Shown here: piece after piece, positions 1 to 64,000 of the stretch
Layout: each line of letters begins with the position of its first letter
Position numbering within the stretch: position 1 is the stretch's first letter
Notes under the pieces: model-generated
Seen by the model: only the letters and a program-made list of their open reading frames with translations
What the model was told of the DNA's origin: nothing
The model's database searches: none
Program-made: the position numbers and the translations under genes
NCBI GenBank assembly: GCA_964372275.1
Contig: CAYJRR010000004.1
Location: forward strand, 7,113-71,112
Length of the DNA: 64,000 bases
DNA from: an uncultured bacterium
GTDB lineage: Bacteria > CAYJRR01
Direction of reading: 5' to 3'

Positions 1-698
1 CCGTCGGCGCCGTCCGGGAGGCGACGAGCACCGGGGGAATCAATCCGGCACCGAACGAGAGCGGAGACGACGACGGCGCGGTCTATCTCTTCGTTCGCAG
101 CGGCAGCACCTGGTCACAGTCCCACTTCCTGAAGGCCTCCAATCCGACGAACGGCGACTACTTCGGGCAGGACCTCGCGCTCGACGGCGACACGCTGGCG
201 GTCGGATCCCCGTTCGAGGACTCCAACGCGACGGGTGTGAACGGCAGCCAATCGAACGAGAGCGCGACCGACGCCGGCGCCGTTTACATCTTCGTACGCA
301 GCGGCTCGACCTGGTCGCAACAAGCCTACGTCAAGGCATCCAACACCGGCGTCGGCGACTACTTCGGACACTACCTCGCCCTCTCCGGCGGCACGTTGCT
401 CGTCGGGTCCTACCTCGAGGACTCGAACGCGACGGGCATCGGTGGAAACGGAGGCGACAACAGCGCCGGCAATGCCGGGGGGGCCTACCTGTTCACGCGC
501 GCCGGCACGGTCTGGTCCCAACCCAGCTACCTCAAGGCCTCCAACACCGAGGCCAACGACAACTTCGGCGTCGACGTCGCCGTCGGCGGCGACGTGGTGG
601 CGATCGGGGCGAACTACGAGGACTCGGGAACCACCGGCGTCGGCTCCACGCCGAACGAGGCGGCGAACGGGAGCGGGGCCGTCTACCTCTACCGCTGA
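1..698 (+). CDS. FG-GAP repeat-containing secreted protein (C-terminal part; the gene starts upstream of the window)
   Basis: The open frame runs from the window edge to a TGA at 696-698. The translation shows repeated FG-GAP-like units: YFGxxLAL..GDTL, VGSP.EDSNATG..G, AGAVYIF. Confidence 0.6.
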   Translation, partial: VGAVREATSTGGINPAPNESGDDDGAVYLFVRSGSTWSQSHFLKASNPTNGDYFGQDLALDGDTLAVGSPFEDSNATGVNGSQSNESATDAGAVYIFVRSGSTWSQQAYVKASNTGVGDYFGHYLALSGGTLLVGSYLEDSNATGIGGNGGDNSAGNAGGAYLFTRAGTVWSQPSYLKASNTEANDNFGVDVAVGGDVVAIGANYEDSGTTGVGSTPNEAANGSGAVYLYR

Positions 699-735
699 CC
701 TCGACGCGGCCGGCCGCAGGCCGCGGGCCGGCGGG

Positions 736-2394
736 TCATCGATACAGTTCGTCGATGGCGCGCGCGTGCAGTCGTGCGACTTCGGCGCGCTTGACCTTGA
801 GCGACGGCGTCAGCTCCCCCGCCTCCTCCGACAGCGGCGACCCGAGGAGCGCGAAGCGCTTGATCGTCTCGAACGAGGGGCGGCCGGCGTTGACGGCGTC
901 GACCGCCGCCTGGATCCGCGCCCGCAGCGCCGCGTCGTCGATCCCCTCCGCCGCCGCCCGTTCGCGGTTGGGCGCGACGAGCGCCGTGAGGTAGCTCCTG
1001 CCTTCGCCGAGTACGACCGCCTGCAGCACCCATCCGCATGCGGTCAGCTCGCTCTCGATCGGCGCCGGGGCGACCTTCTTCCCGTTCGACAGCACCAGCA
1101 GCGACTTCTTCCGGTCGGTGATGAAGAGGAAGCCGTCTCCGTCGATGCGGCCGATGTCGCCGGTGTGCATCCAGCCGTCGGCGTCCCGGAACTCCGCCGT
1201 CTCCTCCGGCAGACCGTGGTAGCCGAGCATGGCGTGCTCGCAGCGGACGAGCAGCTCTCCGTCCTCCGCGATCTTCGACTCGTAGCCGGCGGCCGTCTTC
1301 CCGCACGAGCCGTAGCGGATCTCGCCCACCGGCGCCGCGTGCGAGATGCCGAACTCGCTCATCCCATAGATGTCCCGGATCGGCACCCCCGCGAGGTGGA
1401 AGAACTCGGCGATGTGCGCCGGCAGGCTCGCCCCGCCCGACCAGAAGGTCCGGATCTTCCCGCCGAAGCGGGCGCGGATCTTCGAGAAGACGATCCGGTC
1501 GGCGAGCCGCCGCCACGGGCGGTCCCGCCGCGCGGCGTCGAGGGCCCACGCGAACAGCCGCCGCTTGACCGGCGAGGCGCCGGCGGCGGCGAGAATCCGC
1601 TCGTAGGCCTTCTCGAAGACCCGCGGCACGGCGAAGGCGACCGTCGGGCGCGCAAGGGCGAGATCCTGCGCGATGGTGTCGATCGACTCCCCGATGCAGT
1701 TCTTCACCCCCGCGTGGAAGTAGACGATCGCCGAGCCGCGTCCCAGGGCGTGGCTCATCGGGAGGAAGCTCAAGGCGACGTCCCCCTCCTCGAGAGCCAG
1801 GGTGACGCGGAGCTTCTTGAGCAGCCCCTGCGCGCGATCGTGGTCGTAGAGGGCCCCCTTCGGCATCCCGGTCGTCCCGGAGGTGTAGAGGAAGGAGACC
1901 CGGGTGGCCGGGGTGAGCTCCGCCAGGCGCCGTCGCAGGCGAGGGTCGTCGAGCGACTCCGGCCGGCGCGGAAAGGGATCGGCCGCTCCGGCGGCGTCGT
2001 CGATGGAGACGATGCGGATGCCGGGGGCCGCCGCGCGCACCCGCTCCGCCTCGGCGCGACCCTCGACGAATGCCAGCGTCGCCCCCGAGTCGCGAAGCAC
2101 GTGCTCCAGCACCGGACCGACGAGCGTCGGATAGATCGGCACCACGATCGCGCCGACGAAGGCGATCGCCTGGTCGGCGAGCAGCCACTCCAGGCGGGAC
2201 CGCGAGACGATCGCCACCCGATCGCCGACGCGCACCCCCCTCTCGAGCAGCGCCACCGCCACCCCGGCCGCCTCCCGACCGATCTCCCGGTACGTCCGGT
2301 CGACGAAACGCCCGCCGACCTTCACCGCCACGCACGGACGCGCGGCGTAGGCCTGGTAGTCCTCGACGAGCTGGTGCGCGAGCGTGTACGCCAC
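736..2394 (-). CDS. long-chain fatty-acid--CoA ligase (AMP-binding acyl-CoA synthetase)
   Basis: The product is 552 aa with a GTG start at 2394. It carries the AMP-binding signature YTSGTTGMPKGA, a GYHG...TGD region, and the C-terminal SLKVKR motif of FadD-type synthetases. Confidence 0.85.
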   Translation of the reverse strand: MAYTLAHQLVEDYQAYAARPCVAVKVGGRFVDRTYREIGREAAGVAVALLERGVRVGDRVAIVSRSRLEWLLADQAIAFVGAIVVPIYPTLVGPVLEHVLRDSGATLAFVEGRAEAERVRAAAPGIRIVSIDDAAGAADPFPRRPESLDDPRLRRRLAELTPATRVSFLYTSGTTGMPKGALYDHDRAQGLLKKLRVTLALEEGDVALSFLPMSHALGRGSAIVYFHAGVKNCIGESIDTIAQDLALARPTVAFAVPRVFEKAYERILAAAGASPVKRRLFAWALDAARRDRPWRRLADRIVFSKIRARFGGKIRTFWSGGASLPAHIAEFFHLAGVPIRDIYGMSEFGISHAAPVGEIRYGSCGKTAAGYESKIAEDGELLVRCEHAMLGYHGLPEETAEFRDADGWMHTGDIGRIDGDGFLFITDRKKSLLVLSNGKKVAPAPIESELTACGWVLQAVVLGEGRSYLTALVAPNRERAAAEGIDDAALRARIQAAVDAVNAGRPSFETIKRFALLGSPLSEEAGELTPSLKVKRAEVARLHARAIDELYR

Positions 2395-2841
2395 GACGGG
2401 TGAGCCTCGCCTCGTACCCGGACTCTGGCAAGTGGACCTAACAACACTGGGACGGGCGCACGGTTCCCGCTCCTTCGACCGGCCGGTCGCCCGTCCGGTG
2501 ACGTCACCGAATTCGCGAACGATTTTCCGAGAGGTCGGCGAGCGTTGTGCGGAATGCGGCGATCGGACCGTTCGCGGCCGGGCTCGGTACGGGGTTGATC
2601 CTCGCCGACGCCTCCGTTGCCGGCCACGTGCTGGCCTCCGGGGCCGCGCTCAGCTTGGGAATGCGGAGCGGATCGGAGATCGGAGGGGTCGGCGTGCCTC
2701 GCCACACGCCGACCCGCCCGACGGCGTCCGATCGTCCCGCGGGCGCGACGAACGCCGCCGTGGGAACGGCCCGGTAGGAACGGTACGGAGCGGCCATCGG
2801 TCGTCGCGCCCGGGGCCCGGACCCTGCGCTAGACTGGCCGC

Positions 2842-4587
2842 ATGCCCTTCGATCCCAACGCCAGCTTCGGCAAATCGCTCTTCTTCGGCGAGATCCTCGA
2901 AGACCAGATCTTCCCCTACCCCGAAGTCGACGCCGACACGGCCGGGACGGTGCGGAGCGTGCTGGAGACGGTCGACCGGTTCATGCCGACGCTCGACGCC
3001 GCGGCGCTCGACCGCGCGGGGGAGCTGCCGGCGTCGGTGCTCGCCTCGCTGAAGGAGCTGGGTCTGTTCGGGCTCGTCGTCCCGCCGGAGTACGGGGGCC
3101 TGGGACTCACCAGCACCGGCTACGCACGAGTGATGCAGCAGATCGCCGGGCACGACGGCGCGGTGGCGGTCACGGTCGGGGCGCACTCCTCGATCGGCTT
3201 CAAGGGGCTGCTCCTGTTCGGCACCGAGGCGCAGAAGAGGAAATACCTCCCCCGCCTCGCCACCGGCGACCTCGTCGCCTGCTTCTGCCTCACCGAGCCC
3301 GGGTCCGGAAGCGACGCCTTCAGCATCAAGACACGCGCCGAGCGGTCGGCCGACGGCTCGCACTACGTGCTGGACGGACAGAAGCTCTGGATCACCAACG
3401 GTGGGATCGCCGACTTCTTCACCGTCTTCGCCAAGACGACCCCGGACGTGGCCGGCCAGAAGGGACGGATCACCGCCTTCGCCGTGACCCGCGACATGGG
3501 GGGCGTCACCCACGGCAAACACGAGGACAAGATGGGGATCCGCGCCTCGACCACCAACGCCGTCTTCTTCGACAAGGTGAAGGTGCCGGCGGAGAACGTG
3601 ATCGGCGAGGAGGGGAAGGGGTTCAAGGTCGCGATGTCGATCCTGAACCATGGCCGCACGGGGCTCGGCGCCGGGGCGGTCGGCGGGCAGAAGGTGCTGC
3701 TCCGGCTGGCGGCCGCGCACGCCAACGAACGCAAGCAGTTCGGCCGCCCGATCGGCAGCTTCGGCCTGATGAAGGAGAAGCTGGGGCGGATGGCGACCTA
3801 CTGCTACGTCTCCGAATCGCTCTGCTACCTGGTGGCGGCGACGATCGACCGTGGCGGCGTCGACTACTCGCTCGAAGGGGCGGCGACCAAGGTCTTCAAC
3901 TCGGAGGCCTTGTGGCATGCCGCCGACGAGGCGCTGCAGATCGCGGGGGGGTTGGGCTTCATGCGCGAGTACCCCTACGAGCGCGCGATGCGCGACGCCC
4001 GCATCAACCGCATCTACGAGGGGACCAACGAGATCCTTCGTCTCTACGTCGGGCTGACCGGCGTGCAGACACCCGGCGAATACCTGAAGGGCCTGGGGAA
4101 GGAGCTGTCGAACGCGCTCAACGAGCCGATCAAGAGCCTCGGGCTCCTCTCCGGCTACGCCGGCCGCAAGCTGCGCCAGAACCTTCCCTTCGGACGGACG
4201 CAGATCACGAAGGCGCACGAGTCGCTGCGCAAGCACGTCGCCTCGGTGGAGGAGCTGGTGCAGGAGTTCGCCGCGATGTGCGAGACGGTGCTGCGCCGTC
4301 ACGGGAAGGAGATCGTGGAGAAACAGTTCGCGACGCGCCGGCTGGGCGACATCGCCATCGACCTGATCGCGATGCTGGCGACGATCTCCCGCACCACGTC
4401 GCGGATCGAAACGCGCGGGCTCGACGCGAGCGCCAACGAGCTGAACATGACCCACGCCTTCTGCGCCGAGGCGGTCGACCGCATCCGCGCCAACTTCCGC
4501 AACGCCGCCCGGAACCACGACGAGGAGCTCAAGTCGATCGCCGACCACACGCTCCAGGTCGGCCACTACGAAAACGACGTCATCTGA
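2842..4587 (+). CDS. acyl-CoA dehydrogenase family protein (long, ACAD9/VLCAD-like architecture)
   Basis: ATG start at 2842, 581 aa. The central ACAD core (GSDAFSIKTRAE, KLWITNG) is followed by a C-terminal extension typical of very-long-chain ACADs. It is divergent from the acyl-CoA ligase. Confidence 0.85.
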   Translation: MPFDPNASFGKSLFFGEILEDQIFPYPEVDADTAGTVRSVLETVDRFMPTLDAAALDRAGELPASVLASLKELGLFGLVVPPEYGGLGLTSTGYARVMQQIAGHDGAVAVTVGAHSSIGFKGLLLFGTEAQKRKYLPRLATGDLVACFCLTEPGSGSDAFSIKTRAERSADGSHYVLDGQKLWITNGGIADFFTVFAKTTPDVAGQKGRITAFAVTRDMGGVTHGKHEDKMGIRASTTNAVFFDKVKVPAENVIGEEGKGFKVAMSILNHGRTGLGAGAVGGQKVLLRLAAAHANERKQFGRPIGSFGLMKEKLGRMATYCYVSESLCYLVAATIDRGGVDYSLEGAATKVFNSEALWHAADEALQIAGGLGFMREYPYERAMRDARINRIYEGTNEILRLYVGLTGVQTPGEYLKGLGKELSNALNEPIKSLGLLSGYAGRKLRQNLPFGRTQITKAHESLRKHVASVEELVQEFAAMCETVLRRHGKEIVEKQFATRRLGDIAIDLIAMLATISRTTSRIETRGLDASANELNMTHAFCAEAVDRIRANFRNAARNHDEELKSIADHTLQVGHYENDVI

Positions 4588-4832
4588 CGCGGAATTCGTC
4601 CGGTGGACGGCGGCCGGCGATCGGGCGAAAATCGCCCCCATGCCGTCGGTGGGCCGGCTCGCGGTCGTGGCGTGCGTGCTGATCCCCTCGCCGCGTCGCG
4701 TACGGACGAGTCGTCGACCGCGACGGCCGCCCGGCCCGCCGGAAACTCGAAGGAATCGCGATCGATCCGGCGAGCGGCAAGATCCTCGCGGTCGACGACG
4801 CCGACACCGACGACCCTTCCGAGCTGTTCCGG

Positions 4833-5741
4833 TTGTCCCGCCGGGAGCCGTTCGACCCCTATCGCCTGCCGCGCGCGGTCACCGTCTTCGCCGTGACCTC
4901 GGACGGGGCGATCGGCGTCGACGGCGGTCCATTCCGCGACGGCCGCTGGACGTGGGCCGAAGGGAGGCGCGGACGAATCGGGCTCGACCTCGTCCGCGCC
5001 GAGCATAGCGGCCGCTACACGCTGGGGGCGACCGGACGGGGGGCGCGGATCGACGGACTGCATCGCGGACAGGTGACCCTCGTCGGCGCGGTGGCCGACC
5101 TCAAGCGCCTCGAGATGCTCGCCGACACCCTCCTCCTGACGCAGGCAGGGCTGCAAGGAAGGGCGCAGGCCTTCGCCGGCGGCGACGCGGTGGCGGCCGG
5201 AGGGCTGGCCGCGGGTCGAAGGGGACTCCATGCGGTGGGGTCGGCCCAGGCGTTCGCCGGCGTCAAGGCGCGAGCGGAAGCGACCTTCGACACCATGCTC
5301 TGCGGACTGGCGCTGACCGCCACCGGCATCGCCGAGGCCAGCGCCGGCGCCGGCGCCGCCGCGGCGGGCCACTTCAAGGTCGACTGGAGCCGTTTCGCGG
5401 TTCGGATCGGCGGCGAGGCCAACGCCACGCTCGGACCCGGCGCGGGGATCGGAGGTGTCGTCGACGTCTCGGTCGAGCAGATCGTGCGCAAGCCACGCCG
5501 CGCGGCCGGTTGCGCGGTCTACGGACTGGCGATCTCGCTCGCCACGCCGGCCGGAACCTCGTCGATCGCCGCCGATCCGGTGATTCGTGCCGCGCTCTTC
5601 CGCCTCGCCGAACGCCTTCTCGCGCCGCCGTCCCTGACCAACGGCATCACCGCCGGCGCCAACGTCCACCGCGCCGCCCCCACCACCGCCTCGCCGCGCG
5701 CCGGCGGCGGATCCTCGCCCGCCGCCGGACTCAAGCGCTGA
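4833..5741 (+). CDS. hypothetical protein
   Basis: 302-aa ORF whose codon third positions are almost all G/C, the expected coding bias for this genome. The overlapping minus-strand 417-aa ORF is Arg/Gly-rich junk. No recognisable domain. Confidence 0.45.
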   Translation: MSRREPFDPYRLPRAVTVFAVTSDGAIGVDGGPFRDGRWTWAEGRRGRIGLDLVRAEHSGRYTLGATGRGARIDGLHRGQVTLVGAVADLKRLEMLADTLLLTQAGLQGRAQAFAGGDAVAAGGLAAGRRGLHAVGSAQAFAGVKARAEATFDTMLCGLALTATGIAEASAGAGAAAAGHFKVDWSRFAVRIGGEANATLGPGAGIGGVVDVSVEQIVRKPRRAAGCAVYGLAISLATPAGTSSIAADPVIRAALFRLAERLLAPPSLTNGITAGANVHRAAPTTASPRAGGGSSPAAGLKR

Positions 5742-5972
5742 GGCGGCCCCTCGGCGGACACGCACGCAAACCGCCCGATGTTCCAAAGGCGGGGTGAAGA
5801 CACGAAGGGACGGCGACACCAGCCGCTCGGATTCCGATCGGATTCCGGCCGGATACCGATCGGTTCGGATCGAGCCGGGTCGGACGCGGGAAGCCCTTTC
5901 TGTTCCGTGGGGTTCCGATCATGAGCAGGGTATATTCGTACCAGGGTCAGGAACCACGGGGTCGGAAGCCCT

Positions 5973-8900
5973 TTGAGCGCACGCTATCCCTCCATCGACG
6001 GGACCTTACGGCGCGCGCGGACCGCGCTGCGGGTGCATGACGGCCTTGCGGCGGGGGGGCTGCTGGCGGCCACCGGCGGGGGAATTCTCCTCGCGGCGTT
6101 TGCGCTTGCGGCGCTCGACGCGGGAACGGGCGTGCGCGGGCCGTTCCTCGTCCTGTGCGCGGCGTCGCTCGCGGCCGGGTCGTGGTTCGCGGCGCGGCCA
6201 TTCCTCTTCCGCTGGACCGACGACGCCCTCGCGCGCTTCGTCGGGACGAAGGTCGCAGGGATCGGCGATTCGCTCCTCTCCGCCGTGCAACTCCATCGCG
6301 ACGCGCCGCGCCTCGCCCACCGCTACGAGATCTCCCTCGAGCTGATCGACCGCCACATCGCCGACGCCGCCGACCGGACGGCGGCGATCGACCCGCGGCG
6401 GCTTCCCGACCGGGAGCGCACCGCGCGGCGCCTCGTCGCCGGCGGCGCCGTCCTCGCGACATGGGCACTGCTCGCCCTGCTCTTTCCCGGAACCGCGTCC
6501 CGGTCGATCGCCTTCCTGCTGGCGCGCCCGGGAAGCGGATCCTCCGCTGCCCTCGCCCGCGGATTCGGTCCGGCGCCGCGGCTCGGCGACGTGACGGTCA
6601 CCTACCGCTTCCCGGACTACACCGGCCGCCCCCCCGAAACGCTGGAGGGGACCGACGGGAACCTGCGCGCGTTGAAGGGGACGACCGCGGAGATCTCGCT
6701 GCGCGCCGACCGTCCCGTGCGCGCCGCCAAGATCGTCCTCGACGGAAAGGACTCGCTTCCGTTCGCGGTGCGGTCCGAGTCGTCGGGGGTCACGAGCCTC
6801 AAAGGGGCGATCGCGATCCTCGAGAACGGATCCTGGATGGTCGCCGCCGAGGGGGAGGACGGGCAGTCGGTCGCCGATCCCAGCCCGCGGACGATCACCG
6901 TCGAGGAGGACCGGCTACCGGCGGTGCAGATCGTCTGGCCGGCGACCCCCGATCTGGAGGTGAACGAGCTGGAACAGGTGGACGTCACCTGGGGGGCGGA
7001 AGACGACTTCGGGATCAAGAGCGCGGAGCTGGTCTGGGAAAACCACCTCCCTCCGCCGCCGGAGGGAGGGGAGGCCGAGCGCGGCCGACCGTCGGCAGGC
7101 GGCGGCGCCGGCGGGGCCCCCACCGCGAAGCGCCCCGCGGCAGGCCGGATTCCGCTCGCGTCGTTCCCGGGGGAGAACCCGCTGCGCCATGGCGACCGCT
7201 ACCGCTGGACGCTGGCGGCGCTGGGGCTCACGCCGGGCGGATACGTCGAGTACTTCGTCGAGGTCGTCGACAACGACACCGTCTCCGGCCCGAAGCGCGG
7301 CCGCTCGCCGAAGCAGCGTCTCTTCCTCCTCTCCTCGAACCAGATCCACGACAAGGCGGTGGCGCTGCAGGAGGAGCTGCTGAAGAAGGTGGTGCACCTC
7401 CTCGCCGATCACCTCGAGCTCGACCCGAAGACCGTCCCGGCGGAACGAATCGGACAGGAGGCCGAGCGCCTGCAAGGGCGGGCGCAGGAGGTGGCGAACC
7501 TCGTCGATGCCATCGCCGCCGAAATGCTCAAGGACCCGCTCGGTGACGAGACGGTCTACGAGCAGATCCTCAAGATCCGGGAGGACCTGGGCACCGTCGC
7601 GGCGAGCTATTCGCCGCGCGCCCTGGAGCCGTCGGGACGGAACGGCGACGCGGCAACGGCGCGGCGCAATGGCTTCGCCGAGGCCCACCGCGAGGCGGTG
7701 CCGACGCTCGAGAAGGACGTGCTGTTCCTCGACAAGCTGATCGAGAAGCAGCGGTTCGACGGCGCGAAGGCGGAGTTGCAGAAGCTGGCCCAGGAACAGA
7801 AGGACCTGCGCAAGACGCTCGAGGAGTTCAAGAAAGGCGGAGTCGACGACGCCGCGCTGGCGAAGGCGCTCGAGGCGCGGCTCGCCGAGCTGGAGCGGCG
7901 GATGATGGAGGTCGCGCGCAAGATGGCCTCGACGCTCGAGTCGATGCCGACCGACTTCGACAACTCGGCGATGCAGGAAGACCTGATGACCCAGATCCGC
8001 AGGGCGATCGAGGAGGGCCGGATGGACGACGCGGCGGCCCTCACCGAGCAGATGCTCGAGGGGCTGGACCAGATGGTCGCGCAGATGAACGAGATGGAAC
8101 AGGCGTTCAACCTCGACCCGGAGACGGCGAAGAGGCTCGACGACGCGCAGAAGGAGATGGCGCGGCTGACCGAGGAGCAGAAGCGCCTCACCGACGAGAC
8201 GACGAAGGTGCGCGACGGGATCCAGCGGCGAATGGACCAGGAGGGACGCCGGATCGACGAGTTCGCCAAGCGCGAGCTGGAGAAGGTGAAGAGGCTTCGG
8301 GAGGAGATCGAACAGCTCGACCGGATGGGGCAGGCCGACCCGTGGATGCGGGGGATCGTCCGCAGCGGCAAGACCGGGATGGAGAAGGACCTGGCGGGCC
8401 TGGAGAACGGCCTCAAGACGGGGGAGCTGGGGGAGGCGCTCGACCGGGCGATGGAGATCGACAGCACGCTGGAAGGGATCGAGAGCGCCGGCGAGAGCAT
8501 GCAGGCGGCCCCCGGCGGCGAAGGGGCCGACCCGAAGACGGTGGAACAGGCGTCGAAGGCGGGGGCGCAGGCGCAGGAGATCGTGAAGGACCTGGAGAAA
8601 CTAAGACGTTCGTTCCAGGACGCCGCCACTCCCGAGGAGCGGCAGCGGCTGTCGGAACTGGGGAAGGCGCAGCAGCGGCTGCGGGCGCGCACCGAGGGTC
8701 TGGGGCAGGAGATGCGCGGCATCTCGGAGGGGACCCCGTTCGTCCCGCCGGAGGTAGGCCAGTCGCTGCAGGGCGCGGCCAACAGCATGGGGGAGGCCGC
8801 CGACAAGCTCGACGGGGGGAACGCGGCGGGGGCGGTGCCGCCGGAACGCGACGCGCAGTCGAAGCTGGGGCAGGCGCAGGCGCAGATGGAGGGGGGCTCG

Positions 8901-9137
8901 AAGTCGGGACGCGGCGGCGCGGGGACGGGGATGCCGCTCGCGCAGCGCCTCGGCCAACGCCCGGGCCGCGGGGAGGGGATGAACGGCTTCGCCAACGAGA
9001 AGGTCGAGATCCCCGACGGAAGCCAGTTCCGGGTCCCGAAGGAGTTCCGGCAGGACATCCTCGAGGCGATGAAGAAGCCATCGCCGAACGGTTACGAGCA
9101 GCTCAACCAGGAGTACTACGAGAGGTTGATCAAGTGA
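5973..9137 (+). CDS. large membrane-anchored coiled-coil protein (DUF4175-like), first gene of a MoxR/VWA cluster
   Basis: 1054 aa with a TTG start at 5973 (a GTG near 6034 is an alternative). Two N-terminal transmembrane helices, a central beta-rich segment, and a long E/K/R/Q-rich coiled-coil C-terminus. Its position upstream of MoxR-DUF58-VWA genes matches DUF4175-type proteins. Confidence 0.6.
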   Translation: MSARYPSIDGTLRRARTALRVHDGLAAGGLLAATGGGILLAAFALAALDAGTGVRGPFLVLCAASLAAGSWFAARPFLFRWTDDALARFVGTKVAGIGDSLLSAVQLHRDAPRLAHRYEISLELIDRHIADAADRTAAIDPRRLPDRERTARRLVAGGAVLATWALLALLFPGTASRSIAFLLARPGSGSSAALARGFGPAPRLGDVTVTYRFPDYTGRPPETLEGTDGNLRALKGTTAEISLRADRPVRAAKIVLDGKDSLPFAVRSESSGVTSLKGAIAILENGSWMVAAEGEDGQSVADPSPRTITVEEDRLPAVQIVWPATPDLEVNELEQVDVTWGAEDDFGIKSAELVWENHLPPPPEGGEAERGRPSAGGGAGGAPTAKRPAAGRIPLASFPGENPLRHGDRYRWTLAALGLTPGGYVEYFVEVVDNDTVSGPKRGRSPKQRLFLLSSNQIHDKAVALQEELLKKVVHLLADHLELDPKTVPAERIGQEAERLQGRAQEVANLVDAIAAEMLKDPLGDETVYEQILKIREDLGTVAASYSPRALEPSGRNGDAATARRNGFAEAHREAVPTLEKDVLFLDKLIEKQRFDGAKAELQKLAQEQKDLRKTLEEFKKGGVDDAALAKALEARLAELERRMMEVARKMASTLESMPTDFDNSAMQEDLMTQIRRAIEEGRMDDAAALTEQMLEGLDQMVAQMNEMEQAFNLDPETAKRLDDAQKEMARLTEEQKRLTDETTKVRDGIQRRMDQEGRRIDEFAKRELEKVKRLREEIEQLDRMGQADPWMRGIVRSGKTGMEKDLAGLENGLKTGELGEALDRAMEIDSTLEGIESAGESMQAAPGGEGADPKTVEQASKAGAQAQEIVKDLEKLRRSFQDAATPEERQRLSELGKAQQRLRARTEGLGQEMRGISEGTPFVPPEVGQSLQGAANSMGEAADKLDGGNAAGAVPPERDAQSKLGQAQAQMEGGSKSGRGGAGTGMPLAQRLGQRPGRGEGMNGFANEKVEIPDGSQFRVPKEFRQDILEAMKKPSPNGYEQLNQEYYERLIK

Positions 9138-10707
9138 CGGCGCTGGCGCTCGTCCTGGCGGCGACGGTATCGCTCACGCCGGTGGAGCGGATGGGGAAGA
9201 TCCGCGCCGCGCACGAGGCGTTGGACGTCTGGGACCTGCCGGCGGCGAAGGCGGCGGCGGAGGCCTTGGAGACGGGGGCGCCGGACGATCCCGACGCGAT
9301 CGAGGCGCGCGCCTACGTCCGCTTCCACGAGGGGCGCTACGCCGAGGCGGTGAAGCTGCTCGACCTCCTGGCGACGAAGTTCAAGCGCGAGGAGAGGTCG
9401 ATCGCCCGGCTCGTCCGCAAGACGGCGAAGGTGACCGAAGGGTTCCGGGAGAAGCGGGGGAAGCACTTCACGGTGAAGTTCCTCCCCGGACAGGACGCCC
9501 TCCTGGCCGACTGGACGCTCGAGACGCTGGAGGCGCAGCGCGCGGCCCTCGAAGCCGACCTCGGCTACGTGCCGCCGGAGACGGTGCCGGTCGAGATCTA
9601 CCCGACCGGCGACAAGTTCGCGGTGGTCACGACCCTGACCCGGCAGGAGATCGAGACGACCGGGACGATCGCCCTCTGCAAGTTCAACCGGTTGATGATC
9701 ACCACGCCGGGGGCCCTCTCCTTCGGATACGCCTGGCGCGATACGCTGGCGCACGAATACACCCACTACGTCGTCGCGCGCATGACCGGGAACAAGGTCC
9801 CGATCTGGCTGCACGAGGGGCTGGCCAAGTACCTCGAGGTGCGGTGGCGGCGTCCGACCGGCGGGGAGCCCTCCCCCACCACCGAGACGGTGCTGGCCGA
9901 GGCGCTGCAGCGGAGCTACTTCGTCCCGCTCCAGAAGATGCACCCCTCGATCGCCAAGCTGCCGACGGCGTTCGACGCCACGCTCGCCTTCGCCGAGGTG
10001 GAGAGCCTGATCGCCTTCGCGGTCGGCCGATGGAAGAACGAAGGTCTTCGTTCGCTGCTCGAAGGCTTACGGGACGAAGAGCCGATGGACGTGGCGCTGC
10101 TCGGTGCCTTCGGCGTCGGGCTGGAGGGTCTGGAGGCGACCTGGAAGGAGCACCTCGCGGCCCACCCGCCCACGAGCCATCCCGATCTGTCGATCCTCCC
10201 GGTCGCGCTCAAGGATCCCAAGGCCGACGCCGAGAAGTCGGGCGCGGCGCACAAGGGACTGTCGAAGGCGGCGGCCGATCACCTGCGGCTTGGCGACCTG
10301 CTGGCGGGCGAGGTGCGGCCCGACGCGGCGGTGGTGGAGTACCGCAAGGCGCGCGAGGCGGAGCGCGCCGCGAACGGCGCGGGCGGGCACGGCCCGATCT
10401 TCGACTACAAGATCGCGGCGACGCACCTGGCGAACAACCGGTTCGACGAGGCGCGCAAGGCGCTCGATCCCGTGCTCTCGACCTACCCGACCTACGCCCC
10501 GGCGCTGAAGGCTTCGGCCAAGGCGGCGCTGGCGTTGCGCGATCCGAAGGCGGCGCGTGCCCACATCGAAGCCTCGCTGATGCAGGCGCCGTTCGACCCG
10601 GAGGTCTACCTGATGTGGGCCGACGCCTGCGGCAAACTGCAGGACGCCGCGTGCGTCGAGCGCGCCACCCGGATGAAGACGCAGCTCCTCGAGCTCTGGA
10701 GAGACCG

Positions 10708-10711
<4 letters not shown>
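9134..10711 (+). CDS. HExxH metallopeptidase-like domain plus TPR-repeat protein (BatC-like position)
   Basis: GTG start at 9134 overlaps the upstream stop (GTGA). The N-terminal hydrophobic segment VTALALVLAATVSL is a likely signal or anchor. A LAHEYTHYVV (HExxH) motif is followed by C-terminal TPR-like helices. Confidence 0.65.
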
Positions 10712-11727
<1,016 letters not shown>

Positions 11728-11735
11728 TCAGAACT

Positions 11736-11851
11736 GAAAATGGAAAATGGAAAATGGAGAATTGAAAATGAAAATTGAGAATCACGGCGAACCAAGCCTG
11801 GCCCGGCATTGGCCGGTTTTCCATTTTCGATTTTCCATTTTCCATTTTCAG
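11736..11851. repeat. AT-rich heptamer-repeat palindromic element, copy 1: (GAAAATG)n - spacer - (CATTTTC)n
   Basis: Read directly from the sequence. Tandem GAAAATG/GAAAATT heptamers form the left arm. A GC-rich spacer of about 35 nt follows, then tandem CATTTTC heptamers as the inverted right arm. It lies between moxR and the DUF58 gene; a second copy is at 59644-59762. Confidence 0.8.
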
Positions 11852-11880
11852 CCGTAGCGCGGATCGACCCGCTTCAACCA

Positions 11881-12828
11881 ATGCCCGACCCCTCCCCGAC
11901 GCAAGCCCCCTCCCTCCTCGATCCCCGGGTGCTGGCGAAGATCACCAGCATGTCGCTCCTCGCCCGCTCGGTGGTGGAGGGGACGCTGACCGGGCTGCAC
12001 AAGAGTCCCCACCGCGGGACGTCGATCGAGTTCGCCGAGCACAAGGCCTACACGCCGGGGAACGAGATCCGCCACATCGACTGGAAGGTCTACGGCAAGT
12101 CGGAGAAGTACTACGTCAAGCAGTTCGAGGAGGAGACGAACCTCCGCTCCTGGATCGTCGTCGACGGATCGGGCTCGATGGGTTATGCCGGCGGCGACCG
12201 CGTTACCAAGCTCGACTACGCGCGGATGGTCGCGGCGAGCCTCGCCTACCTGCTGCTCGGACAGTCCGACGCCGTGGGACTGGCCACCACCGGCCGGGTG
12301 GCGCCGGCGGGCGAGAGCGCCCCCTCCGAGCCGGCGATGATCCCGGCGCGCGCATCGGGGACCCATCTGGCCGTCCTGTGCGATGCGCTCACCCGGCTTT
12401 TTCCCGGCGGCGCGCAGGCGGTCACCCCCGCGCTCGACCGGATCGCGGAGACGGTGCGGCGACGGGCGATGATCGTCGTCCTCTCCGACCTGTTGGAGGA
12501 TCCCGAACGGATCGGCCGCGCGCTGCGTCGGCTGGTTGGGCGCAAGCAGGACGTCGTCGTCTTCCACGTCCAGGACCCGGACGAGGTCGATCTTCCGTTC
12601 CGCGATCCGACCCGGTTCGTCGACATGGAGGGTCCGCTCGAGGTGATGGCCGATCCGCGGGCGATCCGCGCCTCCTACCGGAACGCGATGGGCGCGCACC
12701 TGGAGGCCCTCACCCGCGTCTGCCGCGTCTCCGGCATCGACTACCACCGGATGACCACCGACCGTCCGCTCGACCAGGCGCTGATCCGGTTCCTCGGCTG
12801 GCGGGCCAAGCTCGCGAGGGGGGCGTAG
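11881..12828 (+). CDS. DUF58 domain protein (MoxR-associated, vWA-like)
   Basis: ATG at 11881. The track's earlier start at 11809 would translate the repeat element. The motif HIDWKVYGKSEKYYVKQFEEET followed by DGSGSMGY is typical of DUF58. Confidence 0.8.
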   Translation: MPDPSPTQAPSLLDPRVLAKITSMSLLARSVVEGTLTGLHKSPHRGTSIEFAEHKAYTPGNEIRHIDWKVYGKSEKYYVKQFEEETNLRSWIVVDGSGSMGYAGGDRVTKLDYARMVAASLAYLLLGQSDAVGLATTGRVAPAGESAPSEPAMIPARASGTHLAVLCDALTRLFPGGAQAVTPALDRIAETVRRRAMIVVLSDLLEDPERIGRALRRLVGRKQDVVVFHVQDPDEVDLPFRDPTRFVDMEGPLEVMADPRAIRASYRNAMGAHLEALTRVCRVSGIDYHRMTTDRPLDQALIRFLGWRAKLARGA

Positions 12829-14904
12829 GTGGCGTTCGGCAACCCGCTGCTCCTCTGGGGGCTGCTCGCCGTCGCGGTGCCGCTGGCGATCCACCTCCTC
12901 CACCGGCGGCGGGCGAAGACCCTCCTCTTCCCGGCGATCGACTTCATCCTCCGCTCGCGGAAGGCGGTGCAGCGCCGGTTCCGCCTCAAACAGATCCTGT
13001 TGCTGGTGCTCCGATGCCTGCTCGTCGGAGCCGCCGCGTTCGCCGCGGCGCGGCCCCTGTTCCCCGGCAGCGACGCGGCGATCGGGCCGTCGGGCGAGCC
13101 GGCGGCGGTGGCGGTGATGATCGACCGGTCGTTTTCGATGCGCGCGCGCGCCGGCGGGGACTCGGCCTTCGACGAAGCGAAGCGCGCGGCCGAGGCGCTG
13201 ATCCGCGGCATGGGACCGGACGTCGAGGCGGTGCTCGTCCCGTTCGACGACGACGCGCGCGCCGTCCCGGCGGTCCCCACCGCCGACAAGTCGGCGCTGC
13301 TCGCCTCGCTCGCCGAGATCGCCGTCGGCTATCGCGGCACGAACCTGGCGCGCGCGACGGAGGTGGCGGCGCAGGCGATCGCCGGCAGCGAGAAGCCGCG
13401 CAAGACGGTCTATCTCTTCACCGACGGCGCGCGGGCGGGCTGGCAGGAGGTGGTCCCGCGGGATCCGGCCGACGGGATCGTCTGGCGGGTGGTCGACGTG
13501 CTCGGTCCCGTCCCGCCGAACGCCGCGGCGGCCCGCCTGGAGGTCCATGAGGAGGGGAGCGGCACGGCGGCGTCGGTGGAGGTGCGCTCGTTCGCGTCGG
13601 AGGCGCAGAACGGGCTCGCCGTCGAGATCGGGCTCGGCGATCGCCCCGCCGGCCGGAACTTCGTCGACGTGCCCGCCGGCGGATCGACGACCACGACCTT
13701 CACCCTCCCGGCCCCTCCGGCCGGCCTGAACGAGGCGGTGGCGCGGATCAGCCCCGACGCGCTCGCCGAAGACGACGCGCGCTTCGCCGTCTTCCGCGGA
13801 CGCGCCCGGGTGCGGACGCTGCTCGTCGACGGCGATCCGAAGACGACGATCCGCGATGCGGAGACCTTCTTCCTCGAACGGGCGCTGGCCCCCTCGCGCG
13901 CAGCCGGCGGCTCGGTGGCGCCGGTCGTCGTCGACGCCGAGGGTCTGTCGCGCGCCGATCTCTCCCGATTCGACGTGGTGGTGCTGGCCAACGTCGGGAC
14001 GCTCCCCTCGATGACGACAGCCGCGCTGAAGCGCTGGGTGCAGAACGGCGGCGGGCTGCTCGTCGCGGCGGGCGATCGGGTCGAGGCCGACGTCGCCAAC
14101 CTCGCCTTCGGGGAGCTCCTGCCGATGCGGCTGCGCGGGACGCGGTCGGCCGTTCCCAGCGCCTCGGAAGGGGGGATGGCGGCGCACGCGACCGCGCTCA
14201 CTCTCGCCCCGGTCGGTCCCGGCCACCCGGTGACGCAGGCGATCGACACCGGAGCCGCCGACGTCTTCGGTTCGGTCGCCTTCCGCACGGTGCTGCTGCT
14301 GGAGGGGGGGAAGGCGGAGACGATCCTCCGTTTCGCCGACGGCAGCCCGGCGCTGGTCGAGCGCACGCTCGGACGAGGCCGGGTCGCGCTGTTCGCCTCC
14401 TCCCTCGACCGCGAGTGGAACGACCTGCCGATCGCGACCGTCTTCCTGCCCCTGGCGCGACGCCTGGTCCGTTACCTGGCCGGCGAGCTCGGCGAGTCGG
14501 GATCGGTCGACCTGACGGTGGGACGGCCGGTGCAGATCGAGGTCGGCGTCGACCACAAGGAGATCCGTGTCGACGGTCCGACCCCCTTCCCCGCGGCCGT
14601 CGTCCCGGTGATCCAGGGGATCGCCGAGATCGTGCCGACCGAGCCCGGGATCTACCGCCTTTCGCGCGCCGACGCCCTCCCCGACGAACGACTCGCCTCG
14701 AAGGGGTTCGCCGTCAACGTCGACATCGCCGAGAGCGAGCTTCGCAACGTCGACGACGCCGAGATCGCGCGCGTCTTTCCGGGCTCCGAGTCGGAGCCGG
14801 TCGGCGGCACCGCGGGGAGCTCCCCCGACCGGCCGATGTGGACCGTCTTCCTGGCGGTGGCGCTGGTGGCGCTGATCGCCGAAGGGATGGTGACCGGCGC
14901 ATGA
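12829..14904 (+). CDS. BatA-like aerotolerance-type membrane protein with VWA domain
   Basis: GTG start at 12829 with a GAGGGGGG ribosome-binding site. The N-terminal BatA-type domain has two transmembrane helices (LLLWGLLAVAVPLAIHLL). A VWA-like MIDRSFSM region follows. Confidence 0.75.
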   Translation: MAFGNPLLLWGLLAVAVPLAIHLLHRRRAKTLLFPAIDFILRSRKAVQRRFRLKQILLLVLRCLLVGAAAFAAARPLFPGSDAAIGPSGEPAAVAVMIDRSFSMRARAGGDSAFDEAKRAAEALIRGMGPDVEAVLVPFDDDARAVPAVPTADKSALLASLAEIAVGYRGTNLARATEVAAQAIAGSEKPRKTVYLFTDGARAGWQEVVPRDPADGIVWRVVDVLGPVPPNAAAARLEVHEEGSGTAASVEVRSFASEAQNGLAVEIGLGDRPAGRNFVDVPAGGSTTTTFTLPAPPAGLNEAVARISPDALAEDDARFAVFRGRARVRTLLVDGDPKTTIRDAETFFLERALAPSRAAGGSVAPVVVDAEGLSRADLSRFDVVVLANVGTLPSMTTAALKRWVQNGGGLLVAAGDRVEADVANLAFGELLPMRLRGTRSAVPSASEGGMAAHATALTLAPVGPGHPVTQAIDTGAADVFGSVAFRTVLLLEGGKAETILRFADGSPALVERTLGRGRVALFASSLDREWNDLPIATVFLPLARRLVRYLAGELGESGSVDLTVGRPVQIEVGVDHKEIRVDGPTPFPAAVVPVIQGIAEIVPTEPGIYRLSRADALPDERLASKGFAVNVDIAESELRNVDDAEIARVFPGSESEPVGGTAGSSPDRPMWTVFLAVALVALIAEGMVTGA

Positions 14905-15653
14905 ACCGCCGCCGCCTCACGGCGCTCCTTCCGCTGGTGGCGGGAGGGATGCTGCTGCCCCGGCGGGCGGCGGCGATCGGGGCCCGCACCGCCTTCACCA
15001 TCGCGCGCCTGCGGCACGGCGGCGAGTGGAACCCGCGCCCGAACGCCGCGCGGCGGATCATGGCCGAGGTGGCGAAGGCGACCTCGGTGGAGACGGCCGA
15101 ATCGCCGGTCGACCTGGAGGCGACCGATCCGTCGATCTTCGACCATCCGTTCCTCTACCTCACCGGGACGGGCGAGCTCCCCCCCTTCTCGGCGAAGGCG
15201 CGGGAGGTCCTCGGACGCTACCTCCGCTATGGCGGGTTCCTGTTCGCCGACGGCGCCGCGGGCGAGGCGGACGGCGCATTCGACCGCACGTTCCGCCGCG
15301 AGATCGCCGCCATCCTCCCCGACGGCCCGCTTTCGCGCCTCGACGACGACCACTCCATCTTCCGCTCGTTCTTCCTGGTGAACCGAGTCGTCGGCCGCGT
15401 CGCGGAGCGCCCGTTCCTCGAGGGGATCTCCCTCGCCGACTGGACCCCCGTCGTCTACACCCCGAACGACCTCGGCGGCGCCCTCGAACGCGATCCGTTC
15501 GGAAACTACCGCTTCGACGTCAGCCCCGGCGGGGAGGAGCAACGCTCCTGGGCGGCGCGTCTGGCGGTGAACCTCGTCCTCTACGCCCTGACGGTGAACT
15601 ACAAGAAGGACCAGATCCACGTCGAAGCGGTGCTGCGGCGGAGGCGGCGATGA
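14901..15653 (+). CDS. DUF4159 domain protein
   Basis: ATG at 14901 overlaps the upstream stop. Signal peptide present. The C-terminal NLVLYALTVNYKKDQIHV is the characteristic DUF4159 ending. Confidence 0.7.
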   Translation: MNRRRLTALLPLVAGGMLLPRRAAAIGARTAFTIARLRHGGEWNPRPNAARRIMAEVAKATSVETAESPVDLEATDPSIFDHPFLYLTGTGELPPFSAKAREVLGRYLRYGGFLFADGAAGEADGAFDRTFRREIAAILPDGPLSRLDDDHSIFRSFFLVNRVVGRVAERPFLEGISLADWTPVVYTPNDLGGALERDPFGNYRFDVSPGGEEQRSWAARLAVNLVLYALTVNYKKDQIHVEAVLRRRRR

Positions 15654-18046
15654 TCTCGCCGTCGAGCCTGCTCGCCAGGCTCGCCGGCGAGGACCCGGCG
15701 AGCTTCGACACGGTGCGGGTCTCGCTCGCCAGTCCCGTTCCGGGCTGGCTCTGTCTCCTGCTCGCGTTGTTTCTCGCGGCGGCGCTCTGGATCTCCTTCC
15801 GCGCGTCGTCCGACCTTTCGGCGCGGCGGCGTTCGATCCTCGCGGGATTGAGGGTCGCCGGCGGCGCCGCCGTCCTCGCCCTCTTCCTACAGCCCGAGCT
15901 TCGGCTCCTGAAGACGGCGAAGATCCCGACGCGCGCGGTGGTGATGGTCGACCTCTCGGCCTCGATGAGCGTCAAGGACGCGCCCGGCGAGGTCAGCCGC
16001 TGGACCTGGGCGCGCGACTACGCCGAGAAGCTGGCGGCGGCGCTCCGGCTCCGGGCGGTCGAGGTCACGGTGGAGACGGTCGCCTTCGACGAGGCGCCGC
16101 GACCGATGCCCCCCTCGGGCGAGTCGGCGAGCCTGGGGGCGGTGCCGGTGCCGAAGGTTCCGTGGGGACGCCGTACCGACGTGGGCGGGTCGCTCGCCGG
16201 CCTTCCGACGCGCCACCCCGGCGAGACGATCGCGGCGGTGGTCGTCGTATCCGACGGCGCCGACCACGGCTCATTGCAGCGCACACTGCGCGCGGAGCCG
16301 ACCCCGGAGCCGATCGGGCTGCTTGGCGGGGCGAAGGTCTACACGGCGCAGGCGGGGGACCCGGCTCTGTTCCGCGACGTCGGCGTCGGCGACCTCCGGG
16401 TCGACGACTTCGGCTTCGTCCACAACCCGGTCAAGGTCGAGGCGGAGATCGACGTCGTCGGCTACGACGGAAAGCGCGTTCCGGTGACGATCTCCTCCGA
16501 CCAGGGGGTGATCACCACCAAGACGGTCGTCGCCCGCGGCGGCAACCACCGCGAGAAGGTCGAGTTCGAGGTCACGCCGCGGCGCACCGGCACCTTCGTC
16601 TACACCGTCGCGACCAGCCGCTACGCCGACGAGTCGGTCGAGGGGAACAACAGCCGCCCGTTCGCCATCAAGGTGATCCGCGACAAGACGCGCGTGCTGC
16701 ACATCGCGGGGATGCCGTCGTGGGACGAGAAGTTCCTGCGGCAGCTGCTGAAGAACGACCCGAACGTCGATCTGGTCTCGTTCTTCATCCTGCGCACCCC
16801 CTACGACGTCAGCCAGTACCCCACCGAGGCCTACTCGCTGATCCCCTTCCCCACCGACGAGCTGTTCAACGAGCGGCTGTCCACCTTCGACCTCGTCGTC
16901 TTCCAGAACTTCACCTACCGGAACTACTTCGGCTACAACCAGAACCTCTACCTCTCGGCGCTGCGCGACTTCACCCGCAAAGGGGGCGGATTCGTGATGG
17001 TCGGCGGGGAGAACTCCTTCGGCGCCGGCCAATACGCGGGGACGCCGATCGAAGAGGTGCTCCCGGTCGACGTGCGCGGAGGAGCCGGGACCGGAGAAGG
17101 CTCGACCGATCCGTCGAGCTATCAGATGGCCCTCACCGAGGCGGGGAAGGTCCATCCGATCACCACGCTCGACTTCGACGCCGAGGCGAACGCCAAGCTG
17201 TGGGGCTCGTTGCCGCCGCTGCTCGGGTTCCACACCGACCTCGCGCCGAAGCCGGACGCCACCGTCCTCGGCGTGGTGCCGGGGCGGCGCTCGCCCGGCG
17301 GAGGGCCGCTGCCGGCGCTCGTCGTCCGGCGCGTCGGCGAAGGACGGTCGATGGCGCTCAACACCGACACCACCTGGCGCTGGAACTTCTCCAACGTCGG
17401 CGCCGGCGGCACCGCCGCCCCGTATCTGAAGTTCTGGCAGAACGCGATCCGCTGGCTGATCAAGGATCCCGACCTGAAGCAGGTGCGGGTGCTGCTCGAC
17501 AAGGACAACTACTTCGCCGGCGAAGTCGTGCACGCCAAGGTGGTGGCGGTCGGCAGCGGCTACCAGCCGCTCAAAGGGGCGAAGGTCGAGGTGCGGGTGA
17601 GCGCCGAGGCCGCGTCCGGCGCCGAGGGGGCGGAGTCCGAGCTTCCGCCGGTGCCGCCGGGACTGACCGGCGACTCGGGCGAGTACCGCTTCGAGCTCCG
17701 TCCCGGCGGACGCGGCATCTACCGCGTCCAGGCCGAGGTGCAGCTCCCGGATCGGGTCGTGGAGCGCGACGAGGCGATCTTCGCGTTCGAGACCGAGGAT
17801 CCGGAGCTGGAGCGCGCCTTCGTCGATCCCGCTTTCCTGAACGACCTGGCGCAACGCGGCGGCGGCAAGGTCCTCCCCCTCGATCCCAAGGCCGCCGCGG
17901 CCCAGATCGTCCTCCCGCCGACGCCGCCGGTGCGGATCGTCGGCGAGCGGCGCTTGGGCCTGTGGGATCGGCCGTTCGTGCTGCTGCTGGTGTTGGGAAT
18001 CGTGGCCACCGAGTGGGGCCTGCGCCGCCGGTGGGGACTGCTGTAG
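15650..18046 (+). CDS. large membrane protein with BatA-like N-terminus, VWA-like domain and GATase1-like (DUF1355-type) domain
   Basis: ATG at 15650 overlaps the upstream stop. N-terminal transmembrane helices, then VVMVDLSASMSVKD (VWA-like), then FVMVGGENSFGAGQYAGTPIEEVLPV (class-I glutamine amidotransferase-like fold), and a C-terminal transmembrane helix. Confidence 0.7.
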   Translation: MISPSSLLARLAGEDPASFDTVRVSLASPVPGWLCLLLALFLAAALWISFRASSDLSARRRSILAGLRVAGGAAVLALFLQPELRLLKTAKIPTRAVVMVDLSASMSVKDAPGEVSRWTWARDYAEKLAAALRLRAVEVTVETVAFDEAPRPMPPSGESASLGAVPVPKVPWGRRTDVGGSLAGLPTRHPGETIAAVVVVSDGADHGSLQRTLRAEPTPEPIGLLGGAKVYTAQAGDPALFRDVGVGDLRVDDFGFVHNPVKVEAEIDVVGYDGKRVPVTISSDQGVITTKTVVARGGNHREKVEFEVTPRRTGTFVYTVATSRYADESVEGNNSRPFAIKVIRDKTRVLHIAGMPSWDEKFLRQLLKNDPNVDLVSFFILRTPYDVSQYPTEAYSLIPFPTDELFNERLSTFDLVVFQNFTYRNYFGYNQNLYLSALRDFTRKGGGFVMVGGENSFGAGQYAGTPIEEVLPVDVRGGAGTGEGSTDPSSYQMALTEAGKVHPITTLDFDAEANAKLWGSLPPLLGFHTDLAPKPDATVLGVVPGRRSPGGGPLPALVVRRVGEGRSMALNTDTTWRWNFSNVGAGGTAAPYLKFWQNAIRWLIKDPDLKQVRVLLDKDNYFAGEVVHAKVVAVGSGYQPLKGAKVEVRVSAEAASGAEGAESELPPVPPGLTGDSGEYRFELRPGGRGIYRVQAEVQLPDRVVERDEAIFAFETEDPELERAFVDPAFLNDLAQRGGGKVLPLDPKAAAAQIVLPPTPPVRIVGERRLGLWDRPFVLLLVLGIVATEWGLRRRWGLL

Positions 18047-18180
18047 TGCGCGGCGGCCGCGGAACGGCGGACCGGGCGCCGCGAACCGGCACGCGCGCGG
18101 CGCCCTTCCGATCGCCGGATCACGCCGCGCGCACGGGACGTTCCTACCGGGTCGCGGCGCGCCTCCTCCTCCTGCCGTCG

Positions 18181-19653
18181 GTGTTCGCACTCGCGTGCAC
18201 GCGCGGATGCGGCCGGGCCGACCGTCCGGCGCCGAGCCGATCCGATCCGGCGACCGCCACCGCGCCGGGCGCGCCGGCCGCCGCGCCGCCGGAGGCCCCC
18301 GCGGTCACGCCGGCCGGGCTCGGACTGGTCGATCCGTTCGACGACGTGGCGAAGAGGGAGAAGACGGTGGTCGTGGCCGCCCGCGTCGCCGCCTGGAGTG
18401 CGGGGCTCGCGAACGACACGGTGACCGTCGCCGACGTCGAGCCGCTGCGCCTCCCCTCGGGGTTCGACCCTGCCTGGGAGGCCGAGCTCCGGGCGCCCTC
18501 CTTCGATCTCACCGTCTTTCCCGGATGGCGGCGGGTCGCCGTCCGGTCGACGGGCGGCCTCCTGGTGGAGGTGACGTCCGGGTCCGAGCGGCCCACGGCG
18601 AACCCGGTCTTCCGGCCCGGCCGCCGTCTTGCGTTCGCGGTCGAGCGGCAGCCGTCCTTCGTCAGCCGTGCCGTCTGGTCGGTGGTCTCGGTCGCCGACG
18701 AGTCCGTGATCCCGTCGATCCGGTCCGGGTCGCCGACGCCGGCCGTTTCGGCGGGCGTGATGGCCCGCCCGGCGGAGCCCGTCTTCGAGGATCTGCTGGC
18801 GGCGGTCGCCACGCAGCCGGATCCGACGGCCGTCGTCGTCGGGCGGGTCGACGGCCACGTCGCCGTCGTCGACATGCGCGACCGGACCCCCGGCGACATG
18901 CTCAAGATCTCGCTCACCGAAACGCTCCGGATTCCGGAGAGCCTCGAACCGCACCGTACGGCGCTGATGGGGACGGCGACGTTCATGTTCTTCCGGAGGG
19001 GCGTCACGGCGGTCGACGCCGGCGGGGGGATCGCCTACCGCGTCCCCGCGGAGGGGCCCGCGAAGTCGGCCCTCTTCGAGCCCGGACGGGAGTGGGTCTT
19101 CGCCGTGAAGCGGACGCCGGGGACCCACCTGTGCGGCGAGTCGTTCTGCGAGTGGGGGATCGTGGCCGTGGCCGATCGGTCGACGCTGCCGGCGATCCGC
19201 GACGCCATCGACCGGGACCGGGCGGCGACCGACGCGGCGACCGTCGAACTGGAGGCGGTCCGCACGCGCCTGTTGGCCGCGCTCGCGCGGCGCGACGCCA
19301 AGACGATCGCGGAGATCGAAGGGTTCGCGCGGTCGAAGTACGTCGGCGAGTGCGACGCGTACGGGGAGTACCCGCCGTACGAATCGCACTTCCGCCTCGA
19401 CGATCCGGAAAGCCCGTTCTGGACCGACCTTCCGGCGGTGCTCCGCGGGACCCGGCCGACGTCCGAGCGAAGCACGCCGCGGTACGACGGCGTCCGCGGT
19501 CGCGAACCGGAGCTGCAGGCGGTCTTCGCGAGCGAGACCGGGACCGCGTGGTTCACGTTCGACGAGACCGTACGGACGTGGCGGCTGTCCGACCTCCACC
19601 TGCGCCAGCTCCCGCCGCGCGAAGCGGCGATGCCGAGCTGCGAAGGCCACTAG
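18181..19653 (+). CDS. hypothetical protein (possibly periplasmic)
   Basis: Frame-1 continuation after 18046 has protein-like composition; the competing frames are Arg-rich. The first in-frame canonical start is GTG at 18181, so the true start is uncertain. Confidence 0.35.
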   Translation: MFALACTRGCGRADRPAPSRSDPATATAPGAPAAAPPEAPAVTPAGLGLVDPFDDVAKREKTVVVAARVAAWSAGLANDTVTVADVEPLRLPSGFDPAWEAELRAPSFDLTVFPGWRRVAVRSTGGLLVEVTSGSERPTANPVFRPGRRLAFAVERQPSFVSRAVWSVVSVADESVIPSIRSGSPTPAVSAGVMARPAEPVFEDLLAAVATQPDPTAVVVGRVDGHVAVVDMRDRTPGDMLKISLTETLRIPESLEPHRTALMGTATFMFFRRGVTAVDAGGGIAYRVPAEGPAKSALFEPGREWVFAVKRTPGTHLCGESFCEWGIVAVADRSTLPAIRDAIDRDRAATDAATVELEAVRTRLLAALARRDAKTIAEIEGFARSKYVGECDAYGEYPPYESHFRLDDPESPFWTDLPAVLRGTRPTSERSTPRYDGVRGREPELQAVFASETGTAWFTFDETVRTWRLSDLHLRQLPPREAAMPSCEGH

Positions 19654-19841
19654 CTTCGACCTAGACGCAGTGCGCCAAAAGTCGTACGGCCAGGCTGTCA
19701 CACCGACCGAAACGGCGGCGGCGGATGACTCTTCGTTCATCGAAATCCGGCCCCGTCCCGATCGCTTGCGCGGCCGCACCGGGTGCGGCGTTCGTGGCGC
19801 GCTCCTTGCTCACTTGGGCTGTCTTCCGGGGGAGGCGCTCG

Positions 19842-20411
19842 ATGGTGCGTGTGCGTTGGTTGCCGTTGTTTGCACTCGTGGTGGTGGCGGCGTTCGCGTG
19901 TGAAGGGGTCGACACCGGCGCGGGCGCCATCGAATCGCCGACGCCCGCCGGGGACGACGACGACGACGCGATCGGCGATGACGACGACGACGACGGGTCG
20001 CCGCCGCCGACCAACACGCCGAACGCGACGCCGACGCCGGCCGGCGGTGGCGAGGAGATCGAGCCGAACGGAAACGAGACGCAAGCGACGTATCTCGGCG
20101 GCTCCGGATCGAAGTCGTTCAGCGGAACCTGCGCCGACGGGCTCGACGACGACATCTTCAAGGTGGACGCCGGCGCCGGCACGCTCTCGGCGACGCTCAC
20201 CTGGAACGAAGGGGCCGCCGGCGAGGACCTCGACCTCTACCTCTACGACTACGACCTCTGGGTCTTCAACTGGGACGACGCCACGCCGCCCGGCGACAGT
20301 CCGATCGCGTTGCAGCTGGCGCTCGACCAGCCGTACGAGATCTACGTCGCCGTCGTCTGCTGGGGGCCCTCCCCGAACGTCCCCTACTCGGGTACGCTCG
20401 TCGTGCCTTGA
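19842..20411 (+). CDS. lipoprotein with Asp-rich linker and pre-peptidase C-terminal (PPC)-like domain
   Basis: ATG at 19842 with a GGGGGAGG ribosome-binding site. The lipobox is LVVVAAFAC. A poly-Asp stretch is followed by a beta-rich domain (GTLSATLTW..DLDLYLYD) resembling PPC/CUB-type domains. Confidence 0.65.
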   Translation: MVRVRWLPLFALVVVAAFACEGVDTGAGAIESPTPAGDDDDDAIGDDDDDDGSPPPTNTPNATPTPAGGGEEIEPNGNETQATYLGGSGSKSFSGTCADGLDDDIFKVDAGAGTLSATLTWNEGAAGEDLDLYLYDYDLWVFNWDDATPPGDSPIALQLALDQPYEIYVAVVCWGPSPNVPYSGTLVVP

Positions 20412-20881
20412 CGGCCCCGTTCGACGACAAGCCGGCGCTGCTTCGCCTCCTCAACCAGGCGATGGTCGAGGGGGTGCCGTACAACACGGCGCTGGGGCTG
20501 ACGGTGATCGACGCCGCGCCGGCGGTGGCGACGACGATGCTGCCGTACCGGGCGGAACTGGTCGGCAATCCGGAGACGGGGGTGCTGCACGGCGGCGCGA
20601 TCACCGGGATGATCGACGCCACCTGCGGCCTGGCGATCTTCCTGCGGCTGCCGCAGCCGACGCGGATCGCGACGCTCGACCTGCGCATCGACTACCTGAA
20701 GCCCGCCGCCGCGGGCCGCGACGTGCGCGCGCGCGCCGAATGCTACAAGCTGACCCGGCGCGTCGCCTTCGTCCGCGCCGTCGCCTACCACGACGATCCG
20801 GCCGACCCGATCGCCTCCTCCGCCGGAACGTTCATGGTGTTCGACGAAGGATCCTCGCCGATCGCGGAGGCGATGAAATGA
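20408..20881 (+). CDS. PaaI-family hotdog-fold thioesterase
   Basis: TTG start at 20408. The motif HGGAITGMIDATCGLA is typical of PaaI/YbgC-like acyl-CoA thioesterases. 157 aa. Confidence 0.7.
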   Translation: MTAPFDDKPALLRLLNQAMVEGVPYNTALGLTVIDAAPAVATTMLPYRAELVGNPETGVLHGGAITGMIDATCGLAIFLRLPQPTRIATLDLRIDYLKPAAAGRDVRARAECYKLTRRVAFVRAVAYHDDPADPIASSAGTFMVFDEGSSPIAEAMK

Positions 20882-21408
20882 GCTCCGGCTCCGGCGGCCC
20901 TCCGACCTCGGGCGAGGAACGGGTCGACCTGACGGCGCTCGCGCGCAAGGCCCGCGAGAGCGGCGACTGGGGTCCGTTCGCCCGCGCCCTCCCCTTCGCC
21001 CGGTTTGCCGGTATCGAGGACGTCGTCCTCGACGAGCGAGCGGGTGGACCGCGCCGGTCGACGGCCATCCTTCGCTACGCGCCCCACGTCGTCGGCAATT
21101 CTCTGCTGCCGGCGCTCCACGGCGGTGCGGTCGGGGCGCTGCTCGAATGCGCGTCGATGTTCGAGCTCCTCCGCGCAGGCCACTCGGGTCAGTTCCCCAA
21201 GATCGTCAACATCACCATCCAGTACCTGCGATCGGCGCACGCCACCGACACCTTCGCCCGCGCCGAGATCACCCGGAAGGGTCGCCGCGTGGCCAACGTC
21301 CGCGCGGTGGCGTGGCAGGAGTCCCCCGAAAAGCCGGTCGCCACCTCCGACGCACAGTTCCTGCTGGCGGAAACGGTCACGGAACGAGATCGCCCGGCGC
21401 CGCGGTGA
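20878..21408 (+). CDS. PaaI-family hotdog-fold thioesterase (tandem paralogue)
   Basis: ATG at 20878 overlaps the upstream stop (ATGA). HGGAVGALLECASM is the equivalent motif to the upstream gene's HGGAITGMIDATCG. 176 aa. Confidence 0.7.
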   Translation: MSSGSGGPPTSGEERVDLTALARKARESGDWGPFARALPFARFAGIEDVVLDERAGGPRRSTAILRYAPHVVGNSLLPALHGGAVGALLECASMFELLRAGHSGQFPKIVNITIQYLRSAHATDTFARAEITRKGRRVANVRAVAWQESPEKPVATSDAQFLLAETVTERDRPAPR

Positions 21409-22176
21409 GACAGACTTCGGGCTTGGAGAAGACGGCGACCAGCCGGTAGCGGCGGTTCGGCCCGCCCTGCCGGGTAGGATCGGCTACGCGCGCGTAGATC
21501 GGCGCGCGCGAACGGGTCGTCGTCCAGGCGCAGCGATGCTCGCTGCGGGCGAGCGGCCTTCCGTCGCCGGCGAACAGCTCCACGATCGGCGCGAAGTCGG
21601 AGGGGGGTTCGTTCCCTGGGGCGGTGCCCAGGAGATCGACGCGCACCACGATCGTCTTGGCGGCGCCGGTGCCCGGCTGGATGCGGAACAGGTCGACGTC
21701 CCCCGGGGGATCGATCGCGGCGGCGTCGGGCTGCGCGATGGACTCGCTCGACGACGGCGGCCTTCCGAGGTCGAAGACGGTCGACGGCGTCACCTCGAAC
21801 GCCCACGGCGCCACCGCCAGCTCGTCTCCGCTCACCACCGCCAGGTCCTTGGGCCCCGTCCCGGCCGCGATCGAGACCAGCCCCTGCGCGATCAGCCGCG
21901 CGGACGACTCGACCGCGATCACCTGCAGCTCCTCGAACGCCGGCTGGTGGAGAAAGGTGCCGGCGTCGAAGTGCGTGCCCGACCCGGTTCCGACCACGGC
22001 GAACTGCAGCCGCTCGCCGCGCTCGACCCGCGCGCCGCCGGAGAGGGAGACGACCTCGCGCACCACCGCCTGCGGCCCGGGCGTCGGCACCGGCCGCGCC
22101 CGGTCGGGGGAGGATCCGTCGCACGCGGCGACGCCGACGGTGAGCAGGAGTGACCGGGGCCGGCGCCACGCGCGCA
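21377..22176 (-). CDS. lipoprotein, hypothetical
   Basis: ATG at 22176. The signal/lipobox is MRAWRRPRSLLLTVGVAAC. Only the C-terminal 266 aa of the 607-aa track ORF are protein-like. Divergent from the next lipoprotein gene. Confidence 0.55.
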
Positions 22177-22294
22177 TCGGGCCGACCGTAGCACGGTGAC
22201 GCCGGCGCGATCCGCCCGGCGCGCCCTGGACCGCGGGCGCTCTTCGGACGATACTTCGCCGTTCCGGCGGGGCACGTTCGCCGGCGGAGGAACG

Positions 22295-23575
22295 ATGCGT
22301 CTCGCAACCACCACCCTGCTCGCGCTTTCGCTGTCGGCGGCGGCGTGCGACGGGGGGAGCGACCGCCCGAGCAAGGGGAAGGTGACGGTGCGCGTCCTGG
22401 AAGACGGGATCGGACTCGCCGGCGTCGACGTCGTCTTCCACGGAAAGGACGGGGAGGTGCTCGCCTACCTGGCGACCGGTTCCGACGGCACCGCCTCCTA
22501 TGCCGACACGCCGCGCGGGGGGATCGTGACCGTCGCACGCGACGACGAGGGCGGGGACTGGGATCTGGACAGCGTCGGCGGGGTCGAGCCCGGAGACGAG
22601 ATCGTCTTCTCGAGCGGCGGTGCCGACGAGGACGTGGTCGTGTCGACGCTCGAGGTCACGATTTCGCCGTTCGCTGGCGCCGCGCGGTACGACCTCCTCG
22701 CCGGATGCACCGACGTCGGGATCGTCGGCACCTCCGGCGAGATGGAGATCCGCGCGCCGTGCGTCGACCAGGAGACGATCGACCTCGTCGCGCTCGCCTA
22801 CGACGACGACGACGCGGTTCTCGCCCACGCCGTCGTCCGTGACCACCCGGTGGCGACGACGTCGGTCGGGATCGACGACTGGAGCACCGACACCACGACC
22901 GTCGGTTACGCCGTGGAGGAGATCGACGGCGACGTCTTCACCGGCTTCGGAACGATCTCGTTGGTCGACGCCGGAGGTGAATACCGGGTCTACGAGGACG
23001 AGGCCGCGCCGGTCGGCGACCGGATCGAGTTCTCCGGGCCGATGATCGCCGGGTTCGGCGCGTCGGCCGTCCGGTCGATCGCGATCGCCGCCGGAACGGA
23101 GGACTCGCTCTCGGGCTACGCGGTGGTCGCGGAGGGGCTGGATCTGCCGCTTCCCGCCTCCGACGCGCTTCCGTACTCGGAGTTCCTGCCGATTCTGCAA
23201 GGCCTCACCGTCGACACTTCGCAGTCACCGGTGCGACCCACCCTTGCCTGGACCGACGTTTCGCTCGGCGGCGCCGACGCGTTGACGGCGATCGCCGAGT
23301 GGGACGAAGGGGAGACGCGCACGTCGTGGGCCTTCACCGCCCCTCCGTCGAGCGGATCGGACGGGCGCCTGCGGTTCCCCCAGCTTCCTCCGGAGCTCCT
23401 GTTCGCCGTTCCGACCGGCATCGCGATCGTGCCGGCGATCACCCTGATCGACGTCTCCGTCTACGGCGGCTTCCAGGACCTGAAGGACGCCGCGTACGCC
23501 GGAGAAGAGACCGATTTCGGCGAGATCATCCCGGTTGGGGAACGGTTCCGGATCTCGGTCACGGGCGACCTCTAG
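22295..23575 (+). CDS. lipoprotein, hypothetical (Asp/Gly/Val-rich beta protein)
   Basis: ATG at 22295 with a GGCGGAGG ribosome-binding site. Lipobox LLALSLSAAAC. 426 aa. Confidence 0.65.
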   Translation: MRLATTTLLALSLSAAACDGGSDRPSKGKVTVRVLEDGIGLAGVDVVFHGKDGEVLAYLATGSDGTASYADTPRGGIVTVARDDEGGDWDLDSVGGVEPGDEIVFSSGGADEDVVVSTLEVTISPFAGAARYDLLAGCTDVGIVGTSGEMEIRAPCVDQETIDLVALAYDDDDAVLAHAVVRDHPVATTSVGIDDWSTDTTTVGYAVEEIDGDVFTGFGTISLVDAGGEYRVYEDEAAPVGDRIEFSGPMIAGFGASAVRSIAIAAGTEDSLSGYAVVAEGLDLPLPASDALPYSEFLPILQGLTVDTSQSPVRPTLAWTDVSLGGADALTAIAEWDEGETRTSWAFTAPPSSGSDGRLRFPQLPPELLFAVPTGIAIVPAITLIDVSVYGGFQDLKDAAYAGEETDFGEIIPVGERFRISVTGDL

Positions 23576-23585
23576 GGCTCGCCGG

Positions 23586-26372
23586 ATGAGAAGGAGCCTC
23601 CTGCCGATCGTCGCCGCGACCGCGCTCCTCCAGGGGTGCCCGCTGCCCGACCGGGACAATCCGTTCGATCCGGCGTCGAACGCGTATCCCACCGCCCGGC
23701 TGAGCGTCCGGGTCCGCGGAGTCGACGGCGTGGAACGGGTCTCGCTCTCGGGAACGAGGAACGAGACGTTCGTCTTGGACGCCCGCGCCAGCTCCGTCGA
23801 CAACGGAACACCGCTGACCTACGCATGGGAAACCGACGACGCCTGGGACGCGGGGGATCCCGACGACTTCGACCGCCTTTCGAACGAAGGGCCGGGCGTC
23901 TTGGCCACGCCGCTCGCGCTGACCTCCGCCATGCTCGTCGCCCACGGCTTCGACGGCGGCGTCGGTTCCGCCACCCGTCGTGTCCGGGTACGCGTCACCG
24001 CCGGCGTCGGAGGACCGACCTCGATCGCCAGCGTTTCGGTCGTCGTGCGCAACGATGGACCGGCGGTGGCCGGCGAATCGGAGCCGTGGTTCGTCGCCCC
24101 GGGAAATCCGCCGAGCATGGTGACGCTCGACGCCTGCGGGCTCGTGTTCCGGAGCGATCGCTGCCGCGTCTCCGACCCGGACGGCGATTCGCTGACGTTC
24201 CAGTGGGAACAGACGCGGGGGACCCCGGTGACGCTGATCCCGATGGAAGGTGGGCGGCGCGCGCGGTTCGGACCGGGGAACACGATCGACCCACGCGGCT
24301 ACGAGTTCGAATTCACCGCGAGCGACGGGCTCGCCTCGGCACACGGAACGGTCGAGGTGCTGGCGGGCAGCCCGATGTGGTACGCGACCGCCAATCCCTC
24401 CCGGCTGGTGCGCGTCTTCCCCGAGTTCCGCGTCCACGACCGGCTGCGGAAGACCGACGGCTCGCTCGTCGCCTGGAACGGAACGGTCTGGTCGGCGGCG
24501 ACCGAGGAGGAGTCTCCGGGGGTCGTCCGCTTCTGGGCCAGCGACGACTACACCACATACCGGATCCGGTCGAACGTCTCGGAGATCACCCGATGGTCGG
24601 TGCCGGCGACGTCGATCGCCCCCGCCGGCGGCGGGCGCGCCTGCGTCTCCAGTTACGACGGCATCCACTCGCTGCGCGCCAACGGCACCTCGGTGCGGGT
24701 GGCGACCTCGGACGGCCTCGAGTTCGCCGGCCGGGTCGTCCCCGCCGGACCGGGCGCCTGCTGGACGCTCGTGACCGACGGTTCGCAGACGCTGGAACTC
24801 GGCCGCCTGGTGCCGGCGACCGACAGCTACACGCCGATTGCGAGCGATCTCGAGTATCCGGTGAACGGCGGAAACCCCGAGTGGCGCGGGCGCGAGATCG
24901 CGGTCGGGACGGCCGACGGCGGCGCGTGGTTGGCGCTCGGCGACGGCCTGTACCGCGTGCCGCCCGGCGCGCTCTCCGCCGGAGATCTGCTCGGACCCGA
25001 CGACCCGATTCCGCCGGACGGATACCTTTCGCTGTCGGTGAACGCCGATGCGTTGGCGCTGGAGCCGGACGGAATGACGGTGATGGCCCACCGCTACGGC
25101 GGCTCGGAGTGGTTCCGGCGCCACTCGGACGGACGCGACGGAGGGGAGGTCGTGGGCCTGCCGACGGTCACGCTTCCCGGACCCGCCGTCACCGACGTCG
25201 CCGGCTCGTCCGTGCTGATCGCCGACCAGTCGGGCCTCCTGCACCGGTGCCGATTGGAGGACGGCGTGGCCTCGGGATGTCGCTCCGTCGTCGGCGACGA
25301 GGCGGTCGACGCGTCGGGCGCGTCCTGGAACGACCTGGCCTTGGATCCCGTCTCGGCCGACGCGTTGGCCGCGATCCAGACCACCCCGGCGAACGGCCGT
25401 TACCTGGCGGTCGTGCCCACCCACGGACGGAAGCAGGTCGTCGTGCCGGTGCCGATCTCCTTCTCCACGCTCGCCCTTTCCCCCGATCCGACCTCCGGCG
25501 CGCTCTTCTACTCGGACCCGCCCGTGGTCGGGGAGGTCGGATTCCACGTCTACTCGCCCGACGGGGCCGTCCTGTCGAGCGGCTTCTCCTTCTCGACGAA
25601 CGAGCAGATCCGACCGTACCTCGTCACGGCGGTGACCGACGGCGGGGCGTGGATGGCCGGCCAGGGCGACGAGGAGTACCTGATCCGCGTCGATTCGCTC
25701 GGGGTCGAGACCGAACGCTACGAGCTGGGACAAGAGGCGATCGTCGCCGCGCTCTCGTCCTCCCCCGACGGCTCGACCGTCTGCATTGCGATCAACGGCG
25801 ATTTCTTCGACGGAACGCCTCCCCAGGAGCTGCTGCGCCGCCGACCCGACGGCGTTCTGGAGAGCCTCGGGACGAACCACTTCCAGTTGGGGAACGGCCG
25901 GCAGCGCGCGGCGGCGCACGCCGACGGGAGCTGCTGGTTCGGCGGCGACCTCTTTCCCGACTTCCGTGCCCTCCGGTTCGGACCGTCGTCGACCTCCATC
26001 GCCGGGAGCTACACCGCGCTCAACGACTCGGTCGACTACATGCGGTTCGCCGTCGACCCCCGCGACGGAACGTTGTGGATCGCGAACGGAAGCCAGGTCG
26101 GCGAAGGGAGCGAGGACCACGTCTTCCGCCTCTCGCTGACCGCGACCGTCACCGAGAACTACCCGTACTCCTCGGGCACCTGGCCGACGAGCGTCTACGA
26201 CCTGGCGATCCGAAAGCTGTGCGCCACCGCCAACGATCCGTCGTGCATCGAGGTGTGGCAGCTGTCGAGCAGCTCGGATGGAAAGCTGTACCGGAGCGAC
26301 GGGAGGATCGACAAACCGGTCGAATCGATGTCGGTCTCCGGGATCCCCTCGGCGCTCGGACTCGCACCGTGA
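23586..26372 (+). CDS. large lipoprotein with PKD-like domain
   Basis: ATG at 23586. Lipobox ATALLQGC. The motif DPDGDSLTFQWE is PKD-type. 928 aa of beta-rich sequence. Confidence 0.7.
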   Translation: MRRSLLPIVAATALLQGCPLPDRDNPFDPASNAYPTARLSVRVRGVDGVERVSLSGTRNETFVLDARASSVDNGTPLTYAWETDDAWDAGDPDDFDRLSNEGPGVLATPLALTSAMLVAHGFDGGVGSATRRVRVRVTAGVGGPTSIASVSVVVRNDGPAVAGESEPWFVAPGNPPSMVTLDACGLVFRSDRCRVSDPDGDSLTFQWEQTRGTPVTLIPMEGGRRARFGPGNTIDPRGYEFEFTASDGLASAHGTVEVLAGSPMWYATANPSRLVRVFPEFRVHDRLRKTDGSLVAWNGTVWSAATEEESPGVVRFWASDDYTTYRIRSNVSEITRWSVPATSIAPAGGGRACVSSYDGIHSLRANGTSVRVATSDGLEFAGRVVPAGPGACWTLVTDGSQTLELGRLVPATDSYTPIASDLEYPVNGGNPEWRGREIAVGTADGGAWLALGDGLYRVPPGALSAGDLLGPDDPIPPDGYLSLSVNADALALEPDGMTVMAHRYGGSEWFRRHSDGRDGGEVVGLPTVTLPGPAVTDVAGSSVLIADQSGLLHRCRLEDGVASGCRSVVGDEAVDASGASWNDLALDPVSADALAAIQTTPANGRYLAVVPTHGRKQVVVPVPISFSTLALSPDPTSGALFYSDPPVVGEVGFHVYSPDGAVLSSGFSFSTNEQIRPYLVTAVTDGGAWMAGQGDEEYLIRVDSLGVETERYELGQEAIVAALSSSPDGSTVCIAINGDFFDGTPPQELLRRRPDGVLESLGTNHFQLGNGRQRAAAHADGSCWFGGDLFPDFRALRFGPSSTSIAGSYTALNDSVDYMRFAVDPRDGTLWIANGSQVGEGSEDHVFRLSLTATVTENYPYSSGTWPTSVYDLAIRKLCATANDPSCIEVWQLSSSSDGKLYRSDGRIDKPVESMSVSGIPSALGLAP

Positions 26373-26386
26373 CGGAGGAGCGGCGC

Positions 26387-27439
26387 ATGCCCACCCGCGG
26401 AATCGGCGATCCCTATGGCACCCACCGCGTCCTGGCGCCGGCGGGGGTGCTGCCGCAGGCGGCGGAACGGCTCGACGCATCGCTTCCGATCTGGGACAAC
26501 GAGCTCCGTATCGACGTCCGCACGTTGAACCTCGACTCGGCCTCCTTCCGCCAGATGCTGGAGGCCTCCGGCGGGGACCGGCCCGCGGTGGGGAAACGCG
26601 TCGCGGAGACGGTCGCGGCGCGCGGGAAGCAACACAACCCGGCGACCGGCTCCGGCGGGATGCTGGTGGGAACGGTGGCGGAGGTCGGTCCCGACTACCG
26701 CGGAAGGCTCGCCGCCAAACCCGGCGACCGGGTGGCGACGCTCGTCTCGCTGACCCTGACCCCGCTCCACCTGCGACGCGTCGTCGGCGTGCGCCCGGAG
26801 GGGGAGATGATCGACGTCGAGGGGCACGCGATCCTGTTCGAAAGCGGGATCGGCGCGGTGTTGCCGGACGACCTTCCGGAACGGGTCGCGCTCGCCGTGC
26901 TCGACGTCTGCGGCGCCCCCGCCGAGGCGAGGCGCCTCGCGGCCGCCGACCGGACGATGGTCGTACTCGGCGGTGGCGGGAAGTCGGGGACGCTCGTCCT
27001 CGCCGAGGCGAGGCATGCGATGGGCCGCGGCGGCCCGGGCCGACTCCTGGCGCTCGACGCCACCGATTCCGCGATCGCTCGCATCGAGCGGTTGGGGCAC
27101 GCCGATGCCGCGCGGAAGGTCGACGCGCGCGATGCGCTGGCGGTACGCGGCGCCGTCGCCGACCTTACCGGCGGCGTCATGGCCGACGTCGTCGTCAACT
27201 GCGCAAACGTTTCGGGAACGGAGATGGCGTCGATCCTCGCTGCCAAGCAGACGGGGGTCGTCCATTTCTTCTCCACCGCGACCTCCTTCACCGGCGCCCA
27301 ACTCGGCGCGGAAGGGGTCGGCCACGGCGCGCTCCTCGTGATCGGCAACGGCTACGTTCCGGGCCACGCCGATCTCGCGCTCGAGCTGTTGCGGCGGGAT
27401 CGCGCGGTGCGGGAGCTGTTCGAACGTGAGTACGCCTGA
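26387..27439 (+). CDS. kdd: L-erythro-3,5-diaminohexanoate dehydrogenase
   Basis: ATG at 26387 with a GACGGAGGAG ribosome-binding site. 350 aa. Kdd-type N-terminus (PYGTHRVLAPAGVLPQAAERLDASLPIWDNELRIDVRTLNLDSASFRQ), and a VVLGGGGKSGTLV Rossmann motif. Confidence 0.8.
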   Translation: MPTRGIGDPYGTHRVLAPAGVLPQAAERLDASLPIWDNELRIDVRTLNLDSASFRQMLEASGGDRPAVGKRVAETVAARGKQHNPATGSGGMLVGTVAEVGPDYRGRLAAKPGDRVATLVSLTLTPLHLRRVVGVRPEGEMIDVEGHAILFESGIGAVLPDDLPERVALAVLDVCGAPAEARRLAAADRTMVVLGGGGKSGTLVLAEARHAMGRGGPGRLLALDATDSAIARIERLGHADAARKVDARDALAVRGAVADLTGGVMADVVVNCANVSGTEMASILAAKQTGVVHFFSTATSFTGAQLGAEGVGHGALLVIGNGYVPGHADLALELLRRDRAVRELFEREYA

Positions 27440-28439
27440 CGACGTCCTCCGCATCTTCTGCGAGATCGGGCGCGCGATGGCGCGAGGGCACGGCTACGAC
27501 CCGCTGATCCGCGCCGTCGTCCGCGCGTCGACCTCCCTCACCGACGCCGACGCCGGGAGCGTCCTGGTGCTCGACCCCGCCACCGGAAATCTGATCTACC
27601 GCAGCGGGCACCGGATGACCGGGCCCGAACGGACGATCTCCTTCGCGCCGGGCGAAGGGGTCGCCGGCTGGGTGGCGCTCCACGGCCGGTCGGCACGCGT
27701 CGCCGACGTGGCCCGCGACCGCCGCTTCGTGAAGAAGAGCGGCCAGCGCCGCGCCATCGGCTCGCTGCTCTGCGTCCCGGTAACGGTGCGGAGCAAGGCC
27801 GTCGGCGTCTTGACCGTCACCTCGGCGAAACGGAACGCCTTCGCCCGGCTCCATACGCGCCTGCTGACGGCGCTTGCCGGTCAGGTGGCGCTCGACCTGG
27901 AGAACGTGCGGCTGGAGGCCTTGGCCACGCGCGATCCGCTCACCGGGATCGCCAACCGCCGGCGTTTCGACGAGCGCCTCGACCAGCTCCTCGCCGAAGG
28001 GCGGCCTGCGCGGGCGCCGATCGCGGTGCTGATGCTCGACCTCGACCGTTTCAAATCGATCAACGACCGGCACGGCCATCCGGCCGGGGACGCGGTCCTG
28101 CAACAGGCGGTGCAGCGGTGGACCGACTCGCTGCGCGGGAACGACCTGCTCGCCCGTATGGGCGGCGAGGAGTTCGGACTCCTGCTCCCCGGCGCAGACA
28201 GCCGCCGCGCGGTCGAGGTGGCGGAGCGCCTGCGCGCGCGCGTCGAGCACCGCCCGTTCCGGGTGAGGCGGCTCTCGATCGCGGTCACCGTCTCGGTCGG
28301 AGTCGCCGTCTCGCCGCGCGGCGCCGGAACACCCGGCCGGCTCCTCGCCGACGCCGACCGGGCGCTCTACGCCGCCAAGGAGGGTGGCCGCAACCGCGTC
28401 GTCCTCGCCCGTCGCGGGGGTCACTCCGTGACGGCGTAG
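27426..28439 (+). CDS. GAF domain-containing diguanylate cyclase (GGDEF)
   Basis: GTG at 27426 overlaps the kdd stop. N-terminal GAF domain. The GGDEF active site is RMGGEEFGLLL, and the inhibitory site RxxD is also present. Confidence 0.8.
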   Translation: MSTPDDVLRIFCEIGRAMARGHGYDPLIRAVVRASTSLTDADAGSVLVLDPATGNLIYRSGHRMTGPERTISFAPGEGVAGWVALHGRSARVADVARDRRFVKKSGQRRAIGSLLCVPVTVRSKAVGVLTVTSAKRNAFARLHTRLLTALAGQVALDLENVRLEALATRDPLTGIANRRRFDERLDQLLAEGRPARAPIAVLMLDLDRFKSINDRHGHPAGDAVLQQAVQRWTDSLRGNDLLARMGGEEFGLLLPGADSRRAVEVAERLRARVEHRPFRVRRLSIAVTVSVGVAVSPRGAGTPGRLLADADRALYAAKEGGRNRVVLARRGGHSVTA

Positions 28440-29332
28440 TCGATCGGGCTCTCGGCAAAGGCGCAGTCGTCGTAATCGATGCGGTCGGTCGCCGACGGAC
28501 TCTCGTCGCCGGCGAGCCCCTCGATCCAGCAGGCGATCGCCACGTAGGCGGCGTTGGTCAGCGGCGCGTTGGCGAGGGGCATGCGGCTGCCCGGGACGGT
28601 GGCGGTGATCCGCCCCCAGAGGTAGCTCCGCTCCGGGGAGCCGGGATAGATCAGCGCGCCCGCTTCGAGCCCGGCCTCCTCCGCCCCCCAGAACTCGTTG
28701 CCGTTCGGGTTTCCGCCGATCAGCGACTTCATCACCGGCGCGACGAGCGGCGGGACGAACTCGTCGTCGGCGCCGAGCGTCACCACCGCCTCCGCGGTTC
28801 CGGTCACCAGGGCGATCGACACGCCCCACTCCTCCGGGGGATTGAAGACGACGTTCCCCTCGGCGTCCTCGAACCGCGGCTGCTCCGACGCCGTGCTGGA
28901 GGGCGCGTCCCGCAGGCCCAGCTTCCAGGTCTTGGGTCCCACCGTCTCGACGTAGGCGATCTGGGTGACGAAGGCTCCCGCCTTCACTATGTCGGCGCGG
29001 CGCTCGCAGGCGTCCCAGCCCTGCGTCCGATCCGGAAGCTCGACGTTGCACGGCGCCTCGACGTAGGCCAGCGTGTTCCCCGCCGTCTCCAGGTTCGGGT
29101 AGTTGCTCGAGTTGTGGCAGACGTTCGGGTTGGGGCTGCACGTGCTGGAGAGCACGTTCTTCTGCAGGTCGAGGAAGCGGGGGAAGTTCGCGCGCGCCTC
29201 CCGGACGCTCGCCGGCTCGTTCGGATCGGGGGTCGGCGAGCCGCCGCCGTCCCCGGCCCCGCCGCTGCACGCGAAGGAGAGCGGGACGACCACCGCGAGC
29301 CACGACAGGGCGGGTCGGCGAACGTTCGTCAT
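28421..29332 (-). CDS. lipoprotein, hypothetical (Cys-containing)
   Basis: ATG at 29332. Signal/lipobox MTNVRRPALSWLAVVVPLSFAC. Its stop and start overlap with the next gene. The 169 upstream residues of the track ORF are Arg-rich junk. Confidence 0.6.
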   Translation of the reverse strand: MTNVRRPALSWLAVVVPLSFACSGGAGDGGGSPTPDPNEPASVREARANFPRFLDLQKNVLSSTCSPNPNVCHNSSNYPNLETAGNTLAYVEAPCNVELPDRTQGWDACERRADIVKAGAFVTQIAYVETVGPKTWKLGLRDAPSSTASEQPRFEDAEGNVVFNPPEEWGVSIALVTGTAEAVVTLGADDEFVPPLVAPVMKSLIGGNPNGNEFWGAEEAGLEAGALIYPGSPERSYLWGRITATVPGSRMPLANAPLTNAAYVAIACWIEGLAGDESPSATDRIDYDDCAFAESPIDYAVTE

Positions 29333-30699
29333 ACGAAGAGCTCCGCGATCGGCGCGTCCGACCAGTAGGGAGTAGGGGCGATTCCCAGGACGTCGAGAAT
29401 CGTCGAGAGCAGCTGTTTGCTGCTGTAGACCGTCCCGGTGGCGACCATCTGGTCGTCGCTGGAGCCGTACCGCTTTCCGCGATTCGCCGACGGGATCACC
29501 CCTCCCATCAGCGCGATCGCCTGGTTGCGGCAAGGACCCGGGAGGTAGCCGACGTGATCGCTTCCCGCCCCGGAGTTGAACCCCGTCTCCTCGGTGTTGT
29601 TGCGGGAGAACTCGCTCAGGACCACCACCAGCGTCTTGTCCCAGTAGGTTCCGCCGGTCGGATGGGGCATCGCCTTGAGCAGGTAGTTCAGGCCCGCCAG
29701 CTGACGCACGAGGTCCTTGCTGCGCGGGGCGTAGTTGAACTGCTCCCGGTCGTGCATGTCGTAGATGTCGCGGGTGACGACCGCGATCGGCGTGCCGAAC
29801 CCGAAGAAGCGCAGCGCCATCGCGACGTCGGCGCCCCACGAACGAAGGGACTGCTCATCGCCGATCGTCGAGAGGTCGTAGTCCCCGAGAACCTCCAGGA
29901 GCTGGGCATTGGTGAACCCGGCGTCGGTCCCGGTCGGGCTGCTCACGACGTTCAGCCGCGGGTCCTTGAGCATGTCGGCGAAGGTGGCGGCGTTCTGCTT
30001 CGACCCGAGGTAGTTGTTGAGGCGGAGGCGGAAGGTGCGGGGGCGGGTGTTCTTGAAGCGGGCGTCGACGGCCGCGCGCGCCGCCATCTTCCATCCCTTC
30101 CCGATCGGCTTGTCGGCGACGAAGGCGCTGTCCGCGCCGAAGACCGACAGGGGCCGGGTCTGGGCGTAGCTCCCGGTTCCGTTGCCGAACTCGGTCGGTC
30201 CGATCTCGACCGGCGGAACCGCGTCGAGGGTGAAACCGCCGGCGTACATCGGATGATCGCGCCCGATCAGCGACAGCAGCCCGCTTCCACCGTCCGGACT
30301 CCCGGTGCACATGCGGTAGGTCGCGGTGCGATGGTCGGTGTCGGCGATGCCGCCGGGGATGTGGTCGACGGAGGTCAGTACCGTGACCTCGTTCGAGATC
30401 GACGCGAACGAGGGGATCGACCCGAAGGAGTTCGTGACGATCGGGTCGGCGCCACAGGCGGCCCCCAGATCCCATTCGCGCCCGCCGAGCGGCGCTTGGA
30501 CCCCGAAGGGGTTGTGCTGCGTCGTGCCGACCGCGTTGAAGGTGGCGTGGCTCCGGAATCCGCCCTTGGCGAACAGCACCAGCACGTGCTCCGCCGCGCC
30601 GAAGGCGTCGGTCGCCCGCGCGAAGCGGGGCAGGAGCAGCGTCGGCGCAGCCGCCGACGTGAGGAGCGTCGTCTTCAGGAAGTCGCGGCGGGTGACCAT
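29329..30699 (-). CDS. TAT-secreted DUF1501/DUF1552-like protein (sulfatase-fold family)
   Basis: ATG at 30699. The twin-arginine motif is RRDFLKTTLL. 456 aa. Confidence 0.65.
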   Translation of the reverse strand: MVTRRDFLKTTLLTSAAAPTLLLPRFARATDAFGAAEHVLVLFAKGGFRSHATFNAVGTTQHNPFGVQAPLGGREWDLGAACGADPIVTNSFGSIPSFASISNEVTVLTSVDHIPGGIADTDHRTATYRMCTGSPDGGSGLLSLIGRDHPMYAGGFTLDAVPPVEIGPTEFGNGTGSYAQTRPLSVFGADSAFVADKPIGKGWKMAARAAVDARFKNTRPRTFRLRLNNYLGSKQNAATFADMLKDPRLNVVSSPTGTDAGFTNAQLLEVLGDYDLSTIGDEQSLRSWGADVAMALRFFGFGTPIAVVTRDIYDMHDREQFNYAPRSKDLVRQLAGLNYLLKAMPHPTGGTYWDKTLVVVLSEFSRNNTEETGFNSGAGSDHVGYLPGPCRNQAIALMGGVIPSANRGKRYGSSDDQMVATGTVYSSKQLLSTILDVLGIAPTPYWSDAPIAELFV

Positions 30700-30712
30700 C
30701 TTCGAGCTCCCC

Positions 30713-32332
30713 CTAGTAGAAGATCATCTCCGCGGAGCCCAAGAGCCCCACGCAGATCGAGTTCCTCAAGCCGGCCTCGGTGCACTCCTGCCCTTCGCAC
30801 GCCTCGGCCGCCGCCTCGTAGTCGGCGATCTCCTCCGCCGACGGACCACGTCCGAAGACCTGCTTCATCTGGTGCGTGAGGATCTTCGCCACCGTCTGCT
30901 CCCCCGACGGAGCGAGGTTCTGCGCCACGTATTCATCACAGAGCAGCTCGGCCAGCGACTCCTGGGTGAAGGCGAAGGCGAGCCCGGTCTGTTCCTGGCG
31001 CTGGTTCTGGTACCCGGGGCAGCCTCCGATCAGCCGCGCGACGTACACGTAGTCGTAGTTCGGATAGGCGCCGTCCTCGGTCTCGCGCCAGGGGAGCCGG
31101 CTCTCCTGCATCTCCCACAGGCGCCGGACGTCCGCCTGGTACTGCTCCAGGTCGATCGTGCCGTCGTCGTAGGCCTCGAAGAGGAAGAAGTAGGAGAAGC
31201 CGTCGGTGTAGCGCGGATCGCAGGTCCCGAGCTCGGCGGTGAGACGGCTCGCCGTGTCGAGCCAGTATTCGGCCGAACCCGCTTTCACCGGTCCGTGGGC
31301 GTAGATCTCGGGAACCGGCGCGGTCGGCGAATCGCCGAAGCCGTCGTCCTCCACCTTCGCCGACATGCGGTAGAGCCAGGAGGTCAGCAGAAGACGTTCC
31401 GCCGACGGGTAGCTGCCGGTCTTTTGGAGGTGCCGTGCGAGGACCTGCCGCACCTCCGGGAGCACGATCCCCGGCTCGCGCGGGAAGCGGCCGCCATCGC
31501 TCCAACCGAGGTAGCGGTTCAGGATCTCGTCGGCCGCCGCCTCCCAGAAGGCCGGCTGCCGGGTGAAGACCCGGCCCGCCTCGCGGATCGCGCTCCGCTG
31601 CGCCTCGTCCAGCTCCTCCCAGGCGACCCCTTCCGGCTCGGAGTCGTCGAACGGTTCCATGTCGATCGTGCCGCCGCCGAGCAGGTGCGCGGTGCAGGCG
31701 AAGAGCGGGTCGCACAGGAACGGCAGGATGCGCAGACCGACGCGGTAGGTGTATTCGAAGTCGGGATCCTGCTCGTAGTTCGGTACCAGCGGACGCCACA
31801 GGGAGGCGAGATCGGCCGCTTCGGCGTCGGAGGCACCGCGCCCGAGAAACGCTTCGAAGGCGATCCGCGTCCGGTCTTCGGGGTCGAAGACGTTGTTGAC
31901 GAAGCCGGGGTGGGTCAGGACCTCCTCGGCGAAGTCGTCGTAGCGAAGGTTGCCGCGGTGGAGATCGTCGACCCTCGCGTACAGCTCCTTCAGGTAGCGC
32001 CAGTCGGCGGTGACGTCGGTGGTGCGCAGGCGGTCGCGCCAATGCCGCTCCGAGACGAGGAGATACGCCTCGCGTCCCTGGAACCGCTTGGCGATCTCGT
32101 AGACGCTGCGGCCTTTGCACTCCGACGACACCTCGGCGGCGGTCGGCGAACGGCCGAGCAGGTCGGCGAAGAGTCGCCGGCAGATCTCGCCGGTGGAAGC
32201 CGCTCGGGGATCGATCCCCTTGGCGTCGAAGATCGGCGCCATCACCGCGTCGATGGCGTTCTCGTCGGAGTCCGGGGAACCGCACGCGAGCGTCGACGTC
32301 GCAACGGCGAGGAACAGGACCGCTCTTTTCAC
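30713..32332 (-). CDS. lipoprotein, hypothetical (partner of the DUF1501-like protein)
   Basis: The likely start is GTG at 32332, preceded by a GGAGGGG ribosome-binding site; an ATG at 32368 is the alternative. Lipobox VATSTLAC. About 540 aa. Confidence 0.55.
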   Translation of the reverse strand: MKRAVLFLAVATSTLACGSPDSDENAIDAVMAPIFDAKGIDPRAASTGEICRRLFADLLGRSPTAAEVSSECKGRSVYEIAKRFQGREAYLLVSERHWRDRLRTTDVTADWRYLKELYARVDDLHRGNLRYDDFAEEVLTHPGFVNNVFDPEDRTRIAFEAFLGRGASDAEAADLASLWRPLVPNYEQDPDFEYTYRVGLRILPFLCDPLFACTAHLLGGGTIDMEPFDDSEPEGVAWEELDEAQRSAIREAGRVFTRQPAFWEAAADEILNRYLGWSDGGRFPREPGIVLPEVRQVLARHLQKTGSYPSAERLLLTSWLYRMSAKVEDDGFGDSPTAPVPEIYAHGPVKAGSAEYWLDTASRLTAELGTCDPRYTDGFSYFFLFEAYDDGTIDLEQYQADVRRLWEMQESRLPWRETEDGAYPNYDYVYVARLIGGCPGYQNQRQEQTGLAFAFTQESLAELLCDEYVAQNLAPSGEQTVAKILTHQMKQVFGRGPSAEEIADYEAAAEACEGQECTEAGLRNSICVGLLGSAEMIFY

Positions 32333-32484
32333 GAGCCCCTCCGGTCGCTTGGATACAGCCGTCACCATTCTGCCACGAGCCGCCTTCTTCCTACGTCGGG
32401 TGCAGCCTCGGGGCCAAGGGCCCTAACCTCGCGCCGAATTGACGAATCGGGCGCGTCGGGGAGAATGCGGCGGCGGAGGCTTCC

Positions 32485-35208
32485 ATGCAGAGTGGACGAT
32501 TTGGGACAGCCCGACATGCGACCGTTCGCGCGGTGAGCCGCGTCACGCGGGTCGCCTTCCTGCTGCTCGGTCTCGCGTCGTGTCGGCGCGAGGGCGGCCC
32601 GCGCACGATCGACGACCTCGGCGTCGACCAGACGATCCGCCTCAACGGGCTTTCCGACCGCGTCGACGTCGTCCGCGACAAACTCGGCCGTCCCCACCTC
32701 TACGCCTCGAGCGAGGAGGACCTGGCGCGGGTGGTCGGATGGCTCCACGCCGAGGACCGCTTCGTCCAGATGGACCTGCAGCGCCGTTTCGCCGGCGGGA
32801 CGGTGGCGGAACTGGTCGGGGCGCTGGTTCCCGAGGCGGTTCAATCGGACGAGCGGATGCGGGCCATCGGCCTCGCGCGCACTGCGCAGCAGATCTACGA
32901 CGGGCTTCCGGCCGGCTCCGACCTGAAGGAGATGCTCGATGCCTACGCCGAAGGGGTGAACGCCAAGCTCGCCACCTTCAACGAGCCCCCGGCGCCGGAG
33001 TACGACATCTTCGGCTATCCGTTCGAGGAGACGCCGCCGTGGACGCCGGTCGATTCGCTGACCGTCGGGCGGCTCCTCTCGTTCACCCTGGCGTGGGACG
33101 GCGACGCCGAGCTCGCGATGCAGGAGGCGGTCGACGCCTTCTCCGCGGCCTTCCCCGAGGGGGACGCGCGCGCGGGGATCGTCGACGACCTGGTGCTGCG
33201 CATCGCGCCGACGGTGCCGGTCTCGATCGTCGATCCCGACCTCGAGCTCGTCTCCGCGAGCGGCGCCTCGTCGAGGAGCGGCGTACGGCCGCGCGCCCCG
33301 ATCTCACGCGAGGTGGTGCGCGGCGCGCGCGCCTTCGCCGAGGCGGTGCTGCACGACCGCTGGAACCCGTTGCGCGGCATCGACAACGGATCGAACAACT
33401 GGGTCGTCGGCGGATCACGGACCAAGAGCGACCATCCGCTGCTGGCGAACGACCCGCATCTGGGGATCGAAAACCCGCCGGTCTGGTACGAGGTGCATCT
33501 CGACACCCAGCGGGCGGGGGGCGACTACGAGGTCGTCGGCGTCTCGCTTCCGGGGGTCCCGCTGGTGATCCTCGGCGCGAACGATTCGGTCGCCTGGGCG
33601 ATGACCAACCACGAAGCCGACGTCACCGACGTCTTCGTCGAGCGCTACTCCGTCGGCACCGGCGCCGGCGGCGTCGACCAGGTGGAGTGGGACGCCGACG
33701 GACCGGGGGGCGAAAGCCCCGCGTACGTCGACCTGGTGAAGGAGGAGCACGTCATCCAGCGGCGGATCGACGCCGAGACGGTGGAGAACCTCGACTACAC
33801 CGTCTGGCGGACGGCGCACCGGAACGGCGTCGTCATCCCGGGCTCGGTCGTCGCCGGGACGGCGCTTTCCTGGGCCTGGACCGGCTTCGAGGCGACGAAC
33901 GAGATGGCGGCGATCCACGGTCTTTCGCGCGCCACCTCGGCGGCCGAAGTGGTCGCGGCGGCGGCCGACTTCGAGGTCCCGAACGAGAACCTGGTCTATG
34001 CCGACGTCGCCGGGAACATCGGTTACGTGGCGAACGGCCTCTACCCGGTCCGCGCCGACGACGACGGCGATCTCCACACCGATCCGCCGCTGCTTCCCGT
34101 CCCCGGGTACGACGGCGCGCACGAGTGGATCGGCTGGGTCGCCGCCGGGGACGTGCCGGCCGAGTCGAATCCGGTACGCGGCTGGATCGCGTCGGCGAAC
34201 AACGATCCGCTGGGGCATAGCTTCGACAACGACCCGTTCGACGATCCCGTCTACATCGGCTCCAACGTGCACGACATCGGCTTCCGCGCGGCCCGCATCT
34301 CGGAAGTGCTCGACGACGCGAGCGAGTTCACCGTCGGCGACATGCAGGCGCTGCAAGGGGACCACGTCTCGAACGTCGGCCGGCGGATGCTCCCGTTCCT
34401 GCTCGAATCGCTCGGGGACGACTTCGCCGACGAGGCGGCGCTGCTCGAGGGCTGGAGCACCCGAGGCTTCCGCGCCGCCTCGGGGGTCGGCGACGACGTC
34501 CCGTCGGCGGAGGTCGACGACGCCGCGGCGACCTCGCTGTTCAACATCTGGCTCTACTGGATGCTGTGGGGGGCGTTCGGCGATGAGATGGAGGCGGCCG
34601 AGAGCTGGCTCGGCGACCAGGAGCTGCTGCGCGGCGCCTTCTTCCTCCTCGAGCACCCGACCGAGGCCGCGACCTACGACGAGACGACGCAGGAGCCTGC
34701 GCTGTGGGACGACGTGACGACCGGCCCCGTCGAATCCCGCGACGAGATCTTCGTCGAGGCGTTCGAGAACGCGCTCGACTGGCTCGCGTCGGACGCGGGC
34801 TTCGACTCCTCCGACCCGGACGACTGGCGGTGGGGACTGCTGCACCGGCTGGTGATCGCGCGGGTCTCGACGCTGTCGAACTACGACATCCCCGACCCGT
34901 TCGATCCCGAGTTGGGGGACGGCTTCCCGCGCCACGGCGACCTCTACAACGTCGACGTCGGAAACTGGTCGATCTATGGGACCGGCTTCGGCTACACCCA
35001 CGGCGCGTCGATGCGCCTGGTCGTCGACCTGACGCCGGGACGGGTGCGGGTCTTCAACGCCCTTCCCGGCGGCGCCTCCGCCGACCCCGCGAACAAGCAC
35101 TTCGACGACCAGGCCACCCGCTACGCCGCCAACCGCTCGTTCGAGTTCTGGTCCCGCGAGCGGGACGTGGCCGGCCACGCCGAGCGGCGCATCCTTTTCC
35201 TCCCCTGA
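32485..35208 (+). CDS. penicillin acylase family protein (Ntn-hydrolase; possible AHL/penicillin amidase), lipoprotein
   Basis: ATG at 32485. Lipobox LLLGLASC. The segment GSNNWVVGGSRT holds the N-terminal Ser nucleophile of the beta subunit. 907 aa. Confidence 0.8.
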   Translation: MQSGRFGTARHATVRAVSRVTRVAFLLLGLASCRREGGPRTIDDLGVDQTIRLNGLSDRVDVVRDKLGRPHLYASSEEDLARVVGWLHAEDRFVQMDLQRRFAGGTVAELVGALVPEAVQSDERMRAIGLARTAQQIYDGLPAGSDLKEMLDAYAEGVNAKLATFNEPPAPEYDIFGYPFEETPPWTPVDSLTVGRLLSFTLAWDGDAELAMQEAVDAFSAAFPEGDARAGIVDDLVLRIAPTVPVSIVDPDLELVSASGASSRSGVRPRAPISREVVRGARAFAEAVLHDRWNPLRGIDNGSNNWVVGGSRTKSDHPLLANDPHLGIENPPVWYEVHLDTQRAGGDYEVVGVSLPGVPLVILGANDSVAWAMTNHEADVTDVFVERYSVGTGAGGVDQVEWDADGPGGESPAYVDLVKEEHVIQRRIDAETVENLDYTVWRTAHRNGVVIPGSVVAGTALSWAWTGFEATNEMAAIHGLSRATSAAEVVAAAADFEVPNENLVYADVAGNIGYVANGLYPVRADDDGDLHTDPPLLPVPGYDGAHEWIGWVAAGDVPAESNPVRGWIASANNDPLGHSFDNDPFDDPVYIGSNVHDIGFRAARISEVLDDASEFTVGDMQALQGDHVSNVGRRMLPFLLESLGDDFADEAALLEGWSTRGFRAASGVGDDVPSAEVDDAAATSLFNIWLYWMLWGAFGDEMEAAESWLGDQELLRGAFFLLEHPTEAATYDETTQEPALWDDVTTGPVESRDEIFVEAFENALDWLASDAGFDSSDPDDWRWGLLHRLVIARVSTLSNYDIPDPFDPELGDGFPRHGDLYNVDVGNWSIYGTGFGYTHGASMRLVVDLTPGRVRVFNALPGGASADPANKHFDDQATRYAANRSFEFWSRERDVAGHAERRILFLP

Positions 35209-35353
35209 CTCCGGGCCGATCGACCGGACCGGCGGCCCACGACGGTTTCCCGTGTGATTTTGGCTTCCTGCGGGTAGAGTGCCGGCAACCGATCGCGGAC
35301 GATGCCCCCTCGATGACCGAGAGGAGACCGCGAGCGAGGAAGGTGGGCTACGC

Positions 35354-35776
35354 ATGGGTACCAGGCTTTTCGTCGGAAATCTTTCGTTCGGCACCACGGA
35401 GGAGACGCTCCGTGAGGCGTTCGCGGCGAACGGCCGCGAGGTCCGCGAGGTCTCGATCGTCACCGACCGCGACACCGGCCGTCCGCGCGGCTTCGGATTC
35501 GTCGAGATGAGCTCCAACGAGCACGCGCAGGCGGCGATCGCCGAGCTCGACGGCAAGAATCTCGACGGCCGTGCCATCAAGGTGAACGAAGCGCGCGAGC
35601 GCTCGTCCGGCGGCGGCGGGTTCGGCGGCGGACGCGGCGGATTCGGCGGCGGGGGCGGAGGCTACGGCGGGGGCGGCTTCGGCGGCGGCGGAGGCTGGGA
35701 AGGTGGCGGTGGCGGAGGCGGCGGGGGCGGCCGCGGGGGTCGCGGCGGTCGAGGAGGCGGAGGTCGGGGTCGGTGA
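35354..35776 (+). CDS. glycine-rich RNA-binding protein (RRM domain)
   Basis: ATG at 35354 with a GAGGAAGGTGGG ribosome-binding site. The RNP2 motif is LFVGNL and the RNP1 motif is RGFGFVEM. The C-terminal tail is Gly/Arg-rich. Confidence 0.85.
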   Translation: MGTRLFVGNLSFGTTEETLREAFAANGREVREVSIVTDRDTGRPRGFGFVEMSSNEHAQAAIAELDGKNLDGRAIKVNEARERSSGGGGFGGGRGGFGGGGGGYGGGGFGGGGGWEGGGGGGGGGGRGGRGGRGGGGRGR

Positions 35777-35958
35777 GCGGACGCGGACGGATGACGATCA
35801 CCAAGCGCCAGAAGGAACGCGCGAGGGAGGAACGCCGCAAGGAGAAGGCCGACCGGGCCGCGCGCCGCAAGCTCGAGAAGAGCGAGCGCCCGCGCGAAGA
35901 CGGCGTCGACCCCGACATCGCGGGGATCGTGCCCGGCCCGCAGCCGATCCCGGAGTGA
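35773..35958 (+). CDS. small basic (Lys/Arg-rich) hypothetical protein
   Basis: GTG at 35773 overlaps the RRM gene's stop (GTGA); an ATG at 35791 is an alternative start. 55-61 aa and highly charged. Confidence 0.35.
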   Translation: MSGRGRMTITKRQKERAREERRKEKADRAARRKLEKSERPREDGVDPDIAGIVPGPQPIPE

Positions 35959-35992
35959 CCGACTGCGACCGACCGTAAGACGGATCGCTCGG

Positions 35993-37213
35993 ATGGAGAC
36001 GGGAACGAGGGAGCGGCAGGCGGTCTTCGTCATCGCCGACATCAGCGGCTACACGCCGTTCATGGCGCAGCACAAGAAGGCGCTGGCCCACAGCCAGATG
36101 GTCATCTCGGCGCTGCTGCAGACGATCCTCGAGCAGTGTGACTCCGGGCTCCAGGTCGCCAAGCTCGAAGGGGACGCCGCGTTCCTCTACGCCTTGCGCG
36201 ACGGCGGCGAGAAACAGCTCGGTCGCCGGCTGCTGGCAATCGTCGACCGGTTCTGGCACAAGCTCGCCGAGCTGACGGCCACCAGCATCTGCAACTGCGA
36301 CGCCTGCACCACCATCGATCGCCTGCGCCTAAAGATCGTCGTCCACGCGGGGGAGGCGCTGTTCTACAAGATCGGCGCCTTCGAGGAGCTGTCCGGCTTT
36401 GACGTGATCGTGGCGCACCGGCTGCTCAAGAACTCGGTCGAGGCGGACCAGTACATCCTCCTGACCGAGGAGGCGTATCGGGCGATCGAGTTCGGCGAGG
36501 CGATCCACGCGCAGGGATCGGAGAGCTACGACGGCATCGATCCGATCCGGACCTACGTCCACTTCCCCGCCGTCGAGCGGATCCAGTTCGGCGACGGAGT
36601 CCTCAAACCGTGGGCCTCCGGCGGGGTCGCGGTGGAGATCCTGCGCTACGAGGTGCGGAAGGAGTACGCGGAGGTCGCGACCTGCCCCACCAAGGGGTTC
36701 CACTTCCACACCGGTCGGCCGCTGGCGGCGATGTGCGGCTATCCGGCGGCGTGGATCGACGAGCTGCCGGCCGCCGCCGTCGAATCGATGGCCGGGACCG
36801 GCAATCCGTTCCAGGTCGGACCGCTCCGGGCGGGCGAGCGGGTCGTCGACGTCGGTTGCGGCGCCGGCGCCGACAGCCTGATCGCCGCGCGCCAGGTGGG
36901 ACCGAGCGGGCGCGTGAAGGGGTTCGACCTCACGCCGCAGATGGTCGCCAAGGCGAGGGGGTCGGCGGCGGAGGTGGGACTCACGAACGTCGAGTTCGCC
37001 GAGGCGGAGGCGGAGGCGATCCCGGTCGAGGACGGCTGGGCCGACGTCGTCATCTCCAACGGCGCGATCAACCTCTGCCCGGACAAGGGGCGCGTCTTCC
37101 GCGAGCTGTTCCGCGTGCTCAAGCCGGGCGGGCGGCTGCAGATCGGCGACATCGCCGTCGAGCGCGCCGTGCCGGAGAAGGCCAAACGCAAGCTCGACCT
37201 CTGGACCGGTTGA
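35993..37213 (+). CDS. DUF2652/nucleotide-cyclase-like domain fused to an ArsM-like SAM-dependent methyltransferase; the frame ends at an in-frame TGA that replaces a conserved Cys codon (candidate selenocysteine; a possible readthrough product would extend to 37384)
   Basis: ATG at 35993. Methyltransferase motifs are VVDVGCGAG, VISNGAINL and FRVLKPGG. The ORF ends LDLWTG-TGA. The next in-frame codons encode IAGALLEAELGQVVTEAGFEGFAV..., continuing the conserved ArsM C-terminus (LW.GC.AGAL). Confidence 0.7.
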   Translation: METGTRERQAVFVIADISGYTPFMAQHKKALAHSQMVISALLQTILEQCDSGLQVAKLEGDAAFLYALRDGGEKQLGRRLLAIVDRFWHKLAELTATSICNCDACTTIDRLRLKIVVHAGEALFYKIGAFEELSGFDVIVAHRLLKNSVEADQYILLTEEAYRAIEFGEAIHAQGSESYDGIDPIRTYVHFPAVERIQFGDGVLKPWASGGVAVEILRYEVRKEYAEVATCPTKGFHFHTGRPLAAMCGYPAAWIDELPAAAVESMAGTGNPFQVGPLRAGERVVDVGCGAGADSLIAARQVGPSGRVKGFDLTPQMVAKARGSAAEVGLTNVEFAEAEAEAIPVEDGWADVVISNGAINLCPDKGRVFRELFRVLKPGGRLQIGDIAVERAVPEKAKRKLDLWTG

Positions 37214-37222
37214 ATTGCCGGC

Positions 37223-37241
37223 GCTCTGCTGGAGGCAGAGC
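37223..37241 (+). promoter_or_regulatory. SECIS-like hairpin 9 nt downstream of the in-frame TGA (7-bp perfect stem GCTCTGC/GCAGAGC, loop TGGAG)
   Basis: Read directly from the sequence. A perfect inverted repeat sits immediately 3' of the UGA, and the apical loop contains GG. Confidence 0.4.
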
Positions 37242-37411
37242 TCGGGCAGGTGGTGACGGAGGCCGGGTTCGAGGGGTTCGCCGTCACGTGGCGCGCCGAC
37301 GTCTTCTCGGGCGCGCCGCAGTCCTCCAGCGCCCACAAGTTCGGCACCGTCGGCATCAACTTCACCGCCCGCAAGCCGGGCTGACGCACGCCGGATCGCG
37401 CGGATCCCGCG

Positions 37412-38389
37412 CTACGGATTCCAGAGATACCTGCCGGCCCGCACCGGTTGATCGGCGTTCGACGTGAACGCCCGTTTCGCCGGAACGGCCCCCCAGGTGG
37501 ACGGAAACGACTTCGCTTGACCGCCCTTCTCCCGGAGGCGCCAGTCGTGTTGATTGCCATCGCGCACGAAGGGGGGATCGGCGGGCGGGTCGAGCCTCCG
37601 AGGATCGAACTCCGGAGGAAGGGGTTCCACCACCGCGAGATGACCGTGGGACCCGGCGGAGGTCCGATCGGCCTGCGCGCCGATCACCACGCGCCCCTGG
37701 TTGGCCAGCTCCTGCGCGCGTTCCGGCGTCACCTTCTCCCACCGGCCGCAGCGGCGCGCCGCGCAGGACTCGAGCTGGTCGGCGATGTCGTTGGCCATCA
37801 AGGGCCGGCCGGCCGGCGTCGTGAACTCCGAGGCGCTCCACCCCGCCTCCCCCAGCCGCTTGCCCAGCTGCAGGAAGAAGTGCTTGCAGTTGAGGCTCAC
37901 CGCCGGGTCCGGGCGGAGCGTTCCGTCGGCGCCCGGCGTCCTGGGCCGCTTGCCCTTGGGAAGTCCGCCCTCGACGAACCCCTCTTTCCGGAAGCTCGCG
38001 GAGAGGTCGTTCAGGAGCGTGGTCAACTCCGCGGAGGTGCGACCGGCGTCGGCGACCGCGCCGGCGAAGCGCTTCGTGGCCGCGGTGTAGTCGCGGATCG
38101 CCTGCAGCAGATCGTTCTGCTCGGTCGTGCACTCGGCGTCGAGCGTCGATCCGACGGTGACCTCGACGCCCGCGCAACGGCGGTTGAAGGCGCCGGCCCG
38201 GTCCTTGAGCACGCGATGTCGGGCGGCCAGATCGGTCCGCCGGGCAAGGAGCGTCGACCGCGGCGGGTCGGGCACCCCTCGCGGGATCTCCACCGGAGTC
38301 GGAATCTCGGCGAGCGCCGCCGCCGGCGCCAGCGGGAGCAACGCCCACGCGACCGCGCGGCACCACCTTCCCCTCGCTCGCCCCGGCAT
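37412..38389 (-). CDS. secreted hypothetical protein
   Basis: ATG at 38389. Signal peptide MPGRARGRWCRAVAWALLPLAPAAALA. 325 aa with protein-like composition. Confidence 0.5.
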   Translation of the reverse strand: MPGRARGRWCRAVAWALLPLAPAAALAEIPTPVEIPRGVPDPPRSTLLARRTDLAARHRVLKDRAGAFNRRCAGVEVTVGSTLDAECTTEQNDLLQAIRDYTAATKRFAGAVADAGRTSAELTTLLNDLSASFRKEGFVEGGLPKGKRPRTPGADGTLRPDPAVSLNCKHFFLQLGKRLGEAGWSASEFTTPAGRPLMANDIADQLESCAARRCGRWEKVTPERAQELANQGRVVIGAQADRTSAGSHGHLAVVEPLPPEFDPRRLDPPADPPFVRDGNQHDWRLREKGGQAKSFPSTWGAVPAKRAFTSNADQPVRAGRYLWNP

Positions 38390-38393
38390 CGGT

Positions 38394-39386
38394 CTACTCG
38401 ATCGGCTGGAAGGTCCGGATCCGGTCCTTCTCCAGGTATTCGTCGTAGGCGATCTGCGAGTCGAGCTCGCTCCGCTTCTGCTTCAGCACGACCTCCATCT
38501 TGTCGCCCGTCGCCTTGTCGATCGTCCCCGCCGCTTTCGCCCGTCGAAGCTCCTCGAGGCGCCGCTCCGCCTCCTCCCGCGCGCGCAGGTGCTCCGCCTT
38601 CGACTTCTGGATCTGGATCCACGCTGGATCCTTCTGGATCCCCGCCGGAAGTCCGGCGGGCGCCGTCGGCTCCACCGGCTCGGCCCAGATCGCGTCGTCC
38701 TCGCGCCGCGAGCCGCCGTCGAAGGTCGACTGCGCGCTTTGGCCCGTCGTCGCGTTCTTGAGCTGGCCGCGCGCGCCGGTCGCCGCCTTGGGGGCCTTCG
38801 CCGGGCGATCCGGTACGGCTCGGCCCGGACCACCGCCCAGCCCGAAGAACGTACTCCCGGACGGACGCAGGCCGTCGTCGACCTCCTTGAGCTGGGCCAC
38901 CAGCGCCGCATGCGACGCTTCGAAACGACGCCGTTCCGCGGCCGCCGCCGCTTCGGCCGCCGCCTGTTGGCGCAGCGCCTGCTGCTGCGCCTCGAACGCG
39001 TCGGGGCCGTCCGGAGCGATCCCCCCTCCGCCCGACGGCGCCGAGGCCGCCGGCGTCGACGACGGTTTCTTCGAAAAGGCCTTCTGGAGACCCTTGAAGA
39101 GGAGCTGCCCGGCCATGTTGCCCGCCGTTCCGGCCGCCGTTTCCAAGGCGTTGCCTCCGGGAACCACGGCGGGGGCCGCGCCACCGTCGGAGGTGCAATG
39201 CCCCTCGTGCGACTTGCCCGATTCGGCGTCCATCCAGCCGCCGTGGCCGGGCAGCGGGCAGTAGCATCCTTTGCCCCACTCGCACCGCGCGCACTCCGCG
39301 CTCGCCGTGACCGGCGCGGCCAGCATTCCGAACGACGCGATCAGCGAGGAAAGGAGGAGTACGTTCGATCGGCGGACGGCAGCCAT
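38394..39386 (-). CDS. secreted hypothetical protein (Cys-rich N-terminus, coiled-coil C-terminus)
   Basis: ATG at 39386 with a GAGG ribosome-binding site. Signal peptide present. Cys cluster CARCEWGKGCYCP. Confidence 0.5.
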   Translation of the reverse strand: MAAVRRSNVLLLSSLIASFGMLAAPVTASAECARCEWGKGCYCPLPGHGGWMDAESGKSHEGHCTSDGGAAPAVVPGGNALETAAGTAGNMAGQLLFKGLQKAFSKKPSSTPAASAPSGGGGIAPDGPDAFEAQQQALRQQAAAEAAAAAERRRFEASHAALVAQLKEVDDGLRPSGSTFFGLGGGPGRAVPDRPAKAPKAATGARGQLKNATTGQSAQSTFDGGSRREDDAIWAEPVEPTAPAGLPAGIQKDPAWIQIQKSKAEHLRAREEAERRLEELRRAKAAGTIDKATGDKMEVVLKQKRSELDSQIAYDEYLEKDRIRTFQPIE

Positions 39387-39393
39387 GGAGACC

Positions 39394-40719
39394 TCAGTAT
39401 CCGATGGAGGGTTGGGCGGCCGGCGCATGGCTCGAAGCGTCCGGCATCGTCGGCGGGTGCGCCGGCGCATCCGGCTTGGACTTCAGGGTCCGGATCTTGG
39501 CGCGAACGGCCTCGGCGTCGGCGGCGCGCGGCTCGAGCTGAAGGTAGAAGCCCAGATAGCGCACCGCCTCCTTGTACCGGCCGGCCCCTTCCAGCGCCAG
39601 GGCGGAGTTGAAGTAGGCGGTGCTCCACGCGGGGGCCTTCTGCACCGCCAGCTCCATCTCCTTCACCACGACGTCGTAGCCGGCCTCGTTGTGCACCTGG
39701 CGGAACGACTGCTGTCCGCGGATCATCGCCTCGCGCGCGACCTCCGGAACGGGCGGGATCGGTCCTCCACCGGACGCGAGTGCGGTCACGTACTTCGCGC
39801 GCAGGCGCCGGTCGACCTGCCCGCCGATGGTCGAGTTCTCGAGGGCCTCCCGCCAGGCGTCGAGCATCGCTTCGCGATCCCCGCGCCGCTCGGCGTCGTT
39901 CCCCCGCTGTTCGGCGGCCTTGCCCACCGTGCGCTCGGTGATCCGGCCGACGAGCCACGACCCGTCGGCGCGAATCTCCGCGGACAGACGATTGAGCAGG
40001 CGCGTGAGCACCCGCTGCGTCGAAGCCTTTACCGTCTCCCCGGAGAGCGGCGCGTTCAACAGCGCCGAGCCGCCGCCGAAGATCCCCGCGCCGAGGAAGA
40101 AGCATCCGATCGCCCGGCCCACGGCGTGACTGGGGTCGGGGGCGGTGCGGATACCGTAGATCTCGCTTCCGACCGCCCCCACGAATCCGAGGATGTAGGT
40201 GGACCAGAAGTTGAGGGCGATCGACCGCTTCGGCGTCTCCGGATCGGACGCCACGTAGCGCTTCACCACCCGGCCCGTCTCCGGGTCGACGAAGGAGAAG
40301 GCCAGCTCTCCGACGGTGTCCCCCGACCGGCCGAGAAAGGTTCCTCGAACGCCGAAGACGCCGGGGGTGCGCACGACGGCGACGCGATAATCGACTTCGC
40401 GGGGTCCGCTCCCCCTGGCTCCGTACGACACCTGCTCGATCGCGGATCCCAGCGCCACCATCACGGCGTTGGTCAGCGCGGGCTCGAGCTGGAGCTCGAC
40501 CTTCGTCGCCGGATTGAACTTCACCCGTTGCACGTAGGCACCGAGGCCGCTGCCGTCGACCTCGATCTTGAGCGGGAGCTTCGGACCCGCCGCCGGCGGC
40601 GGCCGGTAGAAATCGGTACGGAGAGCGCCGCGATGCGTGCAACCGACCGCAAACAGAAGGAGCAGTCCCAGGAAGGGGCTCCGCCTCGTCGGCATCGCCT
40701 TTGGCAACGATGATTTCAT
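39394..40719 (-). CDS. lipoprotein with C-terminal TPR-like region
   Basis: ATG at 40719; an ATG at 40695 is the alternative. Lipobox LLLLFAVGC. Confidence 0.55.
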   Translation of the reverse strand: MKSSLPKAMPTRRSPFLGLLLLFAVGCTHRGALRTDFYRPPPAAGPKLPLKIEVDGSGLGAYVQRVKFNPATKVELQLEPALTNAVMVALGSAIEQVSYGARGSGPREVDYRVAVVRTPGVFGVRGTFLGRSGDTVGELAFSFVDPETGRVVKRYVASDPETPKRSIALNFWSTYILGFVGAVGSEIYGIRTAPDPSHAVGRAIGCFFLGAGIFGGGSALLNAPLSGETVKASTQRVLTRLLNRLSAEIRADGSWLVGRITERTVGKAAEQRGNDAERRGDREAMLDAWREALENSTIGGQVDRRLRAKYVTALASGGGPIPPVPEVAREAMIRGQQSFRQVHNEAGYDVVVKEMELAVQKAPAWSTAYFNSALALEGAGRYKEAVRYLGFYLQLEPRAADAEAVRAKIRTLKSKPDAPAHPPTMPDASSHAPAAQPSIGY

Positions 40720-40724
40720 GTGGA

Positions 40725-41264
40725 TCAAATCGACACGGCGATCAGCGCGAGCAGCAGGATGAGCGCCACCCCCACCGCCGTGAAGTACATGTTCCTCCAT
40801 TGCCGCGTGTCGCTCTCCGCGCTCGACGCCGCCATCGCGGGCGGATCCGCGGCCACGCGCTCGGTAACCGCCACCGGGGTCTCCGGCGCGACGGCCGACC
40901 GGTCGCCGGCGAGCTCGGCCTGCGTGTCGGGTGCGACGGGAGCCACGTCGACGGAGAGCGACGTCGGGCGGCTCCCTGCCGCCGTGTCGATGTCCTCCGC
41001 TTCGTCGACCGCGATGGCGGCGCGCAGCTCGTCGTAGAAATCGGCGCGCTCTGCGATCGACGGCTCGAACCCCGCGCGCGACCGGACATCGATCCGGGCC
41101 CCGACCGGCCCGCGAACGGTTCCGTGGATCATCGCCCCATCGAGGTCGATGGTTTCGACCCGAGGCACCGCCCGCCCGGCGGTCGAAGAAAGCAGGACCG
41201 TCACGAGCCATGCCCAAGTGAACCGCTGGAGCGATCGAGCTTCGACGATGCGATCGAATCTCAT
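40725..41264 (-). CDS. hypothetical membrane-anchored protein
   Basis: ATG at 41264 with a GGGAG ribosome-binding site. N-terminal signal peptide and a C-terminal transmembrane helix. Confidence 0.5.
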   Translation of the reverse strand: MRFDRIVEARSLQRFTWAWLVTVLLSSTAGRAVPRVETIDLDGAMIHGTVRGPVGARIDVRSRAGFEPSIAERADFYDELRAAIAVDEAEDIDTAAGSRPTSLSVDVAPVAPDTQAELAGDRSAVAPETPVAVTERVAADPPAMAASSAESDTRQWRNMYFTAVGVALILLLALIAVSI

Positions 41265-41292
41265 GGCGATCTCCCTATTGCAGCGGCCACGC

Positions 41293-42108
41293 TCATTTTT
41301 CCCGGGTGCGGAACTTCGGATTCCAGGTGAAGCGGACGAGGTAGAGGTCGTAGGGATCGTTTCCGTCGACGGCCGGCGCATGCTGCCAGACAAGCCCCAG
41401 CCAGGTCGCGACCGCGCCGGCGCCGACGTCGAGACCCAGCGACTCGGTGAGGTAGGGCGCCAGGCGGCGGTGCGTCCTGTCGAGGTTGTCGGGGTACGGA
41501 CCGGGTCCGATCGTCGTGAGGGTACTCCTCCCGTTCCAGACGTAGGCGACGCTCGCCATCGGAGCGACCAGGAACCGATCGCCGTAGGTGAGATGAATCG
41601 AAATCGGCGCGGAGAGGGCGGTGGAGTGAATCGTACCGTCTCCTTCGTCCAACACTCCCCACGCGATGCGAGTCGTCGCCGACGTCAATCCGGCCTGGAC
41701 GACGCAAAACGCCCGGTCCGAGACCAGTCGTTTCCAACCGATTGCAGTCTGTAGCGCCAAGTCGTCGGCGGTGGCGTTGTTCCACTCACCGTCGACCCGG
41801 ATCCGAGCGTGACTGCCGATTCCGTGGAGGATTGCGCCGAACTCCCACGACCAGGTTCGGCTGATGCCGAGATGCAACCCGCCCAAGAGCCCGAAGCCGG
41901 TGTTGTAGGAGAAATCCCGTTCGTCGGCGACGACCGTATCGAAACCGACGACGAGCCGGAAATCGAGCGTCGAGTAGTAGCCGCGCTGCATCGGGGGAGG
42001 CGTCCAGCGAACCGAGCGCGGGACCGACGCCTGCGCGGCAGCCGACGACGAGGCGACTGCCAGCCCGCCGGCGAACGCAATCGACTGAAGAAAACGATGG
42101 CTTCGCAT
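41293..42108 (-). CDS. outer-membrane beta-barrel-like protein, hypothetical
   Basis: Signal peptide present. Alternating hydrophobic residues and a C-terminal aromatic residue are consistent with an outer-membrane protein. Confidence 0.5.
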   Translation of the reverse strand: MRSHRFLQSIAFAGGLAVASSSAAAQASVPRSVRWTPPPMQRGYYSTLDFRLVVGFDTVVADERDFSYNTGFGLLGGLHLGISRTWSWEFGAILHGIGSHARIRVDGEWNNATADDLALQTAIGWKRLVSDRAFCVVQAGLTSATTRIAWGVLDEGDGTIHSTALSAPISIHLTYGDRFLVAPMASVAYVWNGRSTLTTIGPGPYPDNLDRTHRRLAPYLTESLGLDVGAGAVATWLGLVWQHAPAVDGNDPYDLYLVRFTWNPKFRTREK

Positions 42109-42120
42109 CGACCTCGCGAC

Positions 42121-42666
42121 CTACTGGACCTTGTCCTCGGGCGCCTTGCTCTCCGCATCGAGCATCGTGGCCGTGGGGTCGATGGAGCCCCCGAGGCACC
42201 ACCGGTGGGGGTTTTCGATCGCCGTGGGGTTGTTTTTTGCCCACCTGCACTCCGCCTTCTTCAGCGCCTTCAACCGCTTCACGCATTGGATCCAATGCCC
42301 ACCGTCGGTGCCGGGACCGAACTCCGTGAACACTCCGGGGCTGACCGGCAGCTTTGGATTGAAGTTCTTCCGGCAGTAGTTCTCCTTCTGCCGCTCGGTC
42401 AACTCCCCCTTGAACATCTTCTGCTGCTCCGCGGTGACTTCGCCGAACGCATGGACCACGGCCTTCGGAACGGCCAGAGGATCGCCCCCACTCTCTCCAC
42501 TTTCGGCGTCAGGACCGCACGTCCCGTCGCACCTGCATTGGGGAAGCATGTTGCCATTTCCGTCGGTGCAGCCGACTTTCGATTGTCCCCAGGCAATGGA
42601 GGAGAGAACCAGCACCGAGCCAAGGCAGAAAACGCCAAGAACGTCCTTCCAGCAGCCCGCGCTCAT
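42121..42666 (-). CDS. secreted Cys-rich small protein, hypothetical
   Basis: ATG at 42666. Signal peptide present. It sits in a locally lower-GC patch. Confidence 0.45.
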   Translation of the reverse strand: MSAGCWKDVLGVFCLGSVLVLSSIAWGQSKVGCTDGNGNMLPQCRCDGTCGPDAESGESGGDPLAVPKAVVHAFGEVTAEQQKMFKGELTERQKENYCRKNFNPKLPVSPGVFTEFGPGTDGGHWIQCVKRLKALKKAECRWAKNNPTAIENPHRWCLGGSIDPTATMLDAESKAPEDKVQ

Positions 42667-42766
42667 CTTCCCAACCCTTCGAGAAACGATTTCTTTGGTT
42701 TGATGCAACTCGCGGGCGCATTCAAGGACGTGAACCGGCTCTCGGCAACGGAAAACTCGTGTCCGA

Positions 42767-42806
42767 TTGACATGCTACGCACATGTGAGCATGCTATGCA
42801 CATGTC
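42767..42806 (+). promoter_or_regulatory. putative vapB promoter/operator: TTGACA -35 hexamer overlapping two 17-nt direct repeats (CATGCTAyGCACATGTs), each ending in the palindromic half-site ACATGT
   Basis: Read directly from the sequence, immediately upstream of the RHH antitoxin start codon. Confidence 0.5.
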
Positions 42807-43035
42807 GAAGATGATTCAGATCCGAAACGTCCCCGACGAGGTCCACCGTCGGCTGAAGGCTCGAGCGGCAGAGGCGGGGATGACGCTTTCCGATTACCTG
42901 CGCAGGGAGGTCACGGAGGTCGCGCGCCGTCCCACCGTTCACGATCTCGTGGAGCGGCTCCGCTCGCGCACCGCGGTCCACCTGCCGACCAGCGCCGCGT
43001 CCGCCGTCCGAGAGGAGCGGGACCTTCGCACGTGA
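42802..43035 (+). CDS. vapB: ribbon-helix-helix antitoxin (VapB/FitA-like)
   Basis: MSKMIQIRNVPDEVHRRLKARAAEAGMTLSDYLR is a typical RHH antitoxin. In-frame ATGs at 42796 and 42811 are alternative starts. Confidence 0.75.
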   Translation: MSKMIQIRNVPDEVHRRLKARAAEAGMTLSDYLRREVTEVARRPTVHDLVERLRSRTAVHLPTSAASAVREERDLRT

Positions 43036-43430
43036 CCGTCCTGGACGCCTCTGTCGTGGTCGACCTCCTCCTGCGATCGACGCGCGATTTCGACGCCGTA
43101 GCCGCCCGCATCGCGGCGGAGGCGCCGCGACTCGCGGCGCCGCACCTGCTGGATGCCGAAGTGGCCCAGGTGCTGCGCCGATTCGTGCGAAGCGGCGACC
43201 TCTCGCCGTCGCGTGCGACGGAAGCGCTGATCGATCTCGACGGGCTGCCCGTGACCCGCTATCCGCACCTTCCGCTCCTTCGGCGGGCGTTCTCCCTGCG
43301 GGAGAACGCGACGATCTACGACGCGCTCTACCTGACCCTCGCCGAGGCGCTCGGCGGTCCGCTTCTGACGCGGGATCGCGCCCTCGCCTCGGTCCCCGGC
43401 CATCGCGTGCGGGTCGAGGTCTTGTCCTAG
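43032..43430 (+). CDS. vapC: PIN-domain toxin VapC
   Basis: GTG at 43032 overlaps the vapB stop. The N-terminal LDASVVVDLL carries a PIN acidic residue. 132 aa. Confidence 0.75.
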   Translation: MTVLDASVVVDLLLRSTRDFDAVAARIAAEAPRLAAPHLLDAEVAQVLRRFVRSGDLSPSRATEALIDLDGLPVTRYPHLPLLRRAFSLRENATIYDALYLTLAEALGGPLLTRDRALASVPGHRVRVEVLS

Positions 43431-43539
43431 AGGATGGGCGCAGAAGGCCGCGCCGACCGCGGTTCGCGTCGGTTCGAGTCGCCTTGACCGGTCTCGACCC
43501 TCGCTGCTATCAACCCTCTTTCCTTTCAGGGGGTTGGCC

Positions 43540-44808
43540 GTGGGCGCGCTTCGCCTTTCGGCGTGGCGGTCGGTGTCCGACGAGGACTGGGCCGACGGAC
43601 GCTGGCAACTCAAGAACCGCGTCACGACGCGCGCGGCGCTGGAGTCGGTCCTCGCCCTTTCCGACGACGAGCGGGCCGGCGTCGCCGCCGCCGAGACGAG
43701 CGGCGGATTCGAGTGGGGGATCACCCCCTACTACCTCGACCTCGTCGACCCCTCCGATCCGCGCGATCCGATCCGGTTGCAGTGCGTTCCGCGCGGCGCG
43801 GAGGGGCACGTCGTTCCGCACGACCGGGTCGATCCGCTCGGGGAGGACCCGAAGATGCCGGTGCCGGGGCTGGTGCACCGCTATCCGGATCGCGTCCTCC
43901 TGCTGTTGACCGACCGCTGCAGCGTCTATTGCCGCTTCTGCACCCGCCGGAGGCTGGTCGGGACGGAGGAGCGTCAGCTTCGCGCCGCGGAGCTGGATCG
44001 CATCGTCGACTACCTCCAGAGCCGGCCGGAGGTCCGCGAGGTGATCGTCTCCGGCGGCGATCCGCTGGTCGCCGGCGACCGATTCCTGGAGACGACGCTC
44101 GCCCGGTTGCGCGCGCTCCCGTCGATCGAGCTGTTGCGGATCCACACCCGCATGCCGGTGGTCTGCCCGCAGCGGATCACCGCGCGGCTCGCGCGGACGC
44201 TCCGGCGCTTCCAGCCGCTCTACGTCGTCACCCACTTCAACCACCCCTACGAGGTCACCCCGGAGGCGGCGGCCGCCTGCGCGCGGCTCGCCGACGCCGG
44301 CGTGCCGCTCGCCAATCAGGCGGTGCTGCTCGCCGGGGTCAACACCGACGCCGCGATCCTCGAGGCGCTTTCCCGGGAGCTCTTGCGCGTGCGCGTCCGG
44401 CCCCACTACCTCCATCAGGGGGACCTCGCGTCGGGGACCGAGCACTTCCGCACGCCGCTCGACGCGGGTGTCCGTCTCCTCTCCGCGCTCCGAGGGCGCC
44501 TGTCGGGGCTCGGGATCCCGCAGCTGATCGTCGACCTGCCCGGCGGCAAGGGGAAGGTCTCGGTCGCGGCCGACCCGGTCGCCCGCCGCCACGGCCGCGA
44601 GATCGACTTCCACGCCCCGCTGGGAGGGACCGCGCGCTACGTCGAACCGGCGGCGACCGACCTCGCCTGCTCGACGGCCCACGCGGTCGCGCGCCGCTAC
44701 CGCATCGCGCCGACCGAGGCCCGCCCCGCCCTCGACGCGGCCGCCACCGCGCGGCGTCCGGCGGACGCTCCTCTCGTGCGACTCGCCCGGCCGGGAGGAC
44801 GACAGTGA
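43540..44808 (+). CDS. kamA: lysine 2,3-aminomutase (radical SAM)
   Basis: CSVYCRFCTRRR is the CxxxCxxC radical-SAM cluster in the KamA-specific context. GTG at 43540 or TTG at 43534 is the start. Confidence 0.85.
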   Translation: MGALRLSAWRSVSDEDWADGRWQLKNRVTTRAALESVLALSDDERAGVAAAETSGGFEWGITPYYLDLVDPSDPRDPIRLQCVPRGAEGHVVPHDRVDPLGEDPKMPVPGLVHRYPDRVLLLLTDRCSVYCRFCTRRRLVGTEERQLRAAELDRIVDYLQSRPEVREVIVSGGDPLVAGDRFLETTLARLRALPSIELLRIHTRMPVVCPQRITARLARTLRRFQPLYVVTHFNHPYEVTPEAAAACARLADAGVPLANQAVLLAGVNTDAAILEALSRELLRVRVRPHYLHQGDLASGTEHFRTPLDAGVRLLSALRGRLSGLGIPQLIVDLPGGKGKVSVAADPVARRHGREIDFHAPLGGTARYVEPAATDLACSTAHAVARRYRIAPTEARPALDAAATARRPADAPLVRLARPGGRQ

Positions 44809-46418
44809 GCCGCGAACGCGGGCCGATCCAGGTCGACGCCAGGAAGATCGCGGCCGCGCGCGCGCTGGCCGAGTCGATCACCGCCGACGTGCAGGCGTTC
44901 ATCGACCGCCATACCACCGTTTCGGTCGAACGCAGCGTGCTGCGGCTGCTCGGCGTCGACGGCGCGCACAGGGCCGACGGCGCCGAGGTACCGCTGGTGA
45001 ACGTCGTCGTCGAGGAGGTCCGAAAGGCAGGAAGGCTCGACGACGGGATCGCCTCCGTCCTCGCCGCCGCGGAGAAGACGCAGGGCGGAAGCCTCCAGGA
45101 GGTCTGCGAACGGATCGCCCGGAAGGAGATCGAGCCAGGCAGCCTTCCGCGACTCGATCCCGGCGAGGTCGAGGCGATGCTAGGGCTCAGAGCCGACGAC
45201 GCGGTGGCGCGCCTGCACGCCTGCCGCGATCGGAAGCGGGAGAAGCTGGCGAAGTACGGCGACGCGACCCGGCCCTACAACTACGTGATCGTCGCCACCG
45301 GGAACATCTTCGAGGACGTTGTGCAGGCGAAGGCCGCCGTCGACGCCGGCGCCGACATCATCGCGGTGATCCGCTCCACCGCGCAGTCGTTGCTCGACTA
45401 CGTCCCGATCGGCACCACCACCACCGGCTTCGGCGGCACCTGGGCCACCCGCGAGAACTTCCGCGTGATGCGCGCCGCGCTCGACGAAGAAGAGAAGAAG
45501 CGGAACCGCTACCTCCGGCTGACCAACTACTCCTCCGGGCTGTGCATGTCGGAGATTGCGGTCCTGGCCGCGTTCGAGGACCTCGACTGCCTGCTGAACG
45601 ACTCGATGTACGGGATCCTCTTCCGCGACATCAACATGAAACGGACCTTCGTCGACCAGTACTTCAGCCGGCTGGTCTGCGCCAACGCCGGGATCATGAT
45701 CCAGACCGGCGAGGACAACTACCTCACCACCGCCGAGTCGCTGGGCGCCTTCCACCAGGTCGTCGCCAGTCAGTTCATCAACGAGTCGTTCGCCAAGCGC
45801 GCCACCCTGCCGGACGAGCTGATCGGACTCGGACACGCCTACGAGATGGACCCGGCGACCCCCGACTCCTTCCTCCTGGAGCTAGGACAGGCGCTGCTGG
45901 TCCGGGAGTGCTTCCCGCACGCGCCATTGAAGTACATGCCGCCGACGCGGCACATGACGGGCGACATCTTCTTCGGCCACGTCTACGACTCGTTCTTCAC
46001 GCTCGCGTGCGTCTGGAGCCGTCAGACGACGCAGCTTTTGGGAATGCCGACCGAGGCGGTTCACACCCCGCTCCTGATGGACCGCTACCTCTCGCTGGGC
46101 GCGGCGAACTACGTGAAGCGGGCCGCGGCGGGGATCGCCTCTGAGGTCCGGTTCGCGCCCGACGGCATCGTCCAGACGCGCGCGCGCCAGGTGCTCGACG
46201 AGGCGCTCGCGCTCCTGGAGGAGGTCCGGCGCGTCGGATTGATGAAGGCGATCTCGCTCGCGCGCTTCGCCGACGTGAAACGCCCGGTCGACGGCGGAAA
46301 GGGGCTGGAGGGGGTGGTTCCCAAGTCCCGCCGCTACGCGAATCCGCTGTCGGGGCGGATGCTTGAGGGCCGTCCCGCGAATAAATCGAAGGGGCGTTCC
46401 GTCGACCTTCGCAGGTAG
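44805..46418 (+). CDS. kamD: lysine 5,6-aminomutase alpha subunit (beta-lysine 5,6-aminomutase)
   Basis: GTG at 44805 overlaps the kamA stop. 537 aa with a PLP-binding TIM-barrel-type sequence, conserved along its length with KamD. Confidence 0.8.
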   Translation: MSRERGPIQVDARKIAAARALAESITADVQAFIDRHTTVSVERSVLRLLGVDGAHRADGAEVPLVNVVVEEVRKAGRLDDGIASVLAAAEKTQGGSLQEVCERIARKEIEPGSLPRLDPGEVEAMLGLRADDAVARLHACRDRKREKLAKYGDATRPYNYVIVATGNIFEDVVQAKAAVDAGADIIAVIRSTAQSLLDYVPIGTTTTGFGGTWATRENFRVMRAALDEEEKKRNRYLRLTNYSSGLCMSEIAVLAAFEDLDCLLNDSMYGILFRDINMKRTFVDQYFSRLVCANAGIMIQTGEDNYLTTAESLGAFHQVVASQFINESFAKRATLPDELIGLGHAYEMDPATPDSFLLELGQALLVRECFPHAPLKYMPPTRHMTGDIFFGHVYDSFFTLACVWSRQTTQLLGMPTEAVHTPLLMDRYLSLGAANYVKRAAAGIASEVRFAPDGIVQTRARQVLDEALALLEEVRRVGLMKAISLARFADVKRPVDGGKGLEGVVPKSRRYANPLSGRMLEGRPANKSKGRSVDLRR

Positions 46419-46445
46419 AATCCACGAGAACTCTTGGAGGGTCCC

Positions 46446-47117
46446 ATGGTCTCCACGCCGAACCCGCGCAACGCTCCGGTCCTGGTCCCGGTCCTGACGG
46501 CGGTCGCGTCGATCGCCAGCCTCGTCGCGGGCTGCGGACCGCCGCCCGCCACGCCGCGCGCCGAGACGATCGAGCAGTGGGCGACCGGGAGCACCTCCTC
46601 CTCGAACGGATCGACGGGGACCGACTGGGCGTCGATCCAGGCGTTGGGGGAACCGGACGTCGTCGACGAGTTCGGGACTCCGATCTGCGACGACAACCCG
46701 AACGCCTGGTCGCCGGCCGAGGCCAATCCGGTGCCCGGCGTGAGCGGCGGCGACTACATCGACGATTGGCTCGAGCTCACCTACGACTACTACGTCTTCG
46801 TACGCAAGGTCCGCATCTACGAGACGTTCGCGCCGGGGGCGATCGTGGCGGTCGACCTGGAGCGCACCGACGGCGCGCTGCCGCCGCTGCCGGTCTACGA
46901 GAACCCCGACGGCAACGGCGAGATCCCCGGGCCCACGCCGTGCCCGAGCGTCTTCAAGATCGAGACGACGAACGGACCGACCCCCGACCAGTACAACCGG
47001 GTGGTGATCTACATCGACTCCAACCTGGTCGGCGACGTCAACGGCGTGAACGGGTCGGAGGACGACTACAACGAGATCGACGCCGTCCAGCTGATCGGCG
47101 ACATCCTCGTCGACTGA
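46446..47117 (+). CDS. lipoprotein, hypothetical (inserted between kamD and kamE)
   Basis: ATG at 46446 with a GGAGGG ribosome-binding site. Lipobox SLVAGC. 223 aa. Confidence 0.6.
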   Translation: MVSTPNPRNAPVLVPVLTAVASIASLVAGCGPPPATPRAETIEQWATGSTSSSNGSTGTDWASIQALGEPDVVDEFGTPICDDNPNAWSPAEANPVPGVSGGDYIDDWLELTYDYYVFVRKVRIYETFAPGAIVAVDLERTDGALPPLPVYENPDGNGEIPGPTPCPSVFKIETTNGPTPDQYNRVVIYIDSNLVGDVNGVNGSEDDYNEIDAVQLIGDILVD

Positions 47118-47124
47118 CCGGCGC

Positions 47125-47928
47125 ATGGACGCCCATCTGCCGAAGACCTCCTCCGCGGGAGGGGCTCGCGGTCCGGACCCGAAGAACCTACGAGCCTACG
47201 GCGACATGTGGGACGACGGGACGCTGCAGGTCTCGTTCTGCCTGCCGATGGAGGCGGGTCCCGAGGCGCGCGAGGCGGCGACCCAATACCTGCAGAAGCA
47301 CGGTTTCAAGAAGATCGGGATCGCGGAGATGGGGCGGGCGGCCGCCGGGTTCTCCTTCTTCGTCGCCTATGTCCGCTCGCCGGTCTCGGTCGACGTCACG
47401 CGGATCCGCGTGCCCAAGGTCGACACCCCACGTCTGTCGTTCGACGAGGTGAACGACCTCCTGCGAACGCGGCTCGGTCGGAAGTTGGTGGTCGTGGGGG
47501 CCTGCACCGGCGCCGATGCCCACACCGTCGGGATCGACGCGATCATGAACATGAAGGGGTTCGCCGGGGACTACGGGCTCGAGCGCTACCCCGAGATCGA
47601 GGCCCACAACCTGGGGGCCCAGGTGCACAACCGCGACCTGGTGGCGAAGGCGAAGGAGCTCGGGGCCGACGCCATCCTCGTTTCGCAGGTGATCACCCAG
47701 CACGACATCCACGTCGAGAACCTGCGCGAGCTGATGGAGGAGATCGAGAAGGCGGGGATGAAGGAGAGGCTGATCACCGTCGTCGGGGGTCCGCGCGTCA
47801 CGCACCGGCTGGCAGTGGAGCTCGGCTTCGACGCCGGGTTCGGACGGGGGGCGACCCCGTCGGAGGTTGCCTCGTATCTTTCGCAGGAGCTGCTGAAGCG
47901 GTCGAAGCCGGCGAAAGGCGAGCGGTGA
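47125..47928 (+). CDS. kamE: lysine 5,6-aminomutase beta subunit (B12-binding)
   Basis: The cobalamin-binding DxHxxG motif is GADAHTVG. Rossmann-like B12 domain. 267 aa. Confidence 0.8.
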   Translation: MDAHLPKTSSAGGARGPDPKNLRAYGDMWDDGTLQVSFCLPMEAGPEAREAATQYLQKHGFKKIGIAEMGRAAAGFSFFVAYVRSPVSVDVTRIRVPKVDTPRLSFDEVNDLLRTRLGRKLVVVGACTGADAHTVGIDAIMNMKGFAGDYGLERYPEIEAHNLGAQVHNRDLVAKAKELGADAILVSQVITQHDIHVENLRELMEEIEKAGMKERLITVVGGPRVTHRLAVELGFDAGFGRGATPSEVASYLSQELLKRSKPAKGER

Positions 47929-48147
47929 CGGCTGTCCGCGCCGTCCCGCGCGGGCGTTGACGTCGACCCGTTCGGTTGTTGTCATCCTCCTGTGAGCCGC
48001 GACGACAAGACCCGAGAGACGAAGGCCCCGCGCCCGCTGTCCGGCGACCGGTCCCGCACGAGCGGCGGGTCGGCCGACCCTTGGGCGGCCGACGAGCAGA
48101 CGCGGCTTTCGAAGCAGCGCCGGCCGCAGGCCAAGCTCCGTCTGCGG

Positions 48148-48507
48148 ATGTCGACGCACGACGCCCACTACGGCGGGAACCTCGTCGACGGAGCGCGGAT
48201 GTTGGCGCTGTTCGGCGACGTGGCGACCGAGCTGTTGATCCGACTCGACGGCGACGAAGGGTTGTTCCGCGCCTACGATCGGGTCGAGTTCCTGGCGCCG
48301 GTCCACGCCGGCGACTACGTCGAAGCGGTCGGGCGTCTGGTCGACCTGGGGAACACGTCGCGCCGGATCGAGTTCGAGGCGTGGAAAGTGATCCGCGCGC
48401 GCCCCGACCTCTCCGACTCCGCGGCCGAGGTGCTCGAGGAACCGGTGCTGGTCGCCCGCGCGTCGGGGACCTGCGTCGTCCCCGCCGCGAAACAGAGGCA
48501 TCGCTAA
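48148..48507 (+). CDS. kal: 3-aminobutyryl-CoA ammonia-lyase (hotdog fold)
   Basis: The C-terminal ~119 aa match the Kal size and fold. The upstream in-frame extension to GTG 47992 is low-complexity and probably not translated. Confidence 0.65.
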
Positions 48508-48509
48508 AC

Positions 48510-49328
48510 GTGGACAAGCTGATCGTCACCTGCGCCGTCACCGGCGCCGAAGTCACCAAGGCCGACAACCCGGCGGTCCCCTACACCCCGGAGGAGCTGG
48601 CGGAAAGCTCCGCCGCGGCGGTCGAGGCGGGGGCCGCCGTCATCCACCTGCACGTGCGGCACCCCGATGGCCGCCCGGCCTACGAAGCGGAGATCTTCCG
48701 CGAGGTGGTGCGGCGGATCCGTGCGCGATGCAATCCGATCGTGATGGTGTCGACGGGCGGCGCGGTCGGGATGAGCGTCGAGGAGCGATGCCAGGGCCTC
48801 GAAGCCGGCACCGAGATGGCCTCGCTCACCACCGGCACGGTGAACTTCGGTCGCGACGTCTTCCTCAATGAGCCGGAGACGATCGAGCGGATCGCCGAGA
48901 CGATCCGGGCGAAGGGGGCGAAGCCGGAGATCGAGGTCTTCGACGCCGGGATGATCGACAACGCCGCGGCGCTGGTGAAGAAGGGGCTGCTGCGGCCGCC
49001 GCTCGCCTACCAGTTCGTGCTCGGGGTTCCCGGCGGGCTGGGAGCGAGCGCGCGAAACCTGACCTACCTCGCCGACTCGATCCCTTCCGGGTCGACCTGG
49101 ACGGTCGCCGGCGTCGGTCGCCACCAGTTCACCATGGCGGCGCACGCCATCCTGATGGGAGGGAACGTGCGCGTCGGTCTCGAAGACAACGTCTACCTCC
49201 GCAAGGGGGTGCTCGCTCCGTCGAACGCGGCGCTGGTGGCGCGTGTGGTGGCGATCGCCAGGGAGTTCGACCGCGACGTGGCGACCCCCGACGAGGCCCG
49301 CGCACTCCTCGGACTGAAGTCGAATTGA
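48510..49328 (+). CDS. kce: 3-keto-5-aminohexanoate cleavage enzyme (BKACE, DUF849)
   Basis: GTG at 48510. The N-terminus is KLIVTCAVTGAEVTKADNPAVPYTPEEL, and the His-rich IHLHVRHPDG motif is present. 272 aa. Confidence 0.8.
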   Translation: MDKLIVTCAVTGAEVTKADNPAVPYTPEELAESSAAAVEAGAAVIHLHVRHPDGRPAYEAEIFREVVRRIRARCNPIVMVSTGGAVGMSVEERCQGLEAGTEMASLTTGTVNFGRDVFLNEPETIERIAETIRAKGAKPEIEVFDAGMIDNAAALVKKGLLRPPLAYQFVLGVPGGLGASARNLTYLADSIPSGSTWTVAGVGRHQFTMAAHAILMGGNVRVGLEDNVYLRKGVLAPSNAALVARVVAIAREFDRDVATPDEARALLGLKSN

Positions 49329-49329
49329 A

Positions 49330-50550
49330 GTGGTGAACCTGATCGGGCTCATGTCCGGCACCAGCGCCGACGGCGTCGACGCCGCCTGGGTGTCGATTGC
49401 CGACGGACGAGGCTCGCGCGCGCGGGCCGGCCGCCCACGCGTTTCGGTCGTCGCCCACCTCACGATCCCCTTCCCTCCCTCGATTCGCCGCCGGGTGCTG
49501 GCCGCGGCAGACGACGCGCCGTTGCCGGCCTCCGAGTTGGCGGCGCTCGACGCGGAGGTCGGAGAACGATTCGCGGCCGCCGCCCTCGCCGTCGCCCGAA
49601 AGGCGCGCCGGCCGCTCGCGTCGGTGCGGGCGATCGGATCGCATGGACAGACGGTGCACCACGCCCCCGACGCGCGTCCGCGGGTTTCGATGCAGCTCGG
49701 CTCCCCGTTCGTGATCGCCGAACGCACCGGACGGACGGTCGTCGCCGACTTCCGGCGCCGCGACCTGGCGGCCGGGGGCCAGGGGGCGCCGCTGGTGCCG
49801 CGGGCACACGACCTCCTGTTCGGCGGATCGGATCGCGGTCGCGCCATCCTGAACCTGGGAGGGATCGCCAACGTCACCGTCCTTCATCCCCGGACCCGCT
49901 CGCGCGCGGCGCGGTCGGCGCGCGCGACCGACTCCGGACTCTTCGCCTTCGACACCGGACCGGCGAACATGGTCCTCGACGCGCTGACCTGGCGGTTCAC
50001 CCGTGGCCGGCGCCGCTTCGATCGCGACGGCGCGATCGCCCGCCGCGGTTCGGCCGACGACTCCCTCGTCGATCGTCTGCTGCGCGACCCCTACTTCCGC
50101 CGGCGGCCCCCGAAGAGCACCGGGCGGGAACGCTTCGGCGAGCGCTTCACCGAACGGTTGATCGCGCTCGGGAAGCGGCGTGGGATGACGGCCGCCGACC
50201 TCCTCGCGACCGCGGCCGAGCTCACCGCACGCTCGATCGCCGACGGCATCCGCCGCTTCGTGCTCCCGCGCGTCGCCGTCGATCGGTGTTTCCTCTGTGG
50301 AGGCGGCGTGCACAACGTCGACCTCGTCGCTCGGCTCCGCCGCCGGCTCGAACCGCACCGGATCGCCCTCGACACCACCGCCGCCCTGGGGGTCGACCCC
50401 GATGCGGTGGAGGCGGTCGCCTTCGCGCTCCTCGCCCGGGACACACTGGACGGTCGCGCCGGAAACGTCCCGCGCGCCACCGGAGCCCGCGGTCCGCGCG
50501 TCCTCGGCGCGATCGTGCCCGGGACCCGGGTCCCGGACGAACGGCGGTAA
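49330..50550 (+). CDS. anmK: anhydro-N-acetylmuramic acid kinase
   Basis: The N-terminal GLMSGTSADGVDAA motif is conserved in AnmK. 406 aa. Confidence 0.8.
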   Translation: MVNLIGLMSGTSADGVDAAWVSIADGRGSRARAGRPRVSVVAHLTIPFPPSIRRRVLAAADDAPLPASELAALDAEVGERFAAAALAVARKARRPLASVRAIGSHGQTVHHAPDARPRVSMQLGSPFVIAERTGRTVVADFRRRDLAAGGQGAPLVPRAHDLLFGGSDRGRAILNLGGIANVTVLHPRTRSRAARSARATDSGLFAFDTGPANMVLDALTWRFTRGRRRFDRDGAIARRGSADDSLVDRLLRDPYFRRRPPKSTGRERFGERFTERLIALGKRRGMTAADLLATAAELTARSIADGIRRFVLPRVAVDRCFLCGGGVHNVDLVARLRRRLEPHRIALDTTAALGVDPDAVEAVAFALLARDTLDGRAGNVPRATGARGPRVLGAIVPGTRVPDERR

Positions 50551-50559
50551 GATCGCCGC

Positions 50560-51114
50560 ATGACGCTGCGGGAACTGATCGCGATCGCCGGCTCGGATCC
50601 GAGGATCCTCGGTGGCACTCTCGGAGTTCCGCCGCTCCTCGCCTTCGTCACGGGGCTGCTCCACCGGAAGGGGGCGGGCGGAGCCTCACCCTGGAAATAC
50701 GGCTACATGGTCCTGGTCTACCTCGCCTGCGTGCCGGCGGTGATGGCGGCGATGCTCACGCTCTTTACGCTGCTGTTCACGCGCGAAAACCTGCTGGACG
50801 TCGACGCCACCGTCTACCTGCTCCCGATCGTTTCCGGAGGGGTGACGCTGGCGCTGGTGCGACGGCGCGTCTCCTTCGACGAGATCCCGGGGTTCGACCG
50901 ACTCTGGGGCCTGATCGTGATGCTGGCGCTCACCTTCGCCGTCGTCTTCGCCCTCTCGCGCACCCACCTGTGGCTGTTCTTCGGCGGTTCGATCCTCCTC
51001 CTCGGCGCGCTCGTGGCCGGCGTCTTCGCCCTGATCAAGTGGGGGGCCTACATGGCCTTCCGTGGCCGCGACGAACCGAAGGTGAAGCCCCCGTCGATCG
51101 GCCTGCCGCGCTAA
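50560..51114 (+). CDS. hypothetical integral membrane protein
   Basis: Four or five predicted transmembrane helices. 184 aa. Confidence 0.5.
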   Translation: MTLRELIAIAGSDPRILGGTLGVPPLLAFVTGLLHRKGAGGASPWKYGYMVLVYLACVPAVMAAMLTLFTLLFTRENLLDVDATVYLLPIVSGGVTLALVRRRVSFDEIPGFDRLWGLIVMLALTFAVVFALSRTHLWLFFGGSILLLGALVAGVFALIKWGAYMAFRGRDEPKVKPPSIGLPR

Positions 51115-51125
51115 CGGCAGTTTGA

Positions 51126-51443
51126 TCAGAGCGCGGTGGCGAGATTCTCGACTGCGATCCGGCGTAGCTTGAGGTAGCGATTCTCGTCGATGCGACGCCG
51201 CTGCAGGGGTTTGCGAAGCCTCTCTCCGGCCTCGCCAATTTCGCGTGCGTAGCGGACCGGCCAGTGGTGCCGCCAGCCTTCCAGATAGGCAAGCAGGATC
51301 ACCGCGTGCGACTCCTGGAGACTCGCCGGATTGATCGCGGCAAGTGCGCGGCGCACGGCGGGAAAGTCGATCGACGCGGGTCTCTCCCGGATGGCGCCCT
51401 CGGGAAGTCCCGCGGCCGCCAGCGTCTTCCAAGGGTCCTCCAT
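51126..51443 (-). CDS. hypothetical small protein
   Basis: 105 aa with protein-like composition. Its ATG is read from the same CATG tetramer as the divergent gene on the other strand. Confidence 0.35.
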   Translation of the reverse strand: MEDPWKTLAAAGLPEGAIRERPASIDFPAVRRALAAINPASLQESHAVILLAYLEGWRHHWPVRYAREIGEAGERLRKPLQRRRIDENRYLKLRRIAVENLATAL

Positions 51444-51972
51444 GCCGTCTATCGTAGCAGACGTGCCGGTGCTCGACCGCGATCGCCTCGACGCGATCGT
51501 GAACGCCATCTGTGAGCGGCTGGACGGCGAGTGGCTCCTCGTCGGCGGCGCGCTCGTCTCGCTATGGCTCGAGTCGCGCCGCACGACGGAAGACGTCGAC
51601 GTTCTCGGACTCGATGGATCTGCGCGGGAGCGGCTCGCGCTCCTGGAGCTGGGCGATTCCCTCGGCCTGCCTGTCGAGGCGCTGAACTCCGCCGCCGACT
51701 TTTTCGTCAAGCGGATTCCCGACTGGCGCGACCATCTGGTTCTTTTTCGGAAGGGTCCCAAGGGATCGGTCTTCCGACCGGACGGGACGCTCTTTCTCCT
51801 TCTCAAGCTCCGGCGCCTGGACGAGCGCGACCTCGAGGACTGCAGGGCGCTCGTCGACGCCGGCGAGCCGTTCGACCGCGCGCGCGTGCTGTCGGCCCTC
51901 GATCGATTGCCGCCGCCCGCCGACGACGCGGTGTCGTCGCGGCGAGAGATTCTTCGGACGCTGATGCAGTGA
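51442..51972 (+). CDS. minimal nucleotidyltransferase-fold protein (MNT-like)
   Basis: LLVGGALVSLWLESRRTTEDVDVLG fits the hG[GS]...D.D nucleotidyltransferase motif. GTG at 51463 is an alternative start. Confidence 0.45.
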   Translation: MPSIVADVPVLDRDRLDAIVNAICERLDGEWLLVGGALVSLWLESRRTTEDVDVLGLDGSARERLALLELGDSLGLPVEALNSAADFFVKRIPDWRDHLVLFRKGPKGSVFRPDGTLFLLLKLRRLDERDLEDCRALVDAGEPFDRARVLSALDRLPPPADDAVSSRREILRTLMQ

Positions 51973-52030
51973 GCCCGAGGACGACGGGCCAAGAGCTCAA
52001 GCGATTGGGCCCGATAGCAGGAGGAAACGC

Positions 52031-52351
52031 ATGGACCGATTCGTCCCACCCGTCGCGGATCCGCTGGGAACTCGCGGCGACGTCGCGCGACTGGAGAGGA
52101 TCCTCCGCTACCTGCTTCTCAAGGGGTTGCGTGGGGAGCGGCTAAGACCAGGAGACGCCGCGATCCGCGCCTTTCTCGATCTCCCCGAGGACGTCGAGCC
52201 GGACGAGGCGTCGGTGATAGCGCGACTGGGGGCGGAGGAGGTCGTCGGTCGGATCCGCTGCCCGAAATGTGGAAGCACGGTCGAGGATCGCGCCGGCGTC
52301 GTTGACGAGCGGTGCCCCATCTGCGGCGCGGCCGTCGGTTCCGAAAGTTAG
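52031..52351 (+). CDS. small protein with C-terminal zinc-ribbon (CPKCG...CPICG)
   Basis: 106 aa. Two CxxC pairs spaced about 17 aa apart. Confidence 0.45.
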   Translation: MDRFVPPVADPLGTRGDVARLERILRYLLLKGLRGERLRPGDAAIRAFLDLPEDVEPDEASVIARLGAEEVVGRIRCPKCGSTVEDRAGVVDERCPICGAAVGSES

Positions 52352-53103
52352 TCGGGCCCTGGCCAGCGCTGCGTCATGTTCCAGAGTACGAGCGATACGA
52401 GAGCAACCGCACCACCGATTCCGGCGATGCCGGCGATCGCTCCGAGAAAGGCCGACCCGAACGTCCTCGTCAAGGGATCCAAGGTCGGCCGAAGCGGTTC
52501 CGGCAGCGGTCCGCCCTGCGCGACATAGTGCAACGCCAATCCGACGAGCACCGCGAACCCGCCGGCCACGAGCTGAAGGCGTCGGAGCCAAGCCGTGTCC
52601 CGCCGGCCGGAGTCGCGCCAGGGTTTCAGGTCCCTCGGGCGTAGCCCGAAGCCGACGGCGACCTCTTGCGCCGTGAGCTCAGAACCCGACATACACCGCG
52701 ATGCACCCGTCTCCGCGCCGAGTCGGAAGACGGCAGTCCCTTCCATCAGAAACGCGATCCGGCCGGCCCCGGGCGATGCGTCCGCCGGCGTCCGGGACAG
52801 CGCGAGCGCCACGGAATCAACCACGCGAAAGACTCTCGCGAAGTAACGCGGCGCGAGCTCCACGATCGACCCTTCCTGCAACAGGTCGACGGACTCGACC
52901 GGCGAGGTCCAATCGGTCCGGAACAGCAGCAGGCGGTCGGGAAGCACGGTGAGAGTCGAGGACGACCCGCTTCCCGTTCGGAGGAGGAGCTCGCTCACGA
53001 GTTCACCGGACGCGGCATCCCGCCCGTCACGCCGGTCGATGACGGTCACCGTATCGCCTCGGAGGCGGCCCGCGGAGCCGATTTCAAGCGGAAACGTGTT
53101 CAT
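52348..53103 (-). CDS. membrane-anchored hypothetical protein (downstream of the PLD gene)
   Basis: ATG at 53103 overlaps the PLD stop (ATGA). There is a C-terminal pair of transmembrane helices. Only this distal portion of the 1112-aa track ORF is protein-like. Confidence 0.5.
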   Translation of the reverse strand: MNTFPLEIGSAGRLRGDTVTVIDRRDGRDAASGELVSELLLRTGSGSSSTLTVLPDRLLLFRTDWTSPVESVDLLQEGSIVELAPRYFARVFRVVDSVALALSRTPADASPGAGRIAFLMEGTAVFRLGAETGASRCMSGSELTAQEVAVGFGLRPRDLKPWRDSGRRDTAWLRRLQLVAGGFAVLVGLALHYVAQGGPLPEPLRPTLDPLTRTFGSAFLGAIAGIAGIGGAVALVSLVLWNMTQRWPGPD

Positions 53104-54632
53104 CGGCAGGACCGGATCGACAGGGACCGGGCGAAGCTCGGGTCGAACAGTTGCTCGTCCCACGCCGCGGTGGTGGCGGCCGAGTCGACGACGACGTTGA
53201 TCTCGCGCGAGTTGCGGAAGCTCTGCACGTCCATGTTCGCGGAGCCGACGATCGCCAGCTCCCCGTCGACGGAAAGATACTTCACGTGGCTGGCGGGGGG
53301 CCCGTTCTCGGTGACGACGTCCGATCCGTCGGCGGAGTACCACCGGATCGCGAGCTGCCGGCAGGCGTCGATGCCGGCCCTGCGGGCCGCCCGGAAGAGC
53401 CGTTCGACGCTTTCGTCGTTGGTGCCGCCGCGGGTGGGCATCGATTCCGTCCACTCCTCGTAGCGCCGCGACAGCAGCAGCTCGACACGGACCCCCCGCT
53501 TCAATGTCTCGATCAACGCCCGCTCCACGGTCGGCTCGTTCAGGTTCGGCGTCTGCAGCTTGACGATCGACGTCGCGTTCCGGATCGCGGCGAGGAACGC
53601 ACGGTTCTGCGGGTTCTCGTCGTCGGCGCCACGAAGCCACGGGATTCCGTTCGCCGGGCGCGTGGTGACGAGCATCGGCGAGCACCCCGGCAGTCGCGTG
53701 AGCGGGATCGGCGGGGGGACGGACAGCCGCTCCCAACAGACCGGCGCCGGGCGATCCTCCGGTCCCGGCTCGCTCCCCGCGCGGGGGTGCGAGGCGCCGC
53801 AGGTCCAACGCCAACTCCGGCCCCACGCGTCGGCGAACTCCTGGCGCAGCGCGCCGGCCACCTCCCCGTCGAACCGGAAACCGGCGTCGAGGTAGTCGTC
53901 GTCGGTATCGTTGTCGCCGGTGACGTTGGCCCCCGTGACGATCGCGTGGCGCCCGTCGACCACCAGGTCCTTCGAATGGTTCGCGCCGAGGGCGGAGTGG
54001 TGGAAGCCGGCGAGCTCGACGCGCACCACGCCGGGATCGAGCTTCAAGCCCTCGATCCGGGCCGCGAGCGTCGACATCATCGCCTCGCTCGCGGTCGGCG
54101 CGAAGTTGACGAGCAGCCGCACCACCACCGGCGCGGCCGGCACCGACGGTCCGGCCGGCGTTCGCCCGTCCGCGGAGCGCGGGTGCGCCGCCGCCTTGCG
54201 ACGGGCGTGCAGGCGCGCGATCCCGTCCAGGATCTCGCGGGAGACCGCGGAGTCGGGGTGCCAGTTCCAGGTCTGGAGATTCGCTTCGACCTCGGTCGAC
54301 GCGATCATGCCCCCCATCCCACGGAAGATCGCCGGCCCGCGAAGGAGCACGTTCGGATCGGCGAGGTTGCCACCGGTCGCATAGAGCCCCGCCGGGAACG
54401 GCCCTCGGCGCGCGACGTCGCGGCTGGCCTGGAACACCGCGGTGAACAGCCGCCCGGCGCACGCGGGGAGCGCGGGCGCCCGCCCCACCTCCCGCAGGTC
54501 GAACAGCAGGCGCGCCGGCGGATCGCCCGGCCACGCCGGCGTGCATCCGTCCGGGACCTCCCCGCCGGCCGGCGACGCGGTCCCGAGGAGCGCGACCGCT
54601 CCGAGGACCCGACTCCATGCCGTTCGATCCAT
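53100..54632 (-). CDS. phospholipase D family protein (two HKD motifs), secreted
   Basis: The two HKD motifs are HSKDLVVDGRHAIVTGANV and HVKYLSVDGELAIVGSANMD. There is an N-terminal signal peptide. Confidence 0.8.
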   Translation of the reverse strand: MDRTAWSRVLGAVALLGTASPAGGEVPDGCTPAWPGDPPARLLFDLREVGRAPALPACAGRLFTAVFQASRDVARRGPFPAGLYATGGNLADPNVLLRGPAIFRGMGGMIASTEVEANLQTWNWHPDSAVSREILDGIARLHARRKAAAHPRSADGRTPAGPSVPAAPVVVRLLVNFAPTASEAMMSTLAARIEGLKLDPGVVRVELAGFHHSALGANHSKDLVVDGRHAIVTGANVTGDNDTDDDYLDAGFRFDGEVAGALRQEFADAWGRSWRWTCGASHPRAGSEPGPEDRPAPVCWERLSVPPPIPLTRLPGCSPMLVTTRPANGIPWLRGADDENPQNRAFLAAIRNATSIVKLQTPNLNEPTVERALIETLKRGVRVELLLSRRYEEWTESMPTRGGTNDESVERLFRAARRAGIDACRQLAIRWYSADGSDVVTENGPPASHVKYLSVDGELAIVGSANMDVQSFRNSREINVVVDSAATTAAWDEQLFDPSFARSLSIRSCR

Positions 54633-54758
54633 CGCCCCACCGACCCCTTTCGGGGCGGTGGGATCTGCAGCCGGCGTGCCCGACGATTTCGTCAGCGAAC
54701 CGGCACGTTGGACCTTCCGGCCCTGTCGAGTGCGCCCCCCACCCGGGACGTCCGCGGG

Positions 54759-55766
54759 TCAGGAGGCGATCGGACAAAGGGTCCGTTCGCCGACGATCAC
54801 GTCCCGCACCTCCCCCGCGACCGACGCCTTCTCCAGCACGAGGCAGCGCGAGAGCGTCGCCCCTCGCTCCACTACAGACCCGGCGCCGACGACGGCGTAC
54901 GGACCGACCGTCGCCCCGGCTTCGATCGTCGCGCCACGCCCGACGAGCGCCGGCCGCCGGATCGTGGTGCCGGGACCGAAGCTCGCCCCGGTCCCGACGA
55001 ACACCCCGCGGGGACCCTCCGCGAAGCCGCGCAGCGGATCGAACTGCGAGAAGGTCGCGCGGCGCACGAGCAGGTCGAGGTTGGCCTCGAACAGACGGTC
55101 GACCGTGCCGAGATCGGACCAGGTCCCCTGCTGCAGGACCGACGACACCTTGCCGCGGTCGGCGAGGATCGCCGGATAGGTCTCGGTCCCCAGGTGCGCC
55201 ACCCCCGCCGCCGCGATGTAGTCGAAGACCTTCGGGGAGAAGATCTGTACCCCGGTGAAGAGCGCCTTGCGGAGCGGTCCGACCCCCGACGGGACGCCGA
55301 CCCGTCCCACGAAATCCCATACCCGCCCGCTGCCGTCGAAGCCGATCGAACCGAACTGGTCGACGCGCGGATCCTCCTTGAGGACCATCGTCGCCACCGC
55401 TCCGCCGTCGCGGTGCGCCTGGATCGCGGCGCGGAGGTCGACGTCGACGATCGTATCGCCGTTGAGCACGGCGAACGGCTCGTCGCCGAAGAAGGCGCGG
55501 ACGTTCCGCAGGCCGCCGCCGGTCCCGAGCAGAACCGGCTCGCGCGACCAGGTGATCCGCACCCCCCACGCCGTGCCGTCGCCGACCGCCGCCGGGATCG
55601 CGTCGGGGAGATGGTGGAGGTTGACGACGATCTCGGTGATCGACGCCGCCTTCATCGTCTCGACGGCGTAGCGCAAGAGCGGCCACGGTCCGACCGGCGC
55701 CAGCGGCTTGGGGACCGCGTCGGTCAAGGGCCGGAGCCGCGTCCCCAGCCCCGCCGCGAAGACCAT
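54759..55766 (-). CDS. sugar-phosphate nucleotidyltransferase with left-handed beta-helix C-terminus (MurU-like N-acetylmuramate-1-P uridylyltransferase candidate)
   Basis: The N-terminus MVFAAGLGTRLRPLT is the G-x-G-T-R-L nucleotidyltransferase signature. The C-terminus has hexapeptide repeats. It lies directly downstream of the APH-family kinase. Confidence 0.75.
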   Translation of the reverse strand: MVFAAGLGTRLRPLTDAVPKPLAPVGPWPLLRYAVETMKAASITEIVVNLHHLPDAIPAAVGDGTAWGVRITWSREPVLLGTGGGLRNVRAFFGDEPFAVLNGDTIVDVDLRAAIQAHRDGGAVATMVLKEDPRVDQFGSIGFDGSGRVWDFVGRVGVPSGVGPLRKALFTGVQIFSPKVFDYIAAAGVAHLGTETYPAILADRGKVSSVLQQGTWSDLGTVDRLFEANLDLLVRRATFSQFDPLRGFAEGPRGVFVGTGASFGPGTTIRRPALVGRGATIEAGATVGPYAVVGAGSVVERGATLSRCLVLEKASVAGEVRDVIVGERTLCPIAS

Positions 55767-55771
55767 CCCCT

Positions 55772-56842
55772 TCACGTCGCGCGCATCTCCGGGACGTACT
55801 TCTGCAGCACCTCGAAGGCCGGCAACAGCTCGCGGTACTTCTGCAGGTTCCGGCGCACGTGCTTCAGCACCGGCGGGATGTGCCGCAGGAACTTGTCGTT
55901 CCCCTTCTTCACGTCGATGAAGACGAAGCGGCCCGCCGCCTTCAGGTTCCGTTGCAGGCTCGCGTAGTCGAACTGGCGCCGGAACTCGGCCGGATCGACG
56001 GGGGGGCATCCCGCCTCCTCGCGCGCCTTCAGGTAGTGGGTGATCAGGCTGTCGACCTGCGCCTCCTGCAACGTCACGTAGGCGTCCCGCAACAGCGACG
56101 CCAGGTCGTAGGTCCACGGCCCCATCAGCGCGTCCTGGAAGTCGATGATCCCGATCCGGTCGCCGCCGTGGACCATCAGGTTCCGGCTGTGGTAGTCGCG
56201 ATGGGTGAAGACCTTCGGCTGCGATTCGATGTCGCGCGCCACCCGCTGGAAGACGGCACGAAGCCGCTCGCGGTCGATCGGACCGATCGTCGTCTCCTCG
56301 CGCGCCTCGACGCCGTACTCGAGGTAGTGGTCGAACTCCCAGACCAGCAGCTCGACGTTGAACCTCTGGTGGTAGGCGAGGCAGCGCTCGTCGACCTTCG
56401 ACGTCCCCTCCACCTGCATCGTCACCAGCCAGCGGATCGCCTGTTCGTAGAGGGCGTGGGCGCGGGCCGGGTCCCCGTCCTTCACCACCCCCTCGAGCAT
56501 CACGTCCCCCCAGTCCTCGAGGAGCATCAGGCCACGCGACCGGTCCCAGACGTGGATCTTCGGCACCGGCAATCCGATCCCGTCGAGGAACCGATGGACG
56601 TTCACGAACGGCAGTTCGTCGACCTTCTTCAGGTTCGTCTTCTCCTCGAACAGCTTCGCGGGCTGGTCGTCCATCACCCGCATCAGGATGTAGCGGCGGC
56701 CGTCGGTCTCGATCCGGTAGTAGTGGCGGTTCGAGGCGTCCCCCGGTAGGCGATGGAGCCGCACGTCGATCGCCGGCATCCGCAGGTGATCCCGGAAGAG
56801 CGAAGCGACAGAAGCCCGGAGCGCGTCCTGTTCGGCGGTCAT
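55772..56842 (-). CDS. aminoglycoside-phosphotransferase-family kinase (AmgK-like anomeric MurNAc/GlcNAc kinase candidate)
   Basis: Motifs HRDYHSRNLMV and IIDFQDA are present (the APH catalytic and DFG-like loops). 356 aa. Confidence 0.75.
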   Translation of the reverse strand: MTAEQDALRASVASLFRDHLRMPAIDVRLHRLPGDASNRHYYRIETDGRRYILMRVMDDQPAKLFEEKTNLKKVDELPFVNVHRFLDGIGLPVPKIHVWDRSRGLMLLEDWGDVMLEGVVKDGDPARAHALYEQAIRWLVTMQVEGTSKVDERCLAYHQRFNVELLVWEFDHYLEYGVEAREETTIGPIDRERLRAVFQRVARDIESQPKVFTHRDYHSRNLMVHGGDRIGIIDFQDALMGPWTYDLASLLRDAYVTLQEAQVDSLITHYLKAREEAGCPPVDPAEFRRQFDYASLQRNLKAAGRFVFIDVKKGNDKFLRHIPPVLKHVRRNLQKYRELLPAFEVLQKYVPEMRAT

Positions 56843-56870
56843 CTCCAGGGGATGATAGAACTAGGGTCCC

Positions 56871-57614
56871 ATGGGACGCGAACTCGGCGCCGACTACCAC
56901 CGGGTGGCGATGGAGGCGATCTCCCGCTTCGGCTCGGACCCGGGCGGGATCGGGGCCGCCGCCGACCTTTCGTTCGCGTCGCTGTCGAAAGGGGGCGTGC
57001 TGCACGCCTTCGGCTCGGGTCACTCCGCCGCCGGCGCGATCGAGCTGTTTCACCGCGCGGGTGGCCTGGTCCCGGTCAACGGGATCCTGGAGTCGTTCCT
57101 CTCCCCGTTCGTCGCGCCGGGTACCTCCGGCAAGCTCGAGCGGCTGGTCGGGATCGGCGCGATCCTGGTCGAACGCTACGACGTCCGCGCCGGGGAGGTG
57201 GTCGTCGTCTTCTCCAACTCCGGCGTGAACCCGGTGCCGATCGAGGTGGCTGGCGCCTCGCGCGAGCGCGGGGCGTTCGTGGTGGCGGTCACCAGCCGCG
57301 CCCACGGCCTCTCGGCGCAAAGCCGCCACCCGTCGGGGAAGCGCCTCGTCGATCTCGCCGACGTCGCGATCGACAACGGCGCCCCCGCCGGGGACGCCGC
57401 CGTCGAATTCGCCGAGGGCCGGCGGGCGGCGGCGACGTCGGGGTTGGTCAACGCCTACATCGCCAATCGCCTCGTCGCCGAGATCGTCGAACGCTACCTC
57501 GCCGCGGGGATCGATCCCCCGGTCTACCTCTCCGCGAATCTCCCCGGAGGGGACGCGCACAACGTGGGCCTGGAGGCGCGGTACCGCGACCGGCTCAAGG
57601 GGCTCTGGCGGTGA
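56871..57614 (+). CDS. SIS (sugar isomerase) domain protein
   Basis: VVVVFSNSGVNPVPIE is a SIS phosphosugar-binding fold. It is divergent from the kinase with only a 28-bp spacer. Confidence 0.6.
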   Translation: MGRELGADYHRVAMEAISRFGSDPGGIGAAADLSFASLSKGGVLHAFGSGHSAAGAIELFHRAGGLVPVNGILESFLSPFVAPGTSGKLERLVGIGAILVERYDVRAGEVVVVFSNSGVNPVPIEVAGASRERGAFVVAVTSRAHGLSAQSRHPSGKRLVDLADVAIDNGAPAGDAAVEFAEGRRAAATSGLVNAYIANRLVAEIVERYLAAGIDPPVYLSANLPGGDAHNVGLEARYRDRLKGLWR

Positions 57615-58885
57615 CGCGGATCGCGATCGTCGGGGCGGCGTTGGCCCTTCCCGACCGGATGCAGCCGGACGGCGTGCTCGTGGTCGAGGAGGGGCGGGTC
57701 GCGGCCGCCGGCAGCCGGAGCGCGGTGCCGATCCCGCGGGGCGCCGCCCGGGTCGACGCGCGAGGGTTCGTGCTCGCCCCCGGGTTCGTCGACCTCCACG
57801 TGAACGGGTTCGGCGGCGTCGACTGCTTCGGGGCAGGGAAGGACGACCTGGCGCGCATGGGCCGCTCGCTCGTGGCGACCGGGGTCACCAGCTTCTTCCC
57901 GACGCTCGTCACCTCCCCCTTCCCCGCGCTGTGCCGGGCGTTGGCCCAATTGGCCGACGGCGTCGAGGCGAAGCCGGTCGCCGGCAGCGCGGAGGCCGCC
58001 GGCGTCTACCTCGAGGGTCCGTTCCTCGCCGACGGCGCGCGCGGCGCCCATCCCTCGCAGGACCTCCGGGCCCCGCGCGCCGAGACGGTTCGGCAGCTCC
58101 TCGAGTTGAAGGGTTCGAAACCGTGGATCGTCGCGATCTCCCCGGAGCTGCCCGGCGCCTTCGATGCGATCCGGACCTTCGCGCGCAAAGGCGTCGTCGT
58201 CGCGCTCGGGCACTCGGTCGCGGACGCGGAGTCCTGCCGGCTCGCGGTCGCCGCGGGGGCGCGCCACGTCACCCACCTGTACAACGCCATGGGACCGATC
58301 CACCACCGCCTGCCTGGGCTTGCCGGATTCGCGCTCGGCTCGGGGATGGTGACGGCCGAGCTGATCGCCGACGGACATCACGTCGACCGCTGGATGGTCG
58401 CGACCGCCTGGCGGGCGATCGGTGCCGACCGGCTGGCGCTCGTCTCCGACGCCCTGGCGCCGGCCGGACTGCCGCTCGCCGACGGCGCCGGCTACCGGCT
58501 CGAATCGGGCCTCGGCCGGGTGACGGTCCGTCGCGCTCCGGCCGACCGCGTGTCGCCCGCGGCCGCCGCGGCGCCGGTCGCCGTGGCCGCGAACGGCAAG
58601 CTTGCCGGCTCGCTCGCATCGCTCGCCGACGGCGTTCGCTTCGCCGTGCACGCCGCCGGGATCCCGCTGCACGACGCCCTGCGGATGGCGTCGGCGACCC
58701 CCGCACGGATCGGCGGGATCGCGAACCGGAAGGGATCGCTGATCCCGGGCCTGGACGCCGACCTCGTCCTGCTCGACGGTGGCCTCGAGGTGCGCTCGGT
58801 CTGGGTACGCGGCCGGCCGGTCGAACCGATCGCACCCGCGACCGGCCGGCAGCCGCCGCGCGCACGGCGGAGGGCCGCGCGATGA
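57611..58885 (+). CDS. nagA: N-acetylglucosamine-6-phosphate deacetylase
   Basis: GTG at 57611 overlaps the upstream stop. GFVDLHVNGFGG is the amidohydrolase metal-binding motif of NagA. 424 aa. Confidence 0.8.
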   Translation: MTRIAIVGAALALPDRMQPDGVLVVEEGRVAAAGSRSAVPIPRGAARVDARGFVLAPGFVDLHVNGFGGVDCFGAGKDDLARMGRSLVATGVTSFFPTLVTSPFPALCRALAQLADGVEAKPVAGSAEAAGVYLEGPFLADGARGAHPSQDLRAPRAETVRQLLELKGSKPWIVAISPELPGAFDAIRTFARKGVVVALGHSVADAESCRLAVAAGARHVTHLYNAMGPIHHRLPGLAGFALGSGMVTAELIADGHHVDRWMVATAWRAIGADRLALVSDALAPAGLPLADGAGYRLESGLGRVTVRRAPADRVSPAAAAAPVAVAANGKLAGSLASLADGVRFAVHAAGIPLHDALRMASATPARIGGIANRKGSLIPGLDADLVLLDGGLEVRSVWVRGRPVEPIAPATGRQPPRARRRAAR

Positions 58886-59634
58886 AGCCGCTGATCGGCC
58901 TGGCGATGGACGTGGAGGACGGGCGCGGCCCGCGCAAGAGCGCCGATCCGACGACCTTCGTCTTCGTGAAGGTCCCCTATGTCGACCGGATCCTCGAAGC
59001 CGGCGGAGCGCCGATCCTTCTCGCGCCGGTCGCCGACGACGCGGTGATCGAGCGCCTGCTCGCCGCGCTCGACGGTCTGGTCGTCACCGGGAGCGGGATC
59101 GACATCCCGGCCGAGATGTACGGGCACGCGCGCCACGAGAAGATCGGTCGCCTGTTGCCCGCCAAATCGGAGTTCGAGGTCCGGCTCATCCGGCGCGCGA
59201 CGGCCCTCGATCTCCCCTTCCTGGGGATCTGCAACGGGATGCAGGCGATGAACGTCGCCTACGGCGGAACGCTGTTCCAGGACCTCCCGTCGGAGCTGGG
59301 GGTGGAGCACGCCGTCGAGAACGCCACGCGACCCTGCCATCCGGTGTCGATCGCCGCCGGCACGCGCCTCCATGCCGTGCTTGGACGCACCCGCTGCGAG
59401 GTGAATTCGTCGCACCACCAGGCGGTGCGCGACGTCCCGGCGGCGCTCGTCGTTTCCGCGCGCGCAGGCGACGGGGTGATCGAAGGGGTCGAGGACCCTA
59501 CGCGTGAGTTCGCGGTGGGGGTGCAGTGGCACCCCGAGCTGATCCCGGAGCACGCAGGGACTCGTTCCCTCTTCGAGGCGTTGATCCGCGCCGCAAGCGA
59601 TCGCGCGAGCCGAGCCGAGCGGCGTCGCGGGTGA
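58882..59634 (+). CDS. class-I glutamine amidotransferase-like peptidase C26 (gamma-glutamyl hydrolase family)
   Basis: ATG at 58882 overlaps the nagA stop. Catalytic Cys in GICNGMQ; His/Glu in GVQWHPE. Confidence 0.75.
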   Translation: MKPLIGLAMDVEDGRGPRKSADPTTFVFVKVPYVDRILEAGGAPILLAPVADDAVIERLLAALDGLVVTGSGIDIPAEMYGHARHEKIGRLLPAKSEFEVRLIRRATALDLPFLGICNGMQAMNVAYGGTLFQDLPSELGVEHAVENATRPCHPVSIAAGTRLHAVLGRTRCEVNSSHHQAVRDVPAALVVSARAGDGVIEGVEDPTREFAVGVQWHPELIPEHAGTRSLFEALIRAASDRASRAERRRG

Positions 59635-59643
59635 CGAAACCCG

Positions 59644-59763
<120 letters not shown>

Positions 59764-59786
59764 GGCTGCGCATTTTCGCAGTCTCG

Positions 59787-60377
59787 ATGGCGCTCCTGAT
59801 GCCCGGCTGCCCGAAGGAGGAGGCTTCGACGCGCGCGACGCCGGCCCCCGCGGTCTCCCCATCCCCCTCGCCCGCGCCGACGATCCCCGGCCCGCCGCCG
59901 ACGCCCTCCCCGCTGACCGGCGTGCCGGCGGCGCCCGCCGACGTCGTCCGCTACGAGTGGAGTGGTGGACTCTCGATCTACGAGTACTACCGGCTCGCGA
60001 TCGAGCGCACGGCGACCGGGGGTGTCGCGACCTTCGTGGTGAAGCCGCATCGCGCGCCGGAGGCGACGGTGACCGACACGCTCCCGGACGACGAGGTCAC
60101 CGCGTTGCGAAAACTGCTCGACGAGGTCCGTTTCGCGGAGGCGAAGACCGAGCCGCGGAAGATGCGCGTCCTCGACGTCGGCAACACGGTCCTCACCTGG
60201 GAACGGAACGGATCGGTCGTCAACCAGGTGACCGAGAGTCCGACGGAGGTCGCCAGCCGCGATCTGCGTCCGCTCCGGCAGTGGCTGGAGGCGAAGGTCC
60301 GCCGGTACCTCGAACGGGCCGGCGCCGCCCACGGCCGCGAGGGGGGGCGCGACGAAAAGCCCGCTACCCCCAAATAG
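59787..60377 (+). CDS. lipoprotein, hypothetical (first of two tandem paralogues)
   Basis: ATG at 59787 gives only MALLMPGC before the lipobox Cys. The real start may be a non-ATG codon inside the repeat element. The product is paralogous to the next gene. Confidence 0.5.
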   Translation: MALLMPGCPKEEASTRATPAPAVSPSPSPAPTIPGPPPTPSPLTGVPAAPADVVRYEWSGGLSIYEYYRLAIERTATGGVATFVVKPHRAPEATVTDTLPDDEVTALRKLLDEVRFAEAKTEPRKMRVLDVGNTVLTWERNGSVVNQVTESPTEVASRDLRPLRQWLEAKVRRYLERAGAAHGREGGRDEKPATPK

Positions 60378-60402
60378 GCGTAGACGCGGTATTCTTTGCA
60401 CG

Positions 60403-61341
60403 ATGCACGTCTCCGGAGGGACCCCTCGCGTGCGAACGATCGTTGTCGCGACCTCGTTGCTTCTCCTCCTTGGATTCGGGACGGCCGGCTGTCCGAAGAA
60501 GGGGCCCTCGACCGATTCCCCAAGCGCCGCCGACCTGGCCGACATCGGCACGGAGCCGGGGAAGCCGTTCGAGCAGGTCCGGTACCAGCGCAAAGGGGGA
60601 CTCTCCAGCTGCCGCTCCTTCTCCCTGACCTACGACGGCAAGGGGGCCGGCACCTTCGTGGTCCGGCCGACCACCGGCCCCGAGAAGACGATCGCGGTCA
60701 CGCTCGAGGAGCGCGAACTGGCCGAGCTGCAGAGGCGCGTCGACGCCGTGAACCTGGAGAAGGTCCGCTCCGCGCCGCGCGAGCAGGTGCTGACCGACAT
60801 CGGCCGGACGATGATCACCCTCAAGCGCGACGAGGCGAACGCCTTCAGCGTGCTCGAAAGCCCGCAGGAGGCGCCGACCGCCGACCTGGGCGTCTTGCGG
60901 AAGTGGCTCGACGCGAAGGTGAACGGGTACATCGCGCAGGCGACGGCGCCCGCCGCGGCCCCGGCCCCCGCCGTCGCGGTCCCCGCACCGGCCGCGGAGC
61001 CCGCTGCCGCACCGGCCACCGATCCGGTGGCGGAAGGTGAAGCCGGCGAAAGCGGCGCAGACACGAGTTCCACGGCCCGAGGCGAAACCGCCGCCGTGCC
61101 GGAAGCCGCCGCCGAGGCACCCGCCGCCCCCAAGCCGGCCGACGCGCCGGCCGCCGAGCCAGCCAAGGCCGGCGTCCCCGCCAAGGCCGCCGAGCCGTCG
61201 CCGAAGGCACCCCCCGAGCCGCCCGCGAAGCCCGCGCCCGAAGCAACGCCGGCGCCCGCGCCGACGCCGGAGCCGGTGAAGCCGGCCGATCCGGAGGAGG
61301 ACTCGGGCAGCGCCGACGAAGATTGGTGGAGCGACGAGTAG
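60403..61341 (+). CDS. lipoprotein, hypothetical, with Pro/Ala-rich acidic C-terminal tail (second tandem paralogue)
   Basis: ATG at 60403. Lipobox LLLLGFGTAGC. The mature region aligns with the upstream paralogue (VRYEWSGGLS / VRYQRKGGLS, LRQWLEAKV / LRKWLDAKV). Confidence 0.65.
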   Translation: MHVSGGTPRVRTIVVATSLLLLLGFGTAGCPKKGPSTDSPSAADLADIGTEPGKPFEQVRYQRKGGLSSCRSFSLTYDGKGAGTFVVRPTTGPEKTIAVTLEERELAELQRRVDAVNLEKVRSAPREQVLTDIGRTMITLKRDEANAFSVLESPQEAPTADLGVLRKWLDAKVNGYIAQATAPAAAPAPAVAVPAPAAEPAAAPATDPVAEGEAGESGADTSSTARGETAAVPEAAAEAPAAPKPADAPAAEPAKAGVPAKAAEPSPKAPPEPPAKPAPEATPAPAPTPEPVKPADPEEDSGSADEDWWSDE

Positions 61342-61389
61342 CGCGCCGGGACGCTCACGGACCCAACCGGGCCCCCGGCAGCGTCGTCC

Positions 61390-62535
61390 CTAGGTGGTGG
61401 ACACCGGCGAGACCGCCACCGCGCTCGGCGGTGCCCATGCGATCCCCGCCGCCGCGGCGCGGCGCGCCACCTCCTCGGCGAGCCGCTTGTGCGCGTCGCG
61501 TCCGACGATCCGCCGGGCCGCGGTCGGTGACGGGAGCGGACGGCCGGCGAGGAAGCGTCGCCGCGCCGCCGCGATCCGCCGCTCCGACGCGTCGATCCCC
61601 GGGAGGCGCCCGGCGAGCAGGCCGTCTGCGACGGCGTCGATCGCCTCGATCACGCGCTCGCGCGTCTTGCAAACGAGGAGGAGGTCGGCGCCGGCGGCGA
61701 GCGATCGGACGGCGGCCTCCCCGACGCCGTAGCCGTCGGCGACGGCGCGCATCTCGAGGTCGTCGCTCACCACCAACCCTTCGAAGCCGAGCTCCCCGCG
61801 GAGGAGATCGGTCAACGCCGCCCGGGAGAGCGTCGCCGGCACGCCAGGATCGAGCGCCTCGAAGACGACGTGCGCCGTCATGATCGAGCCGACCTTCGCG
61901 GCGATCGCCTTCCGGAACGGGACGAGCTCGACGGACTCGATGCGCGAACGGCCGTGGGCGAGGCGCGGCAACGCATGGTGGCTGTCGAGCGACGTGTCGC
62001 CGTGTCCCGGAAAGTGCTTGGCGCACGCCATCACCCCCGCGCGTTGCATCCCGCGGATCCACGCCACCGCGTGGCAGGCGACCGTGGTCGGATCGCCGGC
62101 GAAGGCGCGGATGCCGATCACCGGGTTGGCGGGGTTGGTGTCGACGTCGGCCAGCGGCGCGAAGTCGACGTTGAACCCGATCGCGCGCAGCTCGGCGGCG
62201 ATCACCGACGCCACCTTGCGGGTGAGCGCCGGATCGCCGATCCGTCCCAACACGCCGTGCGCCGGAAACTCGGTGAACGGCACGCGCAGCCGCTGGACCG
62301 GCCCCCCTTCCTGGTCGACCGAAAGAAAGAGCGGCCGCCCGGCCGTCCGCCGGATGTCGCGAAGGAGCGCCGCCACCTGCCACGGATCGACGACGTTTCG
62401 CTTGAAGAGGATCGTCCCCGCGATCCCCCGGCCGAGGAGGTCGCGCAGATCCCGGGTCATGCGGGTGCCGTCGAAGCCGGCGACGACGAACCCCGCGGCG
62501 CGCGCGATCGCCTCCCGCCGGGTCGTCGGTTTCAA
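61390..62535 (-). CDS. nagZ: beta-N-acetylhexosaminidase (GH3)
   Basis: ILFKRNV and KHFPGHGDTSLDSH are GH3 NagZ motifs. The proposed TTG start at 62535 overlaps the permease stop. The 238 upstream residues of the track ORF are Arg/Gly junk. Confidence 0.65.
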   Translation of the reverse strand: MKPTTRREAIARAAGFVVAGFDGTRMTRDLRDLLGRGIAGTILFKRNVVDPWQVAALLRDIRRTAGRPLFLSVDQEGGPVQRLRVPFTEFPAHGVLGRIGDPALTRKVASVIAAELRAIGFNVDFAPLADVDTNPANPVIGIRAFAGDPTTVACHAVAWIRGMQRAGVMACAKHFPGHGDTSLDSHHALPRLAHGRSRIESVELVPFRKAIAAKVGSIMTAHVVFEALDPGVPATLSRAALTDLLRGELGFEGLVVSDDLEMRAVADGYGVGEAAVRSLAAGADLLLVCKTRERVIEAIDAVADGLLAGRLPGIDASERRIAAARRRFLAGRPLPSPTAARRIVGRDAHKRLAEEVARRAAAAGIAWAPPSAVAVSPVSTT

Positions 62536-63353
62536 CGTCGATCGCGTAGCGCGTCCCCGAGAAGGTTGAAGGCGAGGATCGTAAGCAGGATGGCGAGCCC
62601 GGGAAAGACCGCGATGTGCGGGGCCACCAGCAGGCACTGGCGGCCGCTGGCGAGGAGCGCGCCCCACGACGGCGTCCCCGGTTCGACCCCGAGCCCGAGG
62701 AACGAGAGGGTCGCTTCGTCGCGGATCGCCGCCGCGATGCCGAAGGTCACCTCCACCAGCAGCGGGCCGGCGGCATTCGGCAGGAGATGGCGGAACAGGA
62801 TCCGCCCGTGACCGGCCCCGATCGCCACCGCCGACTCGACGAACGCCCGCTCCCGGAGCGCCAGCACCTGCCCGCGCGCGACCCGCGCGTAGCCGACCCA
62901 TCCGCGGAGCGACAACGCGATGACGACCCGCCACAGGCCGCCGTGCGGGACGACGGCGGTGAGCGCGATCGCCAGCAGGATCCCCGGAAAGGCCTGCAGG
63001 AAGTCGAGCATCGCCACGAGGACGGCGTCGGCCCGCCCGCGAAACCAGCCGCCCACCATCCCGGCCGACACCCCGACCGTCGCGGTGATCGCGACGACCA
63101 GCACGCCGACGGCGAGGCTGGTGCGCGCGCCGACCAGCACCACCGACAGCAGGTCCTCGCCGTCCGGCCCCTGCCCCAACCAATGGGCCGGCGAGGGGCC
63201 GCGGTAGGCGTGCAGCAGGTCGATCGCGAACGGGTCGAACGGCGCGAGCCACGGACCGACGAGCGCGATCCCCGCGAGGAGCGTCAGCAGGCCAAGCCCG
63301 GCGACGACGCGCGGATCGGGCCGCGGACGGGGGACGGCGGCCGCCTCCGTCAC
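62532..63353 (-). CDS. ABC transporter permease (DppC/OppC family)
   Basis: GTG at 63353 overlaps the upstream stop (GTGA). Five or six transmembrane helices, and the permease EAA-like loop ...AIGAGHGRILFRHLLPNA. Confidence 0.75.
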   Translation of the reverse strand: MTEAAAVPRPRPDPRVVAGLGLLTLLAGIALVGPWLAPFDPFAIDLLHAYRGPSPAHWLGQGPDGEDLLSVVLVGARTSLAVGVLVVAITATVGVSAGMVGGWFRGRADAVLVAMLDFLQAFPGILLAIALTAVVPHGGLWRVVIALSLRGWVGYARVARGQVLALRERAFVESAVAIGAGHGRILFRHLLPNAAGPLLVEVTFGIAAAIRDEATLSFLGLGVEPGTPSWGALLASGRQCLLVAPHIAVFPGLAILLTILAFNLLGDALRDRR

Positions 63354-64000
63354 CGGCGCACCCGCGGATCGAGCCAGGCGTAGGCCAGGTCGGTCAGGAG
63401 GTTCACCGCGACGTAGACGGCGGCGACGAGCAGCACCGCACCTTGGAACATCGGGAAGTCGCGCGCGCGAACGCTGCCCACGATCTCCCGGCCGAGTCCC
63501 GGCCACGCAAAGATCTCCTCCGTGACGAGCGATCCGGTGATCAGCGATCCGAGCTGCATCCCGGCGATCGTCACCACCGGCACCAGGGCGTTGCGCAGCG
63601 CGTGGCCGACGAGCACCCGCCACTCCGCGACGCCGCGCGCGCGCGCCGCGGTGACGAACTCCATCGGCAACACGTCGATCATCGATTCGCGGGTCATCCT
63701 CGCGAGAAGCGCGGCGAGCCCCACCCCCAGCGTGAGCGCCGGCAACACGACGCTCGCCGGTCCCCGGGCTCCGGCGACCGGCAGCCAGTGCAGGTGGAAG
63801 GCGAAGAGGAGGATCAGGAGCGGACCCAGCCAGAAGGTCGGCATCGAGACTCCGACCAGCGCCGCCGCCGTCGAGAAGCGGTCGACCAACCCGCGTCGGC
63901 GGACGGCCGACCAGACGCCGGCCGGGAGCGCGATCCCGACGGCGATCGCCATCGCCGCCGCCGCCAGGATCGCGGAGGAGGCGAGCCGGCGGAGCAACGT
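63350..64000 (-). CDS. ABC transporter permease (DppB/OppB family), 3' part; the gene continues beyond the window end
   Basis: The C-terminal permease sequence ends ...LAYAWLDPRVRR, and the frame is open to the window edge. Confidence 0.7.
   Translation of the reverse strand, partial: TLLRRLASSAILAAAAMAIAVGIALPAGVWSAVRRRGLVDRFSTAAALVGVSMPTFWLGPLLILLFAFHLHWLPVAGARGPASVVLPALTLGVGLAALLARMTRESMIDVLPMEFVTAARARGVAEWRVLVGHALRNALVPVVTIAGMQLGSLITGSLVTEEIFAWPGLGREIVGSVRARDFPMFQGAVLLVAAVYVAVNLLTDLAYAWLDPRVRR

Follow-up and report, generated by a model that had tools for sequence, protein, structure and literature searches.

The DNA analysed here is a 64-kb stretch from an uncultured bacterium (the window), in which a heptamer array occurs at two sites lying 48 kb apart and built on a common plan, that is a (GAAAATG)n array, then a GC-rich spacer and then an inverted (CATTTTC)n array. 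Copy 1 (11734-11851, in window coordinates as throughout) lies between moxR (AAA_3/bpMoxR; 10708-11727) and a DUF58 gene (11881-12828), the next gene being batA (BatA; 12829-14904); these flanking genes are those given in the original prediction. Copy 2 (59641-59765), for which a like architecture had been claimed at 59644-59762 and is confirmed here, lies between a peptidase C26/glutamine amidotransferase gene (58882-59634) and a lipoprotein-like ORF. The four flanking genes all lie on the + strand. For an acyl-CoA dehydrogenase encoded nearby, the best named relatives are labelled "MAG: Myxococcales bacterium" (71-77% identity) and the host is therefore an uncultured myxobacterium-like organism.

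Anatomy and folding of the two elements

In both copies, a TGA stop precedes the palindrome by exactly 6 nt, and GGAAAAT reads on the sense strand of the upstream gene. In copy 1, the stop is that of moxR (11725-11727, + strand) and the left arm (11734-11782) presents a G-rich, C-free strand in mRNA sense; Tandem Repeats Finder (TRF) reports 5.9 units of GAAAATG at 11736-11775, the three outermost being perfect and the sequence degenerating inwards (GAGAATT, GAAAATG, AAAATTG, AGAATC). The GC-rich spacer (11783-11816) holds a terminator-like hairpin, CTGGCCCGGCATTGGCCGG, at 11798-11816, directly followed by the T-rich right arm (11817-11851), an inverted complement of the left arm with 4.7 units of TTTTCCA at 11817-11849. 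The inverted arms proper (11734-11768 and 11817-11851) measure 35 nt, are 91% complementary and enclose 48 nt. The 115-bp block originally described as (GAAAATG)n is not a single array, but is divided between left array, spacer and right array (about 47, 34 and 35 nt, respectively). Besides, the right arm had been placed immediately 5' of the next start codon and in fact ends 29 nt before the DUF58 ATG (11881).

In copy 2, the stop belongs to the peptidase C26/class-I glutamine amidotransferase gene (59632-59634, + strand). The left arm (59641-59700) consists of 7.9 alternating GAAAATG, AAAAATG and GGAAATG units (59646-59700 by TRF) with ATGs at 59676 and 59697 in frame with the lipoprotein gene. 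The spacer, tccgaaccgtccgcctccgaa (59701-59721), is devoid of a terminator-like hairpin and of significant similarity to the spacer of copy 1. The right arm (59722-59765) combines five perfect ATTTTCC units (5.0 copies at 59729-59763 by TRF) with two degenerate inner units, and abuts the signal-peptide codons of the lipoprotein gene (RLRIFAVSMALLMPGC). Here the inverted arms (59641-59684 and 59722-59765) measure 44 nt, are 86% complementary and enclose 37 nt. Over all four arrays, TRF matches range from 87 to 100%. On direct reading, the arms of either element are not mirror images unit by unit, and the two copies differ from one another in arm length and in unit variants.

Searching the window for the two-unit 14-mer GAAAATGGAAAATG with at most two mismatches returned 20 matches where 0.05 were expected, all 20 within the two elements, and exact GAAAATG or CATTTTC was found nowhere else in the 64 kb. 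With a GC content of 28% in the two left arms against 70.5% for the window, the next lowest 60-mer being at 45%, the elements are also its most AT-rich spots. Together with the TRF calls and the complementarity of the arms, the excess of matches confirms the paired heptamer palindrome as claimed. As for an assembly artefact, named at the outset as one of the findings that would overturn the prediction, the independent Logan assembly of ERR4904390 reproduces the junction of copy 2 and the first 41 nt past the stop before breaking inside the array, which speaks against an artefact of the assembly of the metagenome-assembled genome (MAG). Both elements are real, non-random, dispersed blocks.

Fold prediction gives long hairpins at both copies (RNA, -45 to -58 kcal/mol), in agreement with the long AT-rich hairpin put forward originally. 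For copy 1, the predicted RNA energies are -57.6 kcal/mol (+ strand, z = -6.2) and -50.7 (- strand), those of copy 2 being -44.9 (+) and -54.2 (-), with z-scores from -3.8 to -6.2 across both copies and strands; as DNA, the z-scores are -6.9 for copy 1 and -2.7 for copy 2. Regarding the candidate functions, that of a terminator is plausible for one copy only. In copy 1, a consensus scan picks out the apical GC hairpin (11798-11816) followed by TTTTCCATTT as terminator-like, i.e. a predicted internal GC hairpin then a T-run, for 0.6 expected by chance in the region, and the same scan finds none in copy 2. A promoter or UP element is not borne out, the consensus scan of both regions revealing no sigma-70-like -35/-10 site at either copy. 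Nor is a small RNA: no Rfam family matched the elements at its gathering threshold, and what matches there were, with generic miRNA precursor models of long hairpins and with NsiR8, stayed far below it. The NsiR8 match (a Nostoc nitrogen-stress sRNA; 59575-59803, overlapping copy 2), at 23.7 bits for a gathering threshold of 61, is probably a generic hairpin or repeat resemblance. Some further recognition motifs were considered and rejected, namely CsrA (GGA) or Hfq (ARN) motifs by reasoning, as the GGA would be paired within the stem, ARN is out of register and CsrA is missing from several host phyla, and by reading a DnaA-box or sigma-54 resemblance, which extends to 7/9 positions only or has the wrong spacing.

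Derived state of the junctions and the lipoprotein start

In five relatives with a 66-73% identical DUF58 protein, the gap from the moxR stop to the DUF58 start is -8, -1, +11, +6 and +3 nt, a spacing that would amount to translational coupling, against 153 nt in the window; it is 54 nt in a further relative (L129, 66% identical DUF58). At the site of copy 2, the gap is 32-35 nt in three relatives (67-69% identical) against 152 nt in the window. Both gaps being far longer than in the relatives, the insertion between genes that had been proposed is supported with respect to them, and this comparison of homologous junctions shows both elements to be derived states, whether inserted or expanded, copy 1 having apparently split a translationally coupled operon. 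At copy 1, 35 nt of the extra DNA fall outside the palindrome. No seed sequence for the arrays is visible in the junctions of the relatives, and the spacers have no significant similarity to plain intergenic regions of those relatives (p = 0.03-0.08). With local alignments that are not significant, the idea of a core that is conserved, or orthologous to the relatives' plain intergenic DNA, was rejected.

On direct reading, (GGAAAAT)n is without stop codons in all six frames and offers an ATG in each of the three forward ones. The first property lets long ORFs run into the elements, as had been observed from the outset, and the two together make a start of the lipoprotein gene inside the element possible. 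Such stop-free arrays mislead ORF callers, which matters for annotation. At copy 2, an ORF (59676-60377, + strand) beginning at an in-frame ATG in the left arm crosses loop and right arm, over both of which the lipoprotein frame stays open, and continues into the lipoprotein gene. In three relatives (L126-L128), the lipoprotein at this site begins with M, then 15-19 aa, then SGCPKE, and the residues RLRIFAVSMALLMPGC of the window, which directly adjoin the right arm, align with the signal peptides of these proteins. The first in-frame ATG after the array (59787) leaves just MALLMPG, i.e. 7 residues, ahead of the lipobox Cys when a signal peptide needs more, and the only canonical in-frame starts giving a full signal peptide are the ATGs at 59697 and 59676, both in the left arm. 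Copy 2 has thus probably displaced the native start codon of the lipoprotein gene, the start now lying within the element or at a rare codon. Over 59676-59789, the peptide encoded by the loop and the (CATTTTC)n arm, before the native signal peptide, would read MIRTVRLRNFEFSIFHFPFSIF. When compared with phase-variable contingency loci, the right arm of copy 2 is found inside the sole canonical-start ORF that gives a full signal peptide. Of note, a one-unit change in copy 2 would shift the lipoprotein frame, as in phase-variable surface proteins.

Heptamer arrays in other genomes

Among long simple repeats, heptanucleotides are the most over-represented in many bacterial genomes, and their origin and function have stayed unexplained since the first description of such repeats in cyanobacteria in 1990. 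The elements had been presented as novel, and this cannot be maintained, since paired convergent heptamer arrays 3' of ORFs are already described in Xanthomonas and Nostoc (PMC4692102) and heptamer repeats more generally elsewhere (PMC4679880). In Xanthomonas, about 185 arrays of GGGAATC occur per genome, 89-93% of which are intergenic, the mean distance being 28 nt to the upstream and 160 nt to the downstream ORF, mostly between co-directional genes and rarely between divergent ones; 70-75 convergent pairs per genome are able to form stem-loops, the G-rich strand prefers the coding strand downstream of ORFs, and the contexts of the repeats are more conserved than control intergenic regions, while the number of units varies between species and no function was found (Rehm et al., 2015; PMC4692102). 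The Xanthomonas GGGAATC and Nostoc GGGGA(T/C)T repeats resemble the present elements in having 7-nt tandem units (GG(G)A.T), roughly 90% of them intergenic, near the upstream ORF end, with a G-rich sense strand and convergent pairs (PMC4692102). The present elements, of which two copies are found in the 64 kb covered, differ by an AT-rich unit having two G only and by a myxobacterial MAG as host.

The elements of the window share with this kind the tandem 7-nt units, the intergenic position near the upstream ORF end, the G-rich sense strand and the convergent arrays, while the tract of at least three G per unit that marks the G-quadruplex (G4) sub-class is absent, GGAAAAT having GG only. With only two G in the unit, the G-quadruplex idea is inapplicable here, and an AT-rich unit unable to form such a structure argues against a G4 explanation of heptamer repeats. 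Judged by their sequence, the elements are members of the paired convergent intergenic heptanucleotide simple sequence repeat (SSR) kind and not of its G4 sub-class; the pair is not a new class, nor is it a MITE or a REP. The locus thereby adds a clean case of heptamer repeats in a GC-rich myxobacterium, the second copy of which is apparently absorbed into a signal-peptide coding region.

Heptamers of this general kind are also known from Nostoc/Calothrix. Two other published groups invite comparison. The cyanobacterial STRR and the LSSR5-11 repeats (Mazel, 1990; Mrazek, 2007), as cited in PMC4679880 and PMC4692102, are likewise dispersed intergenic tandem heptamers; their units and hosts are different, and their descriptions are not known to include a paired inverted plan or an anchoring at stop codons. 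They are proposed to originate by slippage of the polymerase and not by the extension of short repeats (PMC4679880, PMC4692102). In most genomes, heptanucleotides outnumber all other long repeats, which may reflect how long a stretch of DNA the polymerase holds (PMC4679880). In Beggiatoaceae, TAACTGA is also a genome-specific heptamer with many intergenic sites, a strict gene orientation and a scattered cross-phylum distribution, for which a post-transcriptional role was proposed, but its arrays lie just 5' of start codons, contain stops and form inverted pairs in 1/170 sets (MacGregor, 2015; PMC4679880).

Scanning one genome per species for (GAAAATG)3 gave at least 120 stretches, in over ten phyla including Acidobacteriota, Planctomycetota, Bacteroidota, Ignavibacteria, Clostridia and the candidate phyla radiation. 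Among the matches listed, 111 arrays are not at a contig edge, 28 of which have an inverted partner within 160 nt and 83 of which are solitary; since three quarters of the arrays can form no hairpin, the hairpin cannot be the primary reason for such arrays. Within the same matches, 21 of the paired arrays have the purine-rich array first, as here, and 7 have the reverse order, the composition control giving 4. A cross-phylum family of GGAAAAT elements was rejected: (GAAAATG)3 accounts for 15 stretches in viral contigs against 14, 12 and 42 for three permutations of the same composition, and many period-7 units co-occur. The occurrence of the unit in several phyla is thus best read as independent origin. 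In 813 kb of fetched loci, period-7 arrays number 294 against 34, 16 and 20 for periods 8, 10 and 11, and, in 342 kb chosen without regard to repeats, 29 against 8, 3 and 12. As many period-7 units dominate, the phenomenon is that of heptamer repeats in general.

Gene calls in 120 loci relied on a crude longest-ORF method, which stop-free arrays confuse, and the stop-codon statistics consider only stops closing an open frame of at least 100 codons. On this basis and among the matches listed, solitary (GGAAAAT)n arrays lying within 7 nt of such a stop are oriented in sense in 13 cases and in antisense in 1, and the stop is often part of the first degenerate unit, e.g. TAAtgGAAAATGG. In 276 arrays of period 7, a stop of this type occurs within 12 nt of 77 array sides; where the unit is other than GGAAAAT, G exceeds C on the sense strand in 30/43 of these stop-adjacent arrays, C amounting to 11%. 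In paired elements, the purine-rich arm comes after the stop and the pyrimidine-rich arm before the next start, so that the whole gap is filled. Seeding by a duplicated start-codon region (ATGGAAA...) was considered and discarded, as it fits the array of L013 and an 11-mer array of L263 but otherwise there is often no start for hundreds of nt.

The moxR-DUF58 junction proved to be recurrently occupied. Among metagenomic DUF58 homologues of another lineage (37-40% identical), the gap is usually 1-25 nt, and in about 10/46 loci it is taken up by 24-145 nt of different short repeats, frequently arranged in inverted pairs. These are a (CAAAATG)/(CATTTTG) pair in L162 (palindrome at 2651-2796) and L150 (6797-6895), a (CAGCTNT)/(AGCTGAN) pair in L151 (3400-3494) and an octamer pair in L139 (1639-1725), L140 (5210-5307) and L172 (9906-9988), to which solitary arrays of (TTGGGAG), (GGTAGCT) and (GGTAGTT) are to be added. 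The repeat palindrome of L150 measures 99 nt where L155 and L165, with 94-95% protein identity, have a 1-nt gap. Between L140 and L172, the DUF58 proteins of which are identical, one octamer unit is different in each arm, a symmetric change seen in this single strain pair; L144 and L146 differ in one array only, which speaks against symmetric change of the arms as a rule. Some rules emerge from the survey as a whole: arrays begin at stops, their sense strand is C-poor, one junction is repeatedly occupied and changes by whole units occur between near-identical strains.

As a separate observation, two near-identical Myxococcales strains differ in the copy number of an 11-mer, AATGAGCTGCG, with 4.8 copies at 11758-11810 in L263 and 5.8 at 11758-11821 in L264; this array starts 8 nt past the stop of an acyl-CoA dehydrogenase gene and its last unit holds the ATG of the next gene. 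A second G-rich array near 16620-16690 in these strains is also length-variable.

Origin and possible roles

On balance, we lean with restrained confidence towards convergent heptamer arrays that would have arisen locally around a GC-rich core, rather than from a transposed master copy, and that would act as an intercistronic RNA hairpin. The element would consist of (GGAAAAT)n on the sense strand after the stop and of (ATTTTCC)n before the next gene, on either side of a local GC-rich core. The arrays may arise and change length by replication slippage. Their inverted partner may be made, and kept similar, by quasi-palindrome template switching, in which the nascent strand would copy one arm from the other; this is an established mutational mechanism, by which inverted repeats are lengthened and made more alike and a spacer can be inverted (PMC7202029, PMC8604942). 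Since solitary arrays follow stops and are sense-oriented, template switching is proposed to account for the 3:1 excess of the purine-rich-first order.

In the polycistronic mRNA, the arms would pair into an A-U-rich stem of 35-44 bp, looping out some 120 extra bases in such a way that the upstream stop and the downstream start would remain close. The stem could form an intercistronic barrier that shields the upstream cistron from 3' exonucleases and partly attenuates or decouples the downstream one. In copy 1, the apical GC hairpin and the U-rich right arm would make up a canonical terminator-like module, the A- and U-tracts of a terminator having possibly expanded into arrays, while in copy 2 the stop-free array would have become part of the lipoprotein gene at its 5' coding end. 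We infer the slippage and template-switch origin as well as every functional effect at the RNA level. By functional analogy, the closest counterparts may be the REP and BIME elements, which also place a stable stem-loop between cistrons near the upstream stop, though the present elements have tandem-array arms and unique spacers and are without a conserved REP sequence. In E. coli, REP stem-loops are able to protect the upstream mRNA and to modulate the ratio between cistrons.

Another possibility, which we consider clearly less probable than the local origin with an RNA-level role, is that the arrays are a neutral or selfish by-product of the replisome, without function, and survive where they are least harmful, that is after stops, stop-free and self-pairing. 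The unit is not special, as seen from the viral stretches of its permutations, arrays come and go between relatives 94-100% identical, the arms are not mirrored unit by unit and the published studies found no functional role (PMC4692102), all of which a by-product would explain. It would hardly explain the strong strand and position bias relative to stops, the repeated occupation of one operon junction in several lineages, the use of one unit by both copies of the window or the contexts of the Xanthomonas repeats, which are reported to be more conserved than controls (PMC4692102). On the matter of the unit, two copies with a like AT-rich unit, 48 kb apart at 70% GC, are poorly explained by growth from random seeds; the reuse of the unit at distant sites points to a genome-specific factor, either dispersal or a unit-specific binding partner.

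A further reading is that the elements are, as first suggested, mobile and REP/MITE-like, i.e. non-autonomous MITE, REP or REPIN-like elements using the heptamer arrays as terminal inverted repeats and a transposase encoded elsewhere, and two copies with a like unit and architecture, each 6 nt past a TGA and each an insertion relative to relatives, would suit such elements, as would the adjacency of the arrays to a repeated GC-rich element in the Phycisphaerales MAG CSMAG_1437. The spacers, however, are unrelated: those of copies 1 and 2 have one 6-mer in common (p = 0.36 against shuffles), and the four paired or near-paired (GGAAAAT)n sites of a complete Pyrinomonadaceae chromosome, inspected by eye, likewise have spacers without evident likeness. 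Because the two spacers are unrelated, the elements are not MITEs or REPs with a copied core. Of the features expected from a MITE (common internal sequence, terminal inverted repeats and target-site duplication), the full set is not found, no target-site duplication being evident at the flanks of either copy, and the arms are variable tandem arrays rather than the conserved palindrome of a REP or REPIN. Considering also that arm lengths and unit variants differ between the copies, that most arrays in other genomes are solitary and that 35 nt of the extra DNA of copy 1 lie outside the palindrome, a mobile element is very unlikely. In CSMAG_1437 (L004, L010, L015 and L091), (GGAAAAT)n adjoins a GC-rich repeat of about 50 nt, gtttagcggcgacaa.tccgtagcgtttagcggc...ggggagcg, which is possibly a small dispersed repeat in its own right.

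As to a binding partner, the arrays might be binding sites for a heptamer-reading protein, such as a cold-shock-domain or S1-like protein seated once every 7 nt on the U-rich RNA or single-stranded DNA arm, or a nucleoid protein with affinity for AT-rich DNA in a GC-rich genome, the hairpin being a switch opened by the protein. In line with this, a genome-specific unit common to dispersed sites is also a trait of Xanthomonas, Beggiatoaceae and Nostoc (PMC4692102, PMC4679880, 10.1101/2022.06.06.494920), deletion of heptamer repeats at the recO promoter of Nostoc altered the output of a reporter (10.1101/2022.06.06.494920) and, according to PMC4679880, CspB of B. subtilis binds T-rich heptamers, one per protein. 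Units differing widely between and within genomes, and the weak sequence specificity of the binding proposed, are difficult to reconcile with such a reader, which makes it the least probable of the explanations weighed here. Broader in scope, and doubtful, is the idea that stop-anchored arrays constitute a general strand-specific cis-regulatory layer in many phyla, in which a G-rich, C-poor array would insulate the post-stop gap, e.g. against Rho loading, or seat a protein reading 7 nt, the paired form would be a switchable hairpin setting the ratio between cistrons and the unit of each genome would be fixed by a trans-acting partner.

Besides the heptamer elements, other features were noted in the window. 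At 42768-43430, a small ORF (MIQIRNVPDEVHRRLKARAAEAGMTLSDYL...) and a 132-aa ORF are closely preceded by TTGACA and, after it, two direct copies of CATGCTAYGCACATGT, an arrangement that by eye looks like a toxin-antitoxin pair of the vapBC/fitAB type with its operator. Between two divergent ORFs, an 11-nt tandem repeat, CCGATCGGATT, is present in 4.6 copies (5823-5872). A 201-nt tandem duplication (1.9 copies, 75% match) at the left edge (52-436) and a long GGC-rich tract with a 9-nt period (35608-35763) are each probably a coding repeat.

Follow-up and report, generated by a model that had tools for sequence, protein, structure and literature searches.

A DUF2652-fused ArsM-like methyltransferase gene with strong support for selenocysteine at an internal UGA codon

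We analysed a 64-kb stretch of DNA (hereafter the window), on the forward strand of which an open reading frame starts with the ATG at 35993 and runs for 406 codons to a TGA at 37211–37213, so that the protein as usually called ends in ...KLDLWTG. The original prediction had placed a further 56 in-frame codons beyond this stop, and these were found where they had been described, at 37214–37381 (IAGALLEAEL...GINFTARKPG), closing at a second TGA at 37382–37384. Read through, the gene spans 35993–37384 and comprises 463 codons, with the internal UGA as codon 407, followed by the terminal TGA. The internal TGA was the sole in-frame TGA of the window with coding-type GC3 on both sides (0.96 upstream and 0.94 downstream, the latter being that of the tail). 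A scan for promoters and terminators around the gene found none. Relatives are labelled by NCBI as 'DUF2652 domain-containing protein' with a length of 400–415 aa.

The reading frame up to the internal TGA (35993–37213) encodes a two-part protein, with an N-terminal DUF2652 domain resembling class III nucleotide cyclases and a C-terminal ArsM-like SAM-dependent methyltransferase; Pfam placed DUF2652 (PF10851) at aa 38–154 with 103.6 bits (gathering cut-off 22.1), and Methyltransf_31/25/11 at aa 279–425. An AlphaFold2 model of the 406-aa part, without the selenocysteine (Sec) and the tail, had a pLDDT of 89.9 and a pTM of 0.85, and Foldseek matched it to cyclase and ArsM folds. The cyclase-homology domain as a whole extends over 36008–36562 (aa ∼6–190) and matched the cyclase domains of CyaC, Cya2 and Rv1900c with target-normalised TM-scores of 0.67–0.76. 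Its residue D61 was invariant in our alignments A1 and A3, and D16 was invariant in A1 and present in at least 90% of A3; we take the two to match the metal-binding Asp motifs of cyclases. A CxCxxC motif (C100, C102 and C105; 36290–36307), likewise invariant in both alignments, has the same spacing as Cys32/34/37 of ArsR R773 (PMC11868830), which is a resemblance only. We considered this motif as a fusion-specific ArsR-type As(III) site and rejected it, since the motif was found in 78 of 81 DUF2652 representatives, stand-alone proteins included, and is thus a general hallmark of DUF2652. The domain may act as a sensor, a cyclase or a metal site.

The methyltransferase domain lies at 36635–37381 (aa ∼215–463), the post-UGA tail included, and scored 115.6 bits with PF13847. 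In a phmmer search against the PDB, 5evj was matched with E=1e-27 and 4fr0/4kw7 with about 1e-19, and 5evj was also the top Foldseek match, with 37% identity over the aligned core. The glycine-rich SAM-binding motif VVDVGCGAG (36842–36868, aa 284–292) aligned with vlDlGcGtG of CmArsM; V284, G288, G290 and G292 were invariant in A1, the three glycines also in A3, and D286 was conserved in at least 90%. The best NCBIfam matches were the ArsM selenoprotein models and PRK11873, all of which remained below their cut-offs (219.3 bits against 263 for PRK11873, with 217–237 for five relatives of the clade).

In alignments with PDB sequences, the internal UGA codon (37211–37213, residue 407, motif U-I-A-G) fell on Cys224 of CmArsM and on the equivalent Cys of CrArsM; the peptide across the site would read LDLWTG-U-IAGALLEAELGQ. 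We compared 79 homologous sites, 78 of them in related loci from at least 8 phyla and one in the window itself, at which this codon was TGA in 70 cases, TGC in 7 and TGT in 2, and in no case TAA or TAG. The placement of the UGA at a conserved ArsM cysteine, as first proposed, is borne out by the Cys224 alignment together with these Sec/Cys pairs, in which the Sec forms are far commoner than the Cys forms. In the Cys-codon homologues, reading continues straight past the position of the UGA. When the 120 nearest homologues in the databases were compared, 119, all with PF10851, terminated at the residue aligned with G406. The same was true of every intact DUF2652 fusion that represents a 50%-identity cluster. 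In 16 genomes, tblastn matches pass through the stop as far as residues 461–463. The real terminators of the same genes, at the equivalent end, were 45 TGA, 22 TAG and 11 TAA. The TGA at 37382 was considered as a second Sec codon, as in UXPK-star proteins, and rejected: orthologues have TAG or TAA at this point as their terminator, and it is therefore taken as the true stop. No Cys-codon DUF2652 fusion was found among the homologues. Two long 'full-length' representatives (P0222 and P0225) were examined as such forms, but past the SNG/DDW region their sequence is apparently unrelated, as if the calls had been frame-shifted.

If TGA 37211 were a true stop, whether the gene had decayed to a pseudogene or its protein were short by nature, the downstream 168 nt would be an untranslated remnant. 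Gene callers do stop at this codon in every public source, and no Sec machinery was visible in the window. We nevertheless consider such a truncation extremely improbable, given that the same codon is TGA at 70 sites in many phyla and never TAA or TAG, that the Cys-codon homologues read past it, and that the 56-codon tail, with its GC3 of 0.94, shows third-position-biased substitution. For tail codons 11–36, the pairwise differences at codon positions 1/2/3 were 0.21/0.25/0.53, a pattern indicating that the tail is under protein-level purifying selection. The tail was kept in all loci compared, and in metagenomes it was often called as a separate 'hypothetical protein' of 56–75 aa. The argument that the tail had not decayed as it would after a real truncation thus stands. 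A sequencing or assembly error in place of a true TGC would take a single base, and the contig, probably from a member of the Myxococcota, was in all likelihood assembled from a metagenome; however, independent assemblies at 69 other sites carry TGA with the same downstream hairpin, and this hairpin is present in the window and absent from the Cys-codon forms, which makes an error hardly credible.

The hairpin, a candidate bacterial SECIS element, is located at 37223–37241 within a segment that codes for A-L-L-E-A-E-L, and contains the inverted repeat GCTCTGC/GCAGAGC starting 9 nt past the UGA. Its location and spacing were as originally predicted. The 7-bp stem drawn at that time was less apt, and an 8-bp stem with a GGA triloop describes the element better, since U26 and R30 also pair (5′ arm 37223–37230, loop 37231–37233 and 3′ arm 37234–37241; consensus GCUCUGCU-GGA-RGCAGAGC). 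The fold energy of −30.8 kcal/mol, against −25.0 ± 3.1 for shuffled sequences (z = −1.87; 9 of 200 shuffles as good), was by itself unremarkable for DNA of 70% GC, and it is the comparative data, not the energy, that place the hairpin beyond chance. Across 69 sequences, 97.8% of the alignment cells in the helix were paired, with compensatory changes at three pairs, and none of 500 shuffles reached that level; RNAalifold recovered the same helix. Some of the compensatory changes alter the peptide (EAEL to EAAL, EGEL or EEEL) while the pairing is kept. The third codon positions in the stem were near-frozen (0.06–0.08), compared with 0.4–0.7 in the neighbouring codons and 0.63 in the Cys forms. 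The hairpin was absent from all Cys-codon homologues; taken alone, it folds with −11.7 kcal/mol, and the means were −10.8 for the TGA forms and −3.5 for the Cys forms. A covariance model of the hairpin had this element as its single match in the 64-kb window.

Published constraints on bacterial SECIS (bSECIS) elements comprise a loop of 3–9 nt, a stem of 4–16 bp and a distance of 16–37 nt from the UGA (PMC13188914, Fig. 2 legend), together with a G within the first two loop positions and a minimum free energy of −7.5 kcal/mol or lower (PMC13188914). The hairpin lies within these ranges on all four counts: a 3-nt loop on an 8-bp stem, a loop-initial G, 17 nt from UGA to loop, and −11.7 kcal/mol. 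The SECIS-like geometry that had been claimed for it therefore agrees with the published model, and the element is kept, with compensatory changes, in the TGA forms only.

Given that sequence comparison alone cannot tell which residue is inserted, the UGA might also be read by a standard tRNA, either a Trp or Cys near-cognate or under a reassigned code, without selenocysteine. We regard this as very improbable. As an ordinary stop, TGA is used in the window more than any other codon, ending 18 of 29 confident ORFs, and recoding is therefore site-specific and not the result of a variant genetic code. Furthermore, the alternative codon is always Cys, which is the signature of Sec/Cys pairs, the bSECIS-conforming hairpin is coupled strictly to TGA, and for ArsM-family selenoproteins a Sec at the UxxG position is already on record (PMC13188914).

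The Sec machinery itself was searched for in the sequence at hand. No selA, selB, selD or tRNA-Sec was detected by ARAGORN, Rfam and Pfam (36 ORFs) within the 64-kb window, which represents part of the genome, and tblastn of the window with an approximate E. coli SelD sequence as query gave no match. Likewise, none of the machinery was found in a total of ∼1 Mb of sequence flanking ∼60 related loci, which covers a small part of each genome.

The proposed selenoprotein signature, Sec at a conserved Cys accompanied by a SECIS element, was thus recovered as Sec/Cys pairs, a tail under selection and a hairpin confined to the TGA forms, and decoding of the internal UGA of the 35993–37384 gene as selenocysteine is strongly supported by this comparison of homologous sequences. 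Overall, we put a probability of roughly 0.9 on the explanation that the gene encodes a 463-residue Sec methyltransferase in which the UGA is recoded via the hairpin and the substrate is held on one selenolate. On this explanation, when the ribosome arrives at UGA codon 407, the hairpin that lies 9 nt further along the mRNA would serve as the bacterial SECIS and recruit SelB bearing Sec-tRNA(Sec); with Sec inserted, a further 56 codons would be translated before the real stop at 37382–37384. The sequences compared show the UGA and its hairpin, the translation of the tail and the occurrence of Sec/Cys pairs among homologues. That SelB and tRNA-Sec take part is inferred from the way in which Sec is known to be inserted in bacteria.

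The designation 'ArsM-like' in the original prediction held for fold and ancestry but not for the remaining As(III)-binding cysteines. Among Cys44, Cys72, Cys174 and Cys224 of CmArsM, only the Cys224 position is retained, as Sec. According to the PDB alignments, Cys72 is replaced by Thr in AGTGNP (36791–36808; GCGNP in canonical ArsM), Cys174 is replaced by Gly in SNG (37055–37063; SNC in canonical ArsM), and no Cys aligns with Cys44. Almost all loci of the clade, those with a Cys codon among them, share the change at Cys72, and all have SNG, with S355, N356 and G357 invariant. Since these cysteines have been lost across the clade, arsenite methylation is not to be assumed, and, given that no NCBIfam cut-off was reached either, the substrate is uncertain; the protein is probably not a classical arsenite methylase.

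Even so, the gene might encode a bona fide As(III) S-adenosylmethionine methyltransferase in which Sec merely replaces one ligand. Family and structure searches both gave ArsM as the best match, Sec occupies the Cys224 ligand position, one homologue (P0227) carries a related Sec-type domain in tandem fusion with a canonical ArsM, and several homologues bear the JGI label 'arsenite methyltransferase'. We judge this unlikely, because every member of the clade is without three of the four cysteines conserved in ArsM, with AGTGNP and SNG invariant or nearly so, the cut-off of PRK11873 is missed both here and in the relatives, no ars genes were found near the locus, and the neighbours of relatives are sulfur-trafficking genes.

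Returning to the Sec methyltransferase that we favour, its selenolate would stand at the place of the third metalloid-binding cysteine of ArsM (CmArsM Cys224), adjoining the SAM methyl group. With the other ArsM cysteines absent across the clade, this one selenolate is the sole soft ligand left in the methyltransferase site, and the enzyme would methylate a soft substrate held covalently on it. A reactive chalcogen species (sulfide or persulfide, selenide or a tellurium species) is our first candidate, at somewhat less than even odds. It is ranked first because stand-alone relatives are fused to TusA and stand beside sulfur-trafficking genes of the rhodanese and persulfide kind, their neighbours encoding an ArsR-rhodanese regulator, a rhodanese-metallo-beta-lactamase and OsmC; this functional context is drawn from stand-alone paralogues with 57–69% identity, and no conserved gene neighbourhood was found around the DUF2652 fusions. 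An already alkylated trivalent arsenical, for which one thiolate-type ligand is sufficient, is a weaker candidate that we hold with some doubt, and inorganic As(III) an unlikely one, something else accounting for the rest. More speculatively, and we think this rather improbable, a widespread and almost exclusively Sec clade may have discarded the arsenic cysteines and retained one selenolate for other chemistry, with the DUF2652 partner sensing or signalling the same stress; for example, sulfane sulfur or selenide might be captured as an Se–S or Se–Se adduct and then methylated. If true, the selenoenzyme activity would be a new one, and chalcogen detoxification would be newly connected with nucleotide signalling.

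The ArsM selenoprotein family was described by Zhang and Gladyshev in 2008 (PMC2398784) and, according to its citation in PMC13188914, by Fomenko et al. in 2007. ArsM selenoproteins have thus been known since 2007–08, and the principle is not new; the present gene is an unannotated, newly fused member of this known family of ArsM-like selenoprotein methyltransferases. What is new is the DUF2652 fusion, which is always truncated in public annotation, the failure to find a Cys-codon form of it, and a whole clade without the other ArsM arsenic-binding cysteines in which no NCBIfam cut-off is reached. In public annotation, this protein ends at the UGA, as do thousands of relatives; databases therefore lack its catalytic residue and the final 56 residues, and so do structure predictions and metabolic inferences. 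With the recoded reading, a selenoprotein architecture is gained that is widespread in Chloroflexota, Acidobacteriota, Gemmatimonadota, Actinomycetota and others; two complete Longimicrobiales chromosomes (OZ252109.1 and OZ250165.1) carry the fusion. The reading also advises caution against counting such genes as arsM in environmental arsenic-methylation surveys, because the arsenic-binding cysteines are missing, and if the substrate were a sulfur or selenium species, a new selenoenzyme function would be at hand.

Among known systems, the ArsM/AS3MT-family selenoproteins (PRK11873) are alike in their methyltransferase fold family, in the UxxG Sec at the C-terminal metalloid-binding Cys position and in Sec insertion via a coding-sequence hairpin directly after the UGA. 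Unlike these, the present protein has an added N-terminal DUF2652 domain, lacks the other ArsM cysteines and scores 219 against the cut-off of 263, and its Sec forms greatly exceed the Cys forms, no Cys-codon DUF2652 fusion having been found. Fusion selenoproteins reportedly described by Haft and Tolstoy in 2025 include NF041537 (ArsM/AhpD), NF041536 (ArsM/DUF2284) and NF047649 (methyltransferase/UXPK-star). These share with the present gene the UxxG Sec site and an ArsM-like Sec domain joined to another domain, but the gene scored 221, 194 and 201 bits with the three models, respectively, against cut-offs of 510, 575 and 460. It is without AhpD or DUF2284 (by Pfam) or a C-terminal UXPK, its C-terminus being ...ARKPG followed by the stop, and its partner domain is N-terminal and cyclase-like, with one Sec and not two or three.

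Crystallised enzymes of the family, CmArsM (4fr0, 4fs8 and 6cx6), CrArsM (5evj) and human AS3MT (8xt7), share the Rossmann SAM-binding core, and their motif L-x-G-E-C-L-(A/G)-G-A-L aligns with L-W-T-G-U-I-A-G-A-L here. The differences are GTGNP for GCG(N/S), SNG for SNC, an N-terminal Cys that is missing while GFHFHTGR (HFH at aa 237–239) is present and invariant, and a short 56-aa tail in place of the large C-terminal domain. The nucleotide-cyclase-like DUF2652 (PF10851) proteins described by Ramakrishnan et al. 2016 (PMC4886424) are alike in the PF10851 match, the class III cyclase fold, the two conserved Asp residues and CxCxxC. Apart from one fusion to a polyketide cyclase, the members described there have a single domain and a length of ∼250 aa, and neither a methyltransferase fusion nor a link to selenocysteine is mentioned for DUF2652 in that paper. 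Finally, U-GGA-R of the present hairpin fits the pattern N1-G-[G/U]-N-N2 of the consensus bSECIS (the bSECISearch model, PMC13188914). Whereas bSECIS elements usually vary widely, the 19-nt hairpin here is near-identical in members of at least 8 phyla, tied to its encoded peptide A-L-L-E-A-E-L and lost exactly when UGA changes to UGC or UGU, which provides a clean natural experiment in SECIS evolution.

The forward-strand gene at 35993–37384 begins at an ATG at 35993 with a 406-codon open reading frame (C-terminus ...KRKLDLWTG) that stops at a TGA at 37211–37213, after which a further 56 codons in this frame (IAGALLEAELGQVVTEAGFEGFAVTWRADVFSGAPQSSSAHKFGTVGINFTARKPG) are free of stops up to a TGA at 37382–37384. 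Pfam models placed DUF2652 at residues 38–154 and class I SAM-methyltransferases at residues 279–425. When the sequence was re-read, the ORF, in-frame TGA, open tail and hairpin position from which the original prediction had proposed a selenoprotein were all recovered. GC3 was 0.96 before and 0.94 after the TGA at 37211–37213, the only in-frame TGA of the window with strong coding-type GC3 on both its sides. A variant genetic code was ruled out by TGA being the commonest ordinary stop in the window (18 of 29 confident ORFs), and recoding is therefore site-specific.

A search of 5.8 billion proteins gave 5182 matches at E ≤ 1e-10, and all of the best 120 of these carried both the DUF2652 and methyltransferase domains at 49–63% identity to the query. 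Within the same best 120, 119 had as their last residue the one aligned with G406, within the motif ...(D/E)LW(T/A/S)(G/N), and none was a homologue of ~460 aa; the read-through product is therefore annotated in no public source. A profile search of 1.84 billion representatives at 50% identity again placed the end at G406 in every intact fusion representative, and two longer ones, P0222 and P0225, were apparently frame-shifted calls.

Scanning one genome per GTDB species yielded 79 loci, 16 of which (L001–L016; Chloroflexota/Dehalococcoidia/Anaerolineales, Thermoanaerobaculia/Acidobacteriota, Longimicrobiales/Gemmatimonadota and Acidimicrobiia) contained the full fusion gene, with tblastn alignments crossing the stop to reach query residues 461–463. 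The remaining loci encoded stand-alone methyltransferases 57–69% identical to the query C-terminal half. With the window counted, the codon at the Sec site was TGA in 70 cases, TGC in 7 and TGT in 2 (hereafter Cys forms), and never TAA or TAG, while the real terminators of the same genes comprised 45 TGA, 22 TAG and 11 TAA. All loci encoded IAGALLEAEL..AGF..FEITWR.DVF.GAPQ.SSA..FGT.GINFRA.K 3' of this site, followed in most by a stop within a few codons, and the TGA at 37382–37384 is thereby shown to be a real stop, since orthologous tails end there. When TGA forms were compared in pairs over tail codons 11–36, the differences were 0.21, 0.25 and 0.53 at codon positions 1, 2 and 3, a third-position bias that points to a translated and selected protein segment. 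Thus, although orthologues are annotated as ending at G406, the downstream tail is conserved, as the original prediction had claimed; in metagenomes it is commonly called as a separate 'hypothetical protein' of 56–75 aa.

The inverted repeat GCTCTGC/GCAGAGC (37223–37241, forward strand) begins 9 nt past the UGA. Its fold stability at 70.5% GC, the GC content of the window, was unremarkable (z = -1.87; 9 of 200 shuffles equal or better), and the argument from the single sequence is therefore weak. Among 69 aligned TGA sequences, GCUCUGCU-GGA-RGCAGAGC was near-invariant, and an 8-bp helix was also predicted independently by RNAalifold. Standard pairs occupied 97.8% of cells, compared with 30–51% when the 3' arm was slid by 1–3 columns, and two-sided changes were found in three pairs, the observed values being reached by 0 of 500 shuffles. 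Pairing was kept with an altered peptide in L010 and L013 (GCGCUGC...GCAGCGC, EAEL to EAAL), L039 (GCUCUUC...GGAGAGC, EGEL) and L050 (GCUCUUC...GAAGAGC, EEEL). Third-position variation was 0.06–0.08 in the stem, 0.39–0.71 in neighbouring codons and 0.63 in the stem codons of Cys forms; the low stem values extended to the alanine codons GCU and GCA, which would be expected to be disfavoured in high-GC genomes. None of the nine Cys forms contained the hairpin, and the mean folding energy of the 19-mer was -3.5 kcal/mol in Cys forms and -10.8 kcal/mol in TGA forms (-11.7 kcal/mol in the window).

The bacterial SECIS model, as summarized in one figure legend (PMC13188914, Fig. 2), constrains loop and stem, loop G, UGA spacing and energy. 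The window hairpin agrees with all four constraints of that legend: the loop is 3 nt and the stem 8 bp, the loop begins with G, U-GGA-R fits N1-G-[G/U]-N-N2, the UGA-to-loop distance is 17 nt and the energy is below -7.5 kcal/mol. The proposed SECIS-like hairpin with bacterial geometry is accordingly upheld, and it is conserved in TGA forms. We also ran a covariance model built on the 60-nt region over 1.1 Mb on both strands. Matches of at least 55.9 bits occurred only at these UGA sites (n = 71, one of them in the window), including sites in L051 and L072 beyond those caught by a regular expression, and Cys forms scored 21–39 bits. In one related locus (L002:11216–11260, Dehalococcoidia MAG CAXXHW010000004.1), direct repeats (CTGGAAGC) bracket an in-frame deletion of 12 nt that takes out the SECIS 3' arm and retains the TGA, leaving a hairpin of -1.1 kcal/mol and a covariance score of 23 bits; either the gene is dead in this genome or the contig was misassembled.

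The C-terminal half matched CrArsM (PDB 5evj, E = 1e-27) and CmArsM (4fr0/4kw7, ~1e-19), and the UGA aligned with the Cys of ...GEC(L)(A/G)GAL, CmArsM Cys224. The predicted placement at the conserved arsenic-binding Cys of ArsM is confirmed by this alignment and by homologues carrying TGA or TGC/TGT there; UxxG is the Sec position listed for ArsM-family selenoproteins in a 2026 review (PMC13188914). The description of the enzyme as ArsM-like holds for the fold and the structural alignment, but not for the remaining metalloid-ligand cysteines: ArsM GCG(N/S) (Cys72) is replaced by AGTGNP and SNC (Cys174) by SNG, while Cys44 has no aligned residue, an invariant GFHFHTGR standing there instead. 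The Cys72 and Cys174 replacements were invariant across the fusion family and present in practically all stand-alone relatives, including Cys forms. The best NCBIfam matches, to ArsM selenoprotein 'exception' models and PRK11873, scored 221, 219, 201 and 194 bits against cut-offs of 510, 263, 460 and 575. Because the window protein and five of five relatives of differing architecture fall below every cut-off, the clade represents a distinct branch of the ArsM superfamily without a curated model. A 608-aa protein representative, P0227, has three parts: an AhpD-like domain; a canonical ArsM in which every cysteine is retained (GCGNP, SNCVINL, WSCCLGGAL); and, as its second methyltransferase, an 'SGTG/SNG' domain whose C-terminus (...IDAWAT) coincides with the Sec site. 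It is probably a further truncated selenoprotein call, and through it the 'GTG/SNG' type is connected with arsenic metabolism in one lineage or more.

For the 406 residues before Sec, AlphaFold2 gave a confident model (pLDDT 89.9, pTM 0.85). In a Foldseek search the C-terminal half of this model matched CrArsM, CmArsM and human AS3MT, and the N-terminal half matched the class III adenylyl/guanylyl cyclase catalytic domains of CyaC, Cya2 and Rv1900c (TMt 0.67–0.76). Conserved D16 and D61 in the latter half presumably correspond to the cyclase metal-binding Asp motifs. These model-based matches are in line with earlier work that predicted a cyclase-like DUF2652 (PMC4886424). A CxCxxC motif (C100, C102, C105; 36290–36307) was invariant in the fusion family, and its spacing is identical to that of the ArsR R773 As(III) site Cys32/34/37, a likeness of spacing alone. 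Adaptation of the fusion was excluded as its origin because the motif typifies DUF2652 as a whole, occurring in 78 of 81 representatives (from P0228–P0367).

Upstream of the gene on the forward strand lie a penicillin amidase (32485–35208), a 165-aa glycine-rich RRM RNA-binding protein (35279–35776) and a highly basic 61-aa ORF (35773–35958) that overlaps the RRM gene and ends 34 nt from the selenoprotein ATG; co-transcription of the latter two with the selenoprotein gene is possible. Opposite-strand ORFs without Pfam matches lie on the 3' side. Neither ars genes nor selA, selB, selD or tRNA-Sec occurred in the 64-kb window, and no conserved neighbour of DUF2652 fusions was found in other genomes. 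An acyl-CoA dehydrogenase (2842–4584) had its best named relatives in Myxococcales MAGs (71–77% identity), from which the window probably belongs to a Myxococcota MAG; Myxococcota were absent among the 16 fusion-bearing genomes recovered. Elsewhere, the window carries a Bat-like cluster (DUF58, BatA-VWA, GATase1-like; 11809–18046), a DUF1501/PSCyt2 (DUF1549) gene pair (29329–32368) and what looks like an amino-acid aminomutase pathway (43534–48507; KamA-like radical SAM, a protein with B12-binding and D-ornithine aminomutase dimerisation domains, 4HBT thioesterase). No ORF passed the GC3-based coding test at 9137–11809, 18046–19725, 20411–22196 and 57614–59676, kilobase-scale stretches unusual for a bacterial genome of such gene density.

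In the Dehalococcoidia MAG CBDFJT010000003.1 (L007:9995–12260), a fusion gene with its TGA at 11228 is followed ~200 nt further by a stand-alone methyltransferase paralogue with a TGA at 12082 and the same hairpin, forming a tandem Sec gene pair. About 25 stand-alone loci carried a C-terminal extension of 15–40 residues ending ..AL.AL.C(E/D)(I/V)P with a conserved Cys, as did database proteins including P0129, P0163, P0181 and P0201. A TusA sulfur-carrier domain (PF01206) follows in several, among them the Cys forms L027, L058 and L059 and the Sec form L029 (10571–11060), and P0129 and others. Four kinds of gene recurred beside the stand-alone genes, those for an MFS transporter and for an OsmC-like protein (9 loci each), for an ArsR-family HTH-rhodanese regulator (8) and for a rhodanese-metallo-beta-lactamase (7), in loci including L019, L021, L024, L038, L040, L044, L045, L066, L069, L070 and L078. 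We take this set to resemble BigR/Blh-type sulfide/persulfide detoxification clusters, suggesting a sulfide/persulfide-handling context, and by analogy these leads may extend to the fusion. ArsM binds MAs(III) or As(III) through a two- or three-thiolate site, which one selenolate would be unable to supply; it might instead hold sulfane sulfur, a selenium atom or dialkylated As(III) for methyl transfer. For this reason we rank a chalcogen species first as the candidate substrate (probability roughly 0.4), followed by an organoarsenical as a less likely one and inorganic arsenite as an improbable one, the remainder falling to something else.

Neither the searchable literature nor curated models contained a DUF2652-methyltransferase fusion with Sec (the two papers that name DUF2652 made no link to Sec), its apparently exclusive Sec use, the near-identical SECIS across phyla or the clade-wide loss of As-binding Cys, although Haft and Tolstoy 2025 might mention stand-alone relatives. 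The finding is relevant to selenoprotein and arsenic-cycle specialists and useful as an annotation correction. Sec at the UxxG position of an ArsM-like enzyme is itself already established, because 'Arsenite S-adenosylmethyltransferase (PRK11873)' has counted among the selenoprotein families from Fomenko et al. 2007 and the GOS survey (PMC2398784) onwards, and reviews list the PRK11873 family with UxxG alongside three ArsM/methyltransferase fusion selenoproteins (Haft and Tolstoy 2025); the recoding mechanism likewise appears to be the standard bacterial one.

Follow-up and report, generated by a model that had tools for sequence, protein, structure and literature searches.

A beta-lysine pathway operon with a conserved lipoprotein gene between kamD and kamE

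The six-gene run and the beta-lysine pathway

Six genes follow one another on the plus strand between positions 43540 and 49328 of the window (the whole 64-kb stretch of DNA analysed here, from a host of ~70% GC), and a seventh gene of the same pathway, kdd, lies 16 kb upstream of them:

43540..44808, plus strand: kamA, KamA-family radical-SAM/PLP aminomutase, probable L-lysine 2,3-aminomutase (422 aa, GTG start)
44805..46418, plus strand: kamD, alpha subunit of lysine 5,6-aminomutase (GTG start, GGGAGGA upstream)
46446..47117, plus strand: lipoprotein gene, predicted SPII lipoprotein (223 aa, GGAGGG before the ATG)
47125..47928, plus strand: kamE, lysine 5,6-aminomutase beta subunit, B12-binding (267 aa)
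47992..48507, plus strand: kal, 3-aminobutyryl-CoA ammonia-lyase (171 aa from GTG)
48510..49328, plus strand: kce, 3-keto-5-aminohexanoate cleavage enzyme, BKACE family (272 aa)
26387..27439, plus strand: kdd, L-erythro-3,5-diaminohexanoate dehydrogenase (350 aa, GGAGGAG at the start)

An earlier note on this DNA had read the run as kamA-kamD-X-kamE-kal-kce, and profile searches bear out both the gene identities and their order. The note had also described overlapping start and stop codons, which applies to kamA/kamD only, where the GTG start of kamD lies on the kamA stop (4 nt, GTGA); the spacings from kamA to kce are -4, 27, 7, 63 and 2 nt, so that the other junctions are gaps of 2 to 63 nt. 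GC3 in the correct frame is 0.85-1.00 across all six genes (0.90-0.98 for the lipoprotein ORF, and 0.87-0.92 for the kal region when counted from 47980), and no convincing terminator or promoter was found inside the run. We infer that the six genes are co-transcribed as an operon.

Family calls use the NCBI curated equivalog cut-offs, which are exceeded by four out of five operon enzymes (KamD, KamE, Kal and Kce) and by Kdd. KamD scores 724.3 bits against NF052384 (cut-off 600) and matches PF09043 (the KamD TIM-barrel family; E 4e-222). KamE scores 342.2 bits against NF052385 (cut-off 280), has a dimerisation domain together with a Rossmann B12-binding domain (PF16554 and PF02310 both match), and carries the base-off/His-on motif DxHxxG as DAHTVG, as read from its translation; from these matches, KamD and KamE would together act as lysine 5,6-aminomutase. 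Kal scores 193.3 bits against NF052388 (cut-off 160) over residues 47-164 and matches PF03061 (hot-dog fold); its N-terminal ~45 residues are a charged low-complexity extension, and no alternative in-frame start was found upstream of the conserved LRLRM. Kce scores 403.1 bits against NF052387 (cut-off 382; PF05853, E 2e-106), and Kdd scores 241.9 bits against NF052381 (cut-off 200), with 47% identity to the Kdd of Gabonibacter by tblastn (E 8e-108). KamA, KamD, KamE, Kal and Kce are 43-78% identical to their counterparts in other phyla.

The possibility raised in the earlier note, that these ORFs belong to other subfamilies, is set aside by the cut-offs for KamD, KamE, Kal and Kce, but KamA is placed at the family level only: it passes the KamA-family subfamily model TIGR00238 (315 versus 199) and falls below the lysine 2,3-aminomutase equivalog TIGR03820 (374.4 versus 525.4). 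With the latter model the KamA of one relative of the window (L096) scores 395, also below the cut-off, and the canonical KamA of Gabonibacter scores 641 and passes. The window's KamA is about equally close to several KamA-family subfamilies, with EpmB the lowest (250 bits). Aligned by phmmer to the solved L-lysine 2,3-aminomutase 2A5H (380 bits), it has the radical-SAM motif CxxxCxxC (as CSVYCRFC), the PLP-binding Lys337 (2A5H numbering) is aligned and conserved, and Arg134, Asp293 and Asp330 are all three aligned and identical; we take these to be the substrate-binding residues of 2A5H, the Asp pair being presumably replaced in glutamate 2,3-aminomutase. The structural Zn site of 2A5H, which we take to consist of Cys268 and three C-terminal Cys, is not kept: Cys268 is Asp in the window's KamA, and there is only one Cys in its C-terminal 50 residues. 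On this residue pattern, the protein is probably an L-lysine 2,3-aminomutase.

The beta-lysine pathway of lysine catabolism was reportedly established by Kreimeyer and colleagues in 2007. Its steps are summarised in PMC3149608. From this established pathway we infer the activities here: KamA would convert L-lysine to L-beta-lysine (with radical SAM and PLP), KamD/KamE would convert beta-lysine to 3,5-diaminohexanoate (with adenosylcobalamin and PLP), Kdd, supplying the step absent from the operon, would oxidise this to 3-keto-5-aminohexanoate, Kce with acetyl-CoA would turn the latter into acetoacetate and 3-aminobutyryl-CoA, and Kal would convert 3-aminobutyryl-CoA to crotonyl-CoA with release of ammonia. 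The earlier note had named Kdd without placing it. In a tblastn search of the window, a set of seven reference proteins of the pathway picked out only Kdd and an acyl-CoA dehydrogenase; Gabonibacter KamB and KamC (reactivase) and AtoA and AtoD (acetoacetate:butyrate CoA-transferase, a step the earlier note had left to be located) gave no match in the 64 kb.

Among our loci, the canonical cluster for lysine fermentation in anaerobes (Fusobacterium nucleatum/Porphyromonadaceae type) is represented by that of Gabonibacter massiliensis, with the order atoD-kal-kce-kdd-kdd-kamA-kamB-kamC-kamD-kamE-atoA-thl-acd-etf. The two clusters have KamA, KamD, KamE, Kal, Kce and Kdd in common, matched by the same equivalog models. 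The window differs in its gene order; kamA abuts kamD with no kamB/kamC between them, kdd is 16 kb away, the run has no genes for a CoA-transferase, a thiolase or Bcd-Etf joined to it, its KamA has diverged, and the gene of a lipoprotein predicted to be exported parts kamD from kamE. The label 'fermentation' given in the earlier note goes further than the genes bear out: the cluster has neither the fermenters' reactivase genes nor their CoA-transferase genes, and its kdd is distant. Nor is the pathway notable in a very high-GC organism, as the note had it, because KamDE-Kal-Kce clusters are common in Myxococcota of 64-75% GC. MXAN_4388 of Myxococcus xanthus has long been annotated as KamD (PMC5131308), and the beta-lysine pathway has been reported in many phyla (PMC3994512). 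The region is a genuine, ordinary operon for lysine breakdown by the beta-lysine route, unusual only in the conserved lipoprotein gene between kamD and kamE.

The embedded lipoprotein gene

The earlier note's reading of X as a 223-aa lipoprotein is sustained. The protein begins with a signal peptide and the lipobox LVAG/C at Cys30 (ASIASLVAG/C30GPPP), followed by a GPPP linker. Its family has a canonical n-region, h-region, L-[LV]-A-G-C lipobox and Pro-rich linker; the LAGC-type lipobox is kept in 13 out of 14 homologues, and in the exception, P0011, the gene call had cut off the N-terminus, where the complete ORF has LTGC. A profile search collects 66 homologues at E <= 1e-8. The AF2 model of the protein (pLDDT 86.3) is a beta-sandwich of the PAPP-A-type/discoidin-like kind. 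The homologues, the conserved lipobox, the confident fold and the GC3 mark the ORF as a real gene and not a chance ORF, and its product is predicted, from its N-terminus, to be exported and lipid-anchored. With 33 D/E versus 7 K/R, the mature protein is extremely acidic, whereas the Kam proteins are ordinary in composition.

The top Foldseek matches of the model are PAPP-A structures (7ufg, 8d8o and 8sl1; E 3e-8 to 1e-7); F5/8-C, CBM32 and neuropilin b1 come next in the ranking. The best structural match is the central beta-sandwich of human pappalysin-1 (PAPP-A; 7UFG, 8D8O), PF25900 'PAPPA', which lies within the galactose-binding-domain-like/discoidin superfold (~20% identity, TM ~0.53 on the query); unlike PAPP-A, the lipoprotein of the window is bacterial, stands alone and carries no protease domain. 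Putative membership of PF25900 rests on the precomputed Pfam annotation of most family members and on the fold, because a local Pfam hmmscan gave no match even at E <= 10. The domain is found in 2277 proteins, often in tandem, alongside F5/8-C, Big_5, PPC, LamG and M56. As modelled, the lipoprotein has the fold of an extracellular binding module of PAPP-A/discoidin type, and we do not regard it as part of the KamDE enzyme.

Comparison of gene order in relatives, which the earlier note had left open, shows that the insertion is conserved: the lipoprotein gene lies at the same kamD-kamE junction in at least six uncultured relatives (L002, L086/87, L090-93, L094, L095 and L096), in which the Kam proteins are 75-83% and the lipoprotein 46-54% identical to those of the window. 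In close pairs dN/dS is 0.18-0.36 for the lipoprotein and 0.02-0.15 for KamE. The gene at the junction is under purifying selection, and it has been kept at exactly this place in lineages that have diverged almost to saturation at synonymous sites. Family members are also found elsewhere: a paralogue (69-71% identical; L088, the same as L097) adjoins a secreted subtilase and not kam genes, and more distant members (L001, L083 and L084) have other gene contexts.

The kamD-kamE junction in other genomes

The two subunit genes are normally adjacent, as the earlier note had stated: kamD is followed by kamE in 70 loci of other genomes, with <200 bp between the two alignments in 54 of them. Among the junctions that carry an insert, one (L062) has a 381-aa ORF that is Dxr-like (an identity read from its sequence) and another (L030) a 116-aa protein. 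In 13 Myxococcota loci the junction is occupied by an exported protein of ~160 aa, basic (pI ~9) and with a PsbP/Mog1/DcrB-like fold. Homology of this protein to the window's lipoprotein was considered and rejected (hhalign probability 3.9%, different fold).

The Myxococcota clusters have the order kdd-kamD-X-kamE-kal-kce (e.g. Archangium minus, L070, where X is F0U60_22745; Pyxidicoccus fallax, L054; and Corallococcus, L042). They resemble the window in their high GC, in lacking kamB/kamC, in having kal-kce downstream of kamE and in carrying a small exported-protein gene exactly at the kamD-kamE junction, and their KamD lies beside the window's clade in a rough NJ tree. They differ in that kdd, not kamA, precedes kamD, kamA is elsewhere, and X is non-homologous. 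Some Myxococcota (L025, L068, L071 and L082) have no insert at the junction, and Bdellovibrionota and some Myxococcota have neither the reactivase nor any junction insert.

What the lipoprotein and the operon may be for

The divergence of KamA, which misses its equivalog cut-off and is equally near several subfamilies, and the lack of reactivase and CoA-transferase genes nearby, would also fit a cluster that makes beta-lysine or 3,5-diaminohexanoate as an osmolyte, an antibiotic building block or for EF-P modification rather than for degradation. We consider this very improbable: Kal, Kce and Kdd, all above their equivalog cut-offs, are devoted to the downstream steps of catabolism, profile scans of ~35 window ORFs named no AblB-like acetyltransferase, NRPS or EF-P-linked gene, and EpmB scores lowest among the KamA subfamilies. 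It is hardly credible, in turn, that the 'lipoprotein' acts in the cytoplasm as a partner or chaperone of KamDE and that its hydrophobic N-terminus has been misread. The model for such a partner is the glutamate mutase operon of Clostridium, glmS(mutS)-glmL(mutL)-glmE(mutE), in which a third gene, for a putative chaperone or reactivase of the cytoplasm, separates the genes of the two subunits of another adenosylcobalamin-dependent mutase. The window shares this arrangement, which here occurs in lineages with no kamB/kamC beside kamDE, but its intervening product is a predicted exported lipoprotein with canonical, conserved signal regions, lipobox and Pro-rich linker, its fold and its domain partners are of extracellular type, and the Bdellovibrionota and Myxococcota that lack both reactivase and insert speak against such a partner.

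It is possible, though rather doubtful, that the lipoprotein is an accessory of lysine utilisation, an anionic surface or periplasmic module that would bind cationic lysine-rich substrates or cofactor; just as tentatively, the substrates may be peptides, cell-wall or prey material, and co-regulation may keep the gene between kamD and kamE. The position at the junction is conserved in at least seven lineages under purifying selection, a different exported protein sits there in the 13 loci of the neighbouring Myxococcota clade, the spacing around the gene is tight (27 nt and 7 nt), and the extreme acidity of the mature protein is not shared by the Kam proteins. Among the closest KamE relatives, many belong to lineages that are predatory or proteolytic (Bdellovibrionales, Bradymonadales and Myxococcota), and a KamA gene of M. 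xanthus affects evolved predatory swarming (bioRxiv 10.64898/2026.05.15.725110). But the Myxococcota protein is basic and of another fold, and therefore no physicochemical theme is shared; four Myxococcota loci have no insert, a close paralogue of the lipoprotein lives outside kam operons, the operon has no linked transporter, and extracellular modules that bind Ca2+ are just as typically acidic.

The account that we favour, with modest confidence, is that of a beta-lysine catabolic operon with a guest envelope lipoprotein gene. That the lipoprotein is a functionally independent envelope gene captured at a permissive junction seems to us about evenly balanced. Such a guest would be expressed from the operon's promoter, and, as KamD and KamE assemble post-translationally, it would be tolerated between their genes. 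In favour of a guest are the 69-71% identical paralogue and the distant family members outside kam operons, and the unrelated genes accepted at this junction elsewhere (L062, L030 and the Myxococcota PsbP-fold protein). Against a mere guest are the retention of the gene at the exact junction across near-saturated lineages and the presence of an exported protein there in the neighbouring Myxococcota clade too, which is somewhat unlikely by chance. In addition, the lipoprotein stop is only 7 nt from the kamE start, with no obvious Shine-Dalgarno, and therefore translation of KamE may depend on that of the lipoprotein gene, a further point on the opposing side. As for the account as a whole, the KamA score, the loss of Cys268 and the absence of KamB/KamC and AtoAD from the 64 kb weigh against it.

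A bolder proposal, which we think unlikely, is that a high-GC clade made up of this lineage and Myxococcota has conserved the kamD-kamE junction as a place for exported proteins of the envelope that serve lysine catabolism (e.g. anionic or prey-binding modules that would capture extracellular lysine-rich material), and that at this place an unrelated exported protein may have replaced another in situ. If this is true, predatory or proteolytic bacteria would have, in the junction proteins, an extracellular arm of the beta-lysine pathway that had so far gone unrecognised.

Operon layout and enzymes of lysine breakdown

Six genes on the forward strand make up the run kamA–kamD–lip–kamE–kal–kce, where lip encodes a 223-aa lipoprotein; ORF analysis and codon-position GC confirmed this order and the coordinates, as the earlier note had read them.

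Genes of the operon, with scores against NCBIfam equivalog models (cut-offs in brackets)
43540–44808 (+), kamA
44805–46418 (+), kamD, NF052384, 724 (600)
46446–47117 (+), lip, lipoprotein gene (223-aa ORF)
47125–47928 (+), kamE, NF052385, 342 (280)
47992–48507 (+), kal, NF052388, 193 (160)
48510–49328 (+), kce, NF052387, 403 (382)

Successive gaps from kamA to kce are −4, 27, 7, 63 and 2 nt. Because spurious ORFs abound at the mean GC content of the window (∼70%), GC was computed by codon position: it is 0.85–1.00 at third positions in exactly the predicted frames of the six genes (0.90–0.98 for the lipoprotein ORF). That the latter is not a gene is ruled out by this measure, by its homologues and by a confident fold model. 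The scan for sigma-70-like promoters found none, and terminator-like matches were no more numerous than in shuffled sequence. Searches of the whole window with Rfam (gathering thresholds) and ARAGORN gave no match to a riboswitch or any further RNA family and no tRNA, so there is no support for a riboswitch for B12 or lysine ahead of kamA. The AnmK gene starts 1 nt past the kce stop and may therefore be co-transcribed with the operon.

Other features of the window
5925–9137 and 11779–18046 (+), Bat/aerotolerance-type cluster (DUF4175, DUF58, BatA-VWA and a GATase1-like large protein)
35795–37213 (+), ArsM-like SAM methyltransferase
∼42800–43430 (+), VapBC-type pair (FitA-like ribbon-helix-helix antitoxin and PIN-domain toxin) directly upstream of kamA
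49330–50550 (+), AnmK, flanking peptidoglycan-recycling gene
51331–51972 (+), DUF6036/AbiEii-like nucleotidyltransferase (weak match, below Pfam cut-offs)
53100–54632 (−), phospholipase-D-family protein with two HKD motifs
55772–56860 (−), AmgK-like kinase, flanking peptidoglycan-recycling gene
56865–57614 (+), SIS sugar isomerase, flanking peptidoglycan-recycling gene

The spacer between the PIN gene and kamA is only ∼110 nt; in L096, a syntenic locus from a relative, other genes than a VapBC-type pair lie upstream of kamA.

The enzyme names given in the earlier note hold for KamD, KamE, Kal and Kce, all above their equivalog cut-offs, but KamA scores below its own (374, cut-off 525, for the lysine 2,3-aminomutase equivalog; the canonical KamA of Gabonibacter scores 641 and that of L096 395). 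Pfam matches are consistent with the NCBIfam identities, and the cobalamin motif DxHxxG is present in the KamE translation as DAHTVG. The only KamA model that the window protein passes is the family model (315, cut-off 199). It matches the solved Clostridium enzyme (2A5H) with 380 bits and in the alignment retains CxxxCxxC, Arg134, Asp293, Asp330 and the PLP lysine Lys337; the Zn ligand Cys268 is absent. The last 50 residues are Ala/Arg-rich with one Cys, and KamA of L096 behaves likewise. Judged from its sequence, KamA is probably a divergent lysine 2,3-aminomutase, a reading favoured because the neighbouring KamDE uses beta-lysine as substrate. Kal carries an N-terminal extension of ∼45 residues rich in R, D, K, S and T (47992–48147), which canonical Kal (∼129 aa) lacks; its conservation is confined to this clade, as the Kal proteins of L096 and a further relative (L095) align from residue 3.

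Reference pathway proteins were taken from the canonical cluster of Gabonibacter (L060, genes named by NCBIfam), with the order atoD-kal-kce-kdd-kdd-kamA-kamB-kamC-kamD-kamE-atoA-thl-acd-etf. There kamB-kamC lie between kamA and kamD, and kdd-kdd and atoA/atoD belong to the cluster, whereas the window operon has none of these. A kdd gene at 26387–27439 (+) is 47% identical to Gabonibacter Kdd (tblastn, E 8e-108) and scores above the NF052381 cut-off (242, cut-off 200). This gene (3,5-diaminohexanoate dehydrogenase), 16 kb away from the operon, is flanked by genes for a 945-aa protein of secreted type with PKD (23535–26372) and for a GAF-GGDEF diguanylate cyclase (27426–28439) whose start overlaps the kdd end by 14 nt. 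With Kdd and the operon enzymes, the window has genes for each of the five dedicated steps that turn lysine into acetoacetate and crotonyl-CoA, and the operon is very probably a unit of lysine/beta-lysine catabolism. Neither the KamB/KamC reactivase nor the AtoAD CoA-transferase had a match in the 64-kb window (tblastn with the Gabonibacter references); an ACAD9/VLCAD-type acyl-CoA dehydrogenase is encoded at 2833–4587. The label 'lysine fermentation' of the earlier note thus stands for the dedicated lysine steps but not for the fermenter-specific ones, which are missing from the 64-kb window, and 'catabolism' is the safer word.

A high-GC host is unremarkable for this textbook pathway, despite the contrary expectation in the earlier note: many Myxococcota with 64–75% GC carry the cluster. 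A KamE scan of species-representative genomes gave 518 relatives (highest identity 58%), and the best 80 of these include many such Myxococcota (e.g. Archangium, Pyxidicoccus, Corallococcus and Anaeromyxobacteraceae) with the order kdd-kamD-(X)-kamE-kal-kce. The pathway has also been described in Actinobacteria, Thermotogae, Proteobacteria and other phyla (Vital et al., PMC3994512). In the high-GC clusters, the KamB/KamC reactivase gene is not beside kamDE. Six further loci from Bradymonadales, Persicimonas and Myxococcales MAGs (L010, L013, L016, L018, L020 and L038) have KamE-like genes with 50–56% identity and no detectable KamD within 10 kb upstream; these may have another partner or a dispersed arrangement. 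The operon enzymes are further members of known families. What is new is the architecture, in which kamD and kamE are split, in a conserved way, by a co-oriented gene for a predicted exported protein.

Genes at the kamD–kamE junction

kamD and kamE are normally adjacent, as the earlier note had it: among 70 loci with kamD followed by kamE, fewer than 200 bp separate the two alignments in 54. About 500 bp lie at the junction in 13 Myxococcota loci, which encode there a protein we call X. One of the 70 (L002) is a relative of the window and carries the lipoprotein itself, and the gap at another (L009) is an artefact of a KamD alignment split in two.

Junction ORFs in other loci
L070:9513–10001, X, Myxococcota
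L054:9511–9987, X, Myxococcota
L042:3399–3881, X, Myxococcota
L035:7762–8277, X, Myxococcota
L024:9504–10013, X, Myxococcota
L055:9471–9980, X, Myxococcota
7 more Myxococcota loci, X
L062:8718–9863, 381-aa ORF, Bacteroidota MAG, reads as Dxr-like from its sequence
L030:9599–9949, 116-aa ORF, Victivallales MAG, helical-looking from sequence

X has 153–171 aa, is basic (pI ∼9) and has an N-terminal signal, so that it is predicted to be exported; copies of the Anaeromyxobacteraceae type have a lipobox-like LAAC, AASC or AGAC. Its 184 homologues, all Myxococcota where an organism is named, have no Pfam domain, and the model (pLDDT 86) is a PsbP/Mog1/DcrB-like alpha/beta sandwich. Homology of X to the window lipoprotein was ruled out (hhalign probability 3.9%, with only the signal peptides aligned). 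In a rough neighbour-joining tree of KamD, computed without support values, the window clade is next to the Myxococcota clade, within which X is widespread and missing from four loci; the placement could possibly come from GC-driven composition bias. Tree and folds together suggest that, at this one junction, two neighbouring high-GC clades each have an exported protein, and that the folds of these proteins are unrelated.

The lipoprotein insertion is itself conserved, the point that the earlier note had wanted checked: the same order occurs in six further lineages, all with 66–68% GC.

Loci of relatives with the insertion
L002, L086/L087, L090–L093 and L095, kamD-lip-kamE(-kal-kce)
L094, kamA-kamD-lip-kamE
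L096, complete kamA-kamD-lip-kamE-kal-kce, followed as in the window by AnmK and an AmgK-like gene

Across these lineages the Kam proteins are 75–83% identical to those of the window and the lipoproteins only 46–54%. As dN/dS in closer pairs is 0.18–0.36 for the lipoprotein versus 0.02–0.15 for KamE, purifying selection acts on the lipoprotein gene too, but less tightly.

The lipoprotein and its possible role

The lipoprotein has a textbook SPII signal (…ASIASLVAG|C30, followed by GPPP), and its mature part is very acidic (33 D/E versus 7 K/R), whereas the Kam proteins are of ordinary composition. A word-indexed search gave 14 close homologues and a profile search 66; an exhaustive profile search found its domain in 2277 proteins, often in tandem inside large proteins (in 10 scanned, the partners were F5/8-C, Big_5, PPC, LamG or M56 peptidase domains). 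The AlphaFold2 model (pLDDT 86.3, 64-sequence alignment) has its best Foldseek matches in the PDB to the central beta-sandwich of PAPP-A and PAPP-A2 (E 3e-8 to 1e-7), followed by Factor V/VIII C2, neuropilin b1 and CBM32 modules. The precomputed Pfam label of the family, PF25900 'PAPPA', is consistent with this fold; local scans (Pfam, NCBIfam, and Pfam up to E ≤ 10) gave no match and did not reproduce it, a database or version discrepancy between the precomputed label and the local Pfam-A hmmscan. By its signal and modelled fold, the protein is a predicted exported, lipid-anchored putative binding module and not an enzyme subunit.

Contig comparison showed that the family is not confined to kam operons. 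A paralogue 69–71% identical to the kam-embedded copies (L088:148–1293, the same as L097:2740–3885) immediately follows a secreted subtilase that has PKD domains. The C-terminal tail of this subtilase (…TACGC…LAFLAIAAWLRRRA) resembles a MYXO-CTERM-type sorting signal; the NCBIfam scan reported no such tag in L097 or in several window proteins, and a regex search found no MYXO-CTERM-like tails in the window. A second subfamily adjoins a HEAT-repeat protein and an ABC transporter, or stands in other contexts (L001, L083 and L084/85). No paralogue was found elsewhere in the window.

We favour the explanation, to which we give an even chance, that the kamD–kamE junction is permissive and that the lipoprotein, an independent envelope protein, would just use the promoter of the operon. 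The close paralogue outside kam operons points this way, as do the heterogeneous junction inserts (some of them cytoplasmic, in other phyla) and the Myxococcota and Bdellovibrionota without any insert; moreover, the acidic PAPP-A-like lipoprotein and the basic PsbP-like X have no property in common. That the function of the lipoprotein in the envelope is instead linked to lysine utilisation is less likely on these grounds, but its gene has long been retained at exactly this junction, tightly spaced (in the window only 7 nt ahead of kamE), both clade-specific inserts are predicted to be exported, and a strongly anionic surface could bind cationic lysine-rich ligands. Glutamate mutase mutL offers an analogue for a cytoplasmic chaperone encoded at the junction; the conserved lipobox and the fold of extracellular type make such a role unlikely.

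In the searched literature, which covered few subscription journals, we found no published description of a gene between kamD and kamE. If no link to the pathway exists, as our preferred explanation of a permissive junction would have it, the split is a clean example of an operon junction repeatedly capturing guest genes. Only a functional link would raise its interest above modest. The clusters without KamB/KamC beside kamDE in high-GC genomes raise the question of how a suicide-prone mutase stays active. If the lipoprotein, or X in a clade that includes cultivable Myxococcota, is functionally linked to the pathway, this would tie an envelope protein to the degradation of lysine in the cytoplasm of soil bacteria that are predatory or proteolytic.
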